IMG/VR virus record: IMGVR_UViG_3300003311_000001
Span: 1-52,328 of that record
DNA length: 52,328 nucleotides
Source: a virus
Direction: 5' to 3' (one strand)
Below, one piece after another: positions 1-52,328 of this stretch. The translations under genes were made by a program, and so were the position numbers. Under the pieces are notes generated by a model. It did not search any database. It saw only the letters and a list, made by a program, of their open reading frames with translations, and had not been told where the DNA came from. Every line of letters starts with the position of its first letter. The stretch's first letter is position 1.

Positions 1-79
1 AAGACAAGTATGCGGCAAACCAAGTTGGCTTGCCAACTTCACAATTTTCTGTAAACGTGATATCTTTGGCAACCAATAT
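1..79. repeat. 79-bp terminal overlap, identical to 52250..52328 (circular closure or terminal redundancy of the contig)
   Basis: Base-by-base comparison of the window start (aagacaagtatgcggcaaacc...aaccaatat) with the last 79 nt shows they are identical. Confidence 0.95.
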
Positions 80-233
80 CACATTTATATATGGGCGATG
101 CAAAGTCTTCGAGTTCAACCCATTTGCAGATGAGGTATCGCGCGATAGCTCAGAAAATGTAATGGCGGAAGTACTGCTAAAACCTGAAACACTGACCTCA
201 GTGAATGAAGCTTTATTTACATTCCCTGTGTAG
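1..233 (+). CDS. Tail tube protein, C-terminal part (continues 52018..52328 across the junction; full protein about 154 aa)
   Basis: The frame of 52018..52328 is in phase with the ORF ending in TAG at 233 once the 79-bp overlap is collapsed. The gene lies directly after the sheath gene and has a size typical of a tube protein. Confidence 0.6.
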   Translation, partial: DKYAANQVGLPTSQFSVNVISLATNITFIYGRCKVFEFNPFADEVSRDSSENVMAEVLLKPETLTSVNEALFTFPV

Positions 234-267
234 GGGTTATAATAAAGCGCCATGCTTGTATTGTGAA

Positions 268-303
268 TAAAAAAACCCTAAGTAAACTTTACCTAGGGTT
301 TTT
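268..303. terminator. Bidirectional intrinsic terminator between the convergent tube gene and the 342..773 gene
   Basis: Stem aacccta (274-280) pairs with tagggtt (294-300). An A-run lies upstream and a T-run downstream. Confidence 0.6.
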
Positions 304-341
304 ACAATGATCTATTCAAAAGGAGAATCACTTATTTAAGT

Positions 342-773
342 TCATGAAGCATTTTTCATTTTTATCAAAAACGGTATTGAGTACTCACAGTATTCAATGT
401 CCACCAGTTGCGATATTGTAAAGCTTCTAAATCCCTTAAACCCAGTAGAGGTTTTATCGTCACGTGTAAAGTCATAGTACTTAAAAGTACTATTGGCTTT
501 ATTTTTTTGTGCTTTGTCCTTAGCGACAAAAGGCTTAAGTAAGCCATAGCTTTGAAGTGACTGGTAATCACAAGTACCTATCCTTGTAACTTTTTCGCCA
601 TCGGATTTTACAAAAGTTATTTTTACCATGCCTGTTTTCATCAATCCTATTTTTTTTCTGGCTAGTTCATTGGCTTCTGAAAAACTCATTCCTTTGTTCA
701 AGCCTCTAAGTATGTGCGTGAATTTACAAACAAGTTTTAGGAATGTTCTGTGGGAGTCTTTAAAATTTTTCAT
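342..773 (-). CDS. Hypothetical 143-aa protein; opposite-strand insertion (moron) between tail tube and tail chaperone
   Basis: Clean ORF with its own consensus promoter (810..825) and terminator (268..303). The pattern MSFSEA..A + KITFVKSDGEKVTRIGTCD...YYDF...FRSF resembles small SH3-barrel/DUF2693-type prophage proteins; this is from memory and the family call is low confidence. Confidence 0.6.
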   Translation of the reverse strand: MKNFKDSHRTFLKLVCKFTHILRGLNKGMSFSEANELARKKIGLMKTGMVKITFVKSDGEKVTRIGTCDYQSLQSYGLLKPFVAKDKAQKNKANSTFKYYDFTRDDKTSTGFKGFRSFTISQLVDIEYCEYSIPFLIKMKNAS

Positions 774-780
774 TTTTATT

Positions 781-796
781 TATGTATATTTGTGTT
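781..796 (+). promoter_or_regulatory. Promoter motif copy (tatgtatatttgtgtt; -7 box TATATTTG at 785..792)
   Basis: Matches the Bacteroidota -7 consensus TAnnTTTG and the genome-wide 16-mer family. It lies upstream of the chaperone gene. Confidence 0.5.
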
Positions 797-809
797 ATCA
801 ACTAATGTA

Positions 810-825
810 TATGCAAATATACATA
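810..825 (-). promoter_or_regulatory. Perfect copy of the 16-mer promoter TATGTATATTTGCATA (minus strand)
   Basis: The reverse complement of tatgcaaatatacata is the consensus. It lies about 37 nt upstream of the ATG at 773. Confidence 0.6.
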
Positions 826-890
826 CATCTTTTTGTAATACAAACAATACAAGATATTTTTTTACACAATTCTTATACATAAATACACGT

Positions 891-1841
891 ATGGCAAATA
901 TAGAAAATGTTAAACCAATCCAGCCAAAAAACGCTGAAGGTGAAATTAGCAACTACAGTCCTTGGTATGTCTTTACTAGCACAATGCCATTCAGACTCAG
1001 GCAGCCAACACTTGAGGAAATTGATGGCATAATGAAGGATGTTCAAAACCACGAAAAGGTAATAAAAATAATTACCGATTGTGTTGAAAATTTTGGAGAA
1101 CTTTCAGGTGATGTGCTGAGGCAAACAAATCTGCTGGATCATCTTAACGCAATTGATCTGCTAATTTTAATGTATGCATTCTTTACCCATGTAAATGGTG
1201 AGTATGAAGAATTTGTAACGGAGATTGAAAACGAAACGGAGACATACGTGTTCAAGCATGTAAGGACAATGGACAACGTAGAATTTGAATTGATACCAAA
1301 GGCTTATGATGCCGTTTGCAGCAAAATGAAAGAAAAAACAGGCAGTGGTGAGGTCGTTGTAGAAAACCCTAAGCAATTCTACTTAGAATATTCAGAATAT
1401 TGTATCAAGAGTTTGAAGGAATTAGAAGAAATTTACAAGACAGAGGCTACAATCAAAATAGCAAAACATGATATAAGGCAAATCACCTTCGTTTTGCCAC
1501 ATGGATTGCTGGATAAAAGGTACGAACAAATCTCCAAAAAAAGGCGAAAGGTAGGCAAAGAAATCACCGAGATTGAAGAACAAATGATCAAGCTTCAGTA
1601 CCGTTGGGCAACAACAGAAGATAATAAAAACGGTCGTGACATATTAAGGAGTGATTTGGAAAAGCTACCGAGGAAGGTTATACCTTCACTCAAGATGATA
1701 GTGGCAAATTTTATTGGCAGCTTTGCGGCTTATGCAATAGCTGACACTCAACAAGGCGCTCAAAAGCTTAATGTATTTGAAATACCTCAATTCGCTTTTG
1801 AGGTCAATGATTTTTTAGTACATGGAGATTCTACTTCCTAA
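891..1841 (+). CDS. Tail assembly chaperone (zero-frame product, 316 aa)
   Basis: Sits between tube and tape measure. The start is moved to ATG 891 because the track ORF start at 750 lies inside the promoter region. A slippery site lies near the 3' end. Confidence 0.55.
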   Translation: MANIENVKPIQPKNAEGEISNYSPWYVFTSTMPFRLRQPTLEEIDGIMKDVQNHEKVIKIITDCVENFGELSGDVLRQTNLLDHLNAIDLLILMYAFFTHVNGEYEEFVTEIENETETYVFKHVRTMDNVEFELIPKAYDAVCSKMKEKTGSGEVVVENPKQFYLEYSEYCIKSLKELEEIYKTEATIKIAKHDIRQITFVLPHGLLDKRYEQISKKRRKVGKEITEIEEQMIKLQYRWATTEDNKNGRDILRSDLEKLPRKVIPSLKMIVANFIGSFAAYAIADTQQGAQKLNVFEIPQFAFEVNDFLVHGDSTS

Positions 1842-1996
1842 GTAATGGGCAACATGGAATCTCACTAGGCAGCTACTTAGACTTTCTCAAGATGAGTCAT
1901 TACGATGTGAGGCAGTTAGAAATAATGCACATGGTTACGCTTAGGGAAATTAAAAGGCGTAATGAAGAATTGGAGAGGCGTAATAAATACTCATAA
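891..1996 (+). CDS. Tail assembly chaperone, -1 frameshift fusion product (about 368 aa; slip at 1811..1817)
   Basis: The -1 frame extension (FFSTWRFYFLSNGQHG...RRNKYS) opens exactly at the heptamer and ends before the tape-measure start. This is the canonical G/GT-type arrangement. Confidence 0.5.
1811..1817 (+). promoter_or_regulatory. -1 programmed ribosomal frameshift slippery heptamer T_TTT_TTA
   Basis: The zero-frame codons TTT (1812) and TTA (1815) fit X_XXY_YYZ. The -1 frame has a stop at 1808 and is then open from 1811 to TAA 1994-1996. Confidence 0.6.
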
Positions 1997-2018
1997 GTAT
2001 TATTTTCAGAAATTATAT

Positions 2019-2053
2019 AACACTGATATTTTCAAAAATGTCAGTGTTTTTTT
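2019..2053 (+). terminator. Hairpin with T-run between the chaperone and the tape-measure start
   Basis: aacactga (2019-2026) pairs with tcagtgtt (2041-2048), followed by T7. Confidence 0.45.
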
Positions 2054-2069
2054 ATGCCTAAATTGCGCT

Positions 2070-4769
2070 ATGGCATTAGAATTTGGTATAAGGATTTCGG
2101 TATTTGATGGCTATTCAAATAAATTGAATAGCTTGAATGCAGGGCTTAAGCAAGCTACTGGTAACATAGATAAGTTAGCAATGAAGTCTGCCAAGGCGTC
2201 CGCTACAATGGCTACGGCTATGGCAGGTATGAATATTGGCAAATCAATACTTAGACCTATTGGAGATGCCGTAAAAGAGTTTATATCTTTTGATAGCCAA
2301 ATGTCAAAGGTGCAAGCCGTCACAAGGTCTACAGCGGCAGGTATGGAAGGATTGCGAAAAGTAGCTCGGCAATTGGCTTCTGATACTGTATTTGATGCTA
2401 AATCAGTGGGCGAAGGAATGGAGTTTCTTGCCCGCGCGGGTTTTAATAAATCGCAAGTCAAAGGCAGTATAGGCGCTGTATTGGACCTATCAAGTGCCAC
2501 AGATACAGCGCTTGGAAAAACAGCAGACATTATATCAAATATAGCTGGTGGTTTTAAGATAGCCGCCACCAGCAAAAACATGACAAAACTATCTGATGTA
2601 CTGGCGCTCACCACTAGCAGGTCAAATACAAACCTTGGGCAACTTGCGGAAGCTTTCAAAAAAATCCAAGGTGTTGCCGCGCCTGGTGTATTGAATATAC
2701 CGCTTACCCAAGTAGCTGCCACAATTGGTATCCTTGGGGACACGGGTATACAAGGCGGAGCTGCAACACAAACCTTATCATCTGCCCTACTCAAGCTGGG
2801 ATCGCCCACCAAAAAGGCTAAGCTGGCAATGCAAAAACTGGGCGTATCATTTTTCAATGCCCAAGGTAAATTTGTCGGATTGCCCTCTATGATGAATCAG
2901 CTATCGAAACAATTCCGAGGCTTGGGCAAGGAACAACAAGCGGCAAAGCTAGGCGCTTTATCAGATATATTTGGGGTAAATGCAGCACGAAACATTGCCA
3001 CGCTTGTATCTGCTACGAAAGATGTAAACGGTAATGCATTTGATGCAGGCGAAGCCATCAAAAAATTTGGCGAGGAGTTAGAAAAGTCTGATGGTACAGC
3101 GCGCCAAATGGCTAAAACAATGGTTGATAACTTAGGAGGTGATTTGAAATCACTTGATTCAAAAGTATCAGACTTAAAAATACAAATAGGGGAGAATCTA
3201 AATAAGGCACTCAGGCTAGGTACGCAGATAGTAATTAAGTTTGTGAAAGGCTTTACTGATTTTCTTAAAACACCTATTGGCTCCTTTATTACCCATATAG
3301 TTACTGCCTTGGGTGGACTCATTACTGTAATGGGTTCCGCTGTTGCTCTTAAAGCTGGATTCACTTTACTTACAGTAGCAATACAGGGGTTGTGGGCGGC
3401 ATTTGCCCCACTCCTACCGATTATTGCGGCAATAGGTGCATTGGCGGCTGTGGTATGGCTAGGGGTAAAAGCTTGGCGCGCATATGAAGATATGACCAAA
3501 GGCGTGGCTGGAGAGATGACTACGTTTCAAAAAATACTTCTGAATATTGGAGCATTTTTACATGGGTTTAGGGATGGTTTTATGAATGCCATAGTGCCCA
3601 TCAAAAAAATATTTGTGTCCGTATGGAAAGAAATACAGAATGTTTTTGCTGATGTAGCAAAGGAGTTTAGAGGTGGTCAAGATACTTTTGCGGGCGTTGG
3701 TAAGCAAATGCAAGGTGCAGCGAATGCAGGACACCAGCTTGCCACAATAATAGGACATATAGCAACATTTATTGCAAGGGTTGTTGCGCCTGTTATAAAG
3801 TTTGTAGCAAACCTTATAGGTGGTATTATAATAGGGTTTAAAAGAAACTTTGCCGTAATAGAGCCAGTCTTTGCCAAAATAAAAGGGGCGATATTTGAAG
3901 TAGCCAAATCCCTAGGAGAGTTGTTCGGGATGGGCAACAAAGCTAGTGGTGCATTTGGAGGAATAAACAAAGCCGGTAGAGGAATGGGTGAAAACCTTGG
4001 TGCTGTGTTGGCAGTAATAGTAAGAGGAATAGGTGAGGCAGTGGTGTTACTTATAAAAGGTGCCAATATGATGGTAAGGTTTTTCATAAAAGTCAAAGAA
4101 GCTACCATTGCTACCAATCAAAAAATAATGGCTGTAAAAAATGCTATCATAAATTTTGTCTTGAAATTGCACGAAATAGGATTATCAATAAGAGACTTTT
4201 TTATAAGCATAGTCACAAGCCTAAACAATGTAGGACTTCAGGTGAAAGCCTTCTTTGTCCAAATGAGTGAAAACTTCAGTGCAATTTTCAGCATGATAGG
4301 AGAATTTTTCACTAAACTTTTTACAGAGACAATACCAAATAAATTAAATGATTTTGTTACTTGGTTTAAGGGAATTCCAGATAAGTTTGTAAAGATAGGC
4401 TCTGACATTGTGAATAGCATCGTAGAAGGCATATCAAACGCGTGGGATTACCTTGTTGGTAAAATGAAGGATTTATTCAACCTTCTGCCATCTTTTGATG
4501 ACGTACTTGATTTTGTTGGGCTAGGCAGTGGTGATAATTCAGAAAAGATACAAAAGGCAATACAAGCAAGTGGCAGCGGTGGAGTAACCGACAGGCAAAA
4601 AGCAGCTATTGCCCAAAATGCCATGCTAGCATTTAATGCGAATACGCCACAAGTCACCAATCAAAACAATGTAAATATCCAGTCTATGCCTGGACCTATA
4701 AACCTAGACGGTAGACGAATAGCCATCAGTACCACGGAATACCAAGTAAATCAAAGTAATAGACAGTAA
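2070..4769 (+). CDS. Tail tape measure protein (899 aa)
   Basis: Largest ORF, located after the chaperone. The N-terminal part has a TP901-type tape-measure core pattern (FDSQMSKVQAVT...GEGMEFLARAGF...ALGKTADI). The Gly/Ala-rich hydrophobic middle is typical. Confidence 0.85.
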   Translation: MALEFGIRISVFDGYSNKLNSLNAGLKQATGNIDKLAMKSAKASATMATAMAGMNIGKSILRPIGDAVKEFISFDSQMSKVQAVTRSTAAGMEGLRKVARQLASDTVFDAKSVGEGMEFLARAGFNKSQVKGSIGAVLDLSSATDTALGKTADIISNIAGGFKIAATSKNMTKLSDVLALTTSRSNTNLGQLAEAFKKIQGVAAPGVLNIPLTQVAATIGILGDTGIQGGAATQTLSSALLKLGSPTKKAKLAMQKLGVSFFNAQGKFVGLPSMMNQLSKQFRGLGKEQQAAKLGALSDIFGVNAARNIATLVSATKDVNGNAFDAGEAIKKFGEELEKSDGTARQMAKTMVDNLGGDLKSLDSKVSDLKIQIGENLNKALRLGTQIVIKFVKGFTDFLKTPIGSFITHIVTALGGLITVMGSAVALKAGFTLLTVAIQGLWAAFAPLLPIIAAIGALAAVVWLGVKAWRAYEDMTKGVAGEMTTFQKILLNIGAFLHGFRDGFMNAIVPIKKIFVSVWKEIQNVFADVAKEFRGGQDTFAGVGKQMQGAANAGHQLATIIGHIATFIARVVAPVIKFVANLIGGIIIGFKRNFAVIEPVFAKIKGAIFEVAKSLGELFGMGNKASGAFGGINKAGRGMGENLGAVLAVIVRGIGEAVVLLIKGANMMVRFFIKVKEATIATNQKIMAVKNAIINFVLKLHEIGLSIRDFFISIVTSLNNVGLQVKAFFVQMSENFSAIFSMIGEFFTKLFTETIPNKLNDFVTWFKGIPDKFVKIGSDIVNSIVEGISNAWDYLVGKMKDLFNLLPSFDDVLDFVGLGSGDNSEKIQKAIQASGSGGVTDRQKAAIAQNAMLAFNANTPQVTNQNNVNIQSMPGPINLDGRRIAISTTEYQVNQSNRQ

Positions 4770-4780
4770 CTTGCTGTCTA

Positions 4781-6391
4781 TTACATATCGGTGCCAGTGC
4801 CATCATCAGGTTGAGTAGTGGCACTATCAGGGTTGTTTACAAAGTTAGGGTCTACGGCGCTATCGTAACCCTGCTGTTGGGCTACCTGATCGTTATTTAT
4901 TACCATATTGTCTCTAAGCATTATATCAGTCTCGACGTTTGTCCTACGTGTTTGTGCAGTTCTAAATTCATCCCTTATCGTTGCTTTTTTGAGTTCCACC
5001 TTAAGAGTACTCCAGTACTGTGGTGGAAAACCTAGCAGCCTCAACTGCAGTTTAGCAAACTTCTCTACCATCTTTGCAAGCTTATCTTGTATGGTTTCAA
5101 GCTTTCCCGTAGTTACTTCTAATATGATTCTACCAAACGTCTCGGCTACCGTAAACGGTCGTCCGATCATACTTGGGAATGTTTTTAGGCTTGCGGCAAG
5201 TCTGGTATCAAGTACATTGAATAAGCTATCTAGTCCGCTGGCATTTACATTATTTCCTGTTAGATTAAATTCGTGCATTCCTTCAAGCCCTACCATTATT
5301 CCTGTTGCCCAATTTTTTTCTATTTGGTTGGCGGTTTCTTCCATCAACTTATTTACTTTTTTTAGGTATTCCTCGTCGGTTTCTTCTTCCTCTCTCTCTG
5401 GTTCTACACTTAATAGAGCTGTAACAAGTCCCAATACCCCGTAACGCTTCATAACTCCGACGAAACTATCTAGCATTATGCTTTCTATTTCCTCCATTTT
5501 GATTGATGGGAGCAAAGGAGGTATGCCGTAAGGCACTTCACTATTTGACAATATAGGATTGTATATGTATGTGAGTGGGTTAAGCTCTATGAGCCTGCCA
5601 GTTCTTGGACTTAGTTGGCAAACCTTCCATTCACCATTTTTTAAAACCCAACGAATTGTACGGTTTTTAACCCGCCACAATTCTTTAATGCCATCCATTG
5701 GCGGGTCGTTGATTTCTGCCTCATTACTGAGTGCACCAAATACAGACAGATCATAGGCTGAGTCTGCCATAAATGCCCTGATGCCCCTACCCATATAAAC
5801 AGAATCAAAGAATTTTTTAAGGGCAGTGTTCATGTTTTTCAATGCTCTTTTAGGCACCGATTCATCAAAGGTGTACGTCAAGCTTGTGTTTGAAAGTAAG
5901 ATGTCTTGAAGAACCGCATTAGATATATCTGGGTTTATAATTGCATTTTGCTCTAAACGCTCAAAGTAAGCTACAAAGGGGTTCGTAATCGTATACCCAT
6001 CTAGGTAGCTAACCTCTGATTTTTTACCTGCCAGTATTGGTAGGCTTAGGTTGGTTAGGTCATATTTATTGTTTTTGGCAAATGCCCTTATTGCATTGGT
6101 GGCAACTGTAGCTGGGATTTCCTTTTTGAAAAACTTTTCAAGCCTGCTATTTATATTATCTATAACATATTTAGGGGCAATGCCTTTGATTTGCTTTCCA
6201 AGGGACTCAAGCACGGTTTTCATAAATTCCGTGTCACTGGCATTGATTATATCAATACTATCTTTGATCTCAGACATAAAGGCGCCTAGTCTGTCATCAC
6301 TTTTGCTAATATCTTCTTTGTCGGTAATGCTTTGATTTACCTTTTTTTTAATGCCAAAAAGACTAGCCAAAAACCTAAATATTTTTTTCAT
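4781..6391 (-). CDS. Probable portal protein (536 aa)
   Basis: It is the only unassigned ORF above 450 aa. It has an acidic C-terminal tail and a central acidic stretch (EPEREEEETDEE). The assignment is largely by elimination. Confidence 0.45.
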   Translation of the reverse strand: MKKIFRFLASLFGIKKKVNQSITDKEDISKSDDRLGAFMSEIKDSIDIINASDTEFMKTVLESLGKQIKGIAPKYVIDNINSRLEKFFKKEIPATVATNAIRAFAKNNKYDLTNLSLPILAGKKSEVSYLDGYTITNPFVAYFERLEQNAIINPDISNAVLQDILLSNTSLTYTFDESVPKRALKNMNTALKKFFDSVYMGRGIRAFMADSAYDLSVFGALSNEAEINDPPMDGIKELWRVKNRTIRWVLKNGEWKVCQLSPRTGRLIELNPLTYIYNPILSNSEVPYGIPPLLPSIKMEEIESIMLDSFVGVMKRYGVLGLVTALLSVEPEREEEETDEEYLKKVNKLMEETANQIEKNWATGIMVGLEGMHEFNLTGNNVNASGLDSLFNVLDTRLAASLKTFPSMIGRPFTVAETFGRIILEVTTGKLETIQDKLAKMVEKFAKLQLRLLGFPPQYWSTLKVELKKATIRDEFRTAQTRRTNVETDIMLRDNMVINNDQVAQQQGYDSAVDPNFVNNPDSATTQPDDGTGTDM

Positions 6392-6401
6392 AGCGATGCT
6401 T

Positions 6402-6409
6402 TATATTTG
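6402..6409 (+). promoter_or_regulatory. -7 box TATATTTG upstream of 6450
   Basis: Exact TAnnTTTG, 40 nt upstream of the ATG. Confidence 0.45.
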
Positions 6410-6422
6410 TATTGATTGATCA

Positions 6423-6430
6423 CAAATATA
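6423..6430 (-). promoter_or_regulatory. -7 box TATATTTG (minus strand) upstream of the portal gene
   Basis: caaatata on the plus strand. It forms an inverted repeat with 6402..6409 and lies 32 nt upstream of the ATG at 6391. Confidence 0.45.
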
Positions 6431-6449
6431 GTTAAAAAACAACTTACAA

Positions 6450-6956
6450 ATGCCCACGTCAATTACAATACAAGATTTGCAGACAGGATCAGTTTTTAAG
6501 CTGCCATACGTGCCAAATTCTCTAAAAATTAGCGACACAGCTAATTTTGCTTCGATTGGCATCATTGGTGAGAATAACGTAAGGCAACAGTTTGTGAATG
6601 GTAGTCGGACGGCAAGCTTTGACATTGATTTGCCAGCATTGTATAGTGAGGCAATAGACGATGTGTTTGGCGAGGCAACAATTACAGCCACAAGGTTTTT
6701 GCAATCACTCGTAAAAGTAGATAGTCAGCGTGGGTATCCTCCCATCAAAATACAATGGGCTTCTATGTTGGATATTGAAAGATGGATTGTTAGCAGTATA
6801 GAAACTACACACACTAACTTCTTTGAATTTTTGGAATATGCCCCAGCTCAAAGTAATGTTTCAATATCGCTTATAGAACAACCTTTGGAGTTTAGAGATA
6901 GGCAGAGTTATGCAGGCAATTATCAAAACTTGACACTTAGGGGGCTTAACAACTAG
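6450..6956 (+). CDS. Tail/baseplate protein, possibly a tube-initiator-like protein
   Basis: 168-aa ORF immediately upstream of the LysM-like gene. The call is based on position only. Confidence 0.35.
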   Translation: MPTSITIQDLQTGSVFKLPYVPNSLKISDTANFASIGIIGENNVRQQFVNGSRTASFDIDLPALYSEAIDDVFGEATITATRFLQSLVKVDSQRGYPPIKIQWASMLDIERWIVSSIETTHTNFFEFLEYAPAQSNVSISLIEQPLEFRDRQSYAGNYQNLTLRGLNN

Positions 6957-6963
6957 CGATGAT

Positions 6964-7299
6964 ATGGCGGAAATAATAGATTTAAGGACCAATAATCCCT
7001 ATGGTTTTCCACGCGGGTTAAAAGTTACATTTAGCGAAAGGACTGAGCTTTGGTGGGGCGGGTTTGATTATAGCCCCAGAGAAACGGACATAAGGTACGA
7101 AGTAAGTCAAGATGATACCTTGGACGATATTATTTACAAGTTTGGCAGGAACATAGTAGAAAACTATAACACTTACTATTGGGCTATACTTGGAGCCAAC
7201 AGTAGCATATTCATAAATCCATTTGATTTGTCTGGGATAGTAGGCACTGTGATAATCATACCCGATATATTGGGTTTTGAGGTTACAGGTGGGGACTAA
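6964..7299 (+). CDS. LysM-like tail protein (P2 gpX-like)
   Basis: A LysM-like segment, YEVSQDDTLDDIIYKFG...ILGAN, in a 111-aa protein within a tail gene context. Confidence 0.45.
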   Translation: MAEIIDLRTNNPYGFPRGLKVTFSERTELWWGGFDYSPRETDIRYEVSQDDTLDDIIYKFGRNIVENYNTYYWAILGANSSIFINPFDLSGIVGTVIIIPDILGFEVTGGD

Positions 7300-7301
7300 C
7301 T

Positions 7302-7329
7302 AAAAAAGCCAACACAAATGTGTTGGCTT
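7302..7329 (-). terminator. Strong intrinsic terminator for leftward transcription
   Basis: gccaacac (7308-7315) pairs with gtgttggc (7320-7327); two flanking A-T pairs extend the stem. On the minus strand it is followed by T6 (7302-7307). Confidence 0.7.
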
Positions 7330-7553
7330 GGCTAACCCGAACTATACCTAAAAGGTAATGTGTCCTAAATATTTTACTTCCTAAAATACCATTTGATATT
7401 TTAGGAAGGCGTTTTTGTGTCATAGTACTAAAACTGCAAAACATAAACTCAAGATGCTTCATCAGCATTTTGTCGTACCAATGTAGGGAATTGAACCCAT
7501 TACCCACCCCATCAGGACATTGGTATGCAACAAAGGTATAACTAAATATTTTC
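7330..7553 (-). ncRNA. Candidate structured non-coding RNA or long structured 3' UTR
   Basis: A 224-nt ORF-free stretch between the spike stop codon and the terminator, with at least three hairpins. One (7476..7525) has a 9-bp stem enclosing GGGTTCAATTCCC, which resembles a tRNA T-loop. Confidence 0.25.
7377..7416 (+). terminator. 12-bp perfect hairpin with T5 (rightward terminator)
   Basis: cttcctaaaata (7377-7388) pairs with tattttaggaag (7397-7408), followed by gcg and ttttt. Confidence 0.55.
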
Positions 7554-8267
7554 CTATGCAAATATCTGGTTAAGCAATATCTTGGCATTCTGCGCGGCAG
7601 TTGCCGAGGCTGGTATAATGGCACTTTCACTTATCATTGCCGTAAACAATGGATCAAGTATGGTTTTAATAGTGCCAAAACTATTACCTATTTTAATTAA
7701 GGTATTAAGGTCTAATTCAGAACCCGAAGCATTTTTGATATTTATGTTGGCACCTTGCATTGTGATAGTGTTGCCGTCACTTGTTATTGTTACCGCATCA
7801 TTTGTGAATTTAATATTATTTCCGTTTGAGTGCACAAGCTCAACAATGTTATTATTTTCGTCAAAGTCCAGCTTTAACCGATGCCCACCATCAGGCATTA
7901 CAAGAGTGTATGCTTTTGCGCCTGCAACCGATGGTTTATCCCCTTTTGATAATTGCCCATAATTCCAAATTAAAGGGTTATCATCGTTGATTATTGGTGA
8001 GCCGTTGGCTGTCCTTACAATTACATTATCTCCTTTAAGGGGTAGGGGTAAAAATTGCCCGTACCCCTTCCCAAAAAATCCACCCTCATAGTAACAAAAC
8101 CCTGACGATTTGTTTGTTTGAAGAATTTCCTCACATTGCACCTTTATCCTGCGTAAGTTTGCAGGATCATCGGTACTTCTTACAATTGCATTACGCCATG
8201 TCATTACGGTGCCCATGCATTCGTCAAAGCCCAGAGCATTTAATATGTCTTTTTCATTGCCATTCAT
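7554..8267 (-). CDS. Baseplate central spike (gpV/gp5-like: OB fold plus beta-helix)
   Basis: N-terminal pattern GTV...DDPANLRRIKVQ...GDNVIV, followed by repetitive beta-strand segments (NNIKFTNDAVTITSDGNTITMQGANINIK). Confidence 0.65.
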   Translation of the reverse strand: MNGNEKDILNALGFDECMGTVMTWRNAIVRSTDDPANLRRIKVQCEEILQTNKSSGFCYYEGGFFGKGYGQFLPLPLKGDNVIVRTANGSPIINDDNPLIWNYGQLSKGDKPSVAGAKAYTLVMPDGGHRLKLDFDENNNIVELVHSNGNNIKFTNDAVTITSDGNTITMQGANINIKNASGSELDLNTLIKIGNSFGTIKTILDPLFTAMISESAIIPASATAAQNAKILLNQIFA

Positions 8268-8271
8268 ATAG

Positions 8272-8982
8272 CTAAAATAAATTTATAAGGTAAGTGAGTA
8301 ATGCTTTGCCTTTGCCCCATACAGCCATCAAAGTTATCATTATTTCAGTCTTAAATGTGAAACCTATCATGCTTGCAAAGGCGTGTACCCCGAGTCTTAT
8401 TCGCTTGGATACGGCTTTGTTTCTTAGCTTTTCTTCAAGCACCTTTATATTGTCTCGAAGCATTTTATTTTCCTTGGCTTTGTCAAGGATTTTAAGCTGT
8501 AAGTGAGTGTCTGATGTGGCGTTGATGTTTGAACGATAAGTTTGATCTATATCGTCTATACTCGTATCCAGTCCCTCACCATACATAATTTCTTTCAATG
8601 TATCATTGAAAAAATCAAATGACACATAGTTTAAAGGTTTATTGGAAAAGTAAGCCTCCAAATCCGAAACACTATGGTTTGTTGATTCTGACGTAGAGCT
8701 TACGACGAAGTAGCCCTTTATCATTTTCAAGTATTCCGAATATGTTTCTTTGAAAAAGTCTGTTGAAAACATCCTATCCAACATACGAGTATCTTCTACT
8801 ATGTACAAGGATGAAAGTTTATTGATATAGTTGTTTAATGCATGCATGTATGTCTCAAGCATTACATCATCGGTTACATTGTTTGTCCACCTTAGAACGA
8901 ATACACTTACTGGCTTTTGAATCAGGTGAAATTCTACATACGTTTTTTTTTCATCATTTAATAATTCCCCTAAATAAATCAT
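8272..8982 (-). CDS. Hypothetical protein with a C-terminal TM segment
   Basis: 236-aa ORF between the hub and spike genes. No family recognised. Confidence 0.5.
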   Translation of the reverse strand: MIYLGELLNDEKKTYVEFHLIQKPVSVFVLRWTNNVTDDVMLETYMHALNNYINKLSSLYIVEDTRMLDRMFSTDFFKETYSEYLKMIKGYFVVSSTSESTNHSVSDLEAYFSNKPLNYVSFDFFNDTLKEIMYGEGLDTSIDDIDQTYRSNINATSDTHLQLKILDKAKENKMLRDNIKVLEEKLRNKAVSKRIRLGVHAFASMIGFTFKTEIMITLMAVWGKGKALLTYLINLF

Positions 8983-8997
8983 ATTGGTTGTTTGTTT

Positions 8998-10200
8998 TTA
9001 GTTGTCCGTAACTAATCCCGTATCTGGATTGTAATTGCTTATAGATTTTTCTCTTATATTATTTACTCCTGTCAAGCTATTGTCGTCAGTTTTATTGTTT
9101 ATGCTCACATCATCGCTTTTAGATATTTCAATTGGGCTAACATTTACTGACGTATCAGTTGCATTTTTATTTAATGTTATGGATGTGGTTGCGCCACCAG
9201 AGCTACCTTCGTGCCTGATGGTGTCAATGTAGTATGTGCCCTGCCACTGCCCTACTCCCAGTACCGACACAATATCATCAGCAGCTAGAAAAGGAGTTAA
9301 TTCAGTATCTAACGTTGCCACTATAAGCTTACGCGAAGCATTTCTACTTATGGTGTTTAGCTTATTTTGCTTCAGCCTGGTGTCGTATGTTTGTAATCCG
9401 ACTGTCTGCGCAATGGTGTAGTTTGGGTTTACTGCATTCCTGCCAAGGTACGTATCTTTTAGCTTAACTTGCCCAGCATCTTTTACAGCAGTTTGTTTTT
9501 TAGTGACTGGATCATATCCCGATGGCTTAAGCTCGCCATTGCCCATTGTTTTGTTTTGATTGGTTTCATTTACATTTGCCTCAAAAGCGGTTATGTTTGG
9601 GGCAAAACCTCTATAAGCAAATGTTTTCAAGCTTGAATTATCTATGTTTTTAGGCTTGAAGTAAAGTGTTTTGCCACGTATCCAAGAGTCATAAGGTTGA
9701 TCTTCAAGTATTGCCAGCTGTTTTAAAAACCTGTAGTCATTCTCGCTACCTTGTGGAAGGTTTTCGTATATTTTTGTAGTAGGCACAAAGTCTATTTTAA
9801 GACCATTACGAAACGCAATGATTCTTGCTATATCAGAAGCAGTACGGTTTATGAACGGTTCGCCTGAGCCTGTTTTGTCGCCTTTCATGATAGTACCAAA
9901 GTCTCGGCACTTCAATGTATATTTAATTGTGTCTGAAAAAAATGGTTGCAATCCTGAAAGGCGCATAGTTATAAGTTCACTTTGCTCGCCTTTAATGTAC
10001 CCAAAGCGAAACTCAATGGTTTGCCCAAGTTTAAAGGTATCCCTAGTTTGATCAATGGTTAATCCGTTTAGCTGAAAGGTAGCCTCAGAATCCATAGAAA
10101 CCGAGTCCTCAAAGCTAAAAGACTCTGTAAGGTAACTGAACTCAAAGTCAGTTTCTACTATACGTGCCCTCACGAAAAAGGCATTTGAGAATAATTGCAT
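8998..10200 (-). CDS. Baseplate hub / late control gene D-like protein
   Basis: gpD/Mu gp44-like pattern (ASDIARIIA..NGL, NDYRFLKQLA, GTYYIDTIRHE). The ATG at 10200 is preferred over the TTG at 10206. Confidence 0.6.
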   Translation of the reverse strand: MQLFSNAFFVRARIVETDFEFSYLTESFSFEDSVSMDSEATFQLNGLTIDQTRDTFKLGQTIEFRFGYIKGEQSELITMRLSGLQPFFSDTIKYTLKCRDFGTIMKGDKTGSGEPFINRTASDIARIIAFRNGLKIDFVPTTKIYENLPQGSENDYRFLKQLAILEDQPYDSWIRGKTLYFKPKNIDNSSLKTFAYRGFAPNITAFEANVNETNQNKTMGNGELKPSGYDPVTKKQTAVKDAGQVKLKDTYLGRNAVNPNYTIAQTVGLQTYDTRLKQNKLNTISRNASRKLIVATLDTELTPFLAADDIVSVLGVGQWQGTYYIDTIRHEGSSGGATTSITLNKNATDTSVNVSPIEISKSDDVSINNKTDDNSLTGVNNIREKSISNYNPDTGLVTDN

Positions 10201-10218
10201 CCCCAAATTTACGACATA

Positions 10219-10911
10219 TTATTTTGTTGTTTTTTTTAGGTAATTACATGCGCAAAATTTATATCTACATTTCGTACTCCTATACTTAGCCGATTGGCAC
10301 TTGCTTACTTGATCAGATACTTGATTCATCATAAGCCTCCTTTTACGAATAAGCTGCGTTACAATCTCGCTAAGGGTATTATCTATATCGTAGTTTTGAA
10401 TATGGTGGGGCAGGTGCTCATACTTAAGTATGTTAGTGTCGACATATGCTTGGTTTTGCGTGAGCGAGTCGTAAACGTTCTGGTATTTCTCCAAACCATC
10501 GCTGGGCATATTGAAGTATGGGAATGGCACAGGCTTGTATTTATCAATGTGTATTTTTTCACTTGCGCGGTGTTGCCTTGTGTCCCAGTCAGCATGTAGC
10601 TCAAAGAATATTGTTGACTGGTAGAGGCGATTACTAAGCAGCTCCGAGTACCTATAAGAATAACCAGTACATTCCATTATGCAATACGGGTTCTTCTTAG
10701 CAAAATAAAAGAACTTGCCATATGCCCTATCTTCTCCCTCCATTGTACCATCGCCATGAAACTTTCTCATGGCATCTATACTGATTACTCTGTAATCTTG
10801 CTTATCTAGTTGTAAAGACCTGCGTAGTGAATTGATTGATAGTAGTGTTCGTAGGTGTTTTATGATTGTACTTTTGCCTGTGTTTGGCTTGCCCGTTATT
10901 ATTATTTTCAT
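10219..10911 (-). CDS. P-loop NTPase / kinase-like protein
   Basis: Walker A GKPNTGKST sits near the N-terminus once the start is set to ATG 10911. The track start at 10950 lies within the promoter motif. Confidence 0.6.
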   Translation of the reverse strand: MKIIITGKPNTGKSTIIKHLRTLLSINSLRRSLQLDKQDYRVISIDAMRKFHGDGTMEGEDRAYGKFFYFAKKNPYCIMECTGYSYRYSELLSNRLYQSTIFFELHADWDTRQHRASEKIHIDKYKPVPFPYFNMPSDGLEKYQNVYDSLTQNQAYVDTNILKYEHLPHHIQNYDIDNTLSEIVTQLIRKRRLMMNQVSDQVSKCQSAKYRSTKCRYKFCACNYLKKTTK

Positions 10912-10931
10912 CCCTCTTAATTCAAATGGTT

Positions 10932-10947
10932 TATGCAAATGTACATA
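10932..10947 (-). promoter_or_regulatory. Promoter motif copy tatgtacatttgcata (15/16 match)
   Basis: The reverse complement of 10932..10947 contains TACATTTG. It lies 21 nt upstream of the ATG at 10911. Confidence 0.55.
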
Positions 10948-10950
10948 CAT

Positions 10951-10980
10951 AAAAAAACACTTGCAATAAATTGCAAGTGT
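10951..10980 (-). terminator. Intrinsic terminator after 11009..11584
   Basis: acacttgcaa pairs with ttgcaagtgt (10-bp perfect stem, 4-nt loop). A T7 run follows on the minus strand. Confidence 0.75.
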
Positions 10981-11008
10981 TGGTACTTATGGGCAAAATG
11001 TCCAAAGG

Positions 11009-11584
11009 TTATTTTTTGAGTTTACTTTGCATGTATATTGGCTCAAAAAAATCTGCAACAATATTAGCCAGATCATCCATTTCTAAACAGTCCTTTTGTA
11101 TTAGAATAGGGGTTTTTGGCAATGTTAATTTATTTGTATACTCCTCAATGCCTTCAATATCTTTTACAAGATGTGGGTCTTTGGTGTTGATGGTAAATTC
11201 TAGCTGCCTTTTTACCTGATTTTTGCAAATTCGATTATTCATGACAGGTTCATTCCCATCATGTGAGTTATCAATGCCAAATGTCGTATCCAATTCATAA
11301 CCTTGCTTTACCAAAACAACCGTTATATCGTATCTTAATTCACTCTCTGGGTATACCGAATTAAACGGCTTAAGAATTTCATCCGATGGCTCAAAATTAA
11401 ATGATTCTATGTTGATATTTTTTGATGGCAGATCATCTATTAGTTTGATAAACTGCTTGTGCTTACTTGTAGCAAAATGCTTAAGTATGTTTAATGAATC
11501 TTGTGTCGCGTTGCTTTGATCGCCTCTGTTTGGGTTATACATTGTTCTTTGTTTAATGTTATGAATAAAATTACCTATGGACAT
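11009..11584 (-). CDS. Hypothetical protein
   Basis: ORF with an ATG at 11584 (the track used the GTG at 11593). No family recognised. Confidence 0.5.
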   Translation of the reverse strand: MSIGNFIHNIKQRTMYNPNRGDQSNATQDSLNILKHFATSKHKQFIKLIDDLPSKNINIESFNFEPSDEILKPFNSVYPESELRYDITVVLVKQGYELDTTFGIDNSHDGNEPVMNNRICKNQVKRQLEFTINTKDPHLVKDIEGIEEYTNKLTLPKTPILIQKDCLEMDDLANIVADFFEPIYMQSKLKK

Positions 11585-11608
11585 TTTGCCCACAAGTTTT
11601 TATGTTTG

Positions 11609-11761
11609 TTAGTCCTCCATGTTGAATATGGAGTCTTGGTATGATTCATAGCATCTGTCACACATCTTAGCAGGTGCTTCTCTTTTATCTTGTTCTTCAG
11701 CTGATACTTCAAATGTTTCTTCGCAACTGAAACATTTTATCTTTTCTGATTTGTCGTTCAT
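11609..11761 (-). CDS. 50-aa zinc-ribbon mini-protein (CxxC...CxxC), below the ORF-track cutoff
   Basis: Hand translation gives MNDKSEKIKCFSCEETFEVSAEEQDKREAPAKMCDRCYESYQDSIFNMED. It is preceded by the leader motif AACCTTTTAAAT (11770..11781). Confidence 0.45.
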   Translation of the reverse strand: MNDKSEKIKCFSCEETFEVSAEEQDKREAPAKMCDRCYESYQDSIFNMED

Positions 11762-11797
11762 CTTGTTTTATTTAAAAGGTTAAAATTTGATGCATAG

Positions 11798-12907
11798 TTA
11801 ATTAGCCTCTACTTGTATAAGTCCCTTGTTTGCCAATAGTGGGGCAAGCCTGTTTTTGATGTGAGACAACGTACCAGTCGAATAACCTTTGTTAGCGCAC
11901 ATCTTGTTAAGGGTGTTTACTGGATTGCCATTTACAAGCAATGGTATCATTGCTTCAGCTAGTTCTTTCTTACCTTCGACGTTTAAGCCGTTTTCAAAAT
12001 ATTGTTTGGTCTTTGCGTCAGCTTCTTTCAATAGTATTTCTAGTGTAACTATCTGGTTTCCAATAGTTACACGATTTATTATATTTGTTACATTGTTGCT
12101 CACAATACTAGTAACAAAAGAAAATTTTGCAAATGGGTTGGTTATTTTAAATCTAAGAGGTTTTGTGGCAATAGTAAAATATATCATAAACACTTGCATA
12201 AGTATAGATATGATTGCCATAATGTCTCCGTTTGCCTCATCTTGATTTAGCCTATCGACTTTTATTGACTCGTTTTTACTAACAAACATTCTTACCTTGG
12301 GCATAATGTATGATGTGTCTCGTGAATACTTCATTGAATAATCTCCCTGTATATCGCTCAATCTTTTATTTTTCAACTTGCTTTGCTCATCAATCTTTGC
12401 TTGGTAATAAGCAGATGCTTTTGGGTAGCTTTGGATCATCTGTGTGTATACTTTAGTTGAGATAATAAAGTCTGATTCAGCCTTTAATTTTTCAGCTTCA
12501 TAGGTGTTTTTGTGTGCCAATAATCTAGTGTTTAATTCACTCTCTAAGCTGTCTACATTGTATAGGCTTGTCTTTATATCTCGGTCATAAAAAGGCGTTT
12601 TATATGAGCCGTAGTAAGTAGCTGTGATGCTTGCGCCACCTGCCATTATAAGCCCGAACACCACTAGACCAAGCCCTTTTGATGATTTGTATTTTATTCC
12701 GTCGATCAATCCCCTCAATGCATCAGAGTATACCTTTTCAATTATCAATAATAAGGTTATGCAGAGCCCTATTATTAGCCATTGGTTTTTGTCAGCCCAC
12801 GTTTTGTTAAACCAACCCGTGATCGGCTTAATTGCTGCGAAATAGCCGATGTATGCCGATATAATGTGTAACAATAATTTACTGAATAGATAAAATAGAT
12901 TCTTCAT
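11798..12907 (-). CDS. Multi-pass membrane protein with a C-terminal HTH-like tail
   Basis: Several hydrophobic helices. The C-terminal segment (GYSTGTLSHIKNRL) looks HTH-like. ATG 12907 is preferred. Confidence 0.5.
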   Translation of the reverse strand: MKNLFYLFSKLLLHIISAYIGYFAAIKPITGWFNKTWADKNQWLIIGLCITLLLIIEKVYSDALRGLIDGIKYKSSKGLGLVVFGLIMAGGASITATYYGSYKTPFYDRDIKTSLYNVDSLESELNTRLLAHKNTYEAEKLKAESDFIISTKVYTQMIQSYPKASAYYQAKIDEQSKLKNKRLSDIQGDYSMKYSRDTSYIMPKVRMFVSKNESIKVDRLNQDEANGDIMAIISILMQVFMIYFTIATKPLRFKITNPFAKFSFVTSIVSNNVTNIINRVTIGNQIVTLEILLKEADAKTKQYFENGLNVEGKKELAEAMIPLLVNGNPVNTLNKMCANKGYSTGTLSHIKNRLAPLLANKGLIQVEAN

Positions 12908-12923
12908 TTTGTGCAATTTTTAG

Positions 12924-13337
12924 TTATGAATATTTTAAATCTGTGTTAAACAAATCATTTATAAATGCTGTACAATTGTTGATGTAGTTTCTAAACTCTT
13001 GCTGGCTAAGGTTGGATGTGCTTATGCGTGTTTGCTTTACCTCTACCCCATCAGTGGTAATAGTTATTTCTTCCTTTATGTTAAACTTACTTGATAAAAA
13101 CTTGTGCCCTTCTAGGTAAGTTATTGCAGGGTAGGTATTATCATTATGGCACTGTACAAAGGTCTTTACAACAACACCCCAATAGTACTTATTAAAATCT
13201 TTGCTTCTTACGTCTCCCGTTTTTTTTATCTCAATGCTGTATTTGCCATCGGTGATAAAATCACCTTTTAGAATTGCCATAAGCACGTCTATACCATCTA
13301 CTATATCACCTCTCTTGTTTATTTCAAACTGCATCAT
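12924..13337 (-). CDS. NinB/Orf-like recombination mediator (tentative)
   Basis: The pattern RS..FNKYYWGVV...H.FL...F...STS.LSQQEF.NYI resembles lambda NinB-type proteins. Confidence 0.35.
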   Translation of the reverse strand: MMQFEINKRGDIVDGIDVLMAILKGDFITDGKYSIEIKKTGDVRSKDFNKYYWGVVVKTFVQCHNDNTYPAITYLEGHKFLSSKFNIKEEITITTDGVEVKQTRISTSNLSQQEFRNYINNCTAFINDLFNTDLKYS

Positions 13338-13695
13338 TTGTTCGGTTAAAGTGTTGCTGTGTTTTTTCTAGTTCACATATTGGACAGGTATTGAAGCCTT
13401 CAATTCTACCGTGCTTTACACACCAAGTAATAGAGCCAGTACCATCATCTTGTACCCCTACCCTACTACTAGGGTTCTCCCTTTTTTGCCCACTGGGGGC
13501 ATCGTCAGGGGTGGGGGTAGTGGGGGGTGGGGGCTTACTGCTATTAAACCATTGCCTTAATCTTGCCCGTATTGCTTGGGATAGCCTGCCAAGACTCAGG
13601 TATAAACCCATCAGCACCATAACCCTGTATGTGTTGATGGCAATTGCCACAATGCAAAACAAGATGACAACCATATTTTTAAACCATTCAATCAT
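13324..13695 (-). CDS. TM protein with a Pro-rich linker and a C-terminal zinc-ribbon-like motif
   Basis: N-terminal TM helix, then KPPPPTTPTPDD, then CVKHG...CPICE. Confidence 0.5.
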   Translation of the reverse strand: MIEWFKNMVVILFCIVAIAINTYRVMVLMGLYLSLGRLSQAIRARLRQWFNSSKPPPPTTPTPDDAPSGQKRENPSSRVGVQDDGTGSITWCVKHGRIEGFNTCPICELEKTQQHFNRTNDAV

Positions 13696-13737
13696 TATTA
13701 GTGTAGGTTAAAGTATTACTTTAAGTGTTTTTATTTA

Positions 13738-13753
13738 CGTGCAAATATACATC
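13738..13753 (-). promoter_or_regulatory. Promoter motif copy (gatgtatatttgcacg) for the leftward operon
   Basis: The reverse complement contains TATATTTG. It lies about 45 nt upstream of the ATG at 13695. Confidence 0.55.
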
Positions 13754-13812
13754 AAATATTTGTATTATGAAAAATAAGTATTACTTTTGTGTATAAACAT
13801 ATCATTTTTGAC

Positions 13813-14298
13813 ATGACAGAAAAACAGAAAACAGACCTCAAAAATTTTATTTTTGAGATTGAGCAAAATATTTTTATTGAACGGTCAAAGATACCTGAGA
13901 GCTTTCAACACGAATTGGGTAGCCTATCTGATGGCTACTCAAGCCACACAGGTAGGAAGTTAGATTTTTACGGACGTTTCGTGTTTGATCAAGAGCTATC
14001 AGACATTGAGAAACTGTTTATACGTGTAAACGATGCGATGACAGATGAGGGGCTAAGGACATTCCTACCAGAACTAAGAAAAACAATAGTTTCTACTGTA
14101 CTGAATAACGTATCAACCGTTGCAGAATTTAAGCAACAGTTTGGGGCGCCACATGCGTCCGTTTATAGATTCTTTAACAGAAACAGGGAGTCCATAAGGA
14201 CAAGAAAATTAAATAATGGCAAGGGCATTGAGTTAGTTTACAAGCCTGATTTTGAAAGAACATGGAACCAGAAAAAAAAGTCGACCAGTACATACTAG
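13813..14298 (+). CDS. HTH DNA-binding protein (early regulator candidate)
   Basis: First gene of the rightward early block. The C-terminal segment VSTVAEFKQQFGAPHASVYRFF is HTH-like. The start is set to the ATG at 13813. Confidence 0.45.
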   Translation: MTEKQKTDLKNFIFEIEQNIFIERSKIPESFQHELGSLSDGYSSHTGRKLDFYGRFVFDQELSDIEKLFIRVNDAMTDEGLRTFLPELRKTIVSTVLNNVSTVAEFKQQFGAPHASVYRFFNRNRESIRTRKLNNGKGIELVYKPDFERTWNQKKKSTSTY

Positions 14299-14492
14299 TG
14301 GAGTGCAATGGGCTAAAGACTTTAGTCCACAAGGATGTTATTGCCAAAGCCAATATAGAGGTGAATGGCAATGTTTTAAAGATGTACAACCATCAAACTT
14401 TTTTTGATCTGATAGCTTTTAATACATCTTACTTAAATATTCTTTCTGCCAAGAAAAGACATTTTAACTTTTTTAATATATCCGAAAATTGA
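14262..14492 (+). CDS. Hypothetical protein
   Basis: 76-aa ORF that overlaps the upstream gene by 37 nt. Confidence 0.35.
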   Translation: MEPEKKVDQYILVECNGLKTLVHKDVIAKANIEVNGNVLKMYNHQTFFDLIAFNTSYLNILSAKKRHFNFFNISEN

Positions 14493-14515
14493 GACACTTA
14501 GTTATAAACAAAAGT

Positions 14516-14791
14516 ATGATAGTAGCTTCGCTGTCAGATGGCGAATCACTTACTTATGACCTTGGCAAAAACCAAGCATACATTGTACGTAGCAATGGAG
14601 AAATTGAGACGGTGTACGATGTATACGAGGTTCAAGTCTATGTAATGGTAATGGAGTTTACAGCCCCCAGCTTAAAGCGTATAATGGTGAGGTTTGATGA
14701 TGTTGAAACTTGCAATAAAGTGCTAAACAAGATAAAGCAGTTTTTTGATAACGGAGCAAAAGAAATCAATGAAGAAGTACTTACATTTTAA
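14516..14791 (+). CDS. Hypothetical protein
   Basis: ORF; an alternative TTG start at 14489 overlaps the upstream stop codon. Confidence 0.5.
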   Translation: MIVASLSDGESLTYDLGKNQAYIVRSNGEIETVYDVYEVQVYVMVMEFTAPSLKRIMVRFDDVETCNKVLNKIKQFFDNGAKEINEEVLTF

Positions 14792-14800
14792 GAGTTGAAT

Positions 14801-15217
14801 ATGGAAGCGGTAGAACAACAAAATATAGACAACCTCTCAAAGTCAAACGATTGGTCAAACGTAACACTTGCGTTTTACATAATGAAGGGCAAAGGCAAAA
14901 CCTATCTTGATTGCATCGCTAGGTTTTTTTACCTGATAGACCATGAATTTAATTTTAATGAAATTAGCGGCTCATATAAACCTTGTTTTATAGAAGGTGT
15001 AAAAAACAACACCTATCGTTTTAAAAAGGTAGATTTAGGATTGCATTACCACAGATATGGAGAAAAAGATACACTTGGAATTTTGGTAATCGATAACACA
15101 ATGCATGGTCAAGAAATATTATACGAAGAGTTTGATATAAATTTATTTGACGATTACTTTCCTATCATTCATCAAATAATGGGTGAATACAATTCAAAAT
15201 TTCCAATTACATTTTAA
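14801..15217 (+). CDS. Hypothetical protein
   Basis: ORF with an ATG at 14801. Confidence 0.5.
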   Translation: MEAVEQQNIDNLSKSNDWSNVTLAFYIMKGKGKTYLDCIARFFYLIDHEFNFNEISGSYKPCFIEGVKNNTYRFKKVDLGLHYHRYGEKDTLGILVIDNTMHGQEILYEEFDINLFDDYFPIIHQIMGEYNSKFPITF

Positions 15218-15238
15218 CAACTAAATTCATAACAAGCA

Positions 15239-15829
15239 ATGAAAAAATACACTCGAGTAAATTTTGATAGGCACCAGCATAAAAGAGAGGTGTTTAAATC
15301 AGATGATGGCAATACCATTACAGTAGATCGCTTGCAAATAGATGATTCGTCTACCTATTGTATAAGATTTACAAATACAAGGAATAGTTTGTTTGTAGAT
15401 GGTGATTACAGCAGGTGGACATTTTGCCGACCGTTTATGCCTTCTGATGAAATGGAAGAAATTTCAGAACATTACTTTGTTGAAAAAGCAGTGATCGGTA
15501 CTACACAAAATGTTCAAGAGTATAGTGCTGAAGAGACTAGAAAAAGCTTGAACAATTTACTGTTTGAGGTAGAGCATTGGGGACTTGATCCCGATCAAGT
15601 AGATGATTCAAAAAAGGTAATCAAAGAATTAATTGAGGTTTCGGGAGACGTACAAACATACTTAGCAACTAGAGATTACACCGATATTTCTCCTTTGAAT
15701 ATGGATGACTTGCCATTGGAATATAGTACTTGCTACCACCTACTCGTGGTACTTGATGCTTATCATGAAATTTGCAAAAGGCTTAAACTGAAAAATGATG
15801 ATGAAAATACCTCAGATAAAAATAAATAG
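15239..15829 (+). CDS. Hypothetical protein
   Basis: ORF preceded by the leader motif TTCATAAC (15226..15233). Confidence 0.55.
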   Translation: MKKYTRVNFDRHQHKREVFKSDDGNTITVDRLQIDDSSTYCIRFTNTRNSLFVDGDYSRWTFCRPFMPSDEMEEISEHYFVEKAVIGTTQNVQEYSAEETRKSLNNLLFEVEHWGLDPDQVDDSKKVIKELIEVSGDVQTYLATRDYTDISPLNMDDLPLEYSTCYHLLVVLDAYHEICKRLKLKNDDENTSDKNK

Positions 15830-16256
15830 CGATTGCCCAAAGCCACCAGCCGAAGAACTTGACAAGCTAAGGGCTTTAATAGCCAGCGGTGAGCCTGTAA
15901 ACGTACAACTGAGCATACAAATATTGTCAGGGATGATGGTAGGCGAAAAAGAAGCCCTACAACTTATATTTGAAAACATAGATGGGCAGCTTTATGAGCT
16001 ACATACATTTGGCGAACATTGCAACAACACCGATTTGAATTTTGCCGTTAGCTTTGAGTATAAAAATTTGCGCTACACAATTGAGCGAATGGGAGTAAGC
16101 ATTGAAAGATTGTATTACATAGAAATACAAACAATTGATTTCAATTTGCCTCCGTACTATTTTGCTAGATCACATAGCAATGTAGACGGCGTAATCACTG
16201 TCACAAACATACTTAAGGAATTTATAAACGACACATACGATGAAATTTACAAATAA
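15795..16256 (+). CDS. Hypothetical protein
   Basis: 153-aa ORF. Confidence 0.5.
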   Translation: MMMKIPQIKINSDCPKPPAEELDKLRALIASGEPVNVQLSIQILSGMMVGEKEALQLIFENIDGQLYELHTFGEHCNNTDLNFAVSFEYKNLRYTIERMGVSIERLYYIEIQTIDFNLPPYYFARSHSNVDGVITVTNILKEFINDTYDEIYK

Positions 16257-16402
16257 CGATATTATTGAAATACCAATTGCATACTTTGACATTTGTAACT
16301 TAACAATCAATAAGGCTGGCACTTACGATGTATGAGGTCAGATAATTACTGTAACTGAAAAGGAGTTGCCATTTAAAATAAGACTAGAAAGGAACAAGCC
16401 AA

Positions 16403-16597
16403 ATGAAACAAAGAAGAAAATCATTATTAGAACAAACGATGGAAAGGCTGAAGCCTGATGTACTGTATAGTAAGTACTCGGTGACATTTCAAGGGGCAGG
16501 CAAAACCAGTGTGTTTGATGAGCTGGTTAAACGGGGTATTCTTATACTTGCCTGCAAATTGACAGATGAATATTTGCTATCAGGGCATTGCAATTGA
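16403..16597 (+). CDS. Small hypothetical protein
   Basis: 64-aa ORF with plausible composition. Confidence 0.4.
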   Translation: MKQRRKSLLEQTMERLKPDVLYSKYSVTFQGAGKTSVFDELVKRGILILACKLTDEYLLSGHCN

Positions 16598-16801
16598 TAC
16601 AAAAATCTGTATTTTTACAAAAACAAATAGCCGTGGCTATTGGGTAACCACGGCTATTAAACCTTTTAAATTAAAAACTTTGGGCATTGGGCGCCCATAA
16701 ACACAACGCAAATTAAGCATTTTTTGTTTGAATTAACAAACAACCTCCTTTCTTTTTGTTGCTGTTGCGTGCCCTCCCTAATAACTTAACTTGATGGAAT
16801 T

Positions 16802-17833
16802 ATGGATTACACAACAACAATAGATAACGTACATTCAGTCGCTTGGGGCTTAAAGCTTCAAGAAGCTTATTTGTTCGCGTGGTTCACAAGGCTACATCTG
16901 TGGGCTGACAAGATCATTATTAAAAATCAGGTCTACTACTTCGCTTCAAAGACCAAAGCTTGTAGTGAGCTTAAATTGCTTACTGATAAGCCTGATACAA
17001 TGTACAGGTATTACAAGGCACTTGAAAAAAAGAATTTAATAGAGATCAAGAAAATAGAGGGTAAGGATTATGTGCTACTAACTGAAAAAGCCAAGCACTG
17101 GGGAAGAAAAGAAGTAGCAGTAAATCGGGAATCCGACCACTCGGATTTAAATCCGAGCCTCGGAAACAAATCCGAAGATACTCGGAAACAAATCCGAGTA
17201 AACTCGGATTTAAATCCGACATATCATGTTAACCATGATAATATAAAAAAGAATAATAAAAAAGAATCTTTTAGTGATTTTTCAAATGATTTAAAAGAGC
17301 CTGCCCAACCCAAAGAAAACACACTAATAGAAAACGAGCCACTTGGCAGATTGGAATTTAGAGAGCTGCCAAGCTCTAAGCTTGCTTGTGGAAAGCATGT
17401 GCCATCACCATCGGAGCTAATGAATGAAATAACCAGATGGTATAACATTCAAGAGCATTACTACCAAATTCAACACAAAAACATACTTGACTTCCTACAC
17501 AGAATTTATTTGCTAGATCATAAGGCTGGCATTGATTCATTTAGCAACGAAAAATCAATGTATTTACATTTTTTCAATAGCCTGATGGCATATTGCAAAT
17601 ACATTGAGGGCGAAAATAATGTGACAGGCGTTGGTAGGAACTGGCGGGTAGCAATAGATAATCTACTAGACCTTACTGGCGATTCTGTAAATGGAAAGTG
17701 GAATGCTGAAAATTGGGTAAGCAAGTGGGAGCAATACAAAGAGGGTAAATTGAAAAAGCTAAAGGCAGATGGGAGCAGTGACACGGTTAGCATAAATAAA
17801 TTAGCAAAAGCCAGTTATTTACAAGCCAAATAA
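16802..17833 (+). CDS. Replication initiator candidate (N-terminal winged-helix domain; iterons embedded in the gene)
   Basis: wHTH-like N-terminus (KACSELKLLTDKPDTMYRYYKALEKKNLIEIKK). The internal iteron array is followed by an A+T-rich tract, and DnaB lies downstream. Confidence 0.5.
   Translation: MDYTTTIDNVHSVAWGLKLQEAYLFAWFTRLHLWADKIIIKNQVYYFASKTKACSELKLLTDKPDTMYRYYKALEKKNLIEIKKIEGKDYVLLTEKAKHWGRKEVAVNRESDHSDLNPSLGNKSEDTRKQIRVNSDLNPTYHVNHDNIKKNNKKESFSDFSNDLKEPAQPKENTLIENEPLGRLEFRELPSSKLACGKHVPSPSELMNEITRWYNIQEHYYQIQHKNILDFLHRIYLLDHKAGIDSFSNEKSMYLHFFNSLMAYCKYIEGENNVTGVGRNWRVAIDNLLDLTGDSVNGKWNAENWVSKWEQYKEGKLKKLKADGSSDTVSINKLAKASYLQAK
17125..17219. repeat. Iteron array: four 17-18-bp dyad-symmetric boxes CTCGGA-N6-TCCGAG plus one short box
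   Basis: Boxes start at 17140 (a perfect 18-bp palindrome, CTCGGATTTAAATCCGAG), 17159, 17181 and 17203. A shorter box, TCGGGAATCCGA, lies at 17125. Spacing is 19-22 bp. Confidence 0.8.
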
Positions 17834-17939
17834 TCACATAAAAATGCCCAAGCAATTTTACCATTACTTGGGCTATATGGTTAAACTCAGACTCAATAGC
17901 GCGAGCTCATATAAGTACGAAACTTAAAGGGAAAAGGTT

Positions 17940-18662
17940 ATGTCAACGCAAAAACACATACAGAATTGCCCAAAGTGTAAAGGCAGCGGATACCTAGTAT
18001 TACCCAGTAAAATGGGCACTGGTGGAATAAAATGTACAGCCTGTGACGGTACAGGCATACTACAAAAAAAAGATAAAGAGAAAGAATACAAAGATACACT
18101 TTGCCAAAAATGTAACGGCACAGGTATATTTAAAGGTAAAAAATGCTCAACCTGCAACGGCAGGGGCAGGATGCTAGACGAAGAAAATGCTAAGCAAACA
18201 AAAAAACAAAGCCTCAAACAAAAAGTGAATGACTTAAAATGTCCTAAATGTAATGGCACAGGTTGGAAAGTAAAACCTGTGAATGGCAAGGATGGGGTCA
18301 AGTGCCAACGTTGTGGTGGTACTGGCAATAACCCCAACAATCAAAACAAGATTGAAGTTAAAAGCAAAGACGTAGAAAATGAAGGTAGTAATTTCAACAA
18401 AATCGTTATAGCAGTCAGGAGGTTTATAGCTATGCAGCTAAACAAACAAAACTTCAACGATATTGAAAACGCCATTGGCAAACTTGATATTGATGAGAAT
18501 GGTTGTTACAGAGTCATTACCAAACTAAATGACTCTAGTCAGGAACATAGAATCAATTTGCAATACGGTGACTGGATCGTAATAGATGACAGGTCAAATA
18601 CATTTCAAGTATTTAGAGACTGGTATTTTAAGAAAGTATTTCAGGTGGAAAATTATTCATAA
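17940..18662 (+). CDS. Protein with six DnaJ-type CxxCxGxG zinc-finger motifs plus a C-terminal domain
   Basis: CPKCKGSG, CTACDGTG, CQKCNGTG, CSTCNGRG, CPKCNGTG and CQRCGGTG, all within the first about 130 aa. Confidence 0.7.
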   Translation: MSTQKHIQNCPKCKGSGYLVLPSKMGTGGIKCTACDGTGILQKKDKEKEYKDTLCQKCNGTGIFKGKKCSTCNGRGRMLDEENAKQTKKQSLKQKVNDLKCPKCNGTGWKVKPVNGKDGVKCQRCGGTGNNPNNQNKIEVKSKDVENEGSNFNKIVIAVRRFIAMQLNKQNFNDIENAIGKLDIDENGCYRVITKLNDSSQEHRINLQYGDWIVIDDRSNTFQVFRDWYFKKVFQVENYS

Positions 18663-18682
18663 CTATAAACAACAGAACAATG
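18652..18682 (+). repeat. 31-nt leader repeat, copy 1 (attattcataactataaacaacagaacaatg)
   Basis: 29/31 nt identical to 19002..19032, exactly 350 nt away. It contains TTCATAAC and ends at the start codon. Confidence 0.8.
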
Positions 18683-18997
18683 AAAGAAGTACGAGCATGG
18701 GTTACTGATTGTGGAAAGCTTTACAAGTATAAGCAATCAGCCAAAAATCATGAAAGAATTTGTAAATGCTGGAGTAACCCAAAATTCAAGACCTGTAAAA
18801 CCTGTAAGTTTGGTGAGCTACATAATTATGGTGGCGAAGAAATTAGTGATCCTTACCCAATGAAAGGACCTGATGATTGGAAATGGAAATGTAACCATGT
18901 TGAGCCAGTTGACCCAGATTCACCTGCATTTACCTTGGTAGGTCACAAGGACTTCATGTTAAACAGTAATTGCCCAAAGTGGGAGTCTAAAAAATAA
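18680..18997 (+). CDS. Cys-rich small protein
   Basis: 105-aa ORF with multiple Cys/His pairs (CGKLY..HERICKC, CKTCKF, CPKW). Confidence 0.55.
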   Translation: MKEVRAWVTDCGKLYKYKQSAKNHERICKCWSNPKFKTCKTCKFGELHNYGGEEISDPYPMKGPDDWKWKCNHVEPVDPDSPAFTLVGHKDFMLNSNCPKWESKK

Positions 18998-19001
18998 AAT
19001 C

Positions 19002-19032
19002 ATTATTCATAACTATAAATAACAAAACAATG
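19002..19032 (+). repeat. 31-nt leader repeat, copy 2
   Basis: See 18652..18682. Confidence 0.8.
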
Positions 19033-19563
19033 TCAATAGTAGAATATTACATGAAGGATGGATTTAGGAAATTCAATCCAAACCAAGCAATAAAAAAAGC
19101 TTGGGGCATAGACTGTGATGGTTTCGATTACAGTCCGTTAGAGGGGTTAAAACTTCAAGATAGGCAAAACCCAACAGACACCACGACAATTGATAGGTTA
19201 GACTGGATGCTTACTGTTGCCATCATATACTTCAAAGAAGGAGGTTATTTGGCACTTGACCATACCATTGAACAATTTGAGTTGTACAAGGAAGTGCCTT
19301 TGACAATATTTGAGATAGATGTTGATGGCGAGAAAATGTACATTGCTGATACCCATATTTCAAAAGCACTTTTCACATTTTTTCAGTCATCAGAGCATTC
19401 TCCTGATGACCCCAGTTGTTGGGATTTGCAAATTAAGCCAATGACTGAAGAACAAATGAATCTTTACACAATAAATGAGGTTGACGGCACTCAAGTGCAG
19501 ACCTTTGCCGAATGGCTAGAATGTAATTTCAAACCAGACTTTGTTGCAACAACTGTTTGGTAG
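19030..19563 (+). CDS. Hypothetical protein
   Basis: 177-aa ORF. Confidence 0.55.
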   Translation: MSIVEYYMKDGFRKFNPNQAIKKAWGIDCDGFDYSPLEGLKLQDRQNPTDTTTIDRLDWMLTVAIIYFKEGGYLALDHTIEQFELYKEVPLTIFEIDVDGEKMYIADTHISKALFTFFQSSEHSPDDPSCWDLQIKPMTEEQMNLYTINEVDGTQVQTFAEWLECNFKPDFVATTVW

Positions 19564-19615
19564 GCTCAGCTACGCATAAATCAATTTTTAATTCATAACT
19601 CAAAAGACAACGATA

Positions 19616-20098
19616 ATGAAACAAGCAATTAAGGTTTTAAATAGTAACACTGAAAATGAAGCACTTGTGTTTGATTACTTTGGCACAAGATTCATATACG
19701 ACGAAATAAGCCGCAATTTTATGACCTATGGAGTAAAGTCGGGCGATCTCGTAACGATAGACAAAAGGCTAGAAATATTAGAGGCTTTTGTTATTTGGTT
19801 GAATGGTTGGATAAACGACAAGGATAGAACCAAAAGAAAAGAACATCCCAATGAAGTGACTATTAATTTGGTAAATAAGCTTGTTACGAACAATGTAAAA
19901 TTTATGATGGATCATGTAAGGGAAAAATTAAAGCCTTGCCCATTATGCGGAAGCGATCAGATAAAGCATAAAACTAGAGTCGTAAGAGCAGATAATTTGC
20001 TAAATGAAGAAGTAAAATGCCTCAGTTGTGGCTGCGGTATAGAAAGAGCAAAAGGCATAGACATAAGACGTATTTGGAATACTAGACCATCAAACTAA
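19616..20098 (+). CDS. Protein with a C-terminal Lar-like zinc ribbon (restriction-alleviation family)
   Basis: LKPCPLCGS...VKCLSCGCG...IRRIWNTRP fits the Lar pattern CPFCG...C..CG...WN.R. Confidence 0.5.
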   Translation: MKQAIKVLNSNTENEALVFDYFGTRFIYDEISRNFMTYGVKSGDLVTIDKRLEILEAFVIWLNGWINDKDRTKRKEHPNEVTINLVNKLVTNNVKFMMDHVREKLKPCPLCGSDQIKHKTRVVRADNLLNEEVKCLSCGCGIERAKGIDIRRIWNTRPSN

Positions 20099-20114
20099 AT
20101 AAAATCACATTGAT

Positions 20115-20309
20115 ATGCTCAATTTTATAAATTATTATCTATTGCAATTATTTTTCATTAGGCTAACGAAGCACTACCAAGGCAACAAATTAAATTATTG
20201 GTCAGTACAATTTTTTGTAGTGCCAATGTCTGGTTATGGAAAACCGTTTAAGCACGTATTTTTAAAAAGATTTTGGAGGATTACAAAAAGGAGGTTTGAC
20301 AATGAATAA
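20115..20309 (+). CDS. Doubtful small ORF
   Basis: 64-aa ORF with odd composition that fills an otherwise non-coding gap. Confidence 0.25.
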   Translation: MLNFINYYLLQLFFIRLTKHYQGNKLNYWSVQFFVVPMSGYGKPFKHVFLKRFWRITKRRFDNE

Positions 20310-20577
20310 TCCGTTTAAGGTTGGGCAACATGTCATCTGTGATAGCGATGACTTTCCAATTGTTGCCCAACACTCTACCGATAAAGAAGAGCCTGATAAT
20401 GTTGTAAAACCAACTAAAGGCGATGTGTACCTTATTGATGACATACTAGGTGAATACATAACCATAGCAGAATTAAATACCAATGATACAAATAATTGGT
20501 GGAAATTCGATCGGTTTAGAAAGATGACTTGGGAAGAAACCGAAGCATTTTTTATATATTTCAATCGCATTGATTGA
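20302..20577 (+). CDS. Hypothetical protein
   Basis: ATG 20302 is preceded by a rare Shine-Dalgarno-like AGGAGG. Confidence 0.55.
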   Translation: MNNPFKVGQHVICDSDDFPIVAQHSTDKEEPDNVVKPTKGDVYLIDDILGEYITIAELNTNDTNNWWKFDRFRKMTWEETEAFFIYFNRID

Positions 20578-20617
20578 CTTAACACAAAACAAAATTCATA
20601 ACTTAAATCAAAACGAT

Positions 20618-20827
20618 ATGTTTGACAACAACCGAAAAAACAAAAGGTGCTTAAAATGTAAAGGGACCGGCAAAGGATTGATTCACGGTACAAATTGCGT
20701 TAAATGTAATGGCACTGGCAAGGTATCCAACCGATTACATATTGACCCCAACAGCCCAAAAAGAAGAATCAAAACAAAAAAACGCAGAAGGCTTACCAAA
20801 AAACTGGTGGTAACTGATGAAATATGA
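20618..20827 (+). CDS. 69-aa protein with two DnaJ-type CxxCxGxG motifs and a basic tail
   Basis: CLKCKGTG and CVKCNGTG, then KRRIKTKKRRRLTKK. The ATG at 20618 follows TTCATAAC (20595..20602). Confidence 0.6.
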   Translation: MFDNNRKNKRCLKCKGTGKGLIHGTNCVKCNGTGKVSNRLHIDPNSPKRRIKTKKRRRLTKKLVVTDEI

Positions 20828-20919
20828 CTCGTAATTGTTATGTTTGTCAGGGCACTGGGATACACAAAGGTAAAACCTGCAAAAATTGCAATGGCACTGG
20901 CGTGCTCCCATTGAAATAA
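20824..20919 (+). CDS. 31-aa mini-protein made of two CxxCxGxG motifs (below the ORF-track cutoff)
   Basis: Hand translation gives MTRNCYVCQGTGIHKGKTCKNCNGTGVLPLK. An ATGA start/stop overlap couples it to the upstream gene. Confidence 0.5.
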   Translation: MTRNCYVCQGTGIHKGKTCKNCNGTGVLPLK

Positions 20920-20947
20920 ACACACAACACAAACCTTTTAAATTATT

Positions 20948-22477
20948 ATGAAAAAGAAACAAAGATCGCTACTTGATATAAAGTCAAGTAGCGAAAATTA
21001 TGCGTTCCCTCACGAAACAGAAATTGAAAAAGCCGTATTAGCAGCACTCATACTGGAGAATACATCGGTGCATCAGGCTTTTGCAGCGGATGTAAATTTA
21101 TGTGAGGCTGACTTTTACGCACCATCTCACCAAACGATATTCAAAGCAATATACGAAATCTATGCAAATGGCGAGCTCGTGGATATGCTTACCGTAGAGC
21201 GTAAGCTCAAAGAAATGAATATGCTGGAATTAGCAGGGGGCAAAGGTGTTACAATGCGTATCACAATGGATACTGCAAGCTCAGCGAATTTAATTTACCA
21301 CATAAGGATATTGCAGCAAACACGGGTTGCAAGACAAGTAAAGGAAACAGCAATGCGCATCATGAATGAATCCATCACTGAACAGGATGGATTCAAGCTG
21401 TTAAAAAGCCTTGAAGATCAAACCAAAGACATTGCCGACAACGTATCTACAAGCTCGGTTAAAATTACCACGATGCGCGAAAAGCAAAACTTTGTACTCG
21501 AGCAAAATCAAAACGGTATTGTAAATACAATTTATTCAAAGTTTGGGTGCGTGAACAATTACACGTTTGGCTATGAGCCAGGCGATGTTGTGATACTAGG
21601 CGGTAAGTCTGGTATGGGTAAGACTGCATATGTGTTACAGGAAGTAGAGCACCTAGCAGCGCAGGGAATGAAGGTGGGCTTTATATCGCTTGAGATGACT
21701 CCCGAAAAACTAGCAAAGAGACTTATCATCAGTCGCGCCAATCAAATGGGTCTGAATTTCACAACTCAGACATTTAAGTCTGTAATAAACACAGAGCATT
21801 ACAGGCAGGTACAAGATGATATAGCAAAAAGCGGTGTACTAGATAATATAGTGATCCCAGACAAACGCACGTATGCAGACAATGAAAGTGTGGAAGCATT
21901 GATGAACCTGCTAGTACATGTGCACGGGTGCCAAGCCATTGTAATTGATTATGTGCAGTTGATGTACCTTGCCAACGGTAAGGGTGGTGATGGTAGCGGA
22001 TTAACCTCAGACCTAGTGGTTATATCAAGGCGAATAATGGAGTTTGCCAAAAGAACGGATACACTTGTGTTTGTGCTATCTCAGCTGAGTAGGTCGGTCG
22101 ACGCACAAGAAAATGAAAAATATTTTAGGTTTCCACAGGTTCACCACTTGAAGTATAGTTCTCAGCTTGAACACGATGCCGACCATATCATGTTATTCTA
22201 CTACCCGTGGAACTATTTACCATACAGGGGAATGACTATAAACATTATGGGAATTGACTTTTACGTAGATGAACAAACTTACTTAGCAAATGTGGCAAAA
22301 GTTAGAGAGGGTAGGTTAGGCATTGCTGAGATGAGTTGGAATCCAAAAAATGCACTAATGAATGACATAGGAGCAAGCAATAGCATAGTGCGTAGCACTG
22401 GGCTTACGCCACTGAGTGAAGCAGCCCCACCCCCATTTGAAACCAACAATGGAAATGATTTTTTTGCTTTTCAATAA
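20948..22477 (+). CDS. dnaB: Replicative DNA helicase, DnaB family
   Basis: DnaB N-terminal domain pattern (E.E.AVLAALIL...F....H..IF.AI), Walker A GGKSGMGKT, and Walker B IVIDYVQLM. Confidence 0.85.
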   Translation: MKKKQRSLLDIKSSSENYAFPHETEIEKAVLAALILENTSVHQAFAADVNLCEADFYAPSHQTIFKAIYEIYANGELVDMLTVERKLKEMNMLELAGGKGVTMRITMDTASSANLIYHIRILQQTRVARQVKETAMRIMNESITEQDGFKLLKSLEDQTKDIADNVSTSSVKITTMREKQNFVLEQNQNGIVNTIYSKFGCVNNYTFGYEPGDVVILGGKSGMGKTAYVLQEVEHLAAQGMKVGFISLEMTPEKLAKRLIISRANQMGLNFTTQTFKSVINTEHYRQVQDDIAKSGVLDNIVIPDKRTYADNESVEALMNLLVHVHGCQAIVIDYVQLMYLANGKGGDGSGLTSDLVVISRRIMEFAKRTDTLVFVLSQLSRSVDAQENEKYFRFPQVHHLKYSSQLEHDADHIMLFYYPWNYLPYRGMTINIMGIDFYVDEQTYLANVAKVREGRLGIAEMSWNPKNALMNDIGASNSIVRSTGLTPLSEAAPPPFETNNGNDFFAFQ

Positions 22478-22480
22478 AAA

Positions 22481-22496
22481 TATGTATATTTGCATA
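22481..22496 (+). promoter_or_regulatory. Perfect 16-mer promoter TATGTATATTTGCATA
   Basis: Exact consensus. A -33-like TTTG lies at 22463..22466, leaving an 18-nt spacer. Confidence 0.65.
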
Positions 22497-22594
22497 CAAA
22501 GATTGGCTTAAAATACTGCCAAGATCAATGTATTTAGTGTTATTACTATCAACTAAGTGTTAATAAGCTGGTCTTTTATAGATCAGCTTTTTTT
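22497..22594 (+). ncRNA. Candidate ~95-nt sRNA or terminator-containing leader (attenuator)
   Basis: A consensus promoter is followed by an ORF-free transcript that has a 5' stem-loop (22501..22526) and an intrinsic terminator. Confidence 0.35.
22565..22594 (+). terminator. Intrinsic terminator
   Basis: aagctggtc pairs with gatcagctt (9 bp, one G-U pair), with a 7-nt loop and T7. Confidence 0.65.
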
Positions 22595-22614
22595 GTTTTA
22601 AATAGGACTATGGT

Positions 22615-23115
22615 ATGGCTAGACACACAAATGTATTTACAAACGCGGTAATGATGACCCTGCAAACGCTGGGGTATGATTGCTGGAGAAATAATACCCA
22701 CGCGGTATTTGATCCAACAGTAGCATCGGAAAAAATAGTAAGCTTTATTGCAACACCAGCCAATAGATCAATTTTTGGCAAAGCTAAGGTGCTAAAAAAA
22801 AGCATCAGCGGAATGCTTTCTAAAAGTTTTAGAAAGCCAAACCATTTGACTGGGGTCAGTGATATTTGCGGGGTTCATAAAAAAACTGGTCGGGCACTGT
22901 TTGTTGAGATAAAATGTGGTAAAGACAGAGAAAGCCCATATCAAAAAAACTTCAGGATACGTATGGTAAGGAATGGAGCCATTGCCATAGTTGTTACTGA
23001 TAAAGACTTGCCTAAAAAGGGTTCAGCGTTAAAAGAAAGAATTGAGGGTCAACTAAGCGTGTTTTTCAATGAAGAATCAAACACAGATACAATACAGCAA
23101 AAAGAGGTACAATGA
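22615..23115 (+). CDS. PD-(D/E)xK nuclease, VRR-NUC-like
   Basis: GVSDICGV...GRALFVEIKCGKD..SPYQKNF...NGAIAIVV matches the VRR-NUC core D...ExK...Q. Confidence 0.6.
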   Translation: MARHTNVFTNAVMMTLQTLGYDCWRNNTHAVFDPTVASEKIVSFIATPANRSIFGKAKVLKKSISGMLSKSFRKPNHLTGVSDICGVHKKTGRALFVEIKCGKDRESPYQKNFRIRMVRNGAIAIVVTDKDLPKKGSALKERIEGQLSVFFNEESNTDTIQQKEVQ

Positions 23116-23665
23116 GCTAAGAAATAAAATAGCCGTGCCTGCCAAAAGAATCAACACGCTTGATTACACCATAAGCGAGTTTGAAGAATTGTGCCATTTA
23201 CATCACATAAAATATTACTCAGCCAGAAGAGATATAATATTTACTCCTGTGTTTTATAGGCAGATAAATATATTTAATCAGCTAATCCTTGATTTTTATT
23301 CAACAATACTTAGTTACTATCTTGCAAAAAAAGGTGACGAAATAAACGAGTTTCAAAGAATCAATATAAGGGATACCCCTTTGCGACTTAAGTGTTTAGT
23401 ATGGGCAATGGCTTGCTCTATACTCAGTATTGAAGATCAAATATCACACACCAATAACAAAGACCTAGTACAAACCCACAACCTTATGAGGTCCTATTGG
23501 GATGAGGCAAATAATGCATACAGCATATTTAAGGAAAGTCCAAAAAAACTACAGCAATGCTTTGACTTTGAAAATGCAACCCCAATAATAGAAACCTACC
23601 TTTACTCTAGAAAACGGAACCCACCACTGATAAATCCATTTACTGACTTCTTGAAAAAAGAGTAA
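23069..23665 (+). CDS. Hypothetical protein
   Basis: 198-aa ORF that overlaps the upstream gene by 47 nt. Confidence 0.5.
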   Translation: MKNQTQIQYSKKRYNELRNKIAVPAKRINTLDYTISEFEELCHLHHIKYYSARRDIIFTPVFYRQINIFNQLILDFYSTILSYYLAKKGDEINEFQRINIRDTPLRLKCLVWAMACSILSIEDQISHTNNKDLVQTHNLMRSYWDEANNAYSIFKESPKKLQQCFDFENATPIIETYLYSRKRNPPLINPFTDFLKKE

Positions 23666-23702
23666 TTCTTTTTGACGTATATTGCATCAAAAATTAATTG
23701 CG

Positions 23703-24635
23703 ATGCCAATACAGATTTATTCAAAAAACAATGGAGCTATTTGGGGAAACATAGGAGTGCCATCAGGTGCATTACTACCCCAGTTTGATGAGGCAAACGA
23801 AACGGTTTCATTTATTTCGTCATTATTATCCATACCAGTCAAGCCTTCCGATTTGTATGGGCTAACCGACATACAAGATGAAAACGGTCAACAAGCTGCG
23901 AGTACATTTGAGGAACTTAAAACGTACCTGATGACGGTGCTTTTTAGTAAAGGGTCGGGCGGTGGGGTTACAGGAGAAATATCCAATACAACAGGTACAA
24001 CCAAAGTAGAAACAACCGACCTTAATGAGATAAATTTCGTTGTTAGCAATACGCCAATACTTACAATGGATGCAAACAGTGCAATGTCATCCATTGGTGA
24101 AAGTAGATTTTTGGCAAGCAATCTTGCAATAGAGGCTACAAATAGAAGTTTAACGCCTCAAAATCCATCAGGATTTGATACTGAAATGAATATTAATTTT
24201 GGCGCTGCCCAAGATAATAACTTGATAAATCTTTCAGCTACTGGTCTTATTACATTTAAACAATCGGGTTGGTATGAAATTTTTGCAGACTTCAATTTTG
24301 GCAGGGCTGTGAATAATGGCACTGCCCACTTGTTTGGGTATGCTAGGATAAATGGCGCTATACTTCCAGGCGTAGAATGTGTTTATGAAAACCTTACAAA
24401 TTCACGCTCAACAGCTACGCTTTTTACATTCTTCCAGTTTCAAGCATTTGCAGGGCTGACATTAAGCTTTCATTTGATTAGGGATAGTGGGTTGCCGCAG
24501 GCGAATAATGATGGTGGGCTTTATACAATAGAACCTACCGTGGTTGCAAATGCCGATCCTGCGTTTGCGGGGCTTCAAGCATCACCTCAAGCAAAACTTA
24601 CGATTAGAACAAACAACGGCTTTGTCGCACCTTAA
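23703..24635 (+). CDS. Putative fibre / receptor-binding-like protein
   Basis: Gly/Thr linker (GSGGGVTGEISNTTGTT) and a beta-rich C-terminal domain. The function is a guess. Confidence 0.3.
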   Translation: MPIQIYSKNNGAIWGNIGVPSGALLPQFDEANETVSFISSLLSIPVKPSDLYGLTDIQDENGQQAASTFEELKTYLMTVLFSKGSGGGVTGEISNTTGTTKVETTDLNEINFVVSNTPILTMDANSAMSSIGESRFLASNLAIEATNRSLTPQNPSGFDTEMNINFGAAQDNNLINLSATGLITFKQSGWYEIFADFNFGRAVNNGTAHLFGYARINGAILPGVECVYENLTNSRSTATLFTFFQFQAFAGLTLSFHLIRDSGLPQANNDGGLYTIEPTVVANADPAFAGLQASPQAKLTIRTNNGFVAP

Positions 24636-24649
24636 CAATAAATAGAATT

Positions 24650-25108
24650 ATGAAAAACTTTATACTACCCTTACTTGTGGTAATTGCATTGATGGCAAGC
24701 TCATGTAAAGCGGTAAAGACTGGCTCAGAAAGTAAGTACCTAGATAAAGTAAACAGCCTTATCTCAGGCGATACGCTTGTCGTAAGTAAGAAAATAGGAA
24801 CTGGTACCGTTACAATGAATGATGGTACTTTGGTATTTAAGCTAGATATAAGGCTACCGCAAAAGGTGAGGGAAGTCAAGCGCATACTTTTGTTCATTTA
24901 CCAATTATTGCCAGATGATCAAAAGACAAATGAAACCGAGTTTATAAATAGGCTAATTGGTGGCGATGTGATTGCCTATAATAAGAAAGAAATAAGGGGC
25001 AGCGTAGCGATAAATAACACTAGCTTACTTATAAGCCTTGGCATTAATGCTAAAAAAACAGGAATAGATAAACTGGCATTGATGCTGTATTTATTCTATC
25101 CAAAATAA
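24650..25108 (+). CDS. Lipoprotein
   Basis: Signal peptide with a lipobox: MKNFILPLLVVIALMASSC. Confidence 0.6.
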   Translation: MKNFILPLLVVIALMASSCKAVKTGSESKYLDKVNSLISGDTLVVSKKIGTGTVTMNDGTLVFKLDIRLPQKVREVKRILLFIYQLLPDDQKTNETEFINRLIGGDVIAYNKKEIRGSVAINNTSLLISLGINAKKTGIDKLALMLYLFYPK

Positions 25109-25122
25109 CACACAATCGAACC

Positions 25123-25410
25123 ATGAAAAACACATTAGGAATAAAGGTAATGGCGTACTTTGTAATATTGCTTTTTACGGCAATATTTATATCAATGCCC
25201 TTTGTGCAGGCTCATCCTTTTTATGATGCCAAGGGAGTGAAGTACAAAGTGGTTTTTGAAAAGGAGTGGAAGTACATTGTTTACTTTGTAATCATATGCT
25301 ATTGCATATTGATTTTTGAAAAATCAGTCATGTTTATTTTAAATAAAACGCCCATAGGCGACATACTATCAAGTAGGTTTCGTAAAAATGGAAACGATGT
25401 GAAAAAGTAG
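25123..25410 (+). CDS. Two-TM small membrane protein (holin-like topology)
   Basis: 95 aa, two hydrophobic helices and a basic C-terminus. Confidence 0.45.
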   Translation: MKNTLGIKVMAYFVILLFTAIFISMPFVQAHPFYDAKGVKYKVVFEKEWKYIVYFVIICYCILIFEKSVMFILNKTPIGDILSSRFRKNGNDVKK

Positions 25411-25443
25411 GTGTCAATTCTAATAATAGTTATGAATTTTATT

Positions 25444-25476
25444 AAAAGCTTAGGTACATTACCTAGGCTTTTTTTG
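25444..25476. terminator. Bidirectional terminator between convergent gene blocks
   Basis: An 11-bp stem, aagcttaggta pairing with tacctaggctt (one G-U pair), flanked by A4 and T7. Confidence 0.7.
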
Positions 25477-26292
25477 TAATACTAATACTGGGGAGTTTAA
25501 TTCAAAATATAATACGGGTGCCCCATAGCTTTTATTGTATTCATATATCTTACCCAACTGACTATAATAAACCCTACCACTTACAGCAACTAAACCAAAT
25601 GCGTAAAACGGTAAGTTTGAAGCTAATATGCGCGTGGTGCCGCTTAAAATTGATTTAGACCGTATATCATATCCATTACCATAACTCTTAGTACAGTATA
25701 CTATGTTGTCATCATCAACGGTAAACCTTTGCAATGAGCCATCGGTCAGCAATTCCAGTTTTTTATCTGTGCCATCATCGGCAATGCTCCATATTTGGCA
25801 AATGCCATTGCCAGTAGATAAATAATAAAACCGATCATTTACATAGGTTATTTGACTGACCATGTGCAATGTGCTATCAAGTAATATCAACCGTTTGTTT
25901 TCTGCGTTGCTGCCATCTGTTGAGTACAATGCACCTTTCGCCCTATCCACAAAAGCCAAATTACCAATCTCATCAATACACATAGCAGTTCCAGTAAAAA
26001 CAGCTACTCTACTTTTAACAACATCCCCTAGCCTGTATGTGTAAATGGAATTGTCGCCATTCTCTTTGTAAAAATACGTGTCTTGATGGCTCACAACTGC
26101 CATCGGCACGGTTTGAACTGACAATGTACCAACGATACCAAATGTTTTGTTGAATGTAGATATTGCTGGGGCATTGCCAGAGGAACTACCAAAGGTGCCA
26201 GCAACAAGCATATCATCAGGCTCCATGTAATAACCCTCCCTTTGACAAGCAAAAAGGAGGGTTAGCAAAACAACTACTATAAACCTACTCAT
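25459..26292 (-). CDS. Lipoprotein with a YWTD/DUF5050-like beta-propeller
   Basis: MSRFIVVVLLTLLFAC lipobox when the start is set to 26292. There are five or more repeats of a hydrophobic-Y...I/L-Y...DG... blade pattern. Confidence 0.5.
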   Translation of the reverse strand: MSRFIVVVLLTLLFACQREGYYMEPDDMLVAGTFGSSSGNAPAISTFNKTFGIVGTLSVQTVPMAVVSHQDTYFYKENGDNSIYTYRLGDVVKSRVAVFTGTAMCIDEIGNLAFVDRAKGALYSTDGSNAENKRLILLDSTLHMVSQITYVNDRFYYLSTGNGICQIWSIADDGTDKKLELLTDGSLQRFTVDDDNIVYCTKSYGNGYDIRSKSILSGTTRILASNLPFYAFGLVAVSGRVYYSQLGKIYEYNKSYGAPVLYFELNSPVLVLQKKPR

Positions 26293-26293
26293 C

Positions 26294-26872
26294 TTAATTA
26301 GGTTCGTTTTTGGTATACTCAAATATTACCCAAAAGTCATTGTACATCCTATAAGCTGACCCATTAAGGCGAACAGATGCAATTCTTAGAGAATTTGCTG
26401 TGTAATGACCACTGGTAAATATAAATTTTGTATTTATCCCACGTCGGTCAATCATAGACGTTTCAGTAATATTAGTAGTTGGGTTTGATGTAAAAGCTCT
26501 AACAGATATTGGCGTAGCAACCCTAAGAAAAGCGACATTCTTACCAGCGTGCCCAAAATTATTTGTACGCAGCTTGGTTGCGTACATCCATACTTGCTTG
26601 CCTTGGTATTTCCAATTCGCCTTGACTTCTTTATCAAGCTCAACGTTTGTACTTGGTTGCCCTAATTTTGAAAGGCTATCCACTTTACTACATAGATCGG
26701 CTACCTTTTTTTCAAGTGCTTTTACTCTCTTGGGCAAGCCTTTGTTTTTACGTCTACGTTCTTTGGTACCTGTTTCATATGACTGCTCAAGTTCAGCCAT
26801 CAGTGTATGGTCATTGCAGGACCACAGTATGAGCACAGATAATAGAAAAATTGATTTAAGAAATGTATTCAT
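26294..26872 (-). CDS. Lipoprotein with a coiled-coil N-terminal region
   Basis: FLLSVLILWSC lipobox, then a heptad-like segment KALEKKVADLCSKVDSLSK. Confidence 0.55.
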   Translation of the reverse strand: MNTFLKSIFLLSVLILWSCNDHTLMAELEQSYETGTKERRRKNKGLPKRVKALEKKVADLCSKVDSLSKLGQPSTNVELDKEVKANWKYQGKQVWMYATKLRTNNFGHAGKNVAFLRVATPISVRAFTSNPTTNITETSMIDRRGINTKFIFTSGHYTANSLRIASVRLNGSAYRMYNDFWVIFEYTKNEPN

Positions 26873-26906
26873 ATATTTTTATAAATAGTTGATTGTTGAA
26901 CAAAGC

Positions 26907-28130
26907 TTATTTAAGCGTATACCTAACTTGGACGGTTCCAGCAAAGTCAGTACCACCGCCTTGAGATAGAGTTAGTAGTCCGTTACTATCTAAAACACCA
27001 AATGATTTATTGTTGATATTTTCCGCGCCTGATGCCGATATTTTAGACAAAATAAAATCTGTAGTAAAATCAACAAAATCACCTGACTCGCTCCCATCAA
27101 AGTTTGCGGATTGAACTATATCAGTACCGCCCTTGGCGAAAATTATTTTTTCATCAGTAAACCCGATAGCTCTACTGGTAGTACCTCCACCACCAGAAAC
27201 CAAAACTTGTTGATTTTGACCATTTAAGTTAGTCTTTACAAGATCACCGCTAATTAATTGCATATACACTCCATCATTTCTAACTCCTAACGACATTATT
27301 GTACTACCTTGATTCTCAATCACAAGGTTTTGACCATCCAAGTCACTTATACGAAGATCAGATGTGAAATATCTGTATATTTTTTGCCCATATACAAGTA
27401 TTTCCCCCTCGTTTGCTATACTTGTAAATGCTACCTCAACGCCTGAGCCGTCATAGTTAAATTTATAAATATCAGGTGAGCCGTTAATTAAATTAACGTA
27501 TATCTTTTTTTCTACCGTATCAACTGCAACTTGCAAAGGGTTAGCAGGTAATGTGGGATTTAAATTAGTAAAAGACTCGCTTTGCACATTGTAAGAGTAA
27601 ACTTGACCAGAAACAACAAAAAACAACAGCCCTGATTCTTCGTCAATGTTGAGTTTGGCAGGATTGCCGCCTAATGATGCGGTGCTAATAGGGGAAATAA
27701 CATTGCCATTAAAATCAGTTCTTCTAATTTCGTTAACCGTTTGCATCGCAAAATATACAATCTTAGGATTTTCTTGCCCAGTGCCCCCAATAGATAGCGT
27801 ATACTCATCCACATTGGGTATACTCACATCTGCCAGTGATTCAAAATTAATTGTTTGCTCAATCCATTGCTTACCACTTGCCGACAATAACGGGTTTCCT
27901 TCGTCGTCTTTTACGAGTCTTTTGCCACTGCTGGCGTTTTCCTGAGAAAGCAATGCAAGCCAGTCATCATATTCCTGTTGAGTTGCATCTACTATCTTAA
28001 AACCCTTGTCTTTCCTGATTTGAGGTGTATCAGTTGCAACGTCAATCACTGCTTCAGGCTGCAGTAATGCGAGGTCGTTAGCTACATCATACCAGCTACT
28101 AACACCAGTATTTAATTTATAAAAAGCCAT
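26907..28130 (-). CDS. Six-bladed YWTD-like beta-propeller protein (no signal peptide)
   Basis: Six repeats: KIVYFA..IRRTDFNGN, GLLFFV..VYSYN, KKIYVN..IYKFNYDGS, QKIYRY..ISDLDGQ, DGVYMQ..VKTNLNGQ, EKIIFA..VQSANFDGS. Start set to ATG 28130. Confidence 0.55.
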   Translation of the reverse strand: MAFYKLNTGVSSWYDVANDLALLQPEAVIDVATDTPQIRKDKGFKIVDATQQEYDDWLALLSQENASSGKRLVKDDEGNPLLSASGKQWIEQTINFESLADVSIPNVDEYTLSIGGTGQENPKIVYFAMQTVNEIRRTDFNGNVISPISTASLGGNPAKLNIDEESGLLFFVVSGQVYSYNVQSESFTNLNPTLPANPLQVAVDTVEKKIYVNLINGSPDIYKFNYDGSGVEVAFTSIANEGEILVYGQKIYRYFTSDLRISDLDGQNLVIENQGSTIMSLGVRNDGVYMQLISGDLVKTNLNGQNQQVLVSGGGGTTSRAIGFTDEKIIFAKGGTDIVQSANFDGSESGDFVDFTTDFILSKISASGAENINNKSFGVLDSNGLLTLSQGGGTDFAGTVQVRYTLK

Positions 28131-28163
28131 ATATAAAAATCTTTTATTGTACAATAAGATGGG

Positions 28164-28171
28164 TAAATATA
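28164..28171 (-). promoter_or_regulatory. -7-like box TATATTTA for the leftward operon
   Basis: Left arm of the 14-bp inverted repeat aaatatagaaaatt / aattttctatattt. Confidence 0.4.
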
Positions 28172-28195
28172 GAAAATTATAAAGTCCGAATTTTC

Positions 28196-28203
28196 TATAT
28201 TTG
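28196..28203 (+). promoter_or_regulatory. -7 box TATATTTG for the rightward late block
   Basis: Exact TAnnTTTG, 30 nt upstream of ATG 28233. Confidence 0.5.
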
Positions 28204-28232
28204 CTTTCCAGGCAAAAAATAATACATTAAAT

Positions 28233-28457
28233 ATGTACGAAACAAGGATTTTAAAAACCTTCGGAAACACTGGGGTAAAGCTCAGCGTCGACGACCTTTT
28301 GGCGATATATGCCAATCATTTCATTTTCCCCAAGGTTGCTATCAAATCGGTACTAGCCAAGATGGTTTCAAAGGGGCATTTGATAAAAGTAAAGATAAGG
28401 GGCAAGCCCCATTATAGAATAACTAAAGAGGGTAAGAAAGCGATTCAAAAAGAATAA
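28233..28457 (+). CDS. Small winged-helix DNA-binding protein
   Basis: 74 aa; KSVLAKMVSKGHLIKVKIRGKPHYRITKEGKKA looks like a recognition helix followed by a wing. Confidence 0.45.
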   Translation: MYETRILKTFGNTGVKLSVDDLLAIYANHFIFPKVAIKSVLAKMVSKGHLIKVKIRGKPHYRITKEGKKAIQKE

Positions 28458-28535
28458 GCTTAGTTACTATAAAATACAGGGTTGGGTATTACCTGCCCTG
28501 TACTATTAAAAAAAGTTGCACCTAATTGTAAAACA

Positions 28536-28853
28536 ATGCCAGAAGAAAGAGAAACAATTATATTCAATGACAATATCATAGTTTACCTAAAAGGTTTGTC
28601 CTATGATGAGCTAGTGAGCAAGTCAAAGCCGAAATCAAAAGGCGATCACGAAATGGTTCTGCAAGCTACACACCTAATACCTATCAGGGTTGGTAAAAGC
28701 ATAAGGCAGGTAAAAAGAAAAAATATCATTAGCTTTACCGAATCAAAGCCATTAGCAGATGGTAGAGTAATGTTATCGTTTTATCAAAACGGGATCAACA
28801 ACAAAGAGCTACTTGTCAAGCTTCAAAAACAAACGAACAATGGAGAGCACTGA
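28536..28853 (+). CDS. Hypothetical protein
   Basis: ORF from ATG 28536. Confidence 0.5.
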   Translation: MPEERETIIFNDNIIVYLKGLSYDELVSKSKPKSKGDHEMVLQATHLIPIRVGKSIRQVKRKNIISFTESKPLADGRVMLSFYQNGINNKELLVKLQKQTNNGEH

Positions 28854-29019
28854 AGATAAGCATAAGAATAACAACCAAGTTAAAAGCAAAGTCACTGATA
28901 GTGAAGAACAATCAGTAAATAACTTTGAAAAATGCACCTGTGATGATTGCGAGTGTAAGAAGCAAAAAGATAAGTACATCAATGAGCAAAAACCAAAAAG
29001 GTTTTTTAGACGTTTCTAA
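28840..29019 (+). CDS. Small basic/Cys-containing protein
   Basis: ORF from ATG 28840; contains CTCDDCECKK. Confidence 0.4.
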   Translation: MESTEDKHKNNNQVKSKVTDSEEQSVNNFEKCTCDDCECKKQKDKYINEQKPKRFFRRF

Positions 29020-29022
29020 GTA

Positions 29023-29223
29023 ATGACGTCATCACTAATAATTATAAGCTTGTTGGTAATAGTCGTTTCTTTTATAATACTTACATTGTTTCAGAAAGAA
29101 GCAATTGACACGTACAAGCATATACACCGCATACATGATGAGCATTTGAAAAAAAACTCAGAGTCGCCACCATGTAATAAAGACTTAGCTGAACAAGCCA
29201 ACAGCAAAGAAAGGCTCAACTAG
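29023..29223 (+). CDS. Single-TM small protein
   Basis: N-terminal hydrophobic helix SLIIISLLVIVVSFIILTLF. Confidence 0.5.
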   Translation: MTSSLIIISLLVIVVSFIILTLFQKEAIDTYKHIHRIHDEHLKKNSESPPCNKDLAEQANSKERLN

Positions 29224-29253
29224 TAAAATATCACAATCACAACACAATACGTC

Positions 29254-29922
29254 ATGGAAGAATTACAAGATGAGGAATACAAGGGAAAAGGCAAGGGCAT
29301 AAAAGTAACCCCGTTATCAGAATTTTTACCAACTTTCAATGCACTTAATTTCAGTCAATTTGTTGGGCACGACCTATTTAAATTGGCGCATGATACCTTT
29401 AACAAAGAAATGAACGCGGATGTAGATGCCGAAAGGTTCATAAGCCTACTTTCTGATGATGAAAGTAGAGGGCTACAAGATACAATTTTTACCGAGCTTG
29501 GCAAAGTAGCGCAGACTAAAGTAAACACAAAAATTGACCTTATCAATGCTATCATAGAAACAGGTGGTGCAATACTTCGTTCTTGCCGAAAGGTGGGGGT
29601 GCATCCCAACACTCATTGGAACTATGGCAAGGAAGATCAATATTATAAGGAGTTTGTAAATGCAATCATACCAGCACGCAAAGAGTTCCTAGAAAAAGCC
29701 AACGACACGCTAATAGAAAGTGGAGACGGTCGGGCAATTTATGGCACGAACAAGTTATACAATAAGGACATAGGGTACGGAGAGGACCCGCCATTGCAAA
29801 GCCCAATGCAGGACGTTGACTATAATTACGCTACGTTCGATGAGTTAATGATACTTAAAGGCATACGTGATGAGCTTGTAAAGCGTAAGAAAGAAGCACT
29901 AGCCAAGAAAGATAATATTTAG
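29254..29922 (+). CDS. Terminase small subunit candidate
   Basis: Lies immediately upstream of TerL and has an HTH-like segment, INAIIETGGAILRSCRKVGVHPNTHWNY. Confidence 0.45.
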   Translation: MEELQDEEYKGKGKGIKVTPLSEFLPTFNALNFSQFVGHDLFKLAHDTFNKEMNADVDAERFISLLSDDESRGLQDTIFTELGKVAQTKVNTKIDLINAIIETGGAILRSCRKVGVHPNTHWNYGKEDQYYKEFVNAIIPARKEFLEKANDTLIESGDGRAIYGTNKLYNKDIGYGEDPPLQSPMQDVDYNYATFDELMILKGIRDELVKRKKEALAKKDNI

Positions 29923-29936
29923 TGATAGTTTGATAT

Positions 29937-31403
29937 ATGAATGGTGCTTTTGATCACAACTTTATAAACGCAGAAATAGCCCTGCTAAAAAAAAGCTTCT
30001 TTCAATTTTTCCAAGAAGCATGGCAGGTCATCAACCCTTTTGTGCCACTGGAAATAAATTGGACACATAAGCTTATATGTGATGAGTTGCAAAAGGAAAT
30101 AGAGAGATGGCTAAGAAGGGAGCTGAAGACAAAGGACATTATAATAAACATCCCTCCTAGGTCACTCAAAAGCATTATAGTAAACCAAATGTTTCCCGCG
30201 TGGGTGTGGACCATAGCACCGCATTTCAGTTTCATAAGCGGATCGTGCGTCGACAGCCTTACAATTAAGAACAGTACAGAATGTAGAAAAATAATTGAAT
30301 CACCTTGGTATAAGATAAGGTTTGGCGATACTTGCCAAATAACCAAAGGCGACAATTTAAAGGGGCGCTACGGCAATACCAAATCGGGAACGCGAATTTC
30401 ATGTACCACCAGAGGCGCAATCATCGGCGAGGGTGCCAATTGTTTTATATACGATGATTGCTTGGACAAACGTCGGGCAATGTCTGACAAGTATAGAAAC
30501 GATTGCATTGAATGGTACACGGGCACCACGCGTACCCGTCTCAATGACCAACGCTACGACTTCAGGGTAATCATAGAGCAACGCCTACACGAACACGATT
30601 TAACTGGATATTGCACCACCCAAGAGCCTACAAGATGGCGTCAAATAAAAATACCTGCTTATAGAAGAGATGCGCCCGACGACACGAGACATTTCTACGA
30701 AGGTGAAACATATGACATAAGACGTGCAACACCTGATGTGTTAGAGTCTTTTAGGGCAACAATGACACCTTACGATTATAGTTGCCAGTACGACCAAAGC
30801 CCACGACCACAGGGCGGTAATATGATTACAGGTGAATGGTTTGATAAGATAGAATACAAAGATTTTATTAAAGCCATTGGCAAAACAAAGTACACGCCAC
30901 ACTTCTTTGCTGATACTGCCTATACAACCAATACCCAAAACGCAGCCAATGTAATACTATGTGGTTATTATCACAAGCGTATATTGTACATTGTCTCAGT
31001 GTTTAGGGACTGGTTAGAAATAGATGATTTTTTGGAGCAAGCCAAAGACTTTATTCATACGCATGGTACCAGTAAAAGTATGTTCTACGTAGAGCCCAAG
31101 GCAACAGGCAAAAGCGTAGTACAATCTCTGAGACGGAATACAAATATAAATGTCGTGGAAGGATTAGCCCCCATCACTGATAAGATAGCCGCCACAAACG
31201 CAAATGTACCGTTTATAGCCTCAAAAAGAGTGAAGCTAGTAAACGGTACATGGATACCTGATTTTGTGTCAGAGTGTGAGCTATTCCCCAACGTAAGCCA
31301 CAAAGATCAGGTTGATACTTTAAACCACGCCATCAATCATTATTGGACTGATAGGGACGAGGGATACAAGCATAAGAAAGTTATATTGCCCAAAGCTAGG
31401 TAG
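29937..31403 (+). CDS. terL: Terminase large subunit
   Basis: P-loop-like PPRSLKS, Walker B CFIYDDCLD, the IIEQRLHEHDLTGY motif and a C-terminal nuclease-like region. Confidence 0.8.
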   Translation: MNGAFDHNFINAEIALLKKSFFQFFQEAWQVINPFVPLEINWTHKLICDELQKEIERWLRRELKTKDIIINIPPRSLKSIIVNQMFPAWVWTIAPHFSFISGSCVDSLTIKNSTECRKIIESPWYKIRFGDTCQITKGDNLKGRYGNTKSGTRISCTTRGAIIGEGANCFIYDDCLDKRRAMSDKYRNDCIEWYTGTTRTRLNDQRYDFRVIIEQRLHEHDLTGYCTTQEPTRWRQIKIPAYRRDAPDDTRHFYEGETYDIRRATPDVLESFRATMTPYDYSCQYDQSPRPQGGNMITGEWFDKIEYKDFIKAIGKTKYTPHFFADTAYTTNTQNAANVILCGYYHKRILYIVSVFRDWLEIDDFLEQAKDFIHTHGTSKSMFYVEPKATGKSVVQSLRRNTNINVVEGLAPITDKIAATNANVPFIASKRVKLVNGTWIPDFVSECELFPNVSHKDQVDTLNHAINHYWTDRDEGYKHKKVILPKAR

Positions 31404-31643
31404 CTAGTTAATACCAAAGAAGCTCCTAACTTGTGGCACATCTTTTTCAGGTATTTGGTTGTTTGCTATCCATCCGCTGATAGTTGCTTTAGCAGTATCC
31501 TGATTTATAGGATTTTCCATCCAACTTAAAAATGGAATGCCTGGGCAAACAGTACCAATGTTTTTACGATCAGTGGCATAGTTCTCGCCAGTCTCATCAT
31601 TGTACAACATTATACCGTTGAATCTGTAATCTACATGTATCAT
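31404..31643 (-). CDS. Small acidic protein, paralog family member 1
   Basis: 79 aa. It shares NGI.L.N.DT.E and N...AK.TI..WIA with 32173..32427. The leader motif AACCTTTTAGAT lies at 31645..31656. Confidence 0.55.
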   Translation of the reverse strand: MIHVDYRFNGIMLYNDETGENYATDRKNIGTVCPGIPFLSWMENPINQDTAKATISGWIANNQIPEKDVPQVRSFFGIN

Positions 31644-31810
31644 TATCTAAAAGGTTTTGTTTGAGAATTAATACAGTGCAAAACAACAGATTTGAGAGGC
31701 GGTATAAATCATCGGTTTAAATGATTTATGGCACTTGAAATATCATCGAAACTAATGATAAAAATTTTAAAATAATAGCAGTACATTTACTTAAACAGTA
31801 AATACATATT

Positions 31811-31996
31811 ATGACAGAACTAGAAGAAAAGAAAGAAAAGCTATTCGGGTACAAGCATCTGCCTGAAGACAAACAAGGGCTTTGAAAGCCCTTCCATGAT
31901 ATGGTTGAGAAAATTTTGCCACAAATATCAGATGGTAAGATGAAAGAATTACGCAGTAATGGCAAAGGTACTCGAGTAAAAAACCCCGCGCATTAG
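31811..31996 (+). pseudogene. Small Lys/Glu-rich ORF interrupted by an in-frame TGA (31883) that sits in the loop of an 8-bp hairpin
   Basis: MTELEEKKEKLFGYKHLPEDKQGL-TGA-KPFHDMVEKILPQISDGKMKELRSNGKGTRVKNPAH. The hairpin is aagggctt-tga-aagccctt at 31875..31893. Confidence 0.3.
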
Positions 31997-32121
31997 TCTC
32001 TCACACTAAAACGGGGGCTTATGAAAAAAAATAATGATATTCAAATATATATACTTATATGTAAATGACCATAAGATTTATAAAATATCATTACTTTTGA
32101 GGATTGCATATTAAAAATTTA

Positions 32122-32137
32122 TGTGTACATTTGCATT
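32122..32137 (+). promoter_or_regulatory. Promoter motif copy (tgtgtacatttgcatt; box TACATTTG at 32126..32133)
   Basis: Matches TAnnTTTG. Lies 40 nt upstream of ATG 32173. Confidence 0.55.
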
Positions 32138-32172
32138 GTAATATTTATTCATAACCTTTTAAATTATTAGAA

Positions 32173-32427
32173 ATGCAACAATTACTAATTGAACAAGATA
32201 GTAATGGCATACACCTTCTTAATGAAGATACTGAGGAAGTTTTTGTAATGTTTACCCCACACGGGCACAGGGATGATGAGCCAAACCCGAATGCTGGAAA
32301 AATAACTGATGGCAGCTATCAAATGGTGAATCAAGAAAAAGCCAAAACAACCATCAACGAATGGATAGCTGATTGCAATCTTGATGATGACGAAATTAAA
32401 TCCTTAAATCAAGTATTTGATTTGTAG
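32173..32427 (+). CDS. Small acidic protein, paralog family member 2
   Basis: 84 aa. It forms a monocistronic unit with promoter 32122 and terminator 32466. Confidence 0.6.
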   Translation: MQQLLIEQDSNGIHLLNEDTEEVFVMFTPHGHRDDEPNPNAGKITDGSYQMVNQEKAKTTINEWIADCNLDDDEIKSLNQVFDL

Positions 32428-32465
32428 GTAATTCGTAAGCCTGATTATTGACTAATCATAGTAGC

Positions 32466-32499
32466 AAAAAGTGTGTTCGTGTTCGTTCACACTTTTTTT
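32466..32499 (+). terminator. Intrinsic terminator
   Basis: aaaaagtgtg pairs with cacacttttt, followed by T7. Confidence 0.6.
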
Positions 32500-32528
32500 A
32501 TGCCGTTTATTTGAATGTAAACTATTTA

Positions 32529-32544
32529 TATGTATATTTGCATA
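32529..32544 (+). promoter_or_regulatory. Perfect 16-mer promoter
   Basis: Exact TATGTATATTTGCATA. A -33 TTTG lies at 32510..32513, leaving a 19-nt spacer. Confidence 0.65.
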
Positions 32545-32576
32545 TAATTATTCAAGCACATTAAACCTTTTAGATT

Positions 32577-32972
32577 ATGTCAATAGCAAAAGTCTTACAA
32601 GCCAATTACAAGGCTAAGAAAGAAAAAAACAACGAAGAGCAATTTATACCAACCTGTGAATGGGCAACCTTCCCAGTGGTAGAAGTGCAACAGCCCACTT
32701 ACTTTATCAAAGAAGGTGCAAGGGTACTTGTTACCGATGGAGGCGAGTGGCAATGGGCAACTTGTAGCGGATTTGATAAGCACAGGAACGAGTTTTCTTT
32801 TGAACAAGAAAATACAAGTAAATACATGGGCAGGATAACGCACGCCATGATAGTACCAACAGTAGCAGACACTTTTCAACTTATCGAAGATTCAAAGGTG
32901 GACCCTACATCGCTCGAGATGGAATCACATTTTAAACAAAACCCAATCAAGACCGATGCAAGTACCAATTGA
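32577..32972 (+). CDS. Hypothetical protein
   Basis: 131-aa ORF. Confidence 0.55.
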   Translation: MSIAKVLQANYKAKKEKNNEEQFIPTCEWATFPVVEVQQPTYFIKEGARVLVTDGGEWQWATCSGFDKHRNEFSFEQENTSKYMGRITHAMIVPTVADTFQLIEDSKVDPTSLEMESHFKQNPIKTDASTN

Positions 32973-33204
32973 AATTATAGACTTAGATTTCGACGTTGCC
33001 AAAGAATTACATGGGCAACGTTGCCTTTGCTGGGATGGCAGGTATTGGTTCTTTGGAACGATATATTATTACATAGATACAGAGTACGACGATGTGTTTG
33101 ACGACATAGAGTCATCAGAACTAATTAAGGTTGTGCCCGATGATAATACCCGCATAGAGACAACCGTTACCCATATTGCAAAGTTACCACACGTAGTAGT
33201 TTAA
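32956..33204 (+). CDS. Hypothetical protein
   Basis: 82-aa ORF. Confidence 0.5.
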   Translation: MQVPIEIIDLDFDVAKELHGQRCLCWDGRYWFFGTIYYYIDTEYDDVFDDIESSELIKVVPDDNTRIETTVTHIAKLPHVVV

Positions 33205-33223
33205 TTGTTTATTTATTTTACCC

Positions 33224-33255
33224 AAAGCTAGATTGTCATCAGTCTAGCTTTTTTT
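33224..33255 (+). terminator. Intrinsic terminator
   Basis: aaagctaga pairs with tctagcttt (9 bp), followed by T7. Confidence 0.7.
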
Positions 33256-33266
33256 AATACGCAAAC

Positions 33267-33863
33267 ATGACAGAAGTAAAGAACACAGGCGCCAAAGGTG
33301 TAGCAACCGTATTTGGCAAACTTTTGAAAAAGTACGGCATAGAGAATGCCTTTATACAACAGTCCACAGGATATAGTAAGCAGTATGTAGAGCAAATGAC
33401 TTTTAGAAACAACCAAAGCCAGCAAAGACATATTAAGCTTGCATTAGCCATTGCCTATAAGATCATTACCCACGCTAATGCTGATGACCCAGATTTTAAA
33501 AATCAGATGATAGAAGACATCACACATGTGATAAATGGCATAAATGGCAACCATTGCCTATTGTATACTTTTGATGCTGACATAAAAAAGCATAGTGTTG
33601 CTATGTTCCTATCAAAAGAGGACTGGATTAACGGAGAGCACCCAGTTGGTATAGAAACGGATAGCCATATTCTTAGGCTTAAAAACAAACTTATAGAAAA
33701 CCTATCCATAAGCTCAGAGCAAGCCAGTCACTTGGTAAATGTAGACCCAAGCCAAAGCCAGCTCATTGACAAGGATGGTAAAACATATGACCTTCATTAC
33801 TGCACTGATTGCGATGATTATTTCATTCCAGAATTAGCCGTAAATTGCAATTGCACAAAATAA
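33267..33863 (+). CDS. XRE-like HTH protein with C-terminal Cys motifs
   Basis: FGKLLKKYGIENAFIQQSTGYSKQYVEQMTF looks like an HTH. The C-terminus has CTDCDD...CNC. Confidence 0.5.
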   Translation: MTEVKNTGAKGVATVFGKLLKKYGIENAFIQQSTGYSKQYVEQMTFRNNQSQQRHIKLALAIAYKIITHANADDPDFKNQMIEDITHVINGINGNHCLLYTFDADIKKHSVAMFLSKEDWINGEHPVGIETDSHILRLKNKLIENLSISSEQASHLVNVDPSQSQLIDKDGKTYDLHYCTDCDDYFIPELAVNCNCTK

Positions 33864-33882
33864 TAACATAAAGAATAACATT

Positions 33883-34263
33883 ATGCTGGCATACCCAATA
33901 CAAATAAGCAAGGGCAAATCAACAACAATTGCCACAACCGTAGATCAATACAGGGAATCTTTCAAAAAACGTCTCGGTACAAAGATAGGCACTGAGGCGT
34001 TTAGCTTGGGTAATGGTAATGCTCTACATACAGTGCTTGGAGAAAGCAGCAGGGATACCATAGAGTTTATTGTTCGTACAAATGTACAGGACACCATACA
34101 AACGTTTGGCGGGTTGCTTTCCATCACACCTAATGCCCAAAATAGAGATTTAGGCATAGAGACAAGTATAAGTGAGGGCGGAATACTTACCATAAGAGTT
34201 AGAGCCACCATACTTAATTTCCTACAAGCATTTGGTGTTGATTATAGTATTGATCTAAATTAA
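33883..34263 (+). CDS. Baseplate wedge protein, gp25/gpW-like
   Basis: 126 aa, with the size and pattern typical of the GPW/gp25 family. Confidence 0.45.
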   Translation: MLAYPIQISKGKSTTIATTVDQYRESFKKRLGTKIGTEAFSLGNGNALHTVLGESSRDTIEFIVRTNVQDTIQTFGGLLSITPNAQNRDLGIETSISEGGILTIRVRATILNFLQAFGVDYSIDLN

Positions 34264-34277
34264 TTTAAAAAAAGTTG

Positions 34278-34293
34278 TATGTATATTTGCATA
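34278..34293 (+). promoter_or_regulatory. Perfect 16-mer promoter
   Basis: Exact TATGTATATTTGCATA. Confidence 0.65.
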
Positions 34294-34367
34294 TAAAAAA
34301 TAAACAACGTACCTTAGCATCATATTAATACAGAAACCTTTTTTTTAATTAAAACACTCACATTATT

Positions 34368-34631
34368 ATGCCTCACATTCAATTAGAAGTAAACGGAGTA
34401 AGCGAAACAGCAACCACGCCAAACGAATTGTTTGATTATATAAACACGCCACATTCTGACGTATGGATTATACTTCCAGATGGCGATCATTCAGTGGTTG
34501 ATATGATCAGCGACACAACAAACAGAAAAGAAGTTAAGCAGTTTTTTAAAGACTATGCCAATGAGGAAACGGTAGATTCTGAGTACGACCTTTACAAAAA
34601 ATATGGCATAAAGCCTAGCTATTTTTCATAG
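34368..34631 (+). CDS. Small acidic protein, probable paralog family member 3
   Basis: 87 aa. The C-terminal motif DG...N.KEVKQFFKDYA resembles DG...NQEKAKTTINEWIA in member 2. Confidence 0.55.
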   Translation: MPHIQLEVNGVSETATTPNELFDYINTPHSDVWIILPDGDHSVVDMISDTTNRKEVKQFFKDYANEETVDSEYDLYKKYGIKPSYFS

Positions 34632-34652
34632 ATAGCAGCATTATTTCAGATC

Positions 34653-34686
34653 AAGCCAAAGTCGTGAAAATGGCTTTGGCTTTTTT
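34653..34686 (+). terminator. Intrinsic terminator
   Basis: aagccaaag pairs with ctttggctt (9 bp), followed by T6. Confidence 0.7.
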
Positions 34687-34737
34687 ACATCCAACCTTTT
34701 AAATAAACACAAATTCACAACACTAAACAATATATTC

Positions 34738-34977
34738 ATGGCTAATATTAGAATTAGATTCGGCAATAAAAAATTTAATGGAATGAGGAGTTTTTTAAAC
34801 CACATTTCAAAAAAATATGAGAGGTTCATCATAACCGATGATGAGCGCGAAGCTATAAATTATTTCAGGCATCATTACAATAGTGAATGGATCAATAGGA
34901 ATACCTTCGTTGATGCCAGTGGCAGGGAAAAATTATTTTACACTCAAGAACGAAAAAGAACTGGAGGCTGGAAATAA
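34738..34977 (+). CDS. Hypothetical protein
   Basis: 79-aa ORF. Confidence 0.5.
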   Translation: MANIRIRFGNKKFNGMRSFLNHISKKYERFIITDDEREAINYFRHHYNSEWINRNTFVDASGREKLFYTQERKRTGGWK

Positions 34978-34980
34978 GTT

Positions 34981-35265
34981 ATGGCAGATTTAAATTTACT
35001 AGAAGCTGTTGAGTGGAGCGAGATGCACCTTACTAGTATAGTCTCTAAAACTGATAGGGTAGATTTTAATTACAAACAAAGCTCAGGCGAAACACATGAG
35101 CTTTGTCCGTACCAGTCTGGTAACAGGGTCTATCTTGAAAGCTTACAGCCACTACAAAAGACTGGTAAAACATTTCAATACAGCGCCGATATCAGTCATT
35201 CATTTGATTTACTAGAGCAGTGGCTTGATAACGCGATGTATGCATTTATAGCAATTATTTGTTAA
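34981..35265 (+). CDS. Hypothetical protein
   Basis: 94-aa ORF. Confidence 0.5.
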   Translation: MADLNLLEAVEWSEMHLTSIVSKTDRVDFNYKQSSGETHELCPYQSGNRVYLESLQPLQKTGKTFQYSADISHSFDLLEQWLDNAMYAFIAIIC

Positions 35266-35292
35266 TACACACAATACAAAATTCATAACGGA

Positions 35293-35901
35293 ATGGAAGC
35301 AGAATTTAATATGAATCTTAAAGGGCAATCAACCAAAGCTTATGCTGTTGATGTAACCCTCACAAACCTAAGTACATTTGAAGATTTTGAGAAAGCAAGG
35401 GAATACCTGCATTCAGCTTGGAAGGCGGTAAACGGGGAAGCTTATGGCAAAAATAATGATGTTCCAGTAGAGCCCTCAATTGACGTGCTAAAACAGTTCT
35501 ATGAAAAAAACACGCAGGCGCCTGACTGTCTAACTGTAGATAAGGTAGTAGCTAACATGGATGCCTTAAGGTCAAGAAACAATAAATTAGCACTTGACAT
35601 ACTCAATGAAATAGTGGGTATACTTAAGTATTTCAAGTTATCTAATAACCCATTATTGCCTGAGTCATTCAAGGTCATATTGCCACGATCGGCTTTTACG
35701 CAGCTTAATCGCTGTGAGCAAATAACTGTTTGCAGTGATGGTTACATATCCTACATAGGAAATAGATATTTAATATCTGAAGTTGACGGATGGACATCCA
35801 AAGGTATATCAACCCTTGTAGACGTTTACGTACATTGGTATGATGAAATATGTACCAAATCTGGGGAACACATATTGACATATCATGAGTCATCCGAATA
35901 A
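35293..35901 (+). CDS. Hypothetical protein
   Basis: 202-aa ORF preceded by TTCATAAC (35282..35289). Confidence 0.55.
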   Translation: MEAEFNMNLKGQSTKAYAVDVTLTNLSTFEDFEKAREYLHSAWKAVNGEAYGKNNDVPVEPSIDVLKQFYEKNTQAPDCLTVDKVVANMDALRSRNNKLALDILNEIVGILKYFKLSNNPLLPESFKVILPRSAFTQLNRCEQITVCSDGYISYIGNRYLISEVDGWTSKGISTLVDVYVHWYDEICTKSGEHILTYHESSE

Positions 35902-35902
35902 A

Positions 35903-36118
35903 ATGCCCCTAAGCTTTGTAAGCGAAGGCTACATACCACAAGATGCTTTTTTGGTGTTCTTGGATGATAAAACAGAAGTGGAGGTTTATTTACAAGGCAA
36001 TGGTTGGGTTAGCATTGACAATGAATGTTATAAACAGCATTCAAACATTGTTAATATCAGAGTCAAAGGGGTATTTAAGCCTAATTACAAAAAACATGGG
36101 GGTATGTATGATTTATGA
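35903..36118 (+). CDS. Small protein, tandem paralog A
   Basis: Shares QDA[FY]L.F...L..NGWV[ST]I...I.V.G with 36115..36345. An alternative start lies at 35885. Confidence 0.5.
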   Translation: MPLSFVSEGYIPQDAFLVFLDDKTEVEVYLQGNGWVSIDNECYKQHSNIVNIRVKGVFKPNYKKHGGMYDL

Positions 36119-36345
36119 GTGTTCCAATAAAAGCCTCTTACTCTTACTTCCATGCTGGCAACAACAAACAGGATGCTTACCTAGAATTTGTAAGTGGGTA
36201 TCAGATGCGTATAGGTTTACATTATAATGGCTGGGTAACTATATCGGGAGGTGATTTTATGCAAGATCATATGACCAAAAGCATTAGAGTTGGTGGTATT
36301 TATGATAGTAATCTTTCGTATGTGAAAAGCATTTGGTTTTTATAA
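36115..36345 (+). CDS. Small protein, tandem paralog B
   Basis: ATGA overlap with paralog A. Confidence 0.5.
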   Translation: MSVPIKASYSYFHAGNNKQDAYLEFVSGYQMRIGLHYNGWVTISGGDFMQDHMTKSIRVGGIYDSNLSYVKSIWFL

Positions 36346-36406
36346 AATGTGCAAAATACCTATATTAGTAGTCCGTAGTATTATTACCTTTGAGTTTCGC
36401 AACGTG

Positions 36407-36434
36407 ACCTGTACATTTATTTGTACAGGTTTTT
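36407..36434 (+). terminator. Intrinsic terminator abutting the next promoter
   Basis: acctgtaca pairs with tgtacaggt (9 bp), followed by T5. Confidence 0.6.
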
Positions 36435-36435
36435 G

Positions 36436-36443
36436 TATATTTG
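36436..36443 (+). promoter_or_regulatory. -7 box TATATTTG, 4 nt upstream of the gpJ-like start codon
   Basis: tgtatatttggcatATGgca; ATG at 36448. Confidence 0.5.
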
Positions 36444-36447
36444 GCAT

Positions 36448-38157
36448 ATGGCAACACAACAAGATCAGTCACAATATTTTAAGATAACTGTAGATCAGCT
36501 GGAGGCTGAAATAAAACAGCAGGCAAAGTTCTTGTTGCCTGAGATTACCAACCAAACCGACGATGTGTTAATACGGGGGTATCAGGTACACCTTAATATC
36601 CTAGAACGCATGATACTTTGGATAAACCTGCTGGCTCGTGAATCGCAACCTGCAACGGCACTATTGTTTCGATCACAAATAGCAAGTGCACAAAGCTTTG
36701 ATTATAGAGTGCAAGGCGCAAAGCCAGAGCGTGTAGAGGTTACGTTTACCTTTGACATAAATCATACATCTGATTTTTTAATACCTGCGGGAACGTTGGT
36801 AAGCGATGAGGATAACACAAGCGTGTTTAGAACTGTGCAGGATGCTACCATAGCACAAAACACAGCTTTTGTAAAGGTGTTGGCAGAGCAAAAAGAAATC
36901 GTGCAACCAATAGCCCCTATTGCCCAAACCACAGGTGATAAATTTCAAGTAGTGCCAGTAACTTTAAACGATGAGGGATTCTTTATAGTAGATAATAGTA
37001 TACTTGCTACTATTGCTGGCAACACTTATGTGCCAATAGATAGCTTTTTCTTTGCCGAGGAAGATAGTTTAGTATTTATACAGCGAATTAATCAGTTTGG
37101 ATTAACTGAAATTTTACTAGGCGATGGCATCAACGGAGTTTTGCCAGCATCAGGAGTAGATATAAACGTATCTTACTTTAAGACTCAAGGTACGTCTGGC
37201 AGGGTAGCCGCTGGGCAAATAGATACCATCATAAGCACCTTGCCCCCACCAGTGGGTATAACACTAACCGTAACCAATGAACTAGAATCTGCTGACGGCG
37301 CACAACCTCAAACTACTGAAGATTTACGGAGAATATTACCAAGGTTACGCAATACAAACGAGCGCGGGGTTACGTTGCAAGATTTCAAAGACCTTGCTGA
37401 ATCATTCCCGCAAGTGGCAAAAGCTGCAGTAGTAGAAACGCCATCGGTGCAAAATACAGATGTGAATGTCTACTTTATACCCACAAGCGGCGACTTGCCA
37501 AGCGCACAGCTTATATCTGATCTCAATGATTATATGCAACTTAGGAAAATAATTGGCATAAACTTGGGTGTTTTAGCTGCGGGACGTATTGACGTACTGC
37601 TTGAGTTTGATCTAATAGTTGATAGTGGCTTCAATCAAACGGAGGTTGTAAACAATGTGGTAAACTCTCTTGAGCTAATCACAGACATAAACAATCAGGA
37701 TAGCCCAGTGGAGATTGGCGGGGAACTTGGCAGTGATGACATAATAGACGCGCCACGCGATGTCGCAGGGGTGAAAAGGTTTATACTCAAGGTATTTAGT
37801 CTCAGACCGTTTGCCCGACCACTAACAGGCAAGACTCTAAACTGGGATGTGGAAATGCTTTCGGGGTCCACAACTCAAAGTAGATTTTTGATCATATTCC
37901 AGACAACCAATAATTTTGATGTCATTCAAAATGAATTGGCGGTGGCAACCAATCAAAATGTGGGTGACGTCGTGAATATAAATGGCGTAGTTGAGTTTGT
38001 TATAAACTCCCCTTACGTTGCACAGGACGTTTGGGAGTTCTACACCTACCCTTACTTAGGAGATCGCAATGGGGTATACTCCCTAGCAGAGCCTAGTTTT
38101 TTCAACATAAGCCAAGACAATATGAATATAAATGCATCTGGCGGGATAACAGCGTAG
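36448..38157 (+). CDS. Baseplate J-like protein
   Basis: Baseplate_J-like core DGAQPQTTEDLRRIL...GVTLQDFKDLAESFPQVAKAAVVE...VNVYFIP. Confidence 0.7.
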   Translation: MATQQDQSQYFKITVDQLEAEIKQQAKFLLPEITNQTDDVLIRGYQVHLNILERMILWINLLARESQPATALLFRSQIASAQSFDYRVQGAKPERVEVTFTFDINHTSDFLIPAGTLVSDEDNTSVFRTVQDATIAQNTAFVKVLAEQKEIVQPIAPIAQTTGDKFQVVPVTLNDEGFFIVDNSILATIAGNTYVPIDSFFFAEEDSLVFIQRINQFGLTEILLGDGINGVLPASGVDINVSYFKTQGTSGRVAAGQIDTIISTLPPPVGITLTVTNELESADGAQPQTTEDLRRILPRLRNTNERGVTLQDFKDLAESFPQVAKAAVVETPSVQNTDVNVYFIPTSGDLPSAQLISDLNDYMQLRKIIGINLGVLAAGRIDVLLEFDLIVDSGFNQTEVVNNVVNSLELITDINNQDSPVEIGGELGSDDIIDAPRDVAGVKRFILKVFSLRPFARPLTGKTLNWDVEMLSGSTTQSRFLIIFQTTNNFDVIQNELAVATNQNVGDVVNINGVVEFVINSPYVAQDVWEFYTYPYLGDRNGVYSLAEPSFFNISQDNMNINASGGITA

Positions 38158-38187
38158 CACACATACACAATTACCAATAACTTAAAA

Positions 38188-38217
38188 GGGTAGCTTATTT
38201 TGGGCTACCCTTTTTTT
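38188..38217 (+). terminator. Intrinsic terminator
   Basis: gggtagc pairs with gctaccc, followed by T7. Confidence 0.7.
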
Positions 38218-38232
38218 GTTATTAATTATTTA

Positions 38233-38248
38233 TATGTATATTTGCATA
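38233..38248 (+). promoter_or_regulatory. Perfect 16-mer promoter
   Basis: Exact TATGTATATTTGCATA. The -33 TTTG (38215..38218) is supplied by the terminator T-run. Confidence 0.65.
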
Positions 38249-38276
38249 ACACTAATTTTACATTGATCTAAATATT

Positions 38277-39122
38277 ATGATTCCTACATTAAAAGATTAC
38301 GACCTTATAATTTTAAACAGTAGCGGTGGTAAAGATTCACTTGCTGCAAAGTATGAAGTTGCTAGAATAGCTAAAGATCAGGGCTACCCATTAGAAAAAA
38401 TTATCGTATCACATCAATGCCTTGGCGAATCCGAGTGGAAGGGCACAAAAGAATTGGCAAAAAAACAAGCCGATTTGTTTGGGTTTGGTTTCATAGTGAG
38501 TAAAAGGAGAGACAAGGACGGGAAAGAAGAAACTCTACTTGAATATGCTGAAAGGCGTGGTAAGTTTCCTAGTTCAAAACAAAGATGGTGTACAAGCGAC
38601 TTCAAACGAGCACCAGGGGGCAGGGTTGTAACCAAACTTACCAAGGAAATGACAGGTCATATACACATATTGTATGTGTTTGGATTTAGAGCAAGTGAAA
38701 GCCCTGCCAGATCAAAAAAAGAAGTATTTTCTTTGAATACCAATTTATCAATCACCAAACGTAGGTTGCCAAAGGCAGGACACAAGCCCAGAAAATTGAA
38801 GAAAGAAAGGTATGTATGGGATTGGCTTCCGATACATGCTTGGGATGACCAAAAAGTTTGGGATACCATACATAATAATAATTTACCATACCATAAAGCG
38901 TATGATCTGGGTATGCCTAGGCTATCTTGCGTATTTTGCATATTTGCCCCAAAAAATGCATTATTATTGGCAGCTATACATAACCCCGAGCTTTATGAAA
39001 AGTATGTGGCTGTGGAGAAAAAAATAAAACACAAATTCAAACCTGATCTTAGCCTTGAATCTTTGAAGGATGATATTAAATCAGGATGCACACCCAATTC
39101 AATATCAAGCTGGAAAATGTAA
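38277..39122 (+). CDS. PAPS reductase / PP-loop ATP-pyrophosphatase family protein (DndC/SspD-like fold)
   Basis: PP-loop NSSGGKDS, then GFRASESPARS, then WDWLPIHAWDDQKVW...LPYHKAYDLGMPRLSCVFC. Confidence 0.75.
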   Translation: MIPTLKDYDLIILNSSGGKDSLAAKYEVARIAKDQGYPLEKIIVSHQCLGESEWKGTKELAKKQADLFGFGFIVSKRRDKDGKEETLLEYAERRGKFPSSKQRWCTSDFKRAPGGRVVTKLTKEMTGHIHILYVFGFRASESPARSKKEVFSLNTNLSITKRRLPKAGHKPRKLKKERYVWDWLPIHAWDDQKVWDTIHNNNLPYHKAYDLGMPRLSCVFCIFAPKNALLLAAIHNPELYEKYVAVEKKIKHKFKPDLSLESLKDDIKSGCTPNSISSWKM

Positions 39123-39161
39123 ACACCTAAAATAAATATTCATAACTATACCTTTTAAATT

Positions 39162-39398
39162 ATGTTGAACGAATTAAAAAACATACTTGAGAAAATACAA
39201 GGCAACCAATTGAGCCTAATTGCCACAAAAGGCAACCCACAGGCTACCGACAAATTGATAACTGACAACAGGAAACTTTGGGCAGAATACAATTCTAAGT
39301 TTGCCAAGTGCTTCAATGTAACACCTACTGATGTTTCTAATATACCTATCTCAGACCTACAACGTAGATTGACCAATATTAAGAACATCAGCAAATAA
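39162..39398 (+). CDS. Hypothetical 78-aa protein
   Basis: ORF in the same cassette. Confidence 0.5.
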   Translation: MLNELKNILEKIQGNQLSLIATKGNPQATDKLITDNRKLWAEYNSKFAKCFNVTPTDVSNIPISDLQRRLTNIKNISK

Positions 39399-39410
39399 AC
39401 CTTTTAGATT

Positions 39411-40352
39411 ATGACTCAAGAAAAAAGAAAGCTCCTAGTTATTGAAAATGATATGACTATGGATTTTGAAAACAGGCACGAAGCCGTTGGTAACTTCATT
39501 GAAAAATGGAAAGCCCAGCACGAAACAACTAAGGATAATATTACCTATCTTACCAATGCCAAGCACGCGAGCGAAACGGACATAGTTGGCAAGATTATGA
39601 ACACGGATGATATTGCACTGCAAACTGCCTTTGTGAATGGTAGCGAATTACAGCTCATACAGTTCGCTATGGTTCTCGCTGGTATCAATGCTACAAAAAA
39701 CATTTATATATTTTATGGCGATGGCATTGGCAGTAAAATAGTTGAACATCTTTCTGACGAGGACATTTATAATGTAAAGCATCATAAAATTTACAAGCTT
39801 GGTTATTTTGGAGATGTTGAAAAAATTGATTTTGGTGGAATTATAAAAGGCTATGAGGTCAAACTTAAAGCCATCCAAAAGCAAAAGAAGTGGGAAAAGC
39901 AATATAAAGCTGATGCCGTAAACCGTCAGACAGGCACGCAAGTAAAGGTACTTACTTGCACTGCTGGCTTTGATGTACCAATAGGTCAGGTGGTAGATGT
40001 ATTAGATATGTTGGATATGGACAACGAGCCACACCTAGGCGTATGGATTGCAGGTAAAGAAGAACCTGTAAAGCTAGTAAACCTAAGGGGTATACATGAG
40101 TATGAGGTAGTACCGAAAACTTTTGATTTTGAAGAACTGGTAACGTGTGTTTTTGGTGTTTTTGGCTTGAATGGCGAGCACATGAAGTACAAATATTATC
40201 AGGTAATTGATCTTTTGGAAAACCGAAACAAAAACCCTAACGTAGATACCGATATATGTGACGTGCTCGAGTTCCCACGCAGGGGGTATAGGCATAAGCT
40301 TACCAATGTATTATACAATTTTGACCAAAATAGAGGAAAGGCAAACACGTAA
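39411..40352 (+). CDS. Hypothetical 313-aa protein (no family recognised)
   Basis: ORF in the same cassette, followed by a terminator. Confidence 0.55.
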   Translation: MTQEKRKLLVIENDMTMDFENRHEAVGNFIEKWKAQHETTKDNITYLTNAKHASETDIVGKIMNTDDIALQTAFVNGSELQLIQFAMVLAGINATKNIYIFYGDGIGSKIVEHLSDEDIYNVKHHKIYKLGYFGDVEKIDFGGIIKGYEVKLKAIQKQKKWEKQYKADAVNRQTGTQVKVLTCTAGFDVPIGQVVDVLDMLDMDNEPHLGVWIAGKEEPVKLVNLRGIHEYEVVPKTFDFEELVTCVFGVFGLNGEHMKYKYYQVIDLLENRNKNPNVDTDICDVLEFPRRGYRHKLTNVLYNFDQNRGKANT

Positions 40353-40390
40353 TCTTTTTTTATTCATAATAATTTAGTTTAAGTGTAAAA

Positions 40391-40421
40391 GGCTGGTGAA
40401 TTTTTCACTGGTCTTTTTTTT
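40391..40421 (+). terminator. Intrinsic terminator
   Basis: ggctggtgaa pairs with ttcactggtc (10 bp, including G-U pairs), followed by T8. Confidence 0.6.
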
Positions 40422-40446
40422 GCACAAAACTTAAACTGAGTATTGC

Positions 40447-40454
40447 TATATTTG
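40447..40454 (+). promoter_or_regulatory. -7 box TATATTTG, 3 nt upstream of the gpI-like start codon
   Basis: gctatatttgcatATGgca; ATG at 40458. Confidence 0.5.
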
Positions 40455-40457
40455 CAT

Positions 40458-42407
40458 ATGGCAAAATCTTATTTAGACCTTGGGTACTTGTTTAGCTTGC
40501 TTGGCTCCTACTTCGTAGAGAACGACGGGCTAAAAAACTTTGATCCTGAAAACCTAGACAGGGGAACAATGGAACGTTACCTAACTGTATTAGATGAACA
40601 GCTTTCGCAAAAGTTTTTCCCAAAGTTGATTGATGCCCCATTTGCATTAAGAGGTGGCATCAATGCAGATGAGAATATGGTAGGTATTATAGAACAAAGT
40701 TGGGGCATACAAACCCCACTCTATGATGACACCGAAATACGCAAAAAGATGTCAGGCTACCTACTTACCATATCGCAATGGAAAGGAACAAAGAAAGCCT
40801 TATGCTTCATGTTGTCGCAATTAGGCTTTCAAGGCTGTGAGGAACAAGAAACGTACTTCAGCGGTGGATTTGACTCCATACCATTTGATAGCCCATCCTT
40901 TGATGGTGTAGAAGGTTTTTTTGCCCAGTACGACATAGCCTTGACATCATCGCCACCAGTGGTAATAACTCCTGATGTATTTAATCAAATATTCAGAATA
41001 ATTACATTTAATCAACCCGCATTCGTGCAACTGGTAAGGCTTACGCATAACGGGGTACTCATATTTAATGCACTGGGCGATGTTGAGACTATATTTAAAA
41101 CAGTTAAATCGGGTACCCAAGTAGTACGCATAACATCAAATATAGAGCAAACTATACTGATTGATTACAAGGATACGGATACCCAAGAGACGCAAACAGG
41201 GCTATTGTTTGAATTTACCAATACGTACCCAGACAATACCGAGAAACAATTTGACATAGTGTTCGCCAATGAAACCATTATTACAGCACTTGACTTTAGT
41301 CAATCAGAGCTATCAGATAACTTTGATATTGCCAAGTTCCTTATATTAGAGTCATTCAAAGCAACCTACAATAAGAACCTACTAAATATTACTCTTGATC
41401 AACTGGTTATCTTTGACCTAGATTTAACTATACTAAGTACTGGAAATGTATTAAACGTTACTAGTTGCCCCCAACTAGAACAAGCTGTATTAGTTGCCAA
41501 TGATGCAAATGTAACCATCAGCAATAATCAGAATATGAAAAAGGTAGATGTTTCGGGTGTTGGCACGCTATCTGTCGATACATTGGCTGCAAATAGTACT
41601 GAATTGGAGTTTATAATTAGGACTTATTCAATAAATGGTTTCGCATTTTTCGACGGTGTAACGATTTTGAATACAACTATTTTAAGATTATTAAACATAA
41701 CCTTTACAGGCGCTACAATAGACCTTACTAGCTTCACGAATGCGGGACTTATAGAGGTTCGGTTAGATGACCCATCACAAAAAGCTTTCATCGCCAATAC
41801 CTCAAACCTTAAAGAGTTCATAGGTATAAACACTGGTGCAGAAAGTGCCTATACCCTTGACATTGCCAGCATTGAAAAACTGACCCTAAGTAAGCAAACA
41901 ACACCAGCATCAATTGTCTCGTTTACCGTGCTTACCGATATTACATTTATAGGCGAGAAAAGTATAAATATAGATTCCTGCCCATTGCTAGAATCTATTA
42001 CGGCAGAAGGTGCAAATATAGGTAGCGTGGTAGGTGACGCAATATCACTCAATAATTTGCCAAACCTTAATGCATTATATTTACAAGCAAATGTGTTAGG
42101 TGATTTTAACCCTGGCAACAATGCGGGTGTTATAATACCAGTGCTTTCTAATTTTAAAAACCTGATAGCCGTAGACCTAAGAAAATGTAACTTGTCAGAG
42201 GCAAACATTGATTTGATAATATCTGATATACTCAATGCAGAACAAACGGCAGGGGATGAGTTTTTAAATGATACTGGCAAATCGCTAGATGTATCCAACA
42301 ACACAACTTTAAGCGCTGGGCTAAACAACGCAATGCCAACGCCTGCAACGATTATTAAAATAGATACTTTAGAAAGTTCATACGGGTGGACAATTAATTA
42401 TAGCTAA
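40458..42407 (+). CDS. Baseplate wedge gpI-like N-terminal domain fused to a long leucine-rich-repeat-like region
   Basis: The N-terminus resembles P2 tail protein I (ERYL..LDEQ...QWKGTKKAL.FMLSQLGF). The C-terminal ~400 aa has repeated L..L.L/N-type units. Confidence 0.5.
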   Translation: MAKSYLDLGYLFSLLGSYFVENDGLKNFDPENLDRGTMERYLTVLDEQLSQKFFPKLIDAPFALRGGINADENMVGIIEQSWGIQTPLYDDTEIRKKMSGYLLTISQWKGTKKALCFMLSQLGFQGCEEQETYFSGGFDSIPFDSPSFDGVEGFFAQYDIALTSSPPVVITPDVFNQIFRIITFNQPAFVQLVRLTHNGVLIFNALGDVETIFKTVKSGTQVVRITSNIEQTILIDYKDTDTQETQTGLLFEFTNTYPDNTEKQFDIVFANETIITALDFSQSELSDNFDIAKFLILESFKATYNKNLLNITLDQLVIFDLDLTILSTGNVLNVTSCPQLEQAVLVANDANVTISNNQNMKKVDVSGVGTLSVDTLAANSTELEFIIRTYSINGFAFFDGVTILNTTILRLLNITFTGATIDLTSFTNAGLIEVRLDDPSQKAFIANTSNLKEFIGINTGAESAYTLDIASIEKLTLSKQTTPASIVSFTVLTDITFIGEKSINIDSCPLLESITAEGANIGSVVGDAISLNNLPNLNALYLQANVLGDFNPGNNAGVIIPVLSNFKNLIAVDLRKCNLSEANIDLIISDILNAEQTAGDEFLNDTGKSLDVSNNTTLSAGLNNAMPTPATIIKIDTLESSYGWTINYS

Positions 42408-43894
42408 TGACTGATTTTAGACGCGTATACCATACATTTGAATCAACTGGTACCATTCAACTTAATCAGAGGCAAACGTATCTGGATGAGGGTGTATATG
42501 CTGGGTATGATTTTCCAGTAGTGCCGCCATCCGATTTGTTTCTAAAGTTAGAAATGGGAAACGGTTTTAAGTTTGTCGACGATACAGCTCCGATAAATCA
42601 AGAAATAGTACATGGCTTGGCTATCACCAAGCAAAGAATGTACATTGCCGAAACAGATGCCTCAATGCCAACCATTGAGATACAGCCAACCAATGCCACG
42701 CCACGCATTGATGCAATCATTCTGCAACATAGTAGAATACTTGTGTTTGGCGGTAATGCCCCAATTTACAAAACAGTCGACACACTAGGCATAACCGATC
42801 CTGATGCCATACGCGCGACACTTGGTACGGACGAGGTTTTATTAGGCATACTGGAGTTGCCAATAAACTGTACTGGCTTAGATCAGGTAGGGGTTAACTA
42901 CACAAAAGTTCAAGCCAAAAACTTCAAACGCAACGCAACCCTAAACAAAAGTATCACAGCTTTTGACGATGAGCAAACGGATGGCATAATTTATAGTGAC
43001 TCCTACCCTGCCCTCAATGCCCCACCTTTTTCGGCTGGGCAAACAAACCCTGTTTTGCTTGAGGTCTTTGCCGTAGATGGTAAGTTTTTCACTCAACGTG
43101 CTACTGATGCCATAAACTCAAATGAGGTATTTACAAGATATTATAATGGCACATCTTGGGGGGCTTGGCAAAAAGTAACTGTAGACATTGTAAATGATCT
43201 CGTGACAAATGATCCCACCAAAGCGTTGGGCGCTGACCAAGGCGTAGTTATACTTGGGCTTATTACTGCCTTGGACGGCAGGGTAACAGCAAATGAGGGC
43301 AATATAACTATCCTACAAAATGACAAGGCAAACAAGTCTGATATTGTAAACAATCTGACTACTAATGACCCTACTAAAATACTGGGCGCTGATCAGGGCG
43401 TGGTTATACAAGCTTTGATCAATGCTTTGGACGGTAGGGTAACTGTAAACGAAGGCGATATACTAGATATATTCCAAGATATATTAGACATTGAAAATGA
43501 TATATCCAATATTGAAACTGGTGCCACAAAAGGTATATTAAACTTAAGTGGCGCAAGCATTACTTCAGAATACAATACAGGAAGGACTACACCAAACGGT
43601 AGCGATGTGATTTACATGACAGGAGTTGTTCAAAATTTGCCTAATACATCCGTTGTGCAAAATGTTTTGCTTGCGACAAATGTTAAGAATGTACTCTATG
43701 GCTTAGGAAGTTTTCCGTTTTTTGGTGGTGGGGCTGGTGATAGTAGTAGGGCGTGGACAATCAACGATGCCCTATACTCAAATTACAATGCAACATACAG
43801 CGCAAATGCCTTGAATGAACTTAGATTTGTAGGAAATAACACAGGAAGTTTTTCGGCAGATTTTGCAGGCATAGTATTTTACACGAAAAATTAA
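42407..43894 (+). CDS. Tail fibre protein
   Basis: Follows the baseplate genes and contains a 52-aa tandem fibre repeat (TNDPTK.LGADQGVVI..LI.ALDGRVT.NEG). Confidence 0.6.
   Translation: MTDFRRVYHTFESTGTIQLNQRQTYLDEGVYAGYDFPVVPPSDLFLKLEMGNGFKFVDDTAPINQEIVHGLAITKQRMYIAETDASMPTIEIQPTNATPRIDAIILQHSRILVFGGNAPIYKTVDTLGITDPDAIRATLGTDEVLLGILELPINCTGLDQVGVNYTKVQAKNFKRNATLNKSITAFDDEQTDGIIYSDSYPALNAPPFSAGQTNPVLLEVFAVDGKFFTQRATDAINSNEVFTRYYNGTSWGAWQKVTVDIVNDLVTNDPTKALGADQGVVILGLITALDGRVTANEGNITILQNDKANKSDIVNNLTTNDPTKILGADQGVVIQALINALDGRVTVNEGDILDIFQDILDIENDISNIETGATKGILNLSGASITSEYNTGRTTPNGSDVIYMTGVVQNLPNTSVVQNVLLATNVKNVLYGLGSFPFFGGGAGDSSRAWTINDALYSNYNATYSANALNELRFVGNNTGSFSADFAGIVFYTKN
43184..43465 (+). 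repeat. In-frame 156-nt tandem duplication within the tail fibre gene
   Basis: DIVNDLVTNDPTKALGADQG... is repeated as DIVNNLTTNDPTKILGADQG.... Confidence 0.8.
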
Positions 43895-43899
43895 GATAG

Positions 43900-45342
43900 A
43901 TGGCAATAATAAAATCAATATACTCTGGTAACAGATTTTGTGGCGTAGATACGCAAAAGCCCGCTTTTCAAAATGTGGATGAGCTTGCCGAGTATTATAA
44001 ACTTGATGATGCTGCAAAAAAAGCATTCAAGTCACAGCATTTTGCTTTTAATGCTGGCGATGAGGATAGATATTTTTATAGAGAAGGGCGGGCACTGAGC
44101 CAAGTCATAGTTGCAAAAGAAACTTACAGGGCAACGGATTTCAGAAGAAAGGGAGTGCTGAAAGCGAGTACGCAAATGCTCAACAACCGACCTTTGCAGC
44201 TAGACCACAGCGTAAGCGTAAAGAATAACCGAGGTAGGGTACTTATGCCAAAGTACAAAAAGGCATTTGAATCAAATGGCATTACGGTGCCAGCGGGCAT
44301 AAATGGCATACTAAGAATTAATAAGGTGCTTTACCCCGAACTTGTAGAGCAGCTATCGGGAGACTTGCCAGACTTACAAAGCCTCAGCGTGGGTATTATG
44401 TTTGAAGCTGAACGTAGCCACCCAAATTTACTTGACAAATATGGAGATGAAATAAGTGACTGGGTATACAGTTACTATTGGGTTGGTAAGTATGTAGATG
44501 GCAAGATGGTAACTTGGGAGGTTACCAATATCCTTTTCTATGACGAATTAAGCATAGTTTACGATGGTGCCGACGATACTAGCCAAATCTTGGACATTGA
44601 TGGCGTACCCTACGATATGGAAATGGTTACCAGTGATATTTTCACTCAGGCACGCGAAGAGGGTACGCTTGGAGAATTTACAGAAATGTATAACAAAAAT
44701 AATAAGTATATTGCAAGCCATAGTAATACTTTTCAAGTAATTAAACCAAAAGAACCAAGTATGGATTTAACATTGAAGTCTGGTGCAGGCGAATTTATAA
44801 TCGTTACTGGTGGCGAGGTTAATAAGGAAGTCTTTAAAAAACTAGAGGCACACCTCAAAGAAACCGAAGAAAAAGCCAGTCTTGCCGACGATTACAAGGC
44901 TAAACTTGATGCCAGCAACGAACAGGCAAAAGCCAATGAGTCTATCAAGAGTGAGTTTGAAAAGCTTAAGGAAGAACACCAAACCCTTAAGGTTGAAAAC
45001 GAAAGGTTGATCTCTGAGGCTAACAAAGAAATTGAGAGCAAAAGAGATGCGGTAAAAAAAGCTTACCACGCAACTCTAAAAGAAGAAGATACGCCAAATG
45101 AGGCTTACCTAAGTCTTATATCAAAAGCAAACAACGAAGAACTAAACGCCTTTGCGCAAACATTTAATGTGAAGTTTGGATCAGAACTACCACAGGCTGT
45201 TTGCAATAATTGCGGTAGTTCTGACCATATTACTTATTCATCACACGACAAGGGTGGCGATGGTGATGAAACAAGCCTCAATCAAAGTAAGAGCCACCAA
45301 ACGGCACTGGATGACCTAGAACGCAAGATTGCACTAGGTTAG
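43900..45342 (+). CDS. Prohead protease (S78/HK97-like) fused to a coiled-coil scaffold region
   Basis: RPLQLDHS...LQSLSVGIMFE, followed by a long Lys/Glu-rich coiled coil. Confidence 0.5.
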   Translation: MAIIKSIYSGNRFCGVDTQKPAFQNVDELAEYYKLDDAAKKAFKSQHFAFNAGDEDRYFYREGRALSQVIVAKETYRATDFRRKGVLKASTQMLNNRPLQLDHSVSVKNNRGRVLMPKYKKAFESNGITVPAGINGILRINKVLYPELVEQLSGDLPDLQSLSVGIMFEAERSHPNLLDKYGDEISDWVYSYYWVGKYVDGKMVTWEVTNILFYDELSIVYDGADDTSQILDIDGVPYDMEMVTSDIFTQAREEGTLGEFTEMYNKNNKYIASHSNTFQVIKPKEPSMDLTLKSGAGEFIIVTGGEVNKEVFKKLEAHLKETEEKASLADDYKAKLDASNEQAKANESIKSEFEKLKEEHQTLKVENERLISEANKEIESKRDAVKKAYHATLKEEDTPNEAYLSLISKANNEELNAFAQTFNVKFGSELPQAVCNNCGSSDHITYSSHDKGGDGDETSLNQSKSHQTALDDLERKIALG

Positions 45343-45388
45343 GAAGCAGCCAAGTAAAACAATTAAAAAACTCTAAAAGATTATTTAA

Positions 45389-45901
45389 ATGAGCGATTTC
45401 GGTGCACCAAACTTTGATGTTAAGCGTTACAAGCCGTTTAGAATGGACAACACCAATGTTGTAACGCGTTCTTATGTCCTTAGAAAAGCCGCTGCCGATC
45501 CAGTAGGTACTAGGTATTACCCAACCCAACAGCTAGTACTAACTGGCGTAGACAATGAGGTTAGACCACGTAAATCAACTGATGGGGCTGTTATCCCATT
45601 TGGCGAGATATACACCAAGGCAAAGCCAAAGCCTAGCGATGTAGATCAAGGCGCTGTTGATGGCGATGAGGTATCGGTAAAGGTTTATCATGTAGATGAG
45701 ATCAACGCAATTACAGCGGGTGGTGCTGCAATCACAGCGGGTACTCTTGTGAAGCAGACTGATACAACACCAGTAGAGCCTAACTACCTGACTGAAGTAG
45801 AAACCGCAGTTTCTGGCGATTGGTCAAGTCTCCAAGTAGTTAAGGGTTCCACCAACCCTGTGTTACTCGCAAGGTTGGCAACACCTGTACAAGTGCCCTA
45901 G
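45389..45901 (+). CDS. Head decoration / accessory capsid protein candidate
   Basis: 170 aa, located between the protease-scaffold and capsid genes. Call based on position only. Confidence 0.35.
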   Translation: MSDFGAPNFDVKRYKPFRMDNTNVVTRSYVLRKAAADPVGTRYYPTQQLVLTGVDNEVRPRKSTDGAVIPFGEIYTKAKPKPSDVDQGAVDGDEVSVKVYHVDEINAITAGGAAITAGTLVKQTDTTPVEPNYLTEVETAVSGDWSSLQVVKGSTNPVLLARLATPVQVP

Positions 45902-45957
45902 TAGCGCCAACCAAGATTGATTTTAAAATAATTAAGAACTTTATACTATCTAAATAG

Positions 45958-47361
45958 ATGAAATTTACATTTCAAAAATTAAGTAAGTACTATAAAAAAC
46001 AACTTGACGAGTCCGTTGAATCTGTTTCAAAAGCGGATATCAAGAAGTTTGTACTTGAGTCTTTTAGCTTTGATCCAGCAAAAATAGACGAAAAAAACGG
46101 AGCACATGCCAAAGGAATGTCCTTCATTCAATTTTTGATGGATGCCAGAAACCCAAGCACCGAAAAAGACGGTGTTAAAGTTGGAGGGCACAAGCTGTCT
46201 TTAAAAGATGCGATTTTCATGTATTACGGAGTTGAATCCGTAGAAGAATTTTTCATGGATGTTTTTAGCATCAACTTCAAGCGTCACACGTTCGGTAGCT
46301 TATACCGTAAATTTGCAGGCAATCAGGCTGGTAAATTTACGGTACCTCAGCTAAAAGACATGTTGATTGACTATACAAAGTATCATTTCTCAGCTTTTGC
46401 CGTAGACAAAAAGCTTTTTAGCGCCACCGTTGGCGACTACGCGCCAGTCTTTAATTTCCTTATACCAGAAGTGTATTTGGAGATCATTCGGGCAGATAGC
46501 GATTACATGCCCAAATGGAGCATGTGGACGGGAGGCAGTAGCTTCCCAGCTCAAAACCGTACCAATACTTTTGTTCCATACACTCGTGAAGGGTTAGACG
46601 GATGGGCAGAACGTGGCGAGGCAGAAGATATTCGCATTGGGTCAGAAGTGTTTTTTGATCAGAAAAGAATTGAACTGAGGGAGTTCGCCACTGGTGCTAG
46701 AATTACCGATGAACTATTGGAGCAAAGCACAATTGATCAATTGGGTGAGCACTTTAGAAACATCAACCGAGGCAAAGATAAAAAAATGGACGCCTTGGCA
46801 ATCACCGCAATTGTAAATGGCGAAACCGCATACGACAAGAAAAATCAACTTATTGACCAGTCTATGCCAACCATTGGCGTGGAGAATCCTGCAATAGGCT
46901 GGCAGATGGTAGATATACAGAGAGTTGTTCAGTTGATGACAGCTTTTGGTCTAAGACCAAACATTATGATTACGCGTGTAAAAGATCAGGTAAAGATTTC
47001 TGCTATTCCTGAATATCGCGGATACAACGGGGAAACACGCACGCTAAACATTGAAAATTTAGCGGGTAGAATAGTGGACCTCGAAAACACCCAGCACTTG
47101 CCACCAGCTGATACTATCATATTACTTGATAGTAATGAAGCACTCAGCATTAGTGAATTGGGTGACATGGTGGTGGAGGAAGAACGTAATTCGCGCAACA
47201 AAACAAATGAAATATTTTTCAGCTTTGTAGCGGAGTTTTTCAAGCGTAAACGAATTGCAGCAGTTGGGATTAATGCAACCGTGAGTTATCCAAGTCTACC
47301 ATTTCCTGATTATATGGATTATGACAGATTCGTTGACCAGTCATTTTTCGATGAAAACTAG
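45958..47361 (+). CDS. Major capsid protein
   Basis: 467 aa, with the position and size expected of a capsid gene, followed by a stable hairpin. Confidence 0.6.
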   Translation: MKFTFQKLSKYYKKQLDESVESVSKADIKKFVLESFSFDPAKIDEKNGAHAKGMSFIQFLMDARNPSTEKDGVKVGGHKLSLKDAIFMYYGVESVEEFFMDVFSINFKRHTFGSLYRKFAGNQAGKFTVPQLKDMLIDYTKYHFSAFAVDKKLFSATVGDYAPVFNFLIPEVYLEIIRADSDYMPKWSMWTGGSSFPAQNRTNTFVPYTREGLDGWAERGEAEDIRIGSEVFFDQKRIELREFATGARITDELLEQSTIDQLGEHFRNINRGKDKKMDALAITAIVNGETAYDKKNQLIDQSMPTIGVENPAIGWQMVDIQRVVQLMTAFGLRPNIMITRVKDQVKISAIPEYRGYNGETRTLNIENLAGRIVDLENTQHLPPADTIILLDSNEALSISELGDMVVEEERNSRNKTNEIFFSFVAEFFKRKRIAAVGINATVSYPSLPFPDYMDYDRFVDQSFFDEN

Positions 47362-47389
47362 CAGTAGGTAGCTTAACGATTGATAACAC

Positions 47390-47418
47390 ATAGGCACATG
47401 AATGAATCGTGTGCCTAT
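47390..47418 (+). terminator. 9-bp hairpin after the capsid gene (no T-run)
   Basis: ataggcaca pairs with tgtgcctat. Confidence 0.35.
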
Positions 47419-47450
47419 TATCTATAACTATTAAATTCACAATTCATCAA

Positions 47451-47972
47451 ATGGAAGATAATAAAGAAACAACTGAGTCAAAAGAAAAGACCAGCACTGA
47501 AGAAAAAGCCGTAGCCAAAAAGGTAACCCGAAAAAAAAGCACCAAGAAAACGATCAAAAAAGCGCCAATGCCAGAAAAAGCCGAAGATCAGGGCGAGGCA
47601 TTAAAGCAATCACTTGAACTTAGAAAGGTTAGGGTACATCCTAGACTGCTGGACAAAACTAATGTGTTTGTAACATTCAACCCAAAGTCGAGTGCGCAAA
47701 TATTTTACTGTCCGCAAAATGACGCTACACTCTTAAACACCAAACCTTTGGCGCTTGTGGAGTGCTTGAAAAACACAAAGTACATCGTGGAGGGTGTAAG
47801 ACGTGGAGTACTCACCGAGTATACAGCTGAAGAAGGCTTGGCAAAGTTCAACTCAGAGGCACAAAGAAAGTTGCGCCAAAATCTTTCGACTAATCAAGCC
47901 AGTAGGTTAGAGTATGTAAATGATGTTTTATTGCAACCACAACCAGTTGAGGAAGAAGAACAAAATGCTTAG
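47451..47972 (+). CDS. Hypothetical head-associated protein with a Lys-rich N-terminus
   Basis: ORF from ATG 47451. Confidence 0.5.
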   Translation: MEDNKETTESKEKTSTEEKAVAKKVTRKKSTKKTIKKAPMPEKAEDQGEALKQSLELRKVRVHPRLLDKTNVFVTFNPKSSAQIFYCPQNDATLLNTKPLALVECLKNTKYIVEGVRRGVLTEYTAEEGLAKFNSEAQRKLRQNLSTNQASRLEYVNDVLLQPQPVEEEEQNA

Positions 47973-48189
47973 AGTTAAAATTGCAAAACAACATAGCAAC
48001 ACCCGCATAAATAAAGCGGGTGTTGCTATTAGTCATAGCGATGGTGTAAAGGACTTGCCCAATAGCCCTTTGGTAAGAGAATATATCGACAAAGGCATTT
48101 TGATACTGGTGGAAGAATTGCCAGATAAGCCTGAAGCGAAAACGGACAAGCGAACAGCTAAGAAGTCAACCAAAGAAAATGACAAATGA
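47965..48189 (+). CDS. Hypothetical protein
   Basis: ORF from ATG 47965. Confidence 0.45.
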   Translation: MLRVKIAKQHSNTRINKAGVAISHSDGVKDLPNSPLVREYIDKGILILVEELPDKPEAKTDKRTAKKSTKENDK

Positions 48190-48674
48190 GTTTATCTGTA
48201 AAAAATCGTGTATACAGAGATTTAGCATTTTTAGAAGAGTCGCCCGAAAACGATGACTTAATTGAGTCGTACAAACAGGATGCAATTATAAATTTACAAA
48301 AGCCTTTAGAAAAAGAGGCTTTAAATCCTCCTGATTTATATGACGAGGATAACTATACGCCAATAGAAATTATACTCATAAGCTATTATACCGAGTGTCT
48401 TATACTTGATCAATACATTACCGATCAATCTACTGGCAGTGCTTCAAATGTTGCTGAGGGCAATATTGAAGAGATGCAGACAACCACGGGCAAGATAAAG
48501 CTAAAAACCAACACATCAATTGATGGCAAAGATTTGCTATCTAAGTGTATGAAAAAAATGTGCACACAAGCCAAAACAATGGGCTTAACACTTGCCCAAT
48601 GCACTAGTGGTAGCGTAAGTAAAACCTCAAAGACTGTGTTTATAGCGCCTAGGTCGTTTTTTTATAAATGTTAA
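48186..48674 (+). CDS. Head-tail connector (gp6-like) candidate
   Basis: Assigned by position in a run of connector-sized ORFs linked by ATGA overlaps. Confidence 0.4.
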   Translation: MSLSVKNRVYRDLAFLEESPENDDLIESYKQDAIINLQKPLEKEALNPPDLYDEDNYTPIEIILISYYTECLILDQYITDQSTGSASNVAEGNIEEMQTTTGKIKLKTNTSIDGKDLLSKCMKKMCTQAKTMGLTLAQCTSGSVSKTSKTVFIAPRSFFYKC

Positions 48675-48686
48675 AAGAAAGTCTCA

Positions 48687-49163
48687 ATGTCAATACATGA
48701 TGTTTTCAATAGTGCAATGCGCTTTGCCAACGATTTTTTTAGTGCTGACAACGTTGAATTGATTATTTATACTACTGTTGTGGATGTAAGGGGTATTGAT
48801 TCATCAGAAAACACGACAGTGTATAATCTTACTGGTAATGTGATGTTTGTCAAGTCTAAAGATAATCGTGTGGAGGAAAAGACGGCAGGGGTTATAGATG
48901 AAAACGAAGGCTTGTTTGATGTGGACTGGAGGCAATTTTGTGATAATGGCTTAGGTGATTTTGATCAAGGTATTGTAAATGATTTCGTGTTGGCACAAAA
49001 GGGCAAGGCGCTTATAAGAATAAACGGTCAAACCTACAAGGTAAACAATATCAATCCACTTACCCGCAATAAATCAACTATCAATCAAGCCAATGCCGAG
49101 TATAACGTTGTACGTATTCCATTTGAAAAACTAAATAAAGACATCAGTGCCATTGACAAATGA
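48687..49163 (+). CDS. Head closure / head-tail joining candidate
   Basis: Assigned by position. Confidence 0.35.
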   Translation: MSIHDVFNSAMRFANDFFSADNVELIIYTTVVDVRGIDSSENTTVYNLTGNVMFVKSKDNRVEEKTAGVIDENEGLFDVDWRQFCDNGLGDFDQGIVNDFVLAQKGKALIRINGQTYKVNNINPLTRNKSTINQANAEYNVVRIPFEKLNKDISAIDK

Positions 49164-49639
49164 TAAAAGTTGAAACCGTAGGAAACATAAGTAATCTTGC
49201 TATTGACATTAAAAGGGAAATAGTAAAGCACCAATACAAAGAGCTAAACGAAATAACCCAGAAGGGCGAGCAACTTATAAAAAAACGAATCAACTCCCAG
49301 TCATTTGGTTTTACTCCACTAGATCAAACATACTTACAAAACAAAGTCAGCCTTGGACATAGCTCAAAAATGTTCGTGGCAACTGGTACCTACCTAAAAT
49401 CAATTCTAAGTACAGTGCTTAGTCATAAGCAAGGTTTTATATTTATTGACCCACAAGCAAAGTCAAAGTATGGTACAAGCTATACCCTGATAGCAACCGT
49501 ACTTGAGTATGGCTCCACAAAAGTAAACATACCCGCACGTCCATTATGGCGCTCATCAATGGAGCTAATTAAAAAGGATGTAAGGCGGAACTATTTTGGA
49601 TTACATAAGCTAAAAAATAGGTTAGAAAATATGTATTAA
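49160..49639 (+). CDS. HK97 gp10-like tail-completion / neck protein
   Basis: TKVNIPARPLWRSS resembles the gp10-family ARPF motif. Confidence 0.45.
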   Translation: MIKVETVGNISNLAIDIKREIVKHQYKELNEITQKGEQLIKKRINSQSFGFTPLDQTYLQNKVSLGHSSKMFVATGTYLKSILSTVLSHKQGFIFIDPQAKSKYGTSYTLIATVLEYGSTKVNIPARPLWRSSMELIKKDVRRNYFGLHKLKNRLENMY

Positions 49640-49648
49640 ATTTGGAGT

Positions 49649-50326
49649 ATGGAGTTTATTGCACAAACCGCATTCCCAAACCTTAATATCAGTTCCATTG
49701 CTTGGGGCATCTATGAAGCCATTAGGCTCGAGCTGATTGCCAAAGGCTTATACCCCGACGTTGCTGGCAAAACCTCAGCACAGGTAGACGCTGAGGTTGA
49801 GTTGATAAGGCAAAGCGGCATTATTCCTATAAAGGTAGTGCCAATGGTGCCTGTAAAAGAGCAAGGTGATACAGACAATGGCACCATATTCATTACCCTT
49901 GCCGCCATTGAAAAGGGTACCATTGGCGGCAAAAGCAGAGATTACGAAGATACAGGGTCTAATTTCAATAGAAGGTCCTACCCAGATGCTACTAGGAATA
50001 TTATATTTTTAATAACCCTGCAAGCTGAAAACGTAATCGCCCTTGACTCAATGATTGAGGTTATGTCTGATGCACTGGGCTACCAAGAGATTACCCAAAT
50101 AAGCAGCTATGATTTTGCAAACTCGCAAACAACTGACATAGATTTTGAGATTGAACACATGGACGATATTGTCCTGACTATAGCAGATCAACACGAAGTA
50201 AAAATGACCTATAAGGTAAGAGACGTGTATTTGCAAAAAATAAAGGAAAAAGATATTGCCAAAATAACAAGCGTAAGAGGGTTTATTGATGAGGAATCAA
50301 CTGATCCTGACATTGTTTCACCATAA
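49649..50326 (+). CDS. Tail terminator / sheath-stabiliser candidate
   Basis: Lies immediately upstream of the sheath gene. Confidence 0.4.
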   Translation: MEFIAQTAFPNLNISSIAWGIYEAIRLELIAKGLYPDVAGKTSAQVDAEVELIRQSGIIPIKVVPMVPVKEQGDTDNGTIFITLAAIEKGTIGGKSRDYEDTGSNFNRRSYPDATRNIIFLITLQAENVIALDSMIEVMSDALGYQEITQISSYDFANSQTTDIDFEIEHMDDIVLTIADQHEVKMTYKVRDVYLQKIKEKDIAKITSVRGFIDEESTDPDIVSP

Positions 50327-50340
50327 ATTAATTTAATACA

Positions 50341-51978
50341 ATGGCATTAAACAAAGGAAATTTGCAGGTATCATACACCATAGAGGACGGTGGAATACCA
50401 CAAATTAAAGCAGATGAGCCTGCCTACCTCATCGCTACACCTTCTTTGCGGGGTGTGAATGGCAACCCAGAATTGTTTACAACGAAAGAACAATTTCTAC
50501 TCAAGCGTGGTGGAAGTTTGCCAGGCAATAACGATGTAGATAAGCTGATTCACATGCTGGATGGTGGCGTAAAAATTATTCACGCTAGGGTAAATCATCT
50601 TACCGACCAAGCCGACAAAGGCACAATAGTAGGTACAAAAGCAACAATTACCTATACAGTAGGCACCGACTCTGTTGTATTTAATGCTACGGAGGTAGGA
50701 GCTGGATACAACGGTATAGAGATCACAGTAGATGTGTCTGCCGCAAAGGGCACAGGGTTTGTCGACATCAACGTGCGCGTACCAGAGTCAAACGCTTTTC
50801 CATCAGCACCAATAGTGATTGGATTACCTGAGAATCCAGATACTGACGAACTGGATGAAGCTAACACTGCTTTGGCTTCCTATGGTATTGAAATAGGTAC
50901 CATAACTAACAAGATACCTGCCGATGGCACCGTGCAAACTCTTGCAGGAGGCGTTGAGGACATAACACTTATTACGACCACTGATTATATTGGCAATCGT
51001 AGTGCTTCTACTGGTGGGGTATACTGCTTTAATGATGAGGAAAGGGGAAACAGAATATTCACCTTTCAAACCGATGCAGCGGTATTAAATGAATTTTTGA
51101 AAGCTCTTGATAGGTCCATTGACGTAAACGGTCGACAAGATTTAGAGGCTGAGTTTCAAACTGTGCCCGTAGAGAACCTTACCCAAGCAATAGCTGCAGC
51201 AAACGCTAGAACTGCAGCGGGCTTTGATACATTTTACGGTTCTTTGTTTTTGGCAGTTCCTACGACTATTCCAAAGCCACTTGACCGAAACAAAAACATT
51301 GGCATTGATACGTTTACAAAGTATCTTATTTTGCGGTACGTGGCTGATAAAACTCGTGCAATGCAAGCCTCTCCAATGAACGAAGATTTCGGATTTGTAA
51401 CTGACTTCAAGTCAATTGCTTGGAATCCAAGAGAAGCAGGGAACATACAGGATTTTACCAATTCGGTTTATGGGAAAGGCATAAACTACATAGGAAGAGT
51501 AACAACATCCGAAGGTGAAAAAGTATGGAAGGTGTTTGGCGACAGAAACTTGCTTATAGATCAAACTCAAATTAGGTCACGAAAAAGTGCAGGTGACTGC
51601 ATTATTGATCTAATTCAGAGATTGAAGCCGATAGACCTTGGTATGTTGGGTAAAAACAATGATGTACCTGAGTGGCTGAAAAGGTCAAACCAAGTAGAGG
51701 CACTTTTAGAGGGAAGGTATGAGGCAAGATTGGCTATAAAGGCTGGTAAAAACATCAACTGGCGCATAATAGGTGATCAGGATGTACCATATGATTACGT
51801 TGAGGATGATCTTACCATCAATACGATAGCAGCTATTGAGAATGGCATTTACTCTTATAGAGTGATCATTAAACCAATTCCGATTACTACACAGGTAAAC
51901 GGGGCTATCGCAGTTACGCAACAAACCTCTGTTCTTTCAGGAGAAAGCACAGCACAAATTAGCGAAGTACCCGCATAA
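50341..51978 (+). CDS. Contractile tail sheath protein
   Basis: 545 aa, upstream of the tube gene, with sheath-like sequence features. Confidence 0.75.
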   Translation: MALNKGNLQVSYTIEDGGIPQIKADEPAYLIATPSLRGVNGNPELFTTKEQFLLKRGGSLPGNNDVDKLIHMLDGGVKIIHARVNHLTDQADKGTIVGTKATITYTVGTDSVVFNATEVGAGYNGIEITVDVSAAKGTGFVDINVRVPESNAFPSAPIVIGLPENPDTDELDEANTALASYGIEIGTITNKIPADGTVQTLAGGVEDITLITTTDYIGNRSASTGGVYCFNDEERGNRIFTFQTDAAVLNEFLKALDRSIDVNGRQDLEAEFQTVPVENLTQAIAAANARTAAGFDTFYGSLFLAVPTTIPKPLDRNKNIGIDTFTKYLILRYVADKTRAMQASPMNEDFGFVTDFKSIAWNPREAGNIQDFTNSVYGKGINYIGRVTTSEGEKVWKVFGDRNLLIDQTQIRSRKSAGDCIIDLIQRLKPIDLGMLGKNNDVPEWLKRSNQVEALLEGRYEARLAIKAGKNINWRIIGDQDVPYDYVEDDLTINTIAAIENGIYSYRVIIKPIPITTQVNGAIAVTQQTSVLSGESTAQISEVPA

Positions 51979-52017
51979 CGCAGGTCTATTTTTTTAACAT
52001 AGCATAACCTAAAAACA

Positions 52018-52328
52018 ATGGGTATATTTACAAAGGTAGAAAAGGGTCACGACTTGGTTATCGCCATACAAGGACTGGGCGGTACGGGTCTTTTGGAAGT
52101 GCAGGGCATTACCCTGCCCAAGAAAATGCTCGAGGCAATTGAGCATAGCGAAGGAGGTAGAAAATCTTTTACGGCTGGTAATGAAAGTGTAGAGGATTTG
52201 ACTATGAAATTTATAAAACCGCTTGGCGGCTTGGCGCTTCCATTTTTTCAAGACAAGTATGCGGCAAACCAAGTTGGCTTGCCAACTTCACAATTTTCTG
52301 TAAACGTGATATCTTTGGCAACCAATAT
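52018..52328 (+). CDS. Tail tube protein, N-terminal part (truncated by the window end; continues at 80..233)
   Basis: ATG 52018 gives MGIFTKVEKGHDLVIAIQGLGG.... The frame is continuous through the 79-bp overlap. Confidence 0.6.
   Translation, partial: MGIFTKVEKGHDLVIAIQGLGGTGLLEVQGITLPKKMLEAIEHSEGGRKSFTAGNESVEDLTMKFIKPLGGLALPFFQDKYAANQVGLPTSQFSVNVISLATN
52250..52328. repeat. Second copy of the 79-bp terminal overlap
   Basis: Identical to 1..79. Confidence 0.95.

Follow-up and report, generated by a model that had tools for sequence, protein, structure and literature searches.

A putative moron-like accessory operon headed by a stand-alone PAPS-reductase-like gene downstream of baseplate J in a phage from a coral metagenome

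Phages and prophages frequently carry stand-alone PAPS-reductase-like genes, which rank among their commonest accessory genes without an explanation. The escape from Dnd by a PAPS-Dam fusion of a phage is the only experimentally supported role of a phage PAPS domain (10.1101/2021.05.05.442762). PAPS reductases have also been located in variable regions and in anti-defence operons under Aca regulation (PMC13551039). The functions of PAPS-reductase homologues may reach past sulfur metabolism (PMC11437467). As a precedent for anti-Dnd activity the fusion is weakened by its Dam part and by the co-transfer of an adjacent unknown gene.

The window, i.e., the whole stretch of DNA that was analysed, comprises 52,328 nucleotides (IMG/VR record IMGVR_UViG_3300003311_000001). 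The phage is a Bacteroidota-infecting tailed phage and originates from a coral metagenome. An earlier note on this DNA had described a three-gene cassette downstream of a baseplate J gene. The three open reading frames were found, and the same genes are called in both public assemblies of the phage. The cassette is flanked by a Baseplate_J gene on the 5' side and a gene for a 649-aa tail protein on the 3' side. The locus has the following features:

36407-36431, plus strand: hairpin with T-run from the terminator scan, ending a unit of small ORFs directly 5' of the J promoter/start
36448-38157, plus strand: baseplate J-like gene, 569 aa from the ATG at 36448 (Pfam Baseplate_J, 1.8e-14; phrog_219 baseplate wedge, 1.3e-22)
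38184-38214, plus strand: intrinsic terminator of the J unit, 14 bp stem and T-run (-19.9 kcal/mol, z = -4.9)
38215-38248, plus strand: cassette promoter of the Bacteroidota sigma-A type by sequence match, TTTG-N18-TATATTTGCATA
38277-39122, plus strand: PAPS-reductase-like gene, 281 aa (ORF call), with NSSGGKDS as residues 14-21
39162-39398, plus strand: ORF78 gene, 78 aa (ORF call)
39411-40352, plus strand: ORF313 gene, 313 aa (ORF call)
40391-40420, plus strand: terminator at the cassette end, hairpin near 40391-40412 plus T8 (-16.9 kcal/mol, z = -4.5)
40447-40460, plus strand: -7 box TATATTTG of the 649-aa gene, running directly into the ATG; leaderless type, designed as in J
40458-42407, plus strand: gene of the tail/baseplate region, 649 aa, upstream of the tail fibre; the next gene codes for a Phage_fiber_rpt protein (Pfam)

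The boundaries of the unit are established at the sequence level. Strong hairpins with T-runs lie on both sides of the cassette, in agreement with the terminators that had been marked at 38188 and 40391; the hairpin at the cassette end was missed by a simple terminator scan and became apparent by its folding energy. Promoter box, three genes and terminator would form a self-bounded transcription unit downstream of J, as had been proposed. The genes are co-directional with spacers of 39 nt and 12 nt, and no hairpin is present inside the unit. For the perfect consensus promoter that the earlier note had placed at 38233, the presence of a promoter stood, but not the type: it belongs to Bacteroidota sigma-A, and a sigma-70 promoter was rejected for lack of a match in the promoter scan. 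The -33/-7 consensus of Bacteroidota sigma-A, with a -7 box spanning -12 to -5, has been described (PMC9723704). In the general form TTTG-N18-TAtaTTTG, the cassette promoter has TTTG at 38215-38218, N18 and TATATTTG at 38237-44; the TTTG of the -33 element is made up of the T-run of the J terminator plus a G. The box is the phage's own 12-mer, TATATTTGCATA, extended to a 16-mer by a shared upstream ATG. Exactly six copies of the 12-mer occur in 52 kb, each intergenic and 5' of a gene, thus short insulated units appear to be the normal layout for this phage and the cassette may be one of several short promoter-to-terminator units of the genome. A block of six small ORFs with its own promoter directly upstream of J is a second such unit. 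The start context of the cassette, ACCTTTTARATTATG, is again the phage's own, and the start codon of ORF78 lies within the conserved ACCTTTTAAATTATG context of the phage. Unlike the cassette promoter, the arrangement of J and the 649-aa gene is of the leaderless type: J is preceded by TATATTTGGCATATG, the box predicts a transcription start at the ATG itself, and the promoter/start design of the two genes is nearly identical, TATATTTG(G)CATATGGCA. The late-region placement assumed in the earlier note was not upheld. A position among tail genes is no proof of late expression, and the promoter class of the cassette is the one in front of non-structural units, e.g., at 22485 after the helicase. 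An Rfam scan revealed no Rfam families. As far as can be read from the sequence, the window clearly presents phage promoters of the Bacteroidota type, structural genes of the leaderless type and a start-codon context that is conserved.

Gene structure, family, fold and conserved residues of the PAPS-like protein are established. Its membership in the PP-loop/PAPS-reductase family, already recognised from the SGGKDS motif, was confirmed by Pfam PAPS_reduct (PF01507; 48.2 bits, gathering cut-off 22.5), by phrog_424 (1.8e-31, residues 8-257) and by the adenine-nucleotide alpha-hydrolase fold: the AF2 model (pLDDT 92.5) had its top Foldseek matches in the PAPS/APS reductases 2oq2, 2goy and 1sur (E = 6e-8 to 6e-7, TM 0.5-0.6). 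The PP-loop SGGKDS (S16-S21) is invariant in 46 homologues and agrees with the SGGxDS motif after beta-1 of PP-loop ATP pyrophosphatases; across 46-120 homologues, the PP-loop from N14 to S21 and the cysteines C105, C218 and C221 are invariant. C218 and C221 align with the CxxC 228/231 of 2goy, the APS reductase chain of P. aeruginosa, in whose published structure these two cysteines ligate the [4Fe-4S] cluster. The fold matches also include NcsA, a [4Fe-4S] thiolase. The three cysteines suggest Fe-S binding, and the conserved residues point to an ATP-dependent, probably Fe-S enzyme. A basic loop of 16 aa (KRRLPKAGHKPRKLKK), at about residues 162-177, is unique to this protein.

Homologues of the PAPS-like protein (2,485) mostly reside, as solitary genes, in Bacteroidota phages and prophages, with the closest, hundreds of proteins, at about 60% identity. 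Annotated PAPS-reductase genes of Streptomyces phage Gilgamesh, of the Pseudomonas phages Dolphis and Jeremy and of a Klebsiella phage are 36-37% identical. Neighbours linked to DNA modification recur beside these relatives, often DNA methyltransferases: a Helicase_C-N6_N4_Mtase is located directly upstream in an Elizabethkingia prophage, methyltransferases flank the gene on both sides in Dolphis, and a DpdA-type TGT is found near the gene in Gilgamesh. A methyltransferase was the sole recurring neighbour across eight examined loci. Among the proteins of the window phage that were scanned, no methyltransferase, desulfurase, DndD/E or SspB/C partner was recognisable, and the cassette lacks the usual partners of the enzyme family, a desulfurase and a ParB-like protein, as had been observed earlier.

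We read the region as a moron-like accessory operon of three unrelated, independently travelling cargo genes, the first of which codes for a stand-alone PP-loop enzyme likely to act in anti-defence or DNA modification; the probability of this reading is roughly 0.5. The SGGKDS loop would bind ATP and adenylate a substrate oxygen, while C105, C218 and C221 would ligate a [4Fe-4S] cluster in the manner of APS reductase, DndC and the thiolases TtuA/NcsA. The role of this cluster would be to handle sulfur or another nucleophile or to deliver it. The likeliest target would be the phage DNA or the DNA-sulfur-modification pathway of the host, and the outcome a protection from Dnd/Ssp/BREX-4-type or restriction defences, comparable to the PAPS-Dam fusion of one Vibrio phage. 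ORF313 would be an independent accessory protein. We infer the adenylation chemistry, the DNA or anti-defence role and any role of ORF313 and ORF78; the best guess for the enzyme is a function in anti-defence or DNA modification. Such a cargo type had been suggested before, and it accords with the literature, which treats phage PAPS reductases of variable regions as candidates and holds one experimental anti-Dnd case.

The cassette may be a classical moron that was recently inserted by horizontal transfer into a once-contiguous junction of J and I, a possible but rather doubtful history. Its own promoter and terminator, the position between two tail genes and the near-identical promoter/start design of J and the downstream gene are in favour, and Thermus phage Tsatsa, set against IN93, has a similar insert with a PAPS reductase. 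Of the moron features after Hendrix/Juhala, own promoter and terminator are present at the level of sequence motifs, but the composition is not deviant: GC content (0.36-0.38) and codon usage of the cassette match the genome mean (0.388 +/- 0.026). Promoter box and start context are the phage's own, and direct or inverted repeats as a transposon or integration signature do not flank the cassette. The matches listed above confirmed the upstream gene as baseplate J. The assignment of the downstream gene to baseplate I turned out to be unsupported, since the 649-aa protein had no Pfam, PHROG or phage tblastn match and its similarity to P2 gpI in BLASTP was non-significant (E = 0.18-6.5), with collinear segments including a 'KGT...LG' motif. 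Neither an HMM match to Tail_P2_I/gpI nor a significant sequence match was obtained; a gpI-like N-terminus is possible on the basis of these segments. The P2/Mu-type gene order presumed in the earlier note is not that of this phage: baseplate V and portal are encoded about 30 kb off on the other strand, and structural genes are scattered across the genome. Relatives for comparison were missing from the collections searched, as the region 36000-43000 had no DNA match in 50,697 phage records, and IMG/VR scans with J and with the 649-aa protein gave no relatives. An insertion between J and I is thus not demonstrable, given the average composition, the phage-own motifs, the lack of flanking repeats and the lack of an insert-free relative.

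RNA or a small molecule, instead of DNA, is an unlikely target of the PP-loop enzyme; such an activity, e.g., tRNA thiolation, other adenylation-dependent base modification or nucleotide/cofactor chemistry, would serve a takeover of translation or an interference with nucleotide signalling. Fold matches of the model include the tRNA thiolase NcsA as well as TilS, FAD synthase, NAD synthetase and Cap9, and the pattern of three cysteines resembles TtuA/NcsA; the wider functions considered for PAPS-reductase homologues would also agree with this reading. However, the (P)APS reductases give stronger fold matches than these, DNA methyltransferases or DpdA rather than tRNA genes recur as neighbours, and a tRNA scan of the phage found no tRNA gene.

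The 313-aa protein, called unassignable in the earlier note, belongs to a phage-only, uncharacterised family of 74 representatives or clusters that was revealed by an exhaustive HMMER scan. Its closest relative has 42% identity. A word-indexed protein search with ORF313 returned the protein itself only, and the family profile retrieved nine proteins there; tblastn against phages gave no match, the family is represented in IMG/VR by one partial locus, and it was not detected in 185,579 species genomes. The uncharacterised phrog_28825 was weakly matched by 35 of 39 aligned family members, with ORF313 of the window itself below the threshold. Searches of Pfam, NCBIfam, PADLOC and PDB sequences with ORF78 and ORF313 gave no match; the best match of the PDB profile search, KsgA (E = 0.4), was rejected as noise. 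In the AF2 model of ORF313 (pLDDT 93), three domains are confidently modelled, arranged as a flavodoxin-like N-domain, a long helix, a small beta-barrel and a helical C-terminal domain. The latter is HTH-like and has R291/R294 invariant in the family alignment. ORF313 is probably a nucleic-acid-binding protein, and this domain carries an invariant KRGNR-type motif. Foldseek of the model against PDB and BFVD gave nothing at or below 1e-3, and weak fold matches (azoreductase, NDT/TIR/SLOG-like flavodoxin-like proteins, a DUF4314-like barrel) were discarded as too generic for a function. Genes of the family occur within arrays of small accessory genes. A conserved neighbour was not found; two or three loci coincided in ParB-HTH, HAD_SAK_2 or PolyA_pol. 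With a three-domain model and generic fold matches at most, it would be reasonable to include the family in anti-defence screens. ORF78 has no detectable relatives, and a permissive phmmer search found no ORF78-like proteins 5' of ORF313 homologues; it would be a small protein restricted to its lineage.

The lack of co-occurrence of the three genes, whose joint presence in related phages had been put forward as a check, is established. Tblastn and HMM searches detected a PAPS-like or ORF78-like gene at none of about 40 loci of the ORF313 family, including the closest relative with a flank of +/-8 kb, although many of these loci are short contigs on which a distant genomic linkage is possible. 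Vice versa, ORF313 or ORF78 was present at none of the eight PAPS-like loci, six of them examined by tblastn/HMM and two prophages by gene size and Pfam only. By these comparisons the trio is a mosaic accessory operon and not a conserved system, because the ORF313 family was never near a PAPS-like gene and ORF78 has no relatives. One new functional system, in which the enzyme modifies DNA, ORF78 acts as adaptor and ORF313 with its alpha/beta domain, barrel and HTH-like domain targets DNA in place of DndD/E, SspB/C or IbrB, is very unlikely. The tight packing under one promoter and one terminator, the invariant arginines of the HTH-like domain and the ParB-type proteins encoded no more than a few kb from some of the ORF313 homologues would suit such a system, but its members do not travel together and the ORF313 family is without any conserved neighbour. 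Equally slight is the chance that the trio presents a lineage-specific DNA-modification/anti-defence module with ORF313 as DNA-recognition subunit, or that the ORF313 family alone presents a new counter-defence/nucleic-acid-binding class.

An auxiliary metabolic gene, i.e., a genuine (P)APS reductase for raising the assimilatory sulfate reduction of the host during infection, is suggested by the Pfam/PHROG names, the top structural matches and the PHROG category 'moron, auxiliary metabolic gene and host takeover', but this CysH reading is highly improbable and was rejected on a missing motif and failed cut-offs: the NCBIfam models for CysH/APS/PAPS reductases gave 23-25 bits against cut-offs of 154-254 (TIGR00434, 25 vs 165; TIGR02055, 24 vs 235; TIGR02057, 23 vs 254; NF002537, 23 vs 154), the catalytic cysteine motif ECG[LI]H is absent, C271 is not conserved among homologues, and a canonical SGGKDS ATP-PPase loop is present. 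The loop of CysH is reportedly degenerate, with ATP not used, a finding attributed to Savage et al. in 1997.

Under the preferred reading of a moron-like accessory operon, the cassette is phage cargo of an ordinary kind rather than a new system of three genes. The locus opens no long-standing question; it adds a Bacteroidota, coral-associated example of a predicted ATP-dependent, probably Fe-S enzyme that, judged by motifs and model scores, stands cleanly apart from CysH and from DndC/SspD/BrxP. With the latter group the PAPS-like protein shares the superfamily, the SGGKDS PP-loop and cysteines compatible with a [4Fe-4S] cluster. The relation by fold to DndC and SspD pointed out in the earlier note holds as a distant one within the same superfamily, but not at the family level. 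The HMM matches to BrxP (2.2e-13), SspD (2.6e-8) and DndC (5e-7 to 7e-7; PADLOC DndC 6.7e-7) are partial and limited to about residues 98-252. The DndC equivalog TIGR03183 scored 29 bits against 290.4, positions 212-345 of 779 were covered in the BrxP model, and SspD was matched in short stretches. DndC and BrxP are about twice as large as the protein, and the cassette has tail genes and two unknowns as neighbours in place of DndA/D/E, SspB/C, DUF4007 or PglZ/BrxL. CysH (2oq2, 1sur, 2goy) provides the best structural matches, and the C-terminal CxxC is aligned to the Fe-S ligands of APS reductase; the protein differs by the lack of the ECGLH motif and by the canonical ATP-binding PP-loop. In layout, the cassette resembles the IbrA/IbrB pairs of prophages, likewise a PAPS-reductase-like gene in a mobile-element operon with uncharacterised partners, but searches of Pfam, NCBIfam and PADLOC gave no ParB/ParBc signature for ORF78 or for ORF313. 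The p0018 protein of Vibrio phage P5a_red (Piel et al.) is alike in its PAPS-reductase domain and in the variable type of locus. It differs in the host phylum, in the fusion to a Dam methylase and in the transfer with a neighbouring unknown gene, whereas the cassette contains no methyltransferase domain or neighbour. In comparison with the stand-alone phage proteins of PHROG 424/PF01507, the gene is located beside baseplate genes and not in an early/replication region, it is apparently co-transcribed with two genes not seen beside other members, and the basic loop of 16 aa is peculiar to it. With these proteins it has in common the full-length phrog_424 match and the character of a solitary accessory gene.

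The window of about 52.3 kb is an essentially complete phage genome, present as circular permutations in two independent ENA assemblies (one, from a coral metagenome, as a contig of 52,376 bp, the other as a 52,304-bp scaffold); no close relative was found among phage, IMG/VR or species-genome collections. A host among the Bacteroidota is indicated by the promoter motifs and by the nearest homologues of the PAPS-reductase-like protein, whose sources are Elizabethkingia, Chryseobacterium, Pedobacter and Pustulibacterium. The positions of the following genes show that structural genes are dispersed and the P2/Mu order is not kept.

1962-4769, tape measure
4781-6391 (-), portal
7554-8267 (-), baseplate spike, V-like
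16802-17833, replication initiator
20948-22477, DnaB-like helicase
29937-31403, large terminase
36448-38157, Baseplate_J
42407-43894, tail-fibre repeat protein
43900-45342, head protease
45958-47361, major head protein

Structural genes were thus distributed over 1962-8267 and 36448-47361 and over both strands: tape measure, portal and spike are located about 30 kb away from J, fibre, protease and capsid. The tail fibre gene is directly followed by the head protease gene.

Between J and the next long gene, encoding 649 amino acids (40458-42407), the earlier note had described three ORFs, the first with an SGGKDS motif, and these were found as claimed.

38277-39122, PAPS-reductase-like protein
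39162-39398, ORF78
39411-40352, ORF313

The gap from the J stop codon at 38157 to the ATG at 40458 is 2.3 kb. The proposed terminators were recovered behind J (38184-38214, a strong 14-bp stem, -19.9 kcal/mol, z = -4.9) and behind the cassette (a hairpin with T8 at about 40391-40420, -16.9 kcal/mol, z = -4.5), and no hairpin was present in the internal spacers of 39 and 12 nt. The consensus promoter announced at 38233 was not of the sigma-70 type, but TTTG-N18-TATATTTG has the -33/-7 design of Bacteroidota sigma-A. The window contains exactly six copies of the 12-mer TATATTTGCATA, at 810(-), 22485, 32533, 34282, 38237 and 40447, each in an intergenic position upstream of a gene; five of the six share tATGTATATTTGCATA, and TTTG precedes four of the five tATG-type copies by 18-19 nt. 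Judged from its sequence and placement, TATATTTGCATA is a putative phage-wide promoter box of the Bacteroidota sigma-A type defining many short transcription units, and the cassette is a predicted bounded unit like many others in the window. Another such promoter-to-terminator unit is located immediately upstream of J, as the same kind of interruption.

34282-36431, promoter, six small ORFs (34368-36345; 87, 79, 94, 202, 77 and 76 aa) and hairpin (36407-36431) just before J

The one ORF of this unit that was checked had no family match. The -7 box of Bacteroidota sigma-A spans -12 to -5 (PMC9723704). A terminator hairpin is followed immediately by TATATTTG(G)CATATGGCA at the start of both J (36436-36450) and the 649-aa gene (40447-40460), so that transcription is predicted to start on or beside the ATG and the mRNAs of these two structural genes are predicted to be leaderless. 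Similar arrangements were seen at 49637-49651 and 10211-10198 (-). A second motif, ACCTTTTARATTATG, forms the start context of ORF78, ORF313, the helicase gene and several other phage genes, with eight matches where 0.7 were expected when up to two mismatches are allowed. Its role may lie in translation initiation or in regulation, in an organism that lacks Shine-Dalgarno sequences.

ACCTTTTARATTATG sites:
39150-39164
39399-39413
32565-32579
31641-31655 (-)
20933-20947
32154-32168

An insertion of the cassette between J and I, as had been proposed, was not demonstrable. Composition and codon usage equalled the genome mean, repeats flanking the cassette were absent, and its regulatory motifs were the phage's own. 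The collections searched offered no relative with which the junction could be compared. Similarity of the downstream gene to gpI was not significant; the segments it shares with P2 gpI, 'KGT..A.....LG' among them, are nevertheless collinear, which would fit that assignment.

The assignment of the 281-aa protein to the PAPS-reductase/PP-loop family held (Pfam PAPS_reduct, 48 bits, cut-off 22.5; full-length match to phrog_424, 1.8e-31). The family presented 2,485 matches at <=1e-10, and in the contexts examined the gene was solitary.

L006 and L007, among small early genes
L008, in a Mu-like phage
L046 4327-7789, Elizabethkingia prophage, directly after a helicase-methyltransferase gene
L047 4774-7789, Pedobacter prophage, shortly downstream of the portal gene
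L002 466-5946, Pseudomonas phage Dolphis, flanked by methyltransferases
L001 3851-6623, Streptomyces phage Gilgamesh, two genes from a DpdA-type TGT

The recurrent neighbours are DNA-modification enzymes, and the Pedobacter homologue shows that a placement by structural genes is not unique. The AF2 model (pLDDT 92.5) matched best the PAPS reductases of yeast and E. coli and the APS reductase of P. aeruginosa (Foldseek, 6e-8 to 6e-7), followed by other PP-loop enzymes, e.g., the [4Fe-4S] tRNA thiolase NcsA; RNA or a small molecule is a rival target to DNA. Among 46-120 homologues the PP-loop N14-S21 and the cysteines C105, C218 and C221 were invariant. C218 and C221 align with the CxxC residues 228/231 of APS reductase chain 2goy, which in the published structure are ligands of its Fe-S cluster. 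A true CysH acting as auxiliary metabolic gene would agree with the best structural matches, but the ECGLH motif is absent and all curated CysH-type models, like those of DndC, stayed about ten-fold under their cut-offs. The SspD and BrxP models were matched over some of their length only, and the protein belongs to none of CysH, DndC, SspD and BrxP. A basic loop of 16 residues at about 162-177 (KRRLPKAGHKPRKLKK; window 38757-38810) sets this copy apart, being absent from all of the approximately 120 close homologues; modelled at lower confidence, it may provide an extra nucleic-acid contact.

A word-indexed search with ORF313 returned only itself, while HMMER, run exhaustively over 1.84 billion cluster representatives, yielded 74 relatives, 47 at <=1e-10, as full-length proteins of 290-330 aa. 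E12, H125, G210, W212, G215, E230, R291 and R294 were invariant in the alignment. The AF2 model (pLDDT 93) has four parts.

1-138, flavodoxin-like alpha/beta domain
142-171, long helix
173-234, small beta-barrel
240-312, helical C-terminal domain

Neither PDB nor BFVD held a structure match at <=1e-3, and Pfam gave no match; most family members weakly matched phrog_28825 (function unknown). The family was not found in 185,579 species genomes and was seen only on phage-like metagenomic contigs, within arrays of small accessory and nucleic-acid-metabolism genes. NUDIX, PTH2, YAcAr, UvdE and PolyA_pol genes surround the closest relative, which is 42% identical. Three contigs with family members (L010, L012 and L049, one of 259 kb) carry a PolyA_pol gene (CCA-adding-type) within about 3-8 kb, two of the three a HAD_SAK_2 gene just upstream, and L010 also RNA ligase and PNKP; they would seem to be large phages equipped with sets of RNA-repair genes. 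On a 14.4-kb metagenomic contig (L014, 1-12831), a gene set of about 7.7 kb including the ORF313-family gene occurs twice, which may reflect a concatemer or the assembly of a small circular element. ORF78 had no relatives in any collection searched and is backed as a gene solely by its start context and consistent gene calls in assemblies.

That the three genes form a single system, as their shared transcription unit could suggest, did not hold in the co-occurrence check proposed in the earlier note: tblastn and the family HMM revealed no PAPS-like gene in about 40 ORF313-family loci. Many of these loci are short, yet in at least 14 the flanking sequence on the side in question extends over 3-5 kb or more, and around the closest homologue it reaches 8 kb in both directions. 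Relatives of ORF313 or ORF78 were likewise absent from six PAPS-like loci (tblastn) and from the prophage loci L046 and L047 (gene size and Pfam), and the ORF313 family had no conserved neighbour. The genes are therefore seen as independent cargo sharing one transcription unit here. The observation of the earlier note is confirmed, its interpretation partly supported.

We give an about even chance (roughly 0.5) to a mosaic accessory operon whose PP-loop enzyme would adenylate in an ATP-dependent reaction, would carry a three-cysteine [4Fe-4S] site and would act on DNA or on a DNA-sulfur-modification pathway of the host, shielding the phage from modification-dependent immunity. This mechanism is drawn from the chemistry of the superfamily, the methyltransferase and DpdA neighbourhoods, and the sole experimental precedent, a PAPS-Dam fusion conferring escape from Dnd (10.1101/2021.05.05.442762), together with recent surveys (PMC13551039, PMC11437467). 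The locus joins the phage PAPS-reductase-like accessory genes, alongside one member of an uncharacterised phage family (ORF313) and one orphan (ORF78).
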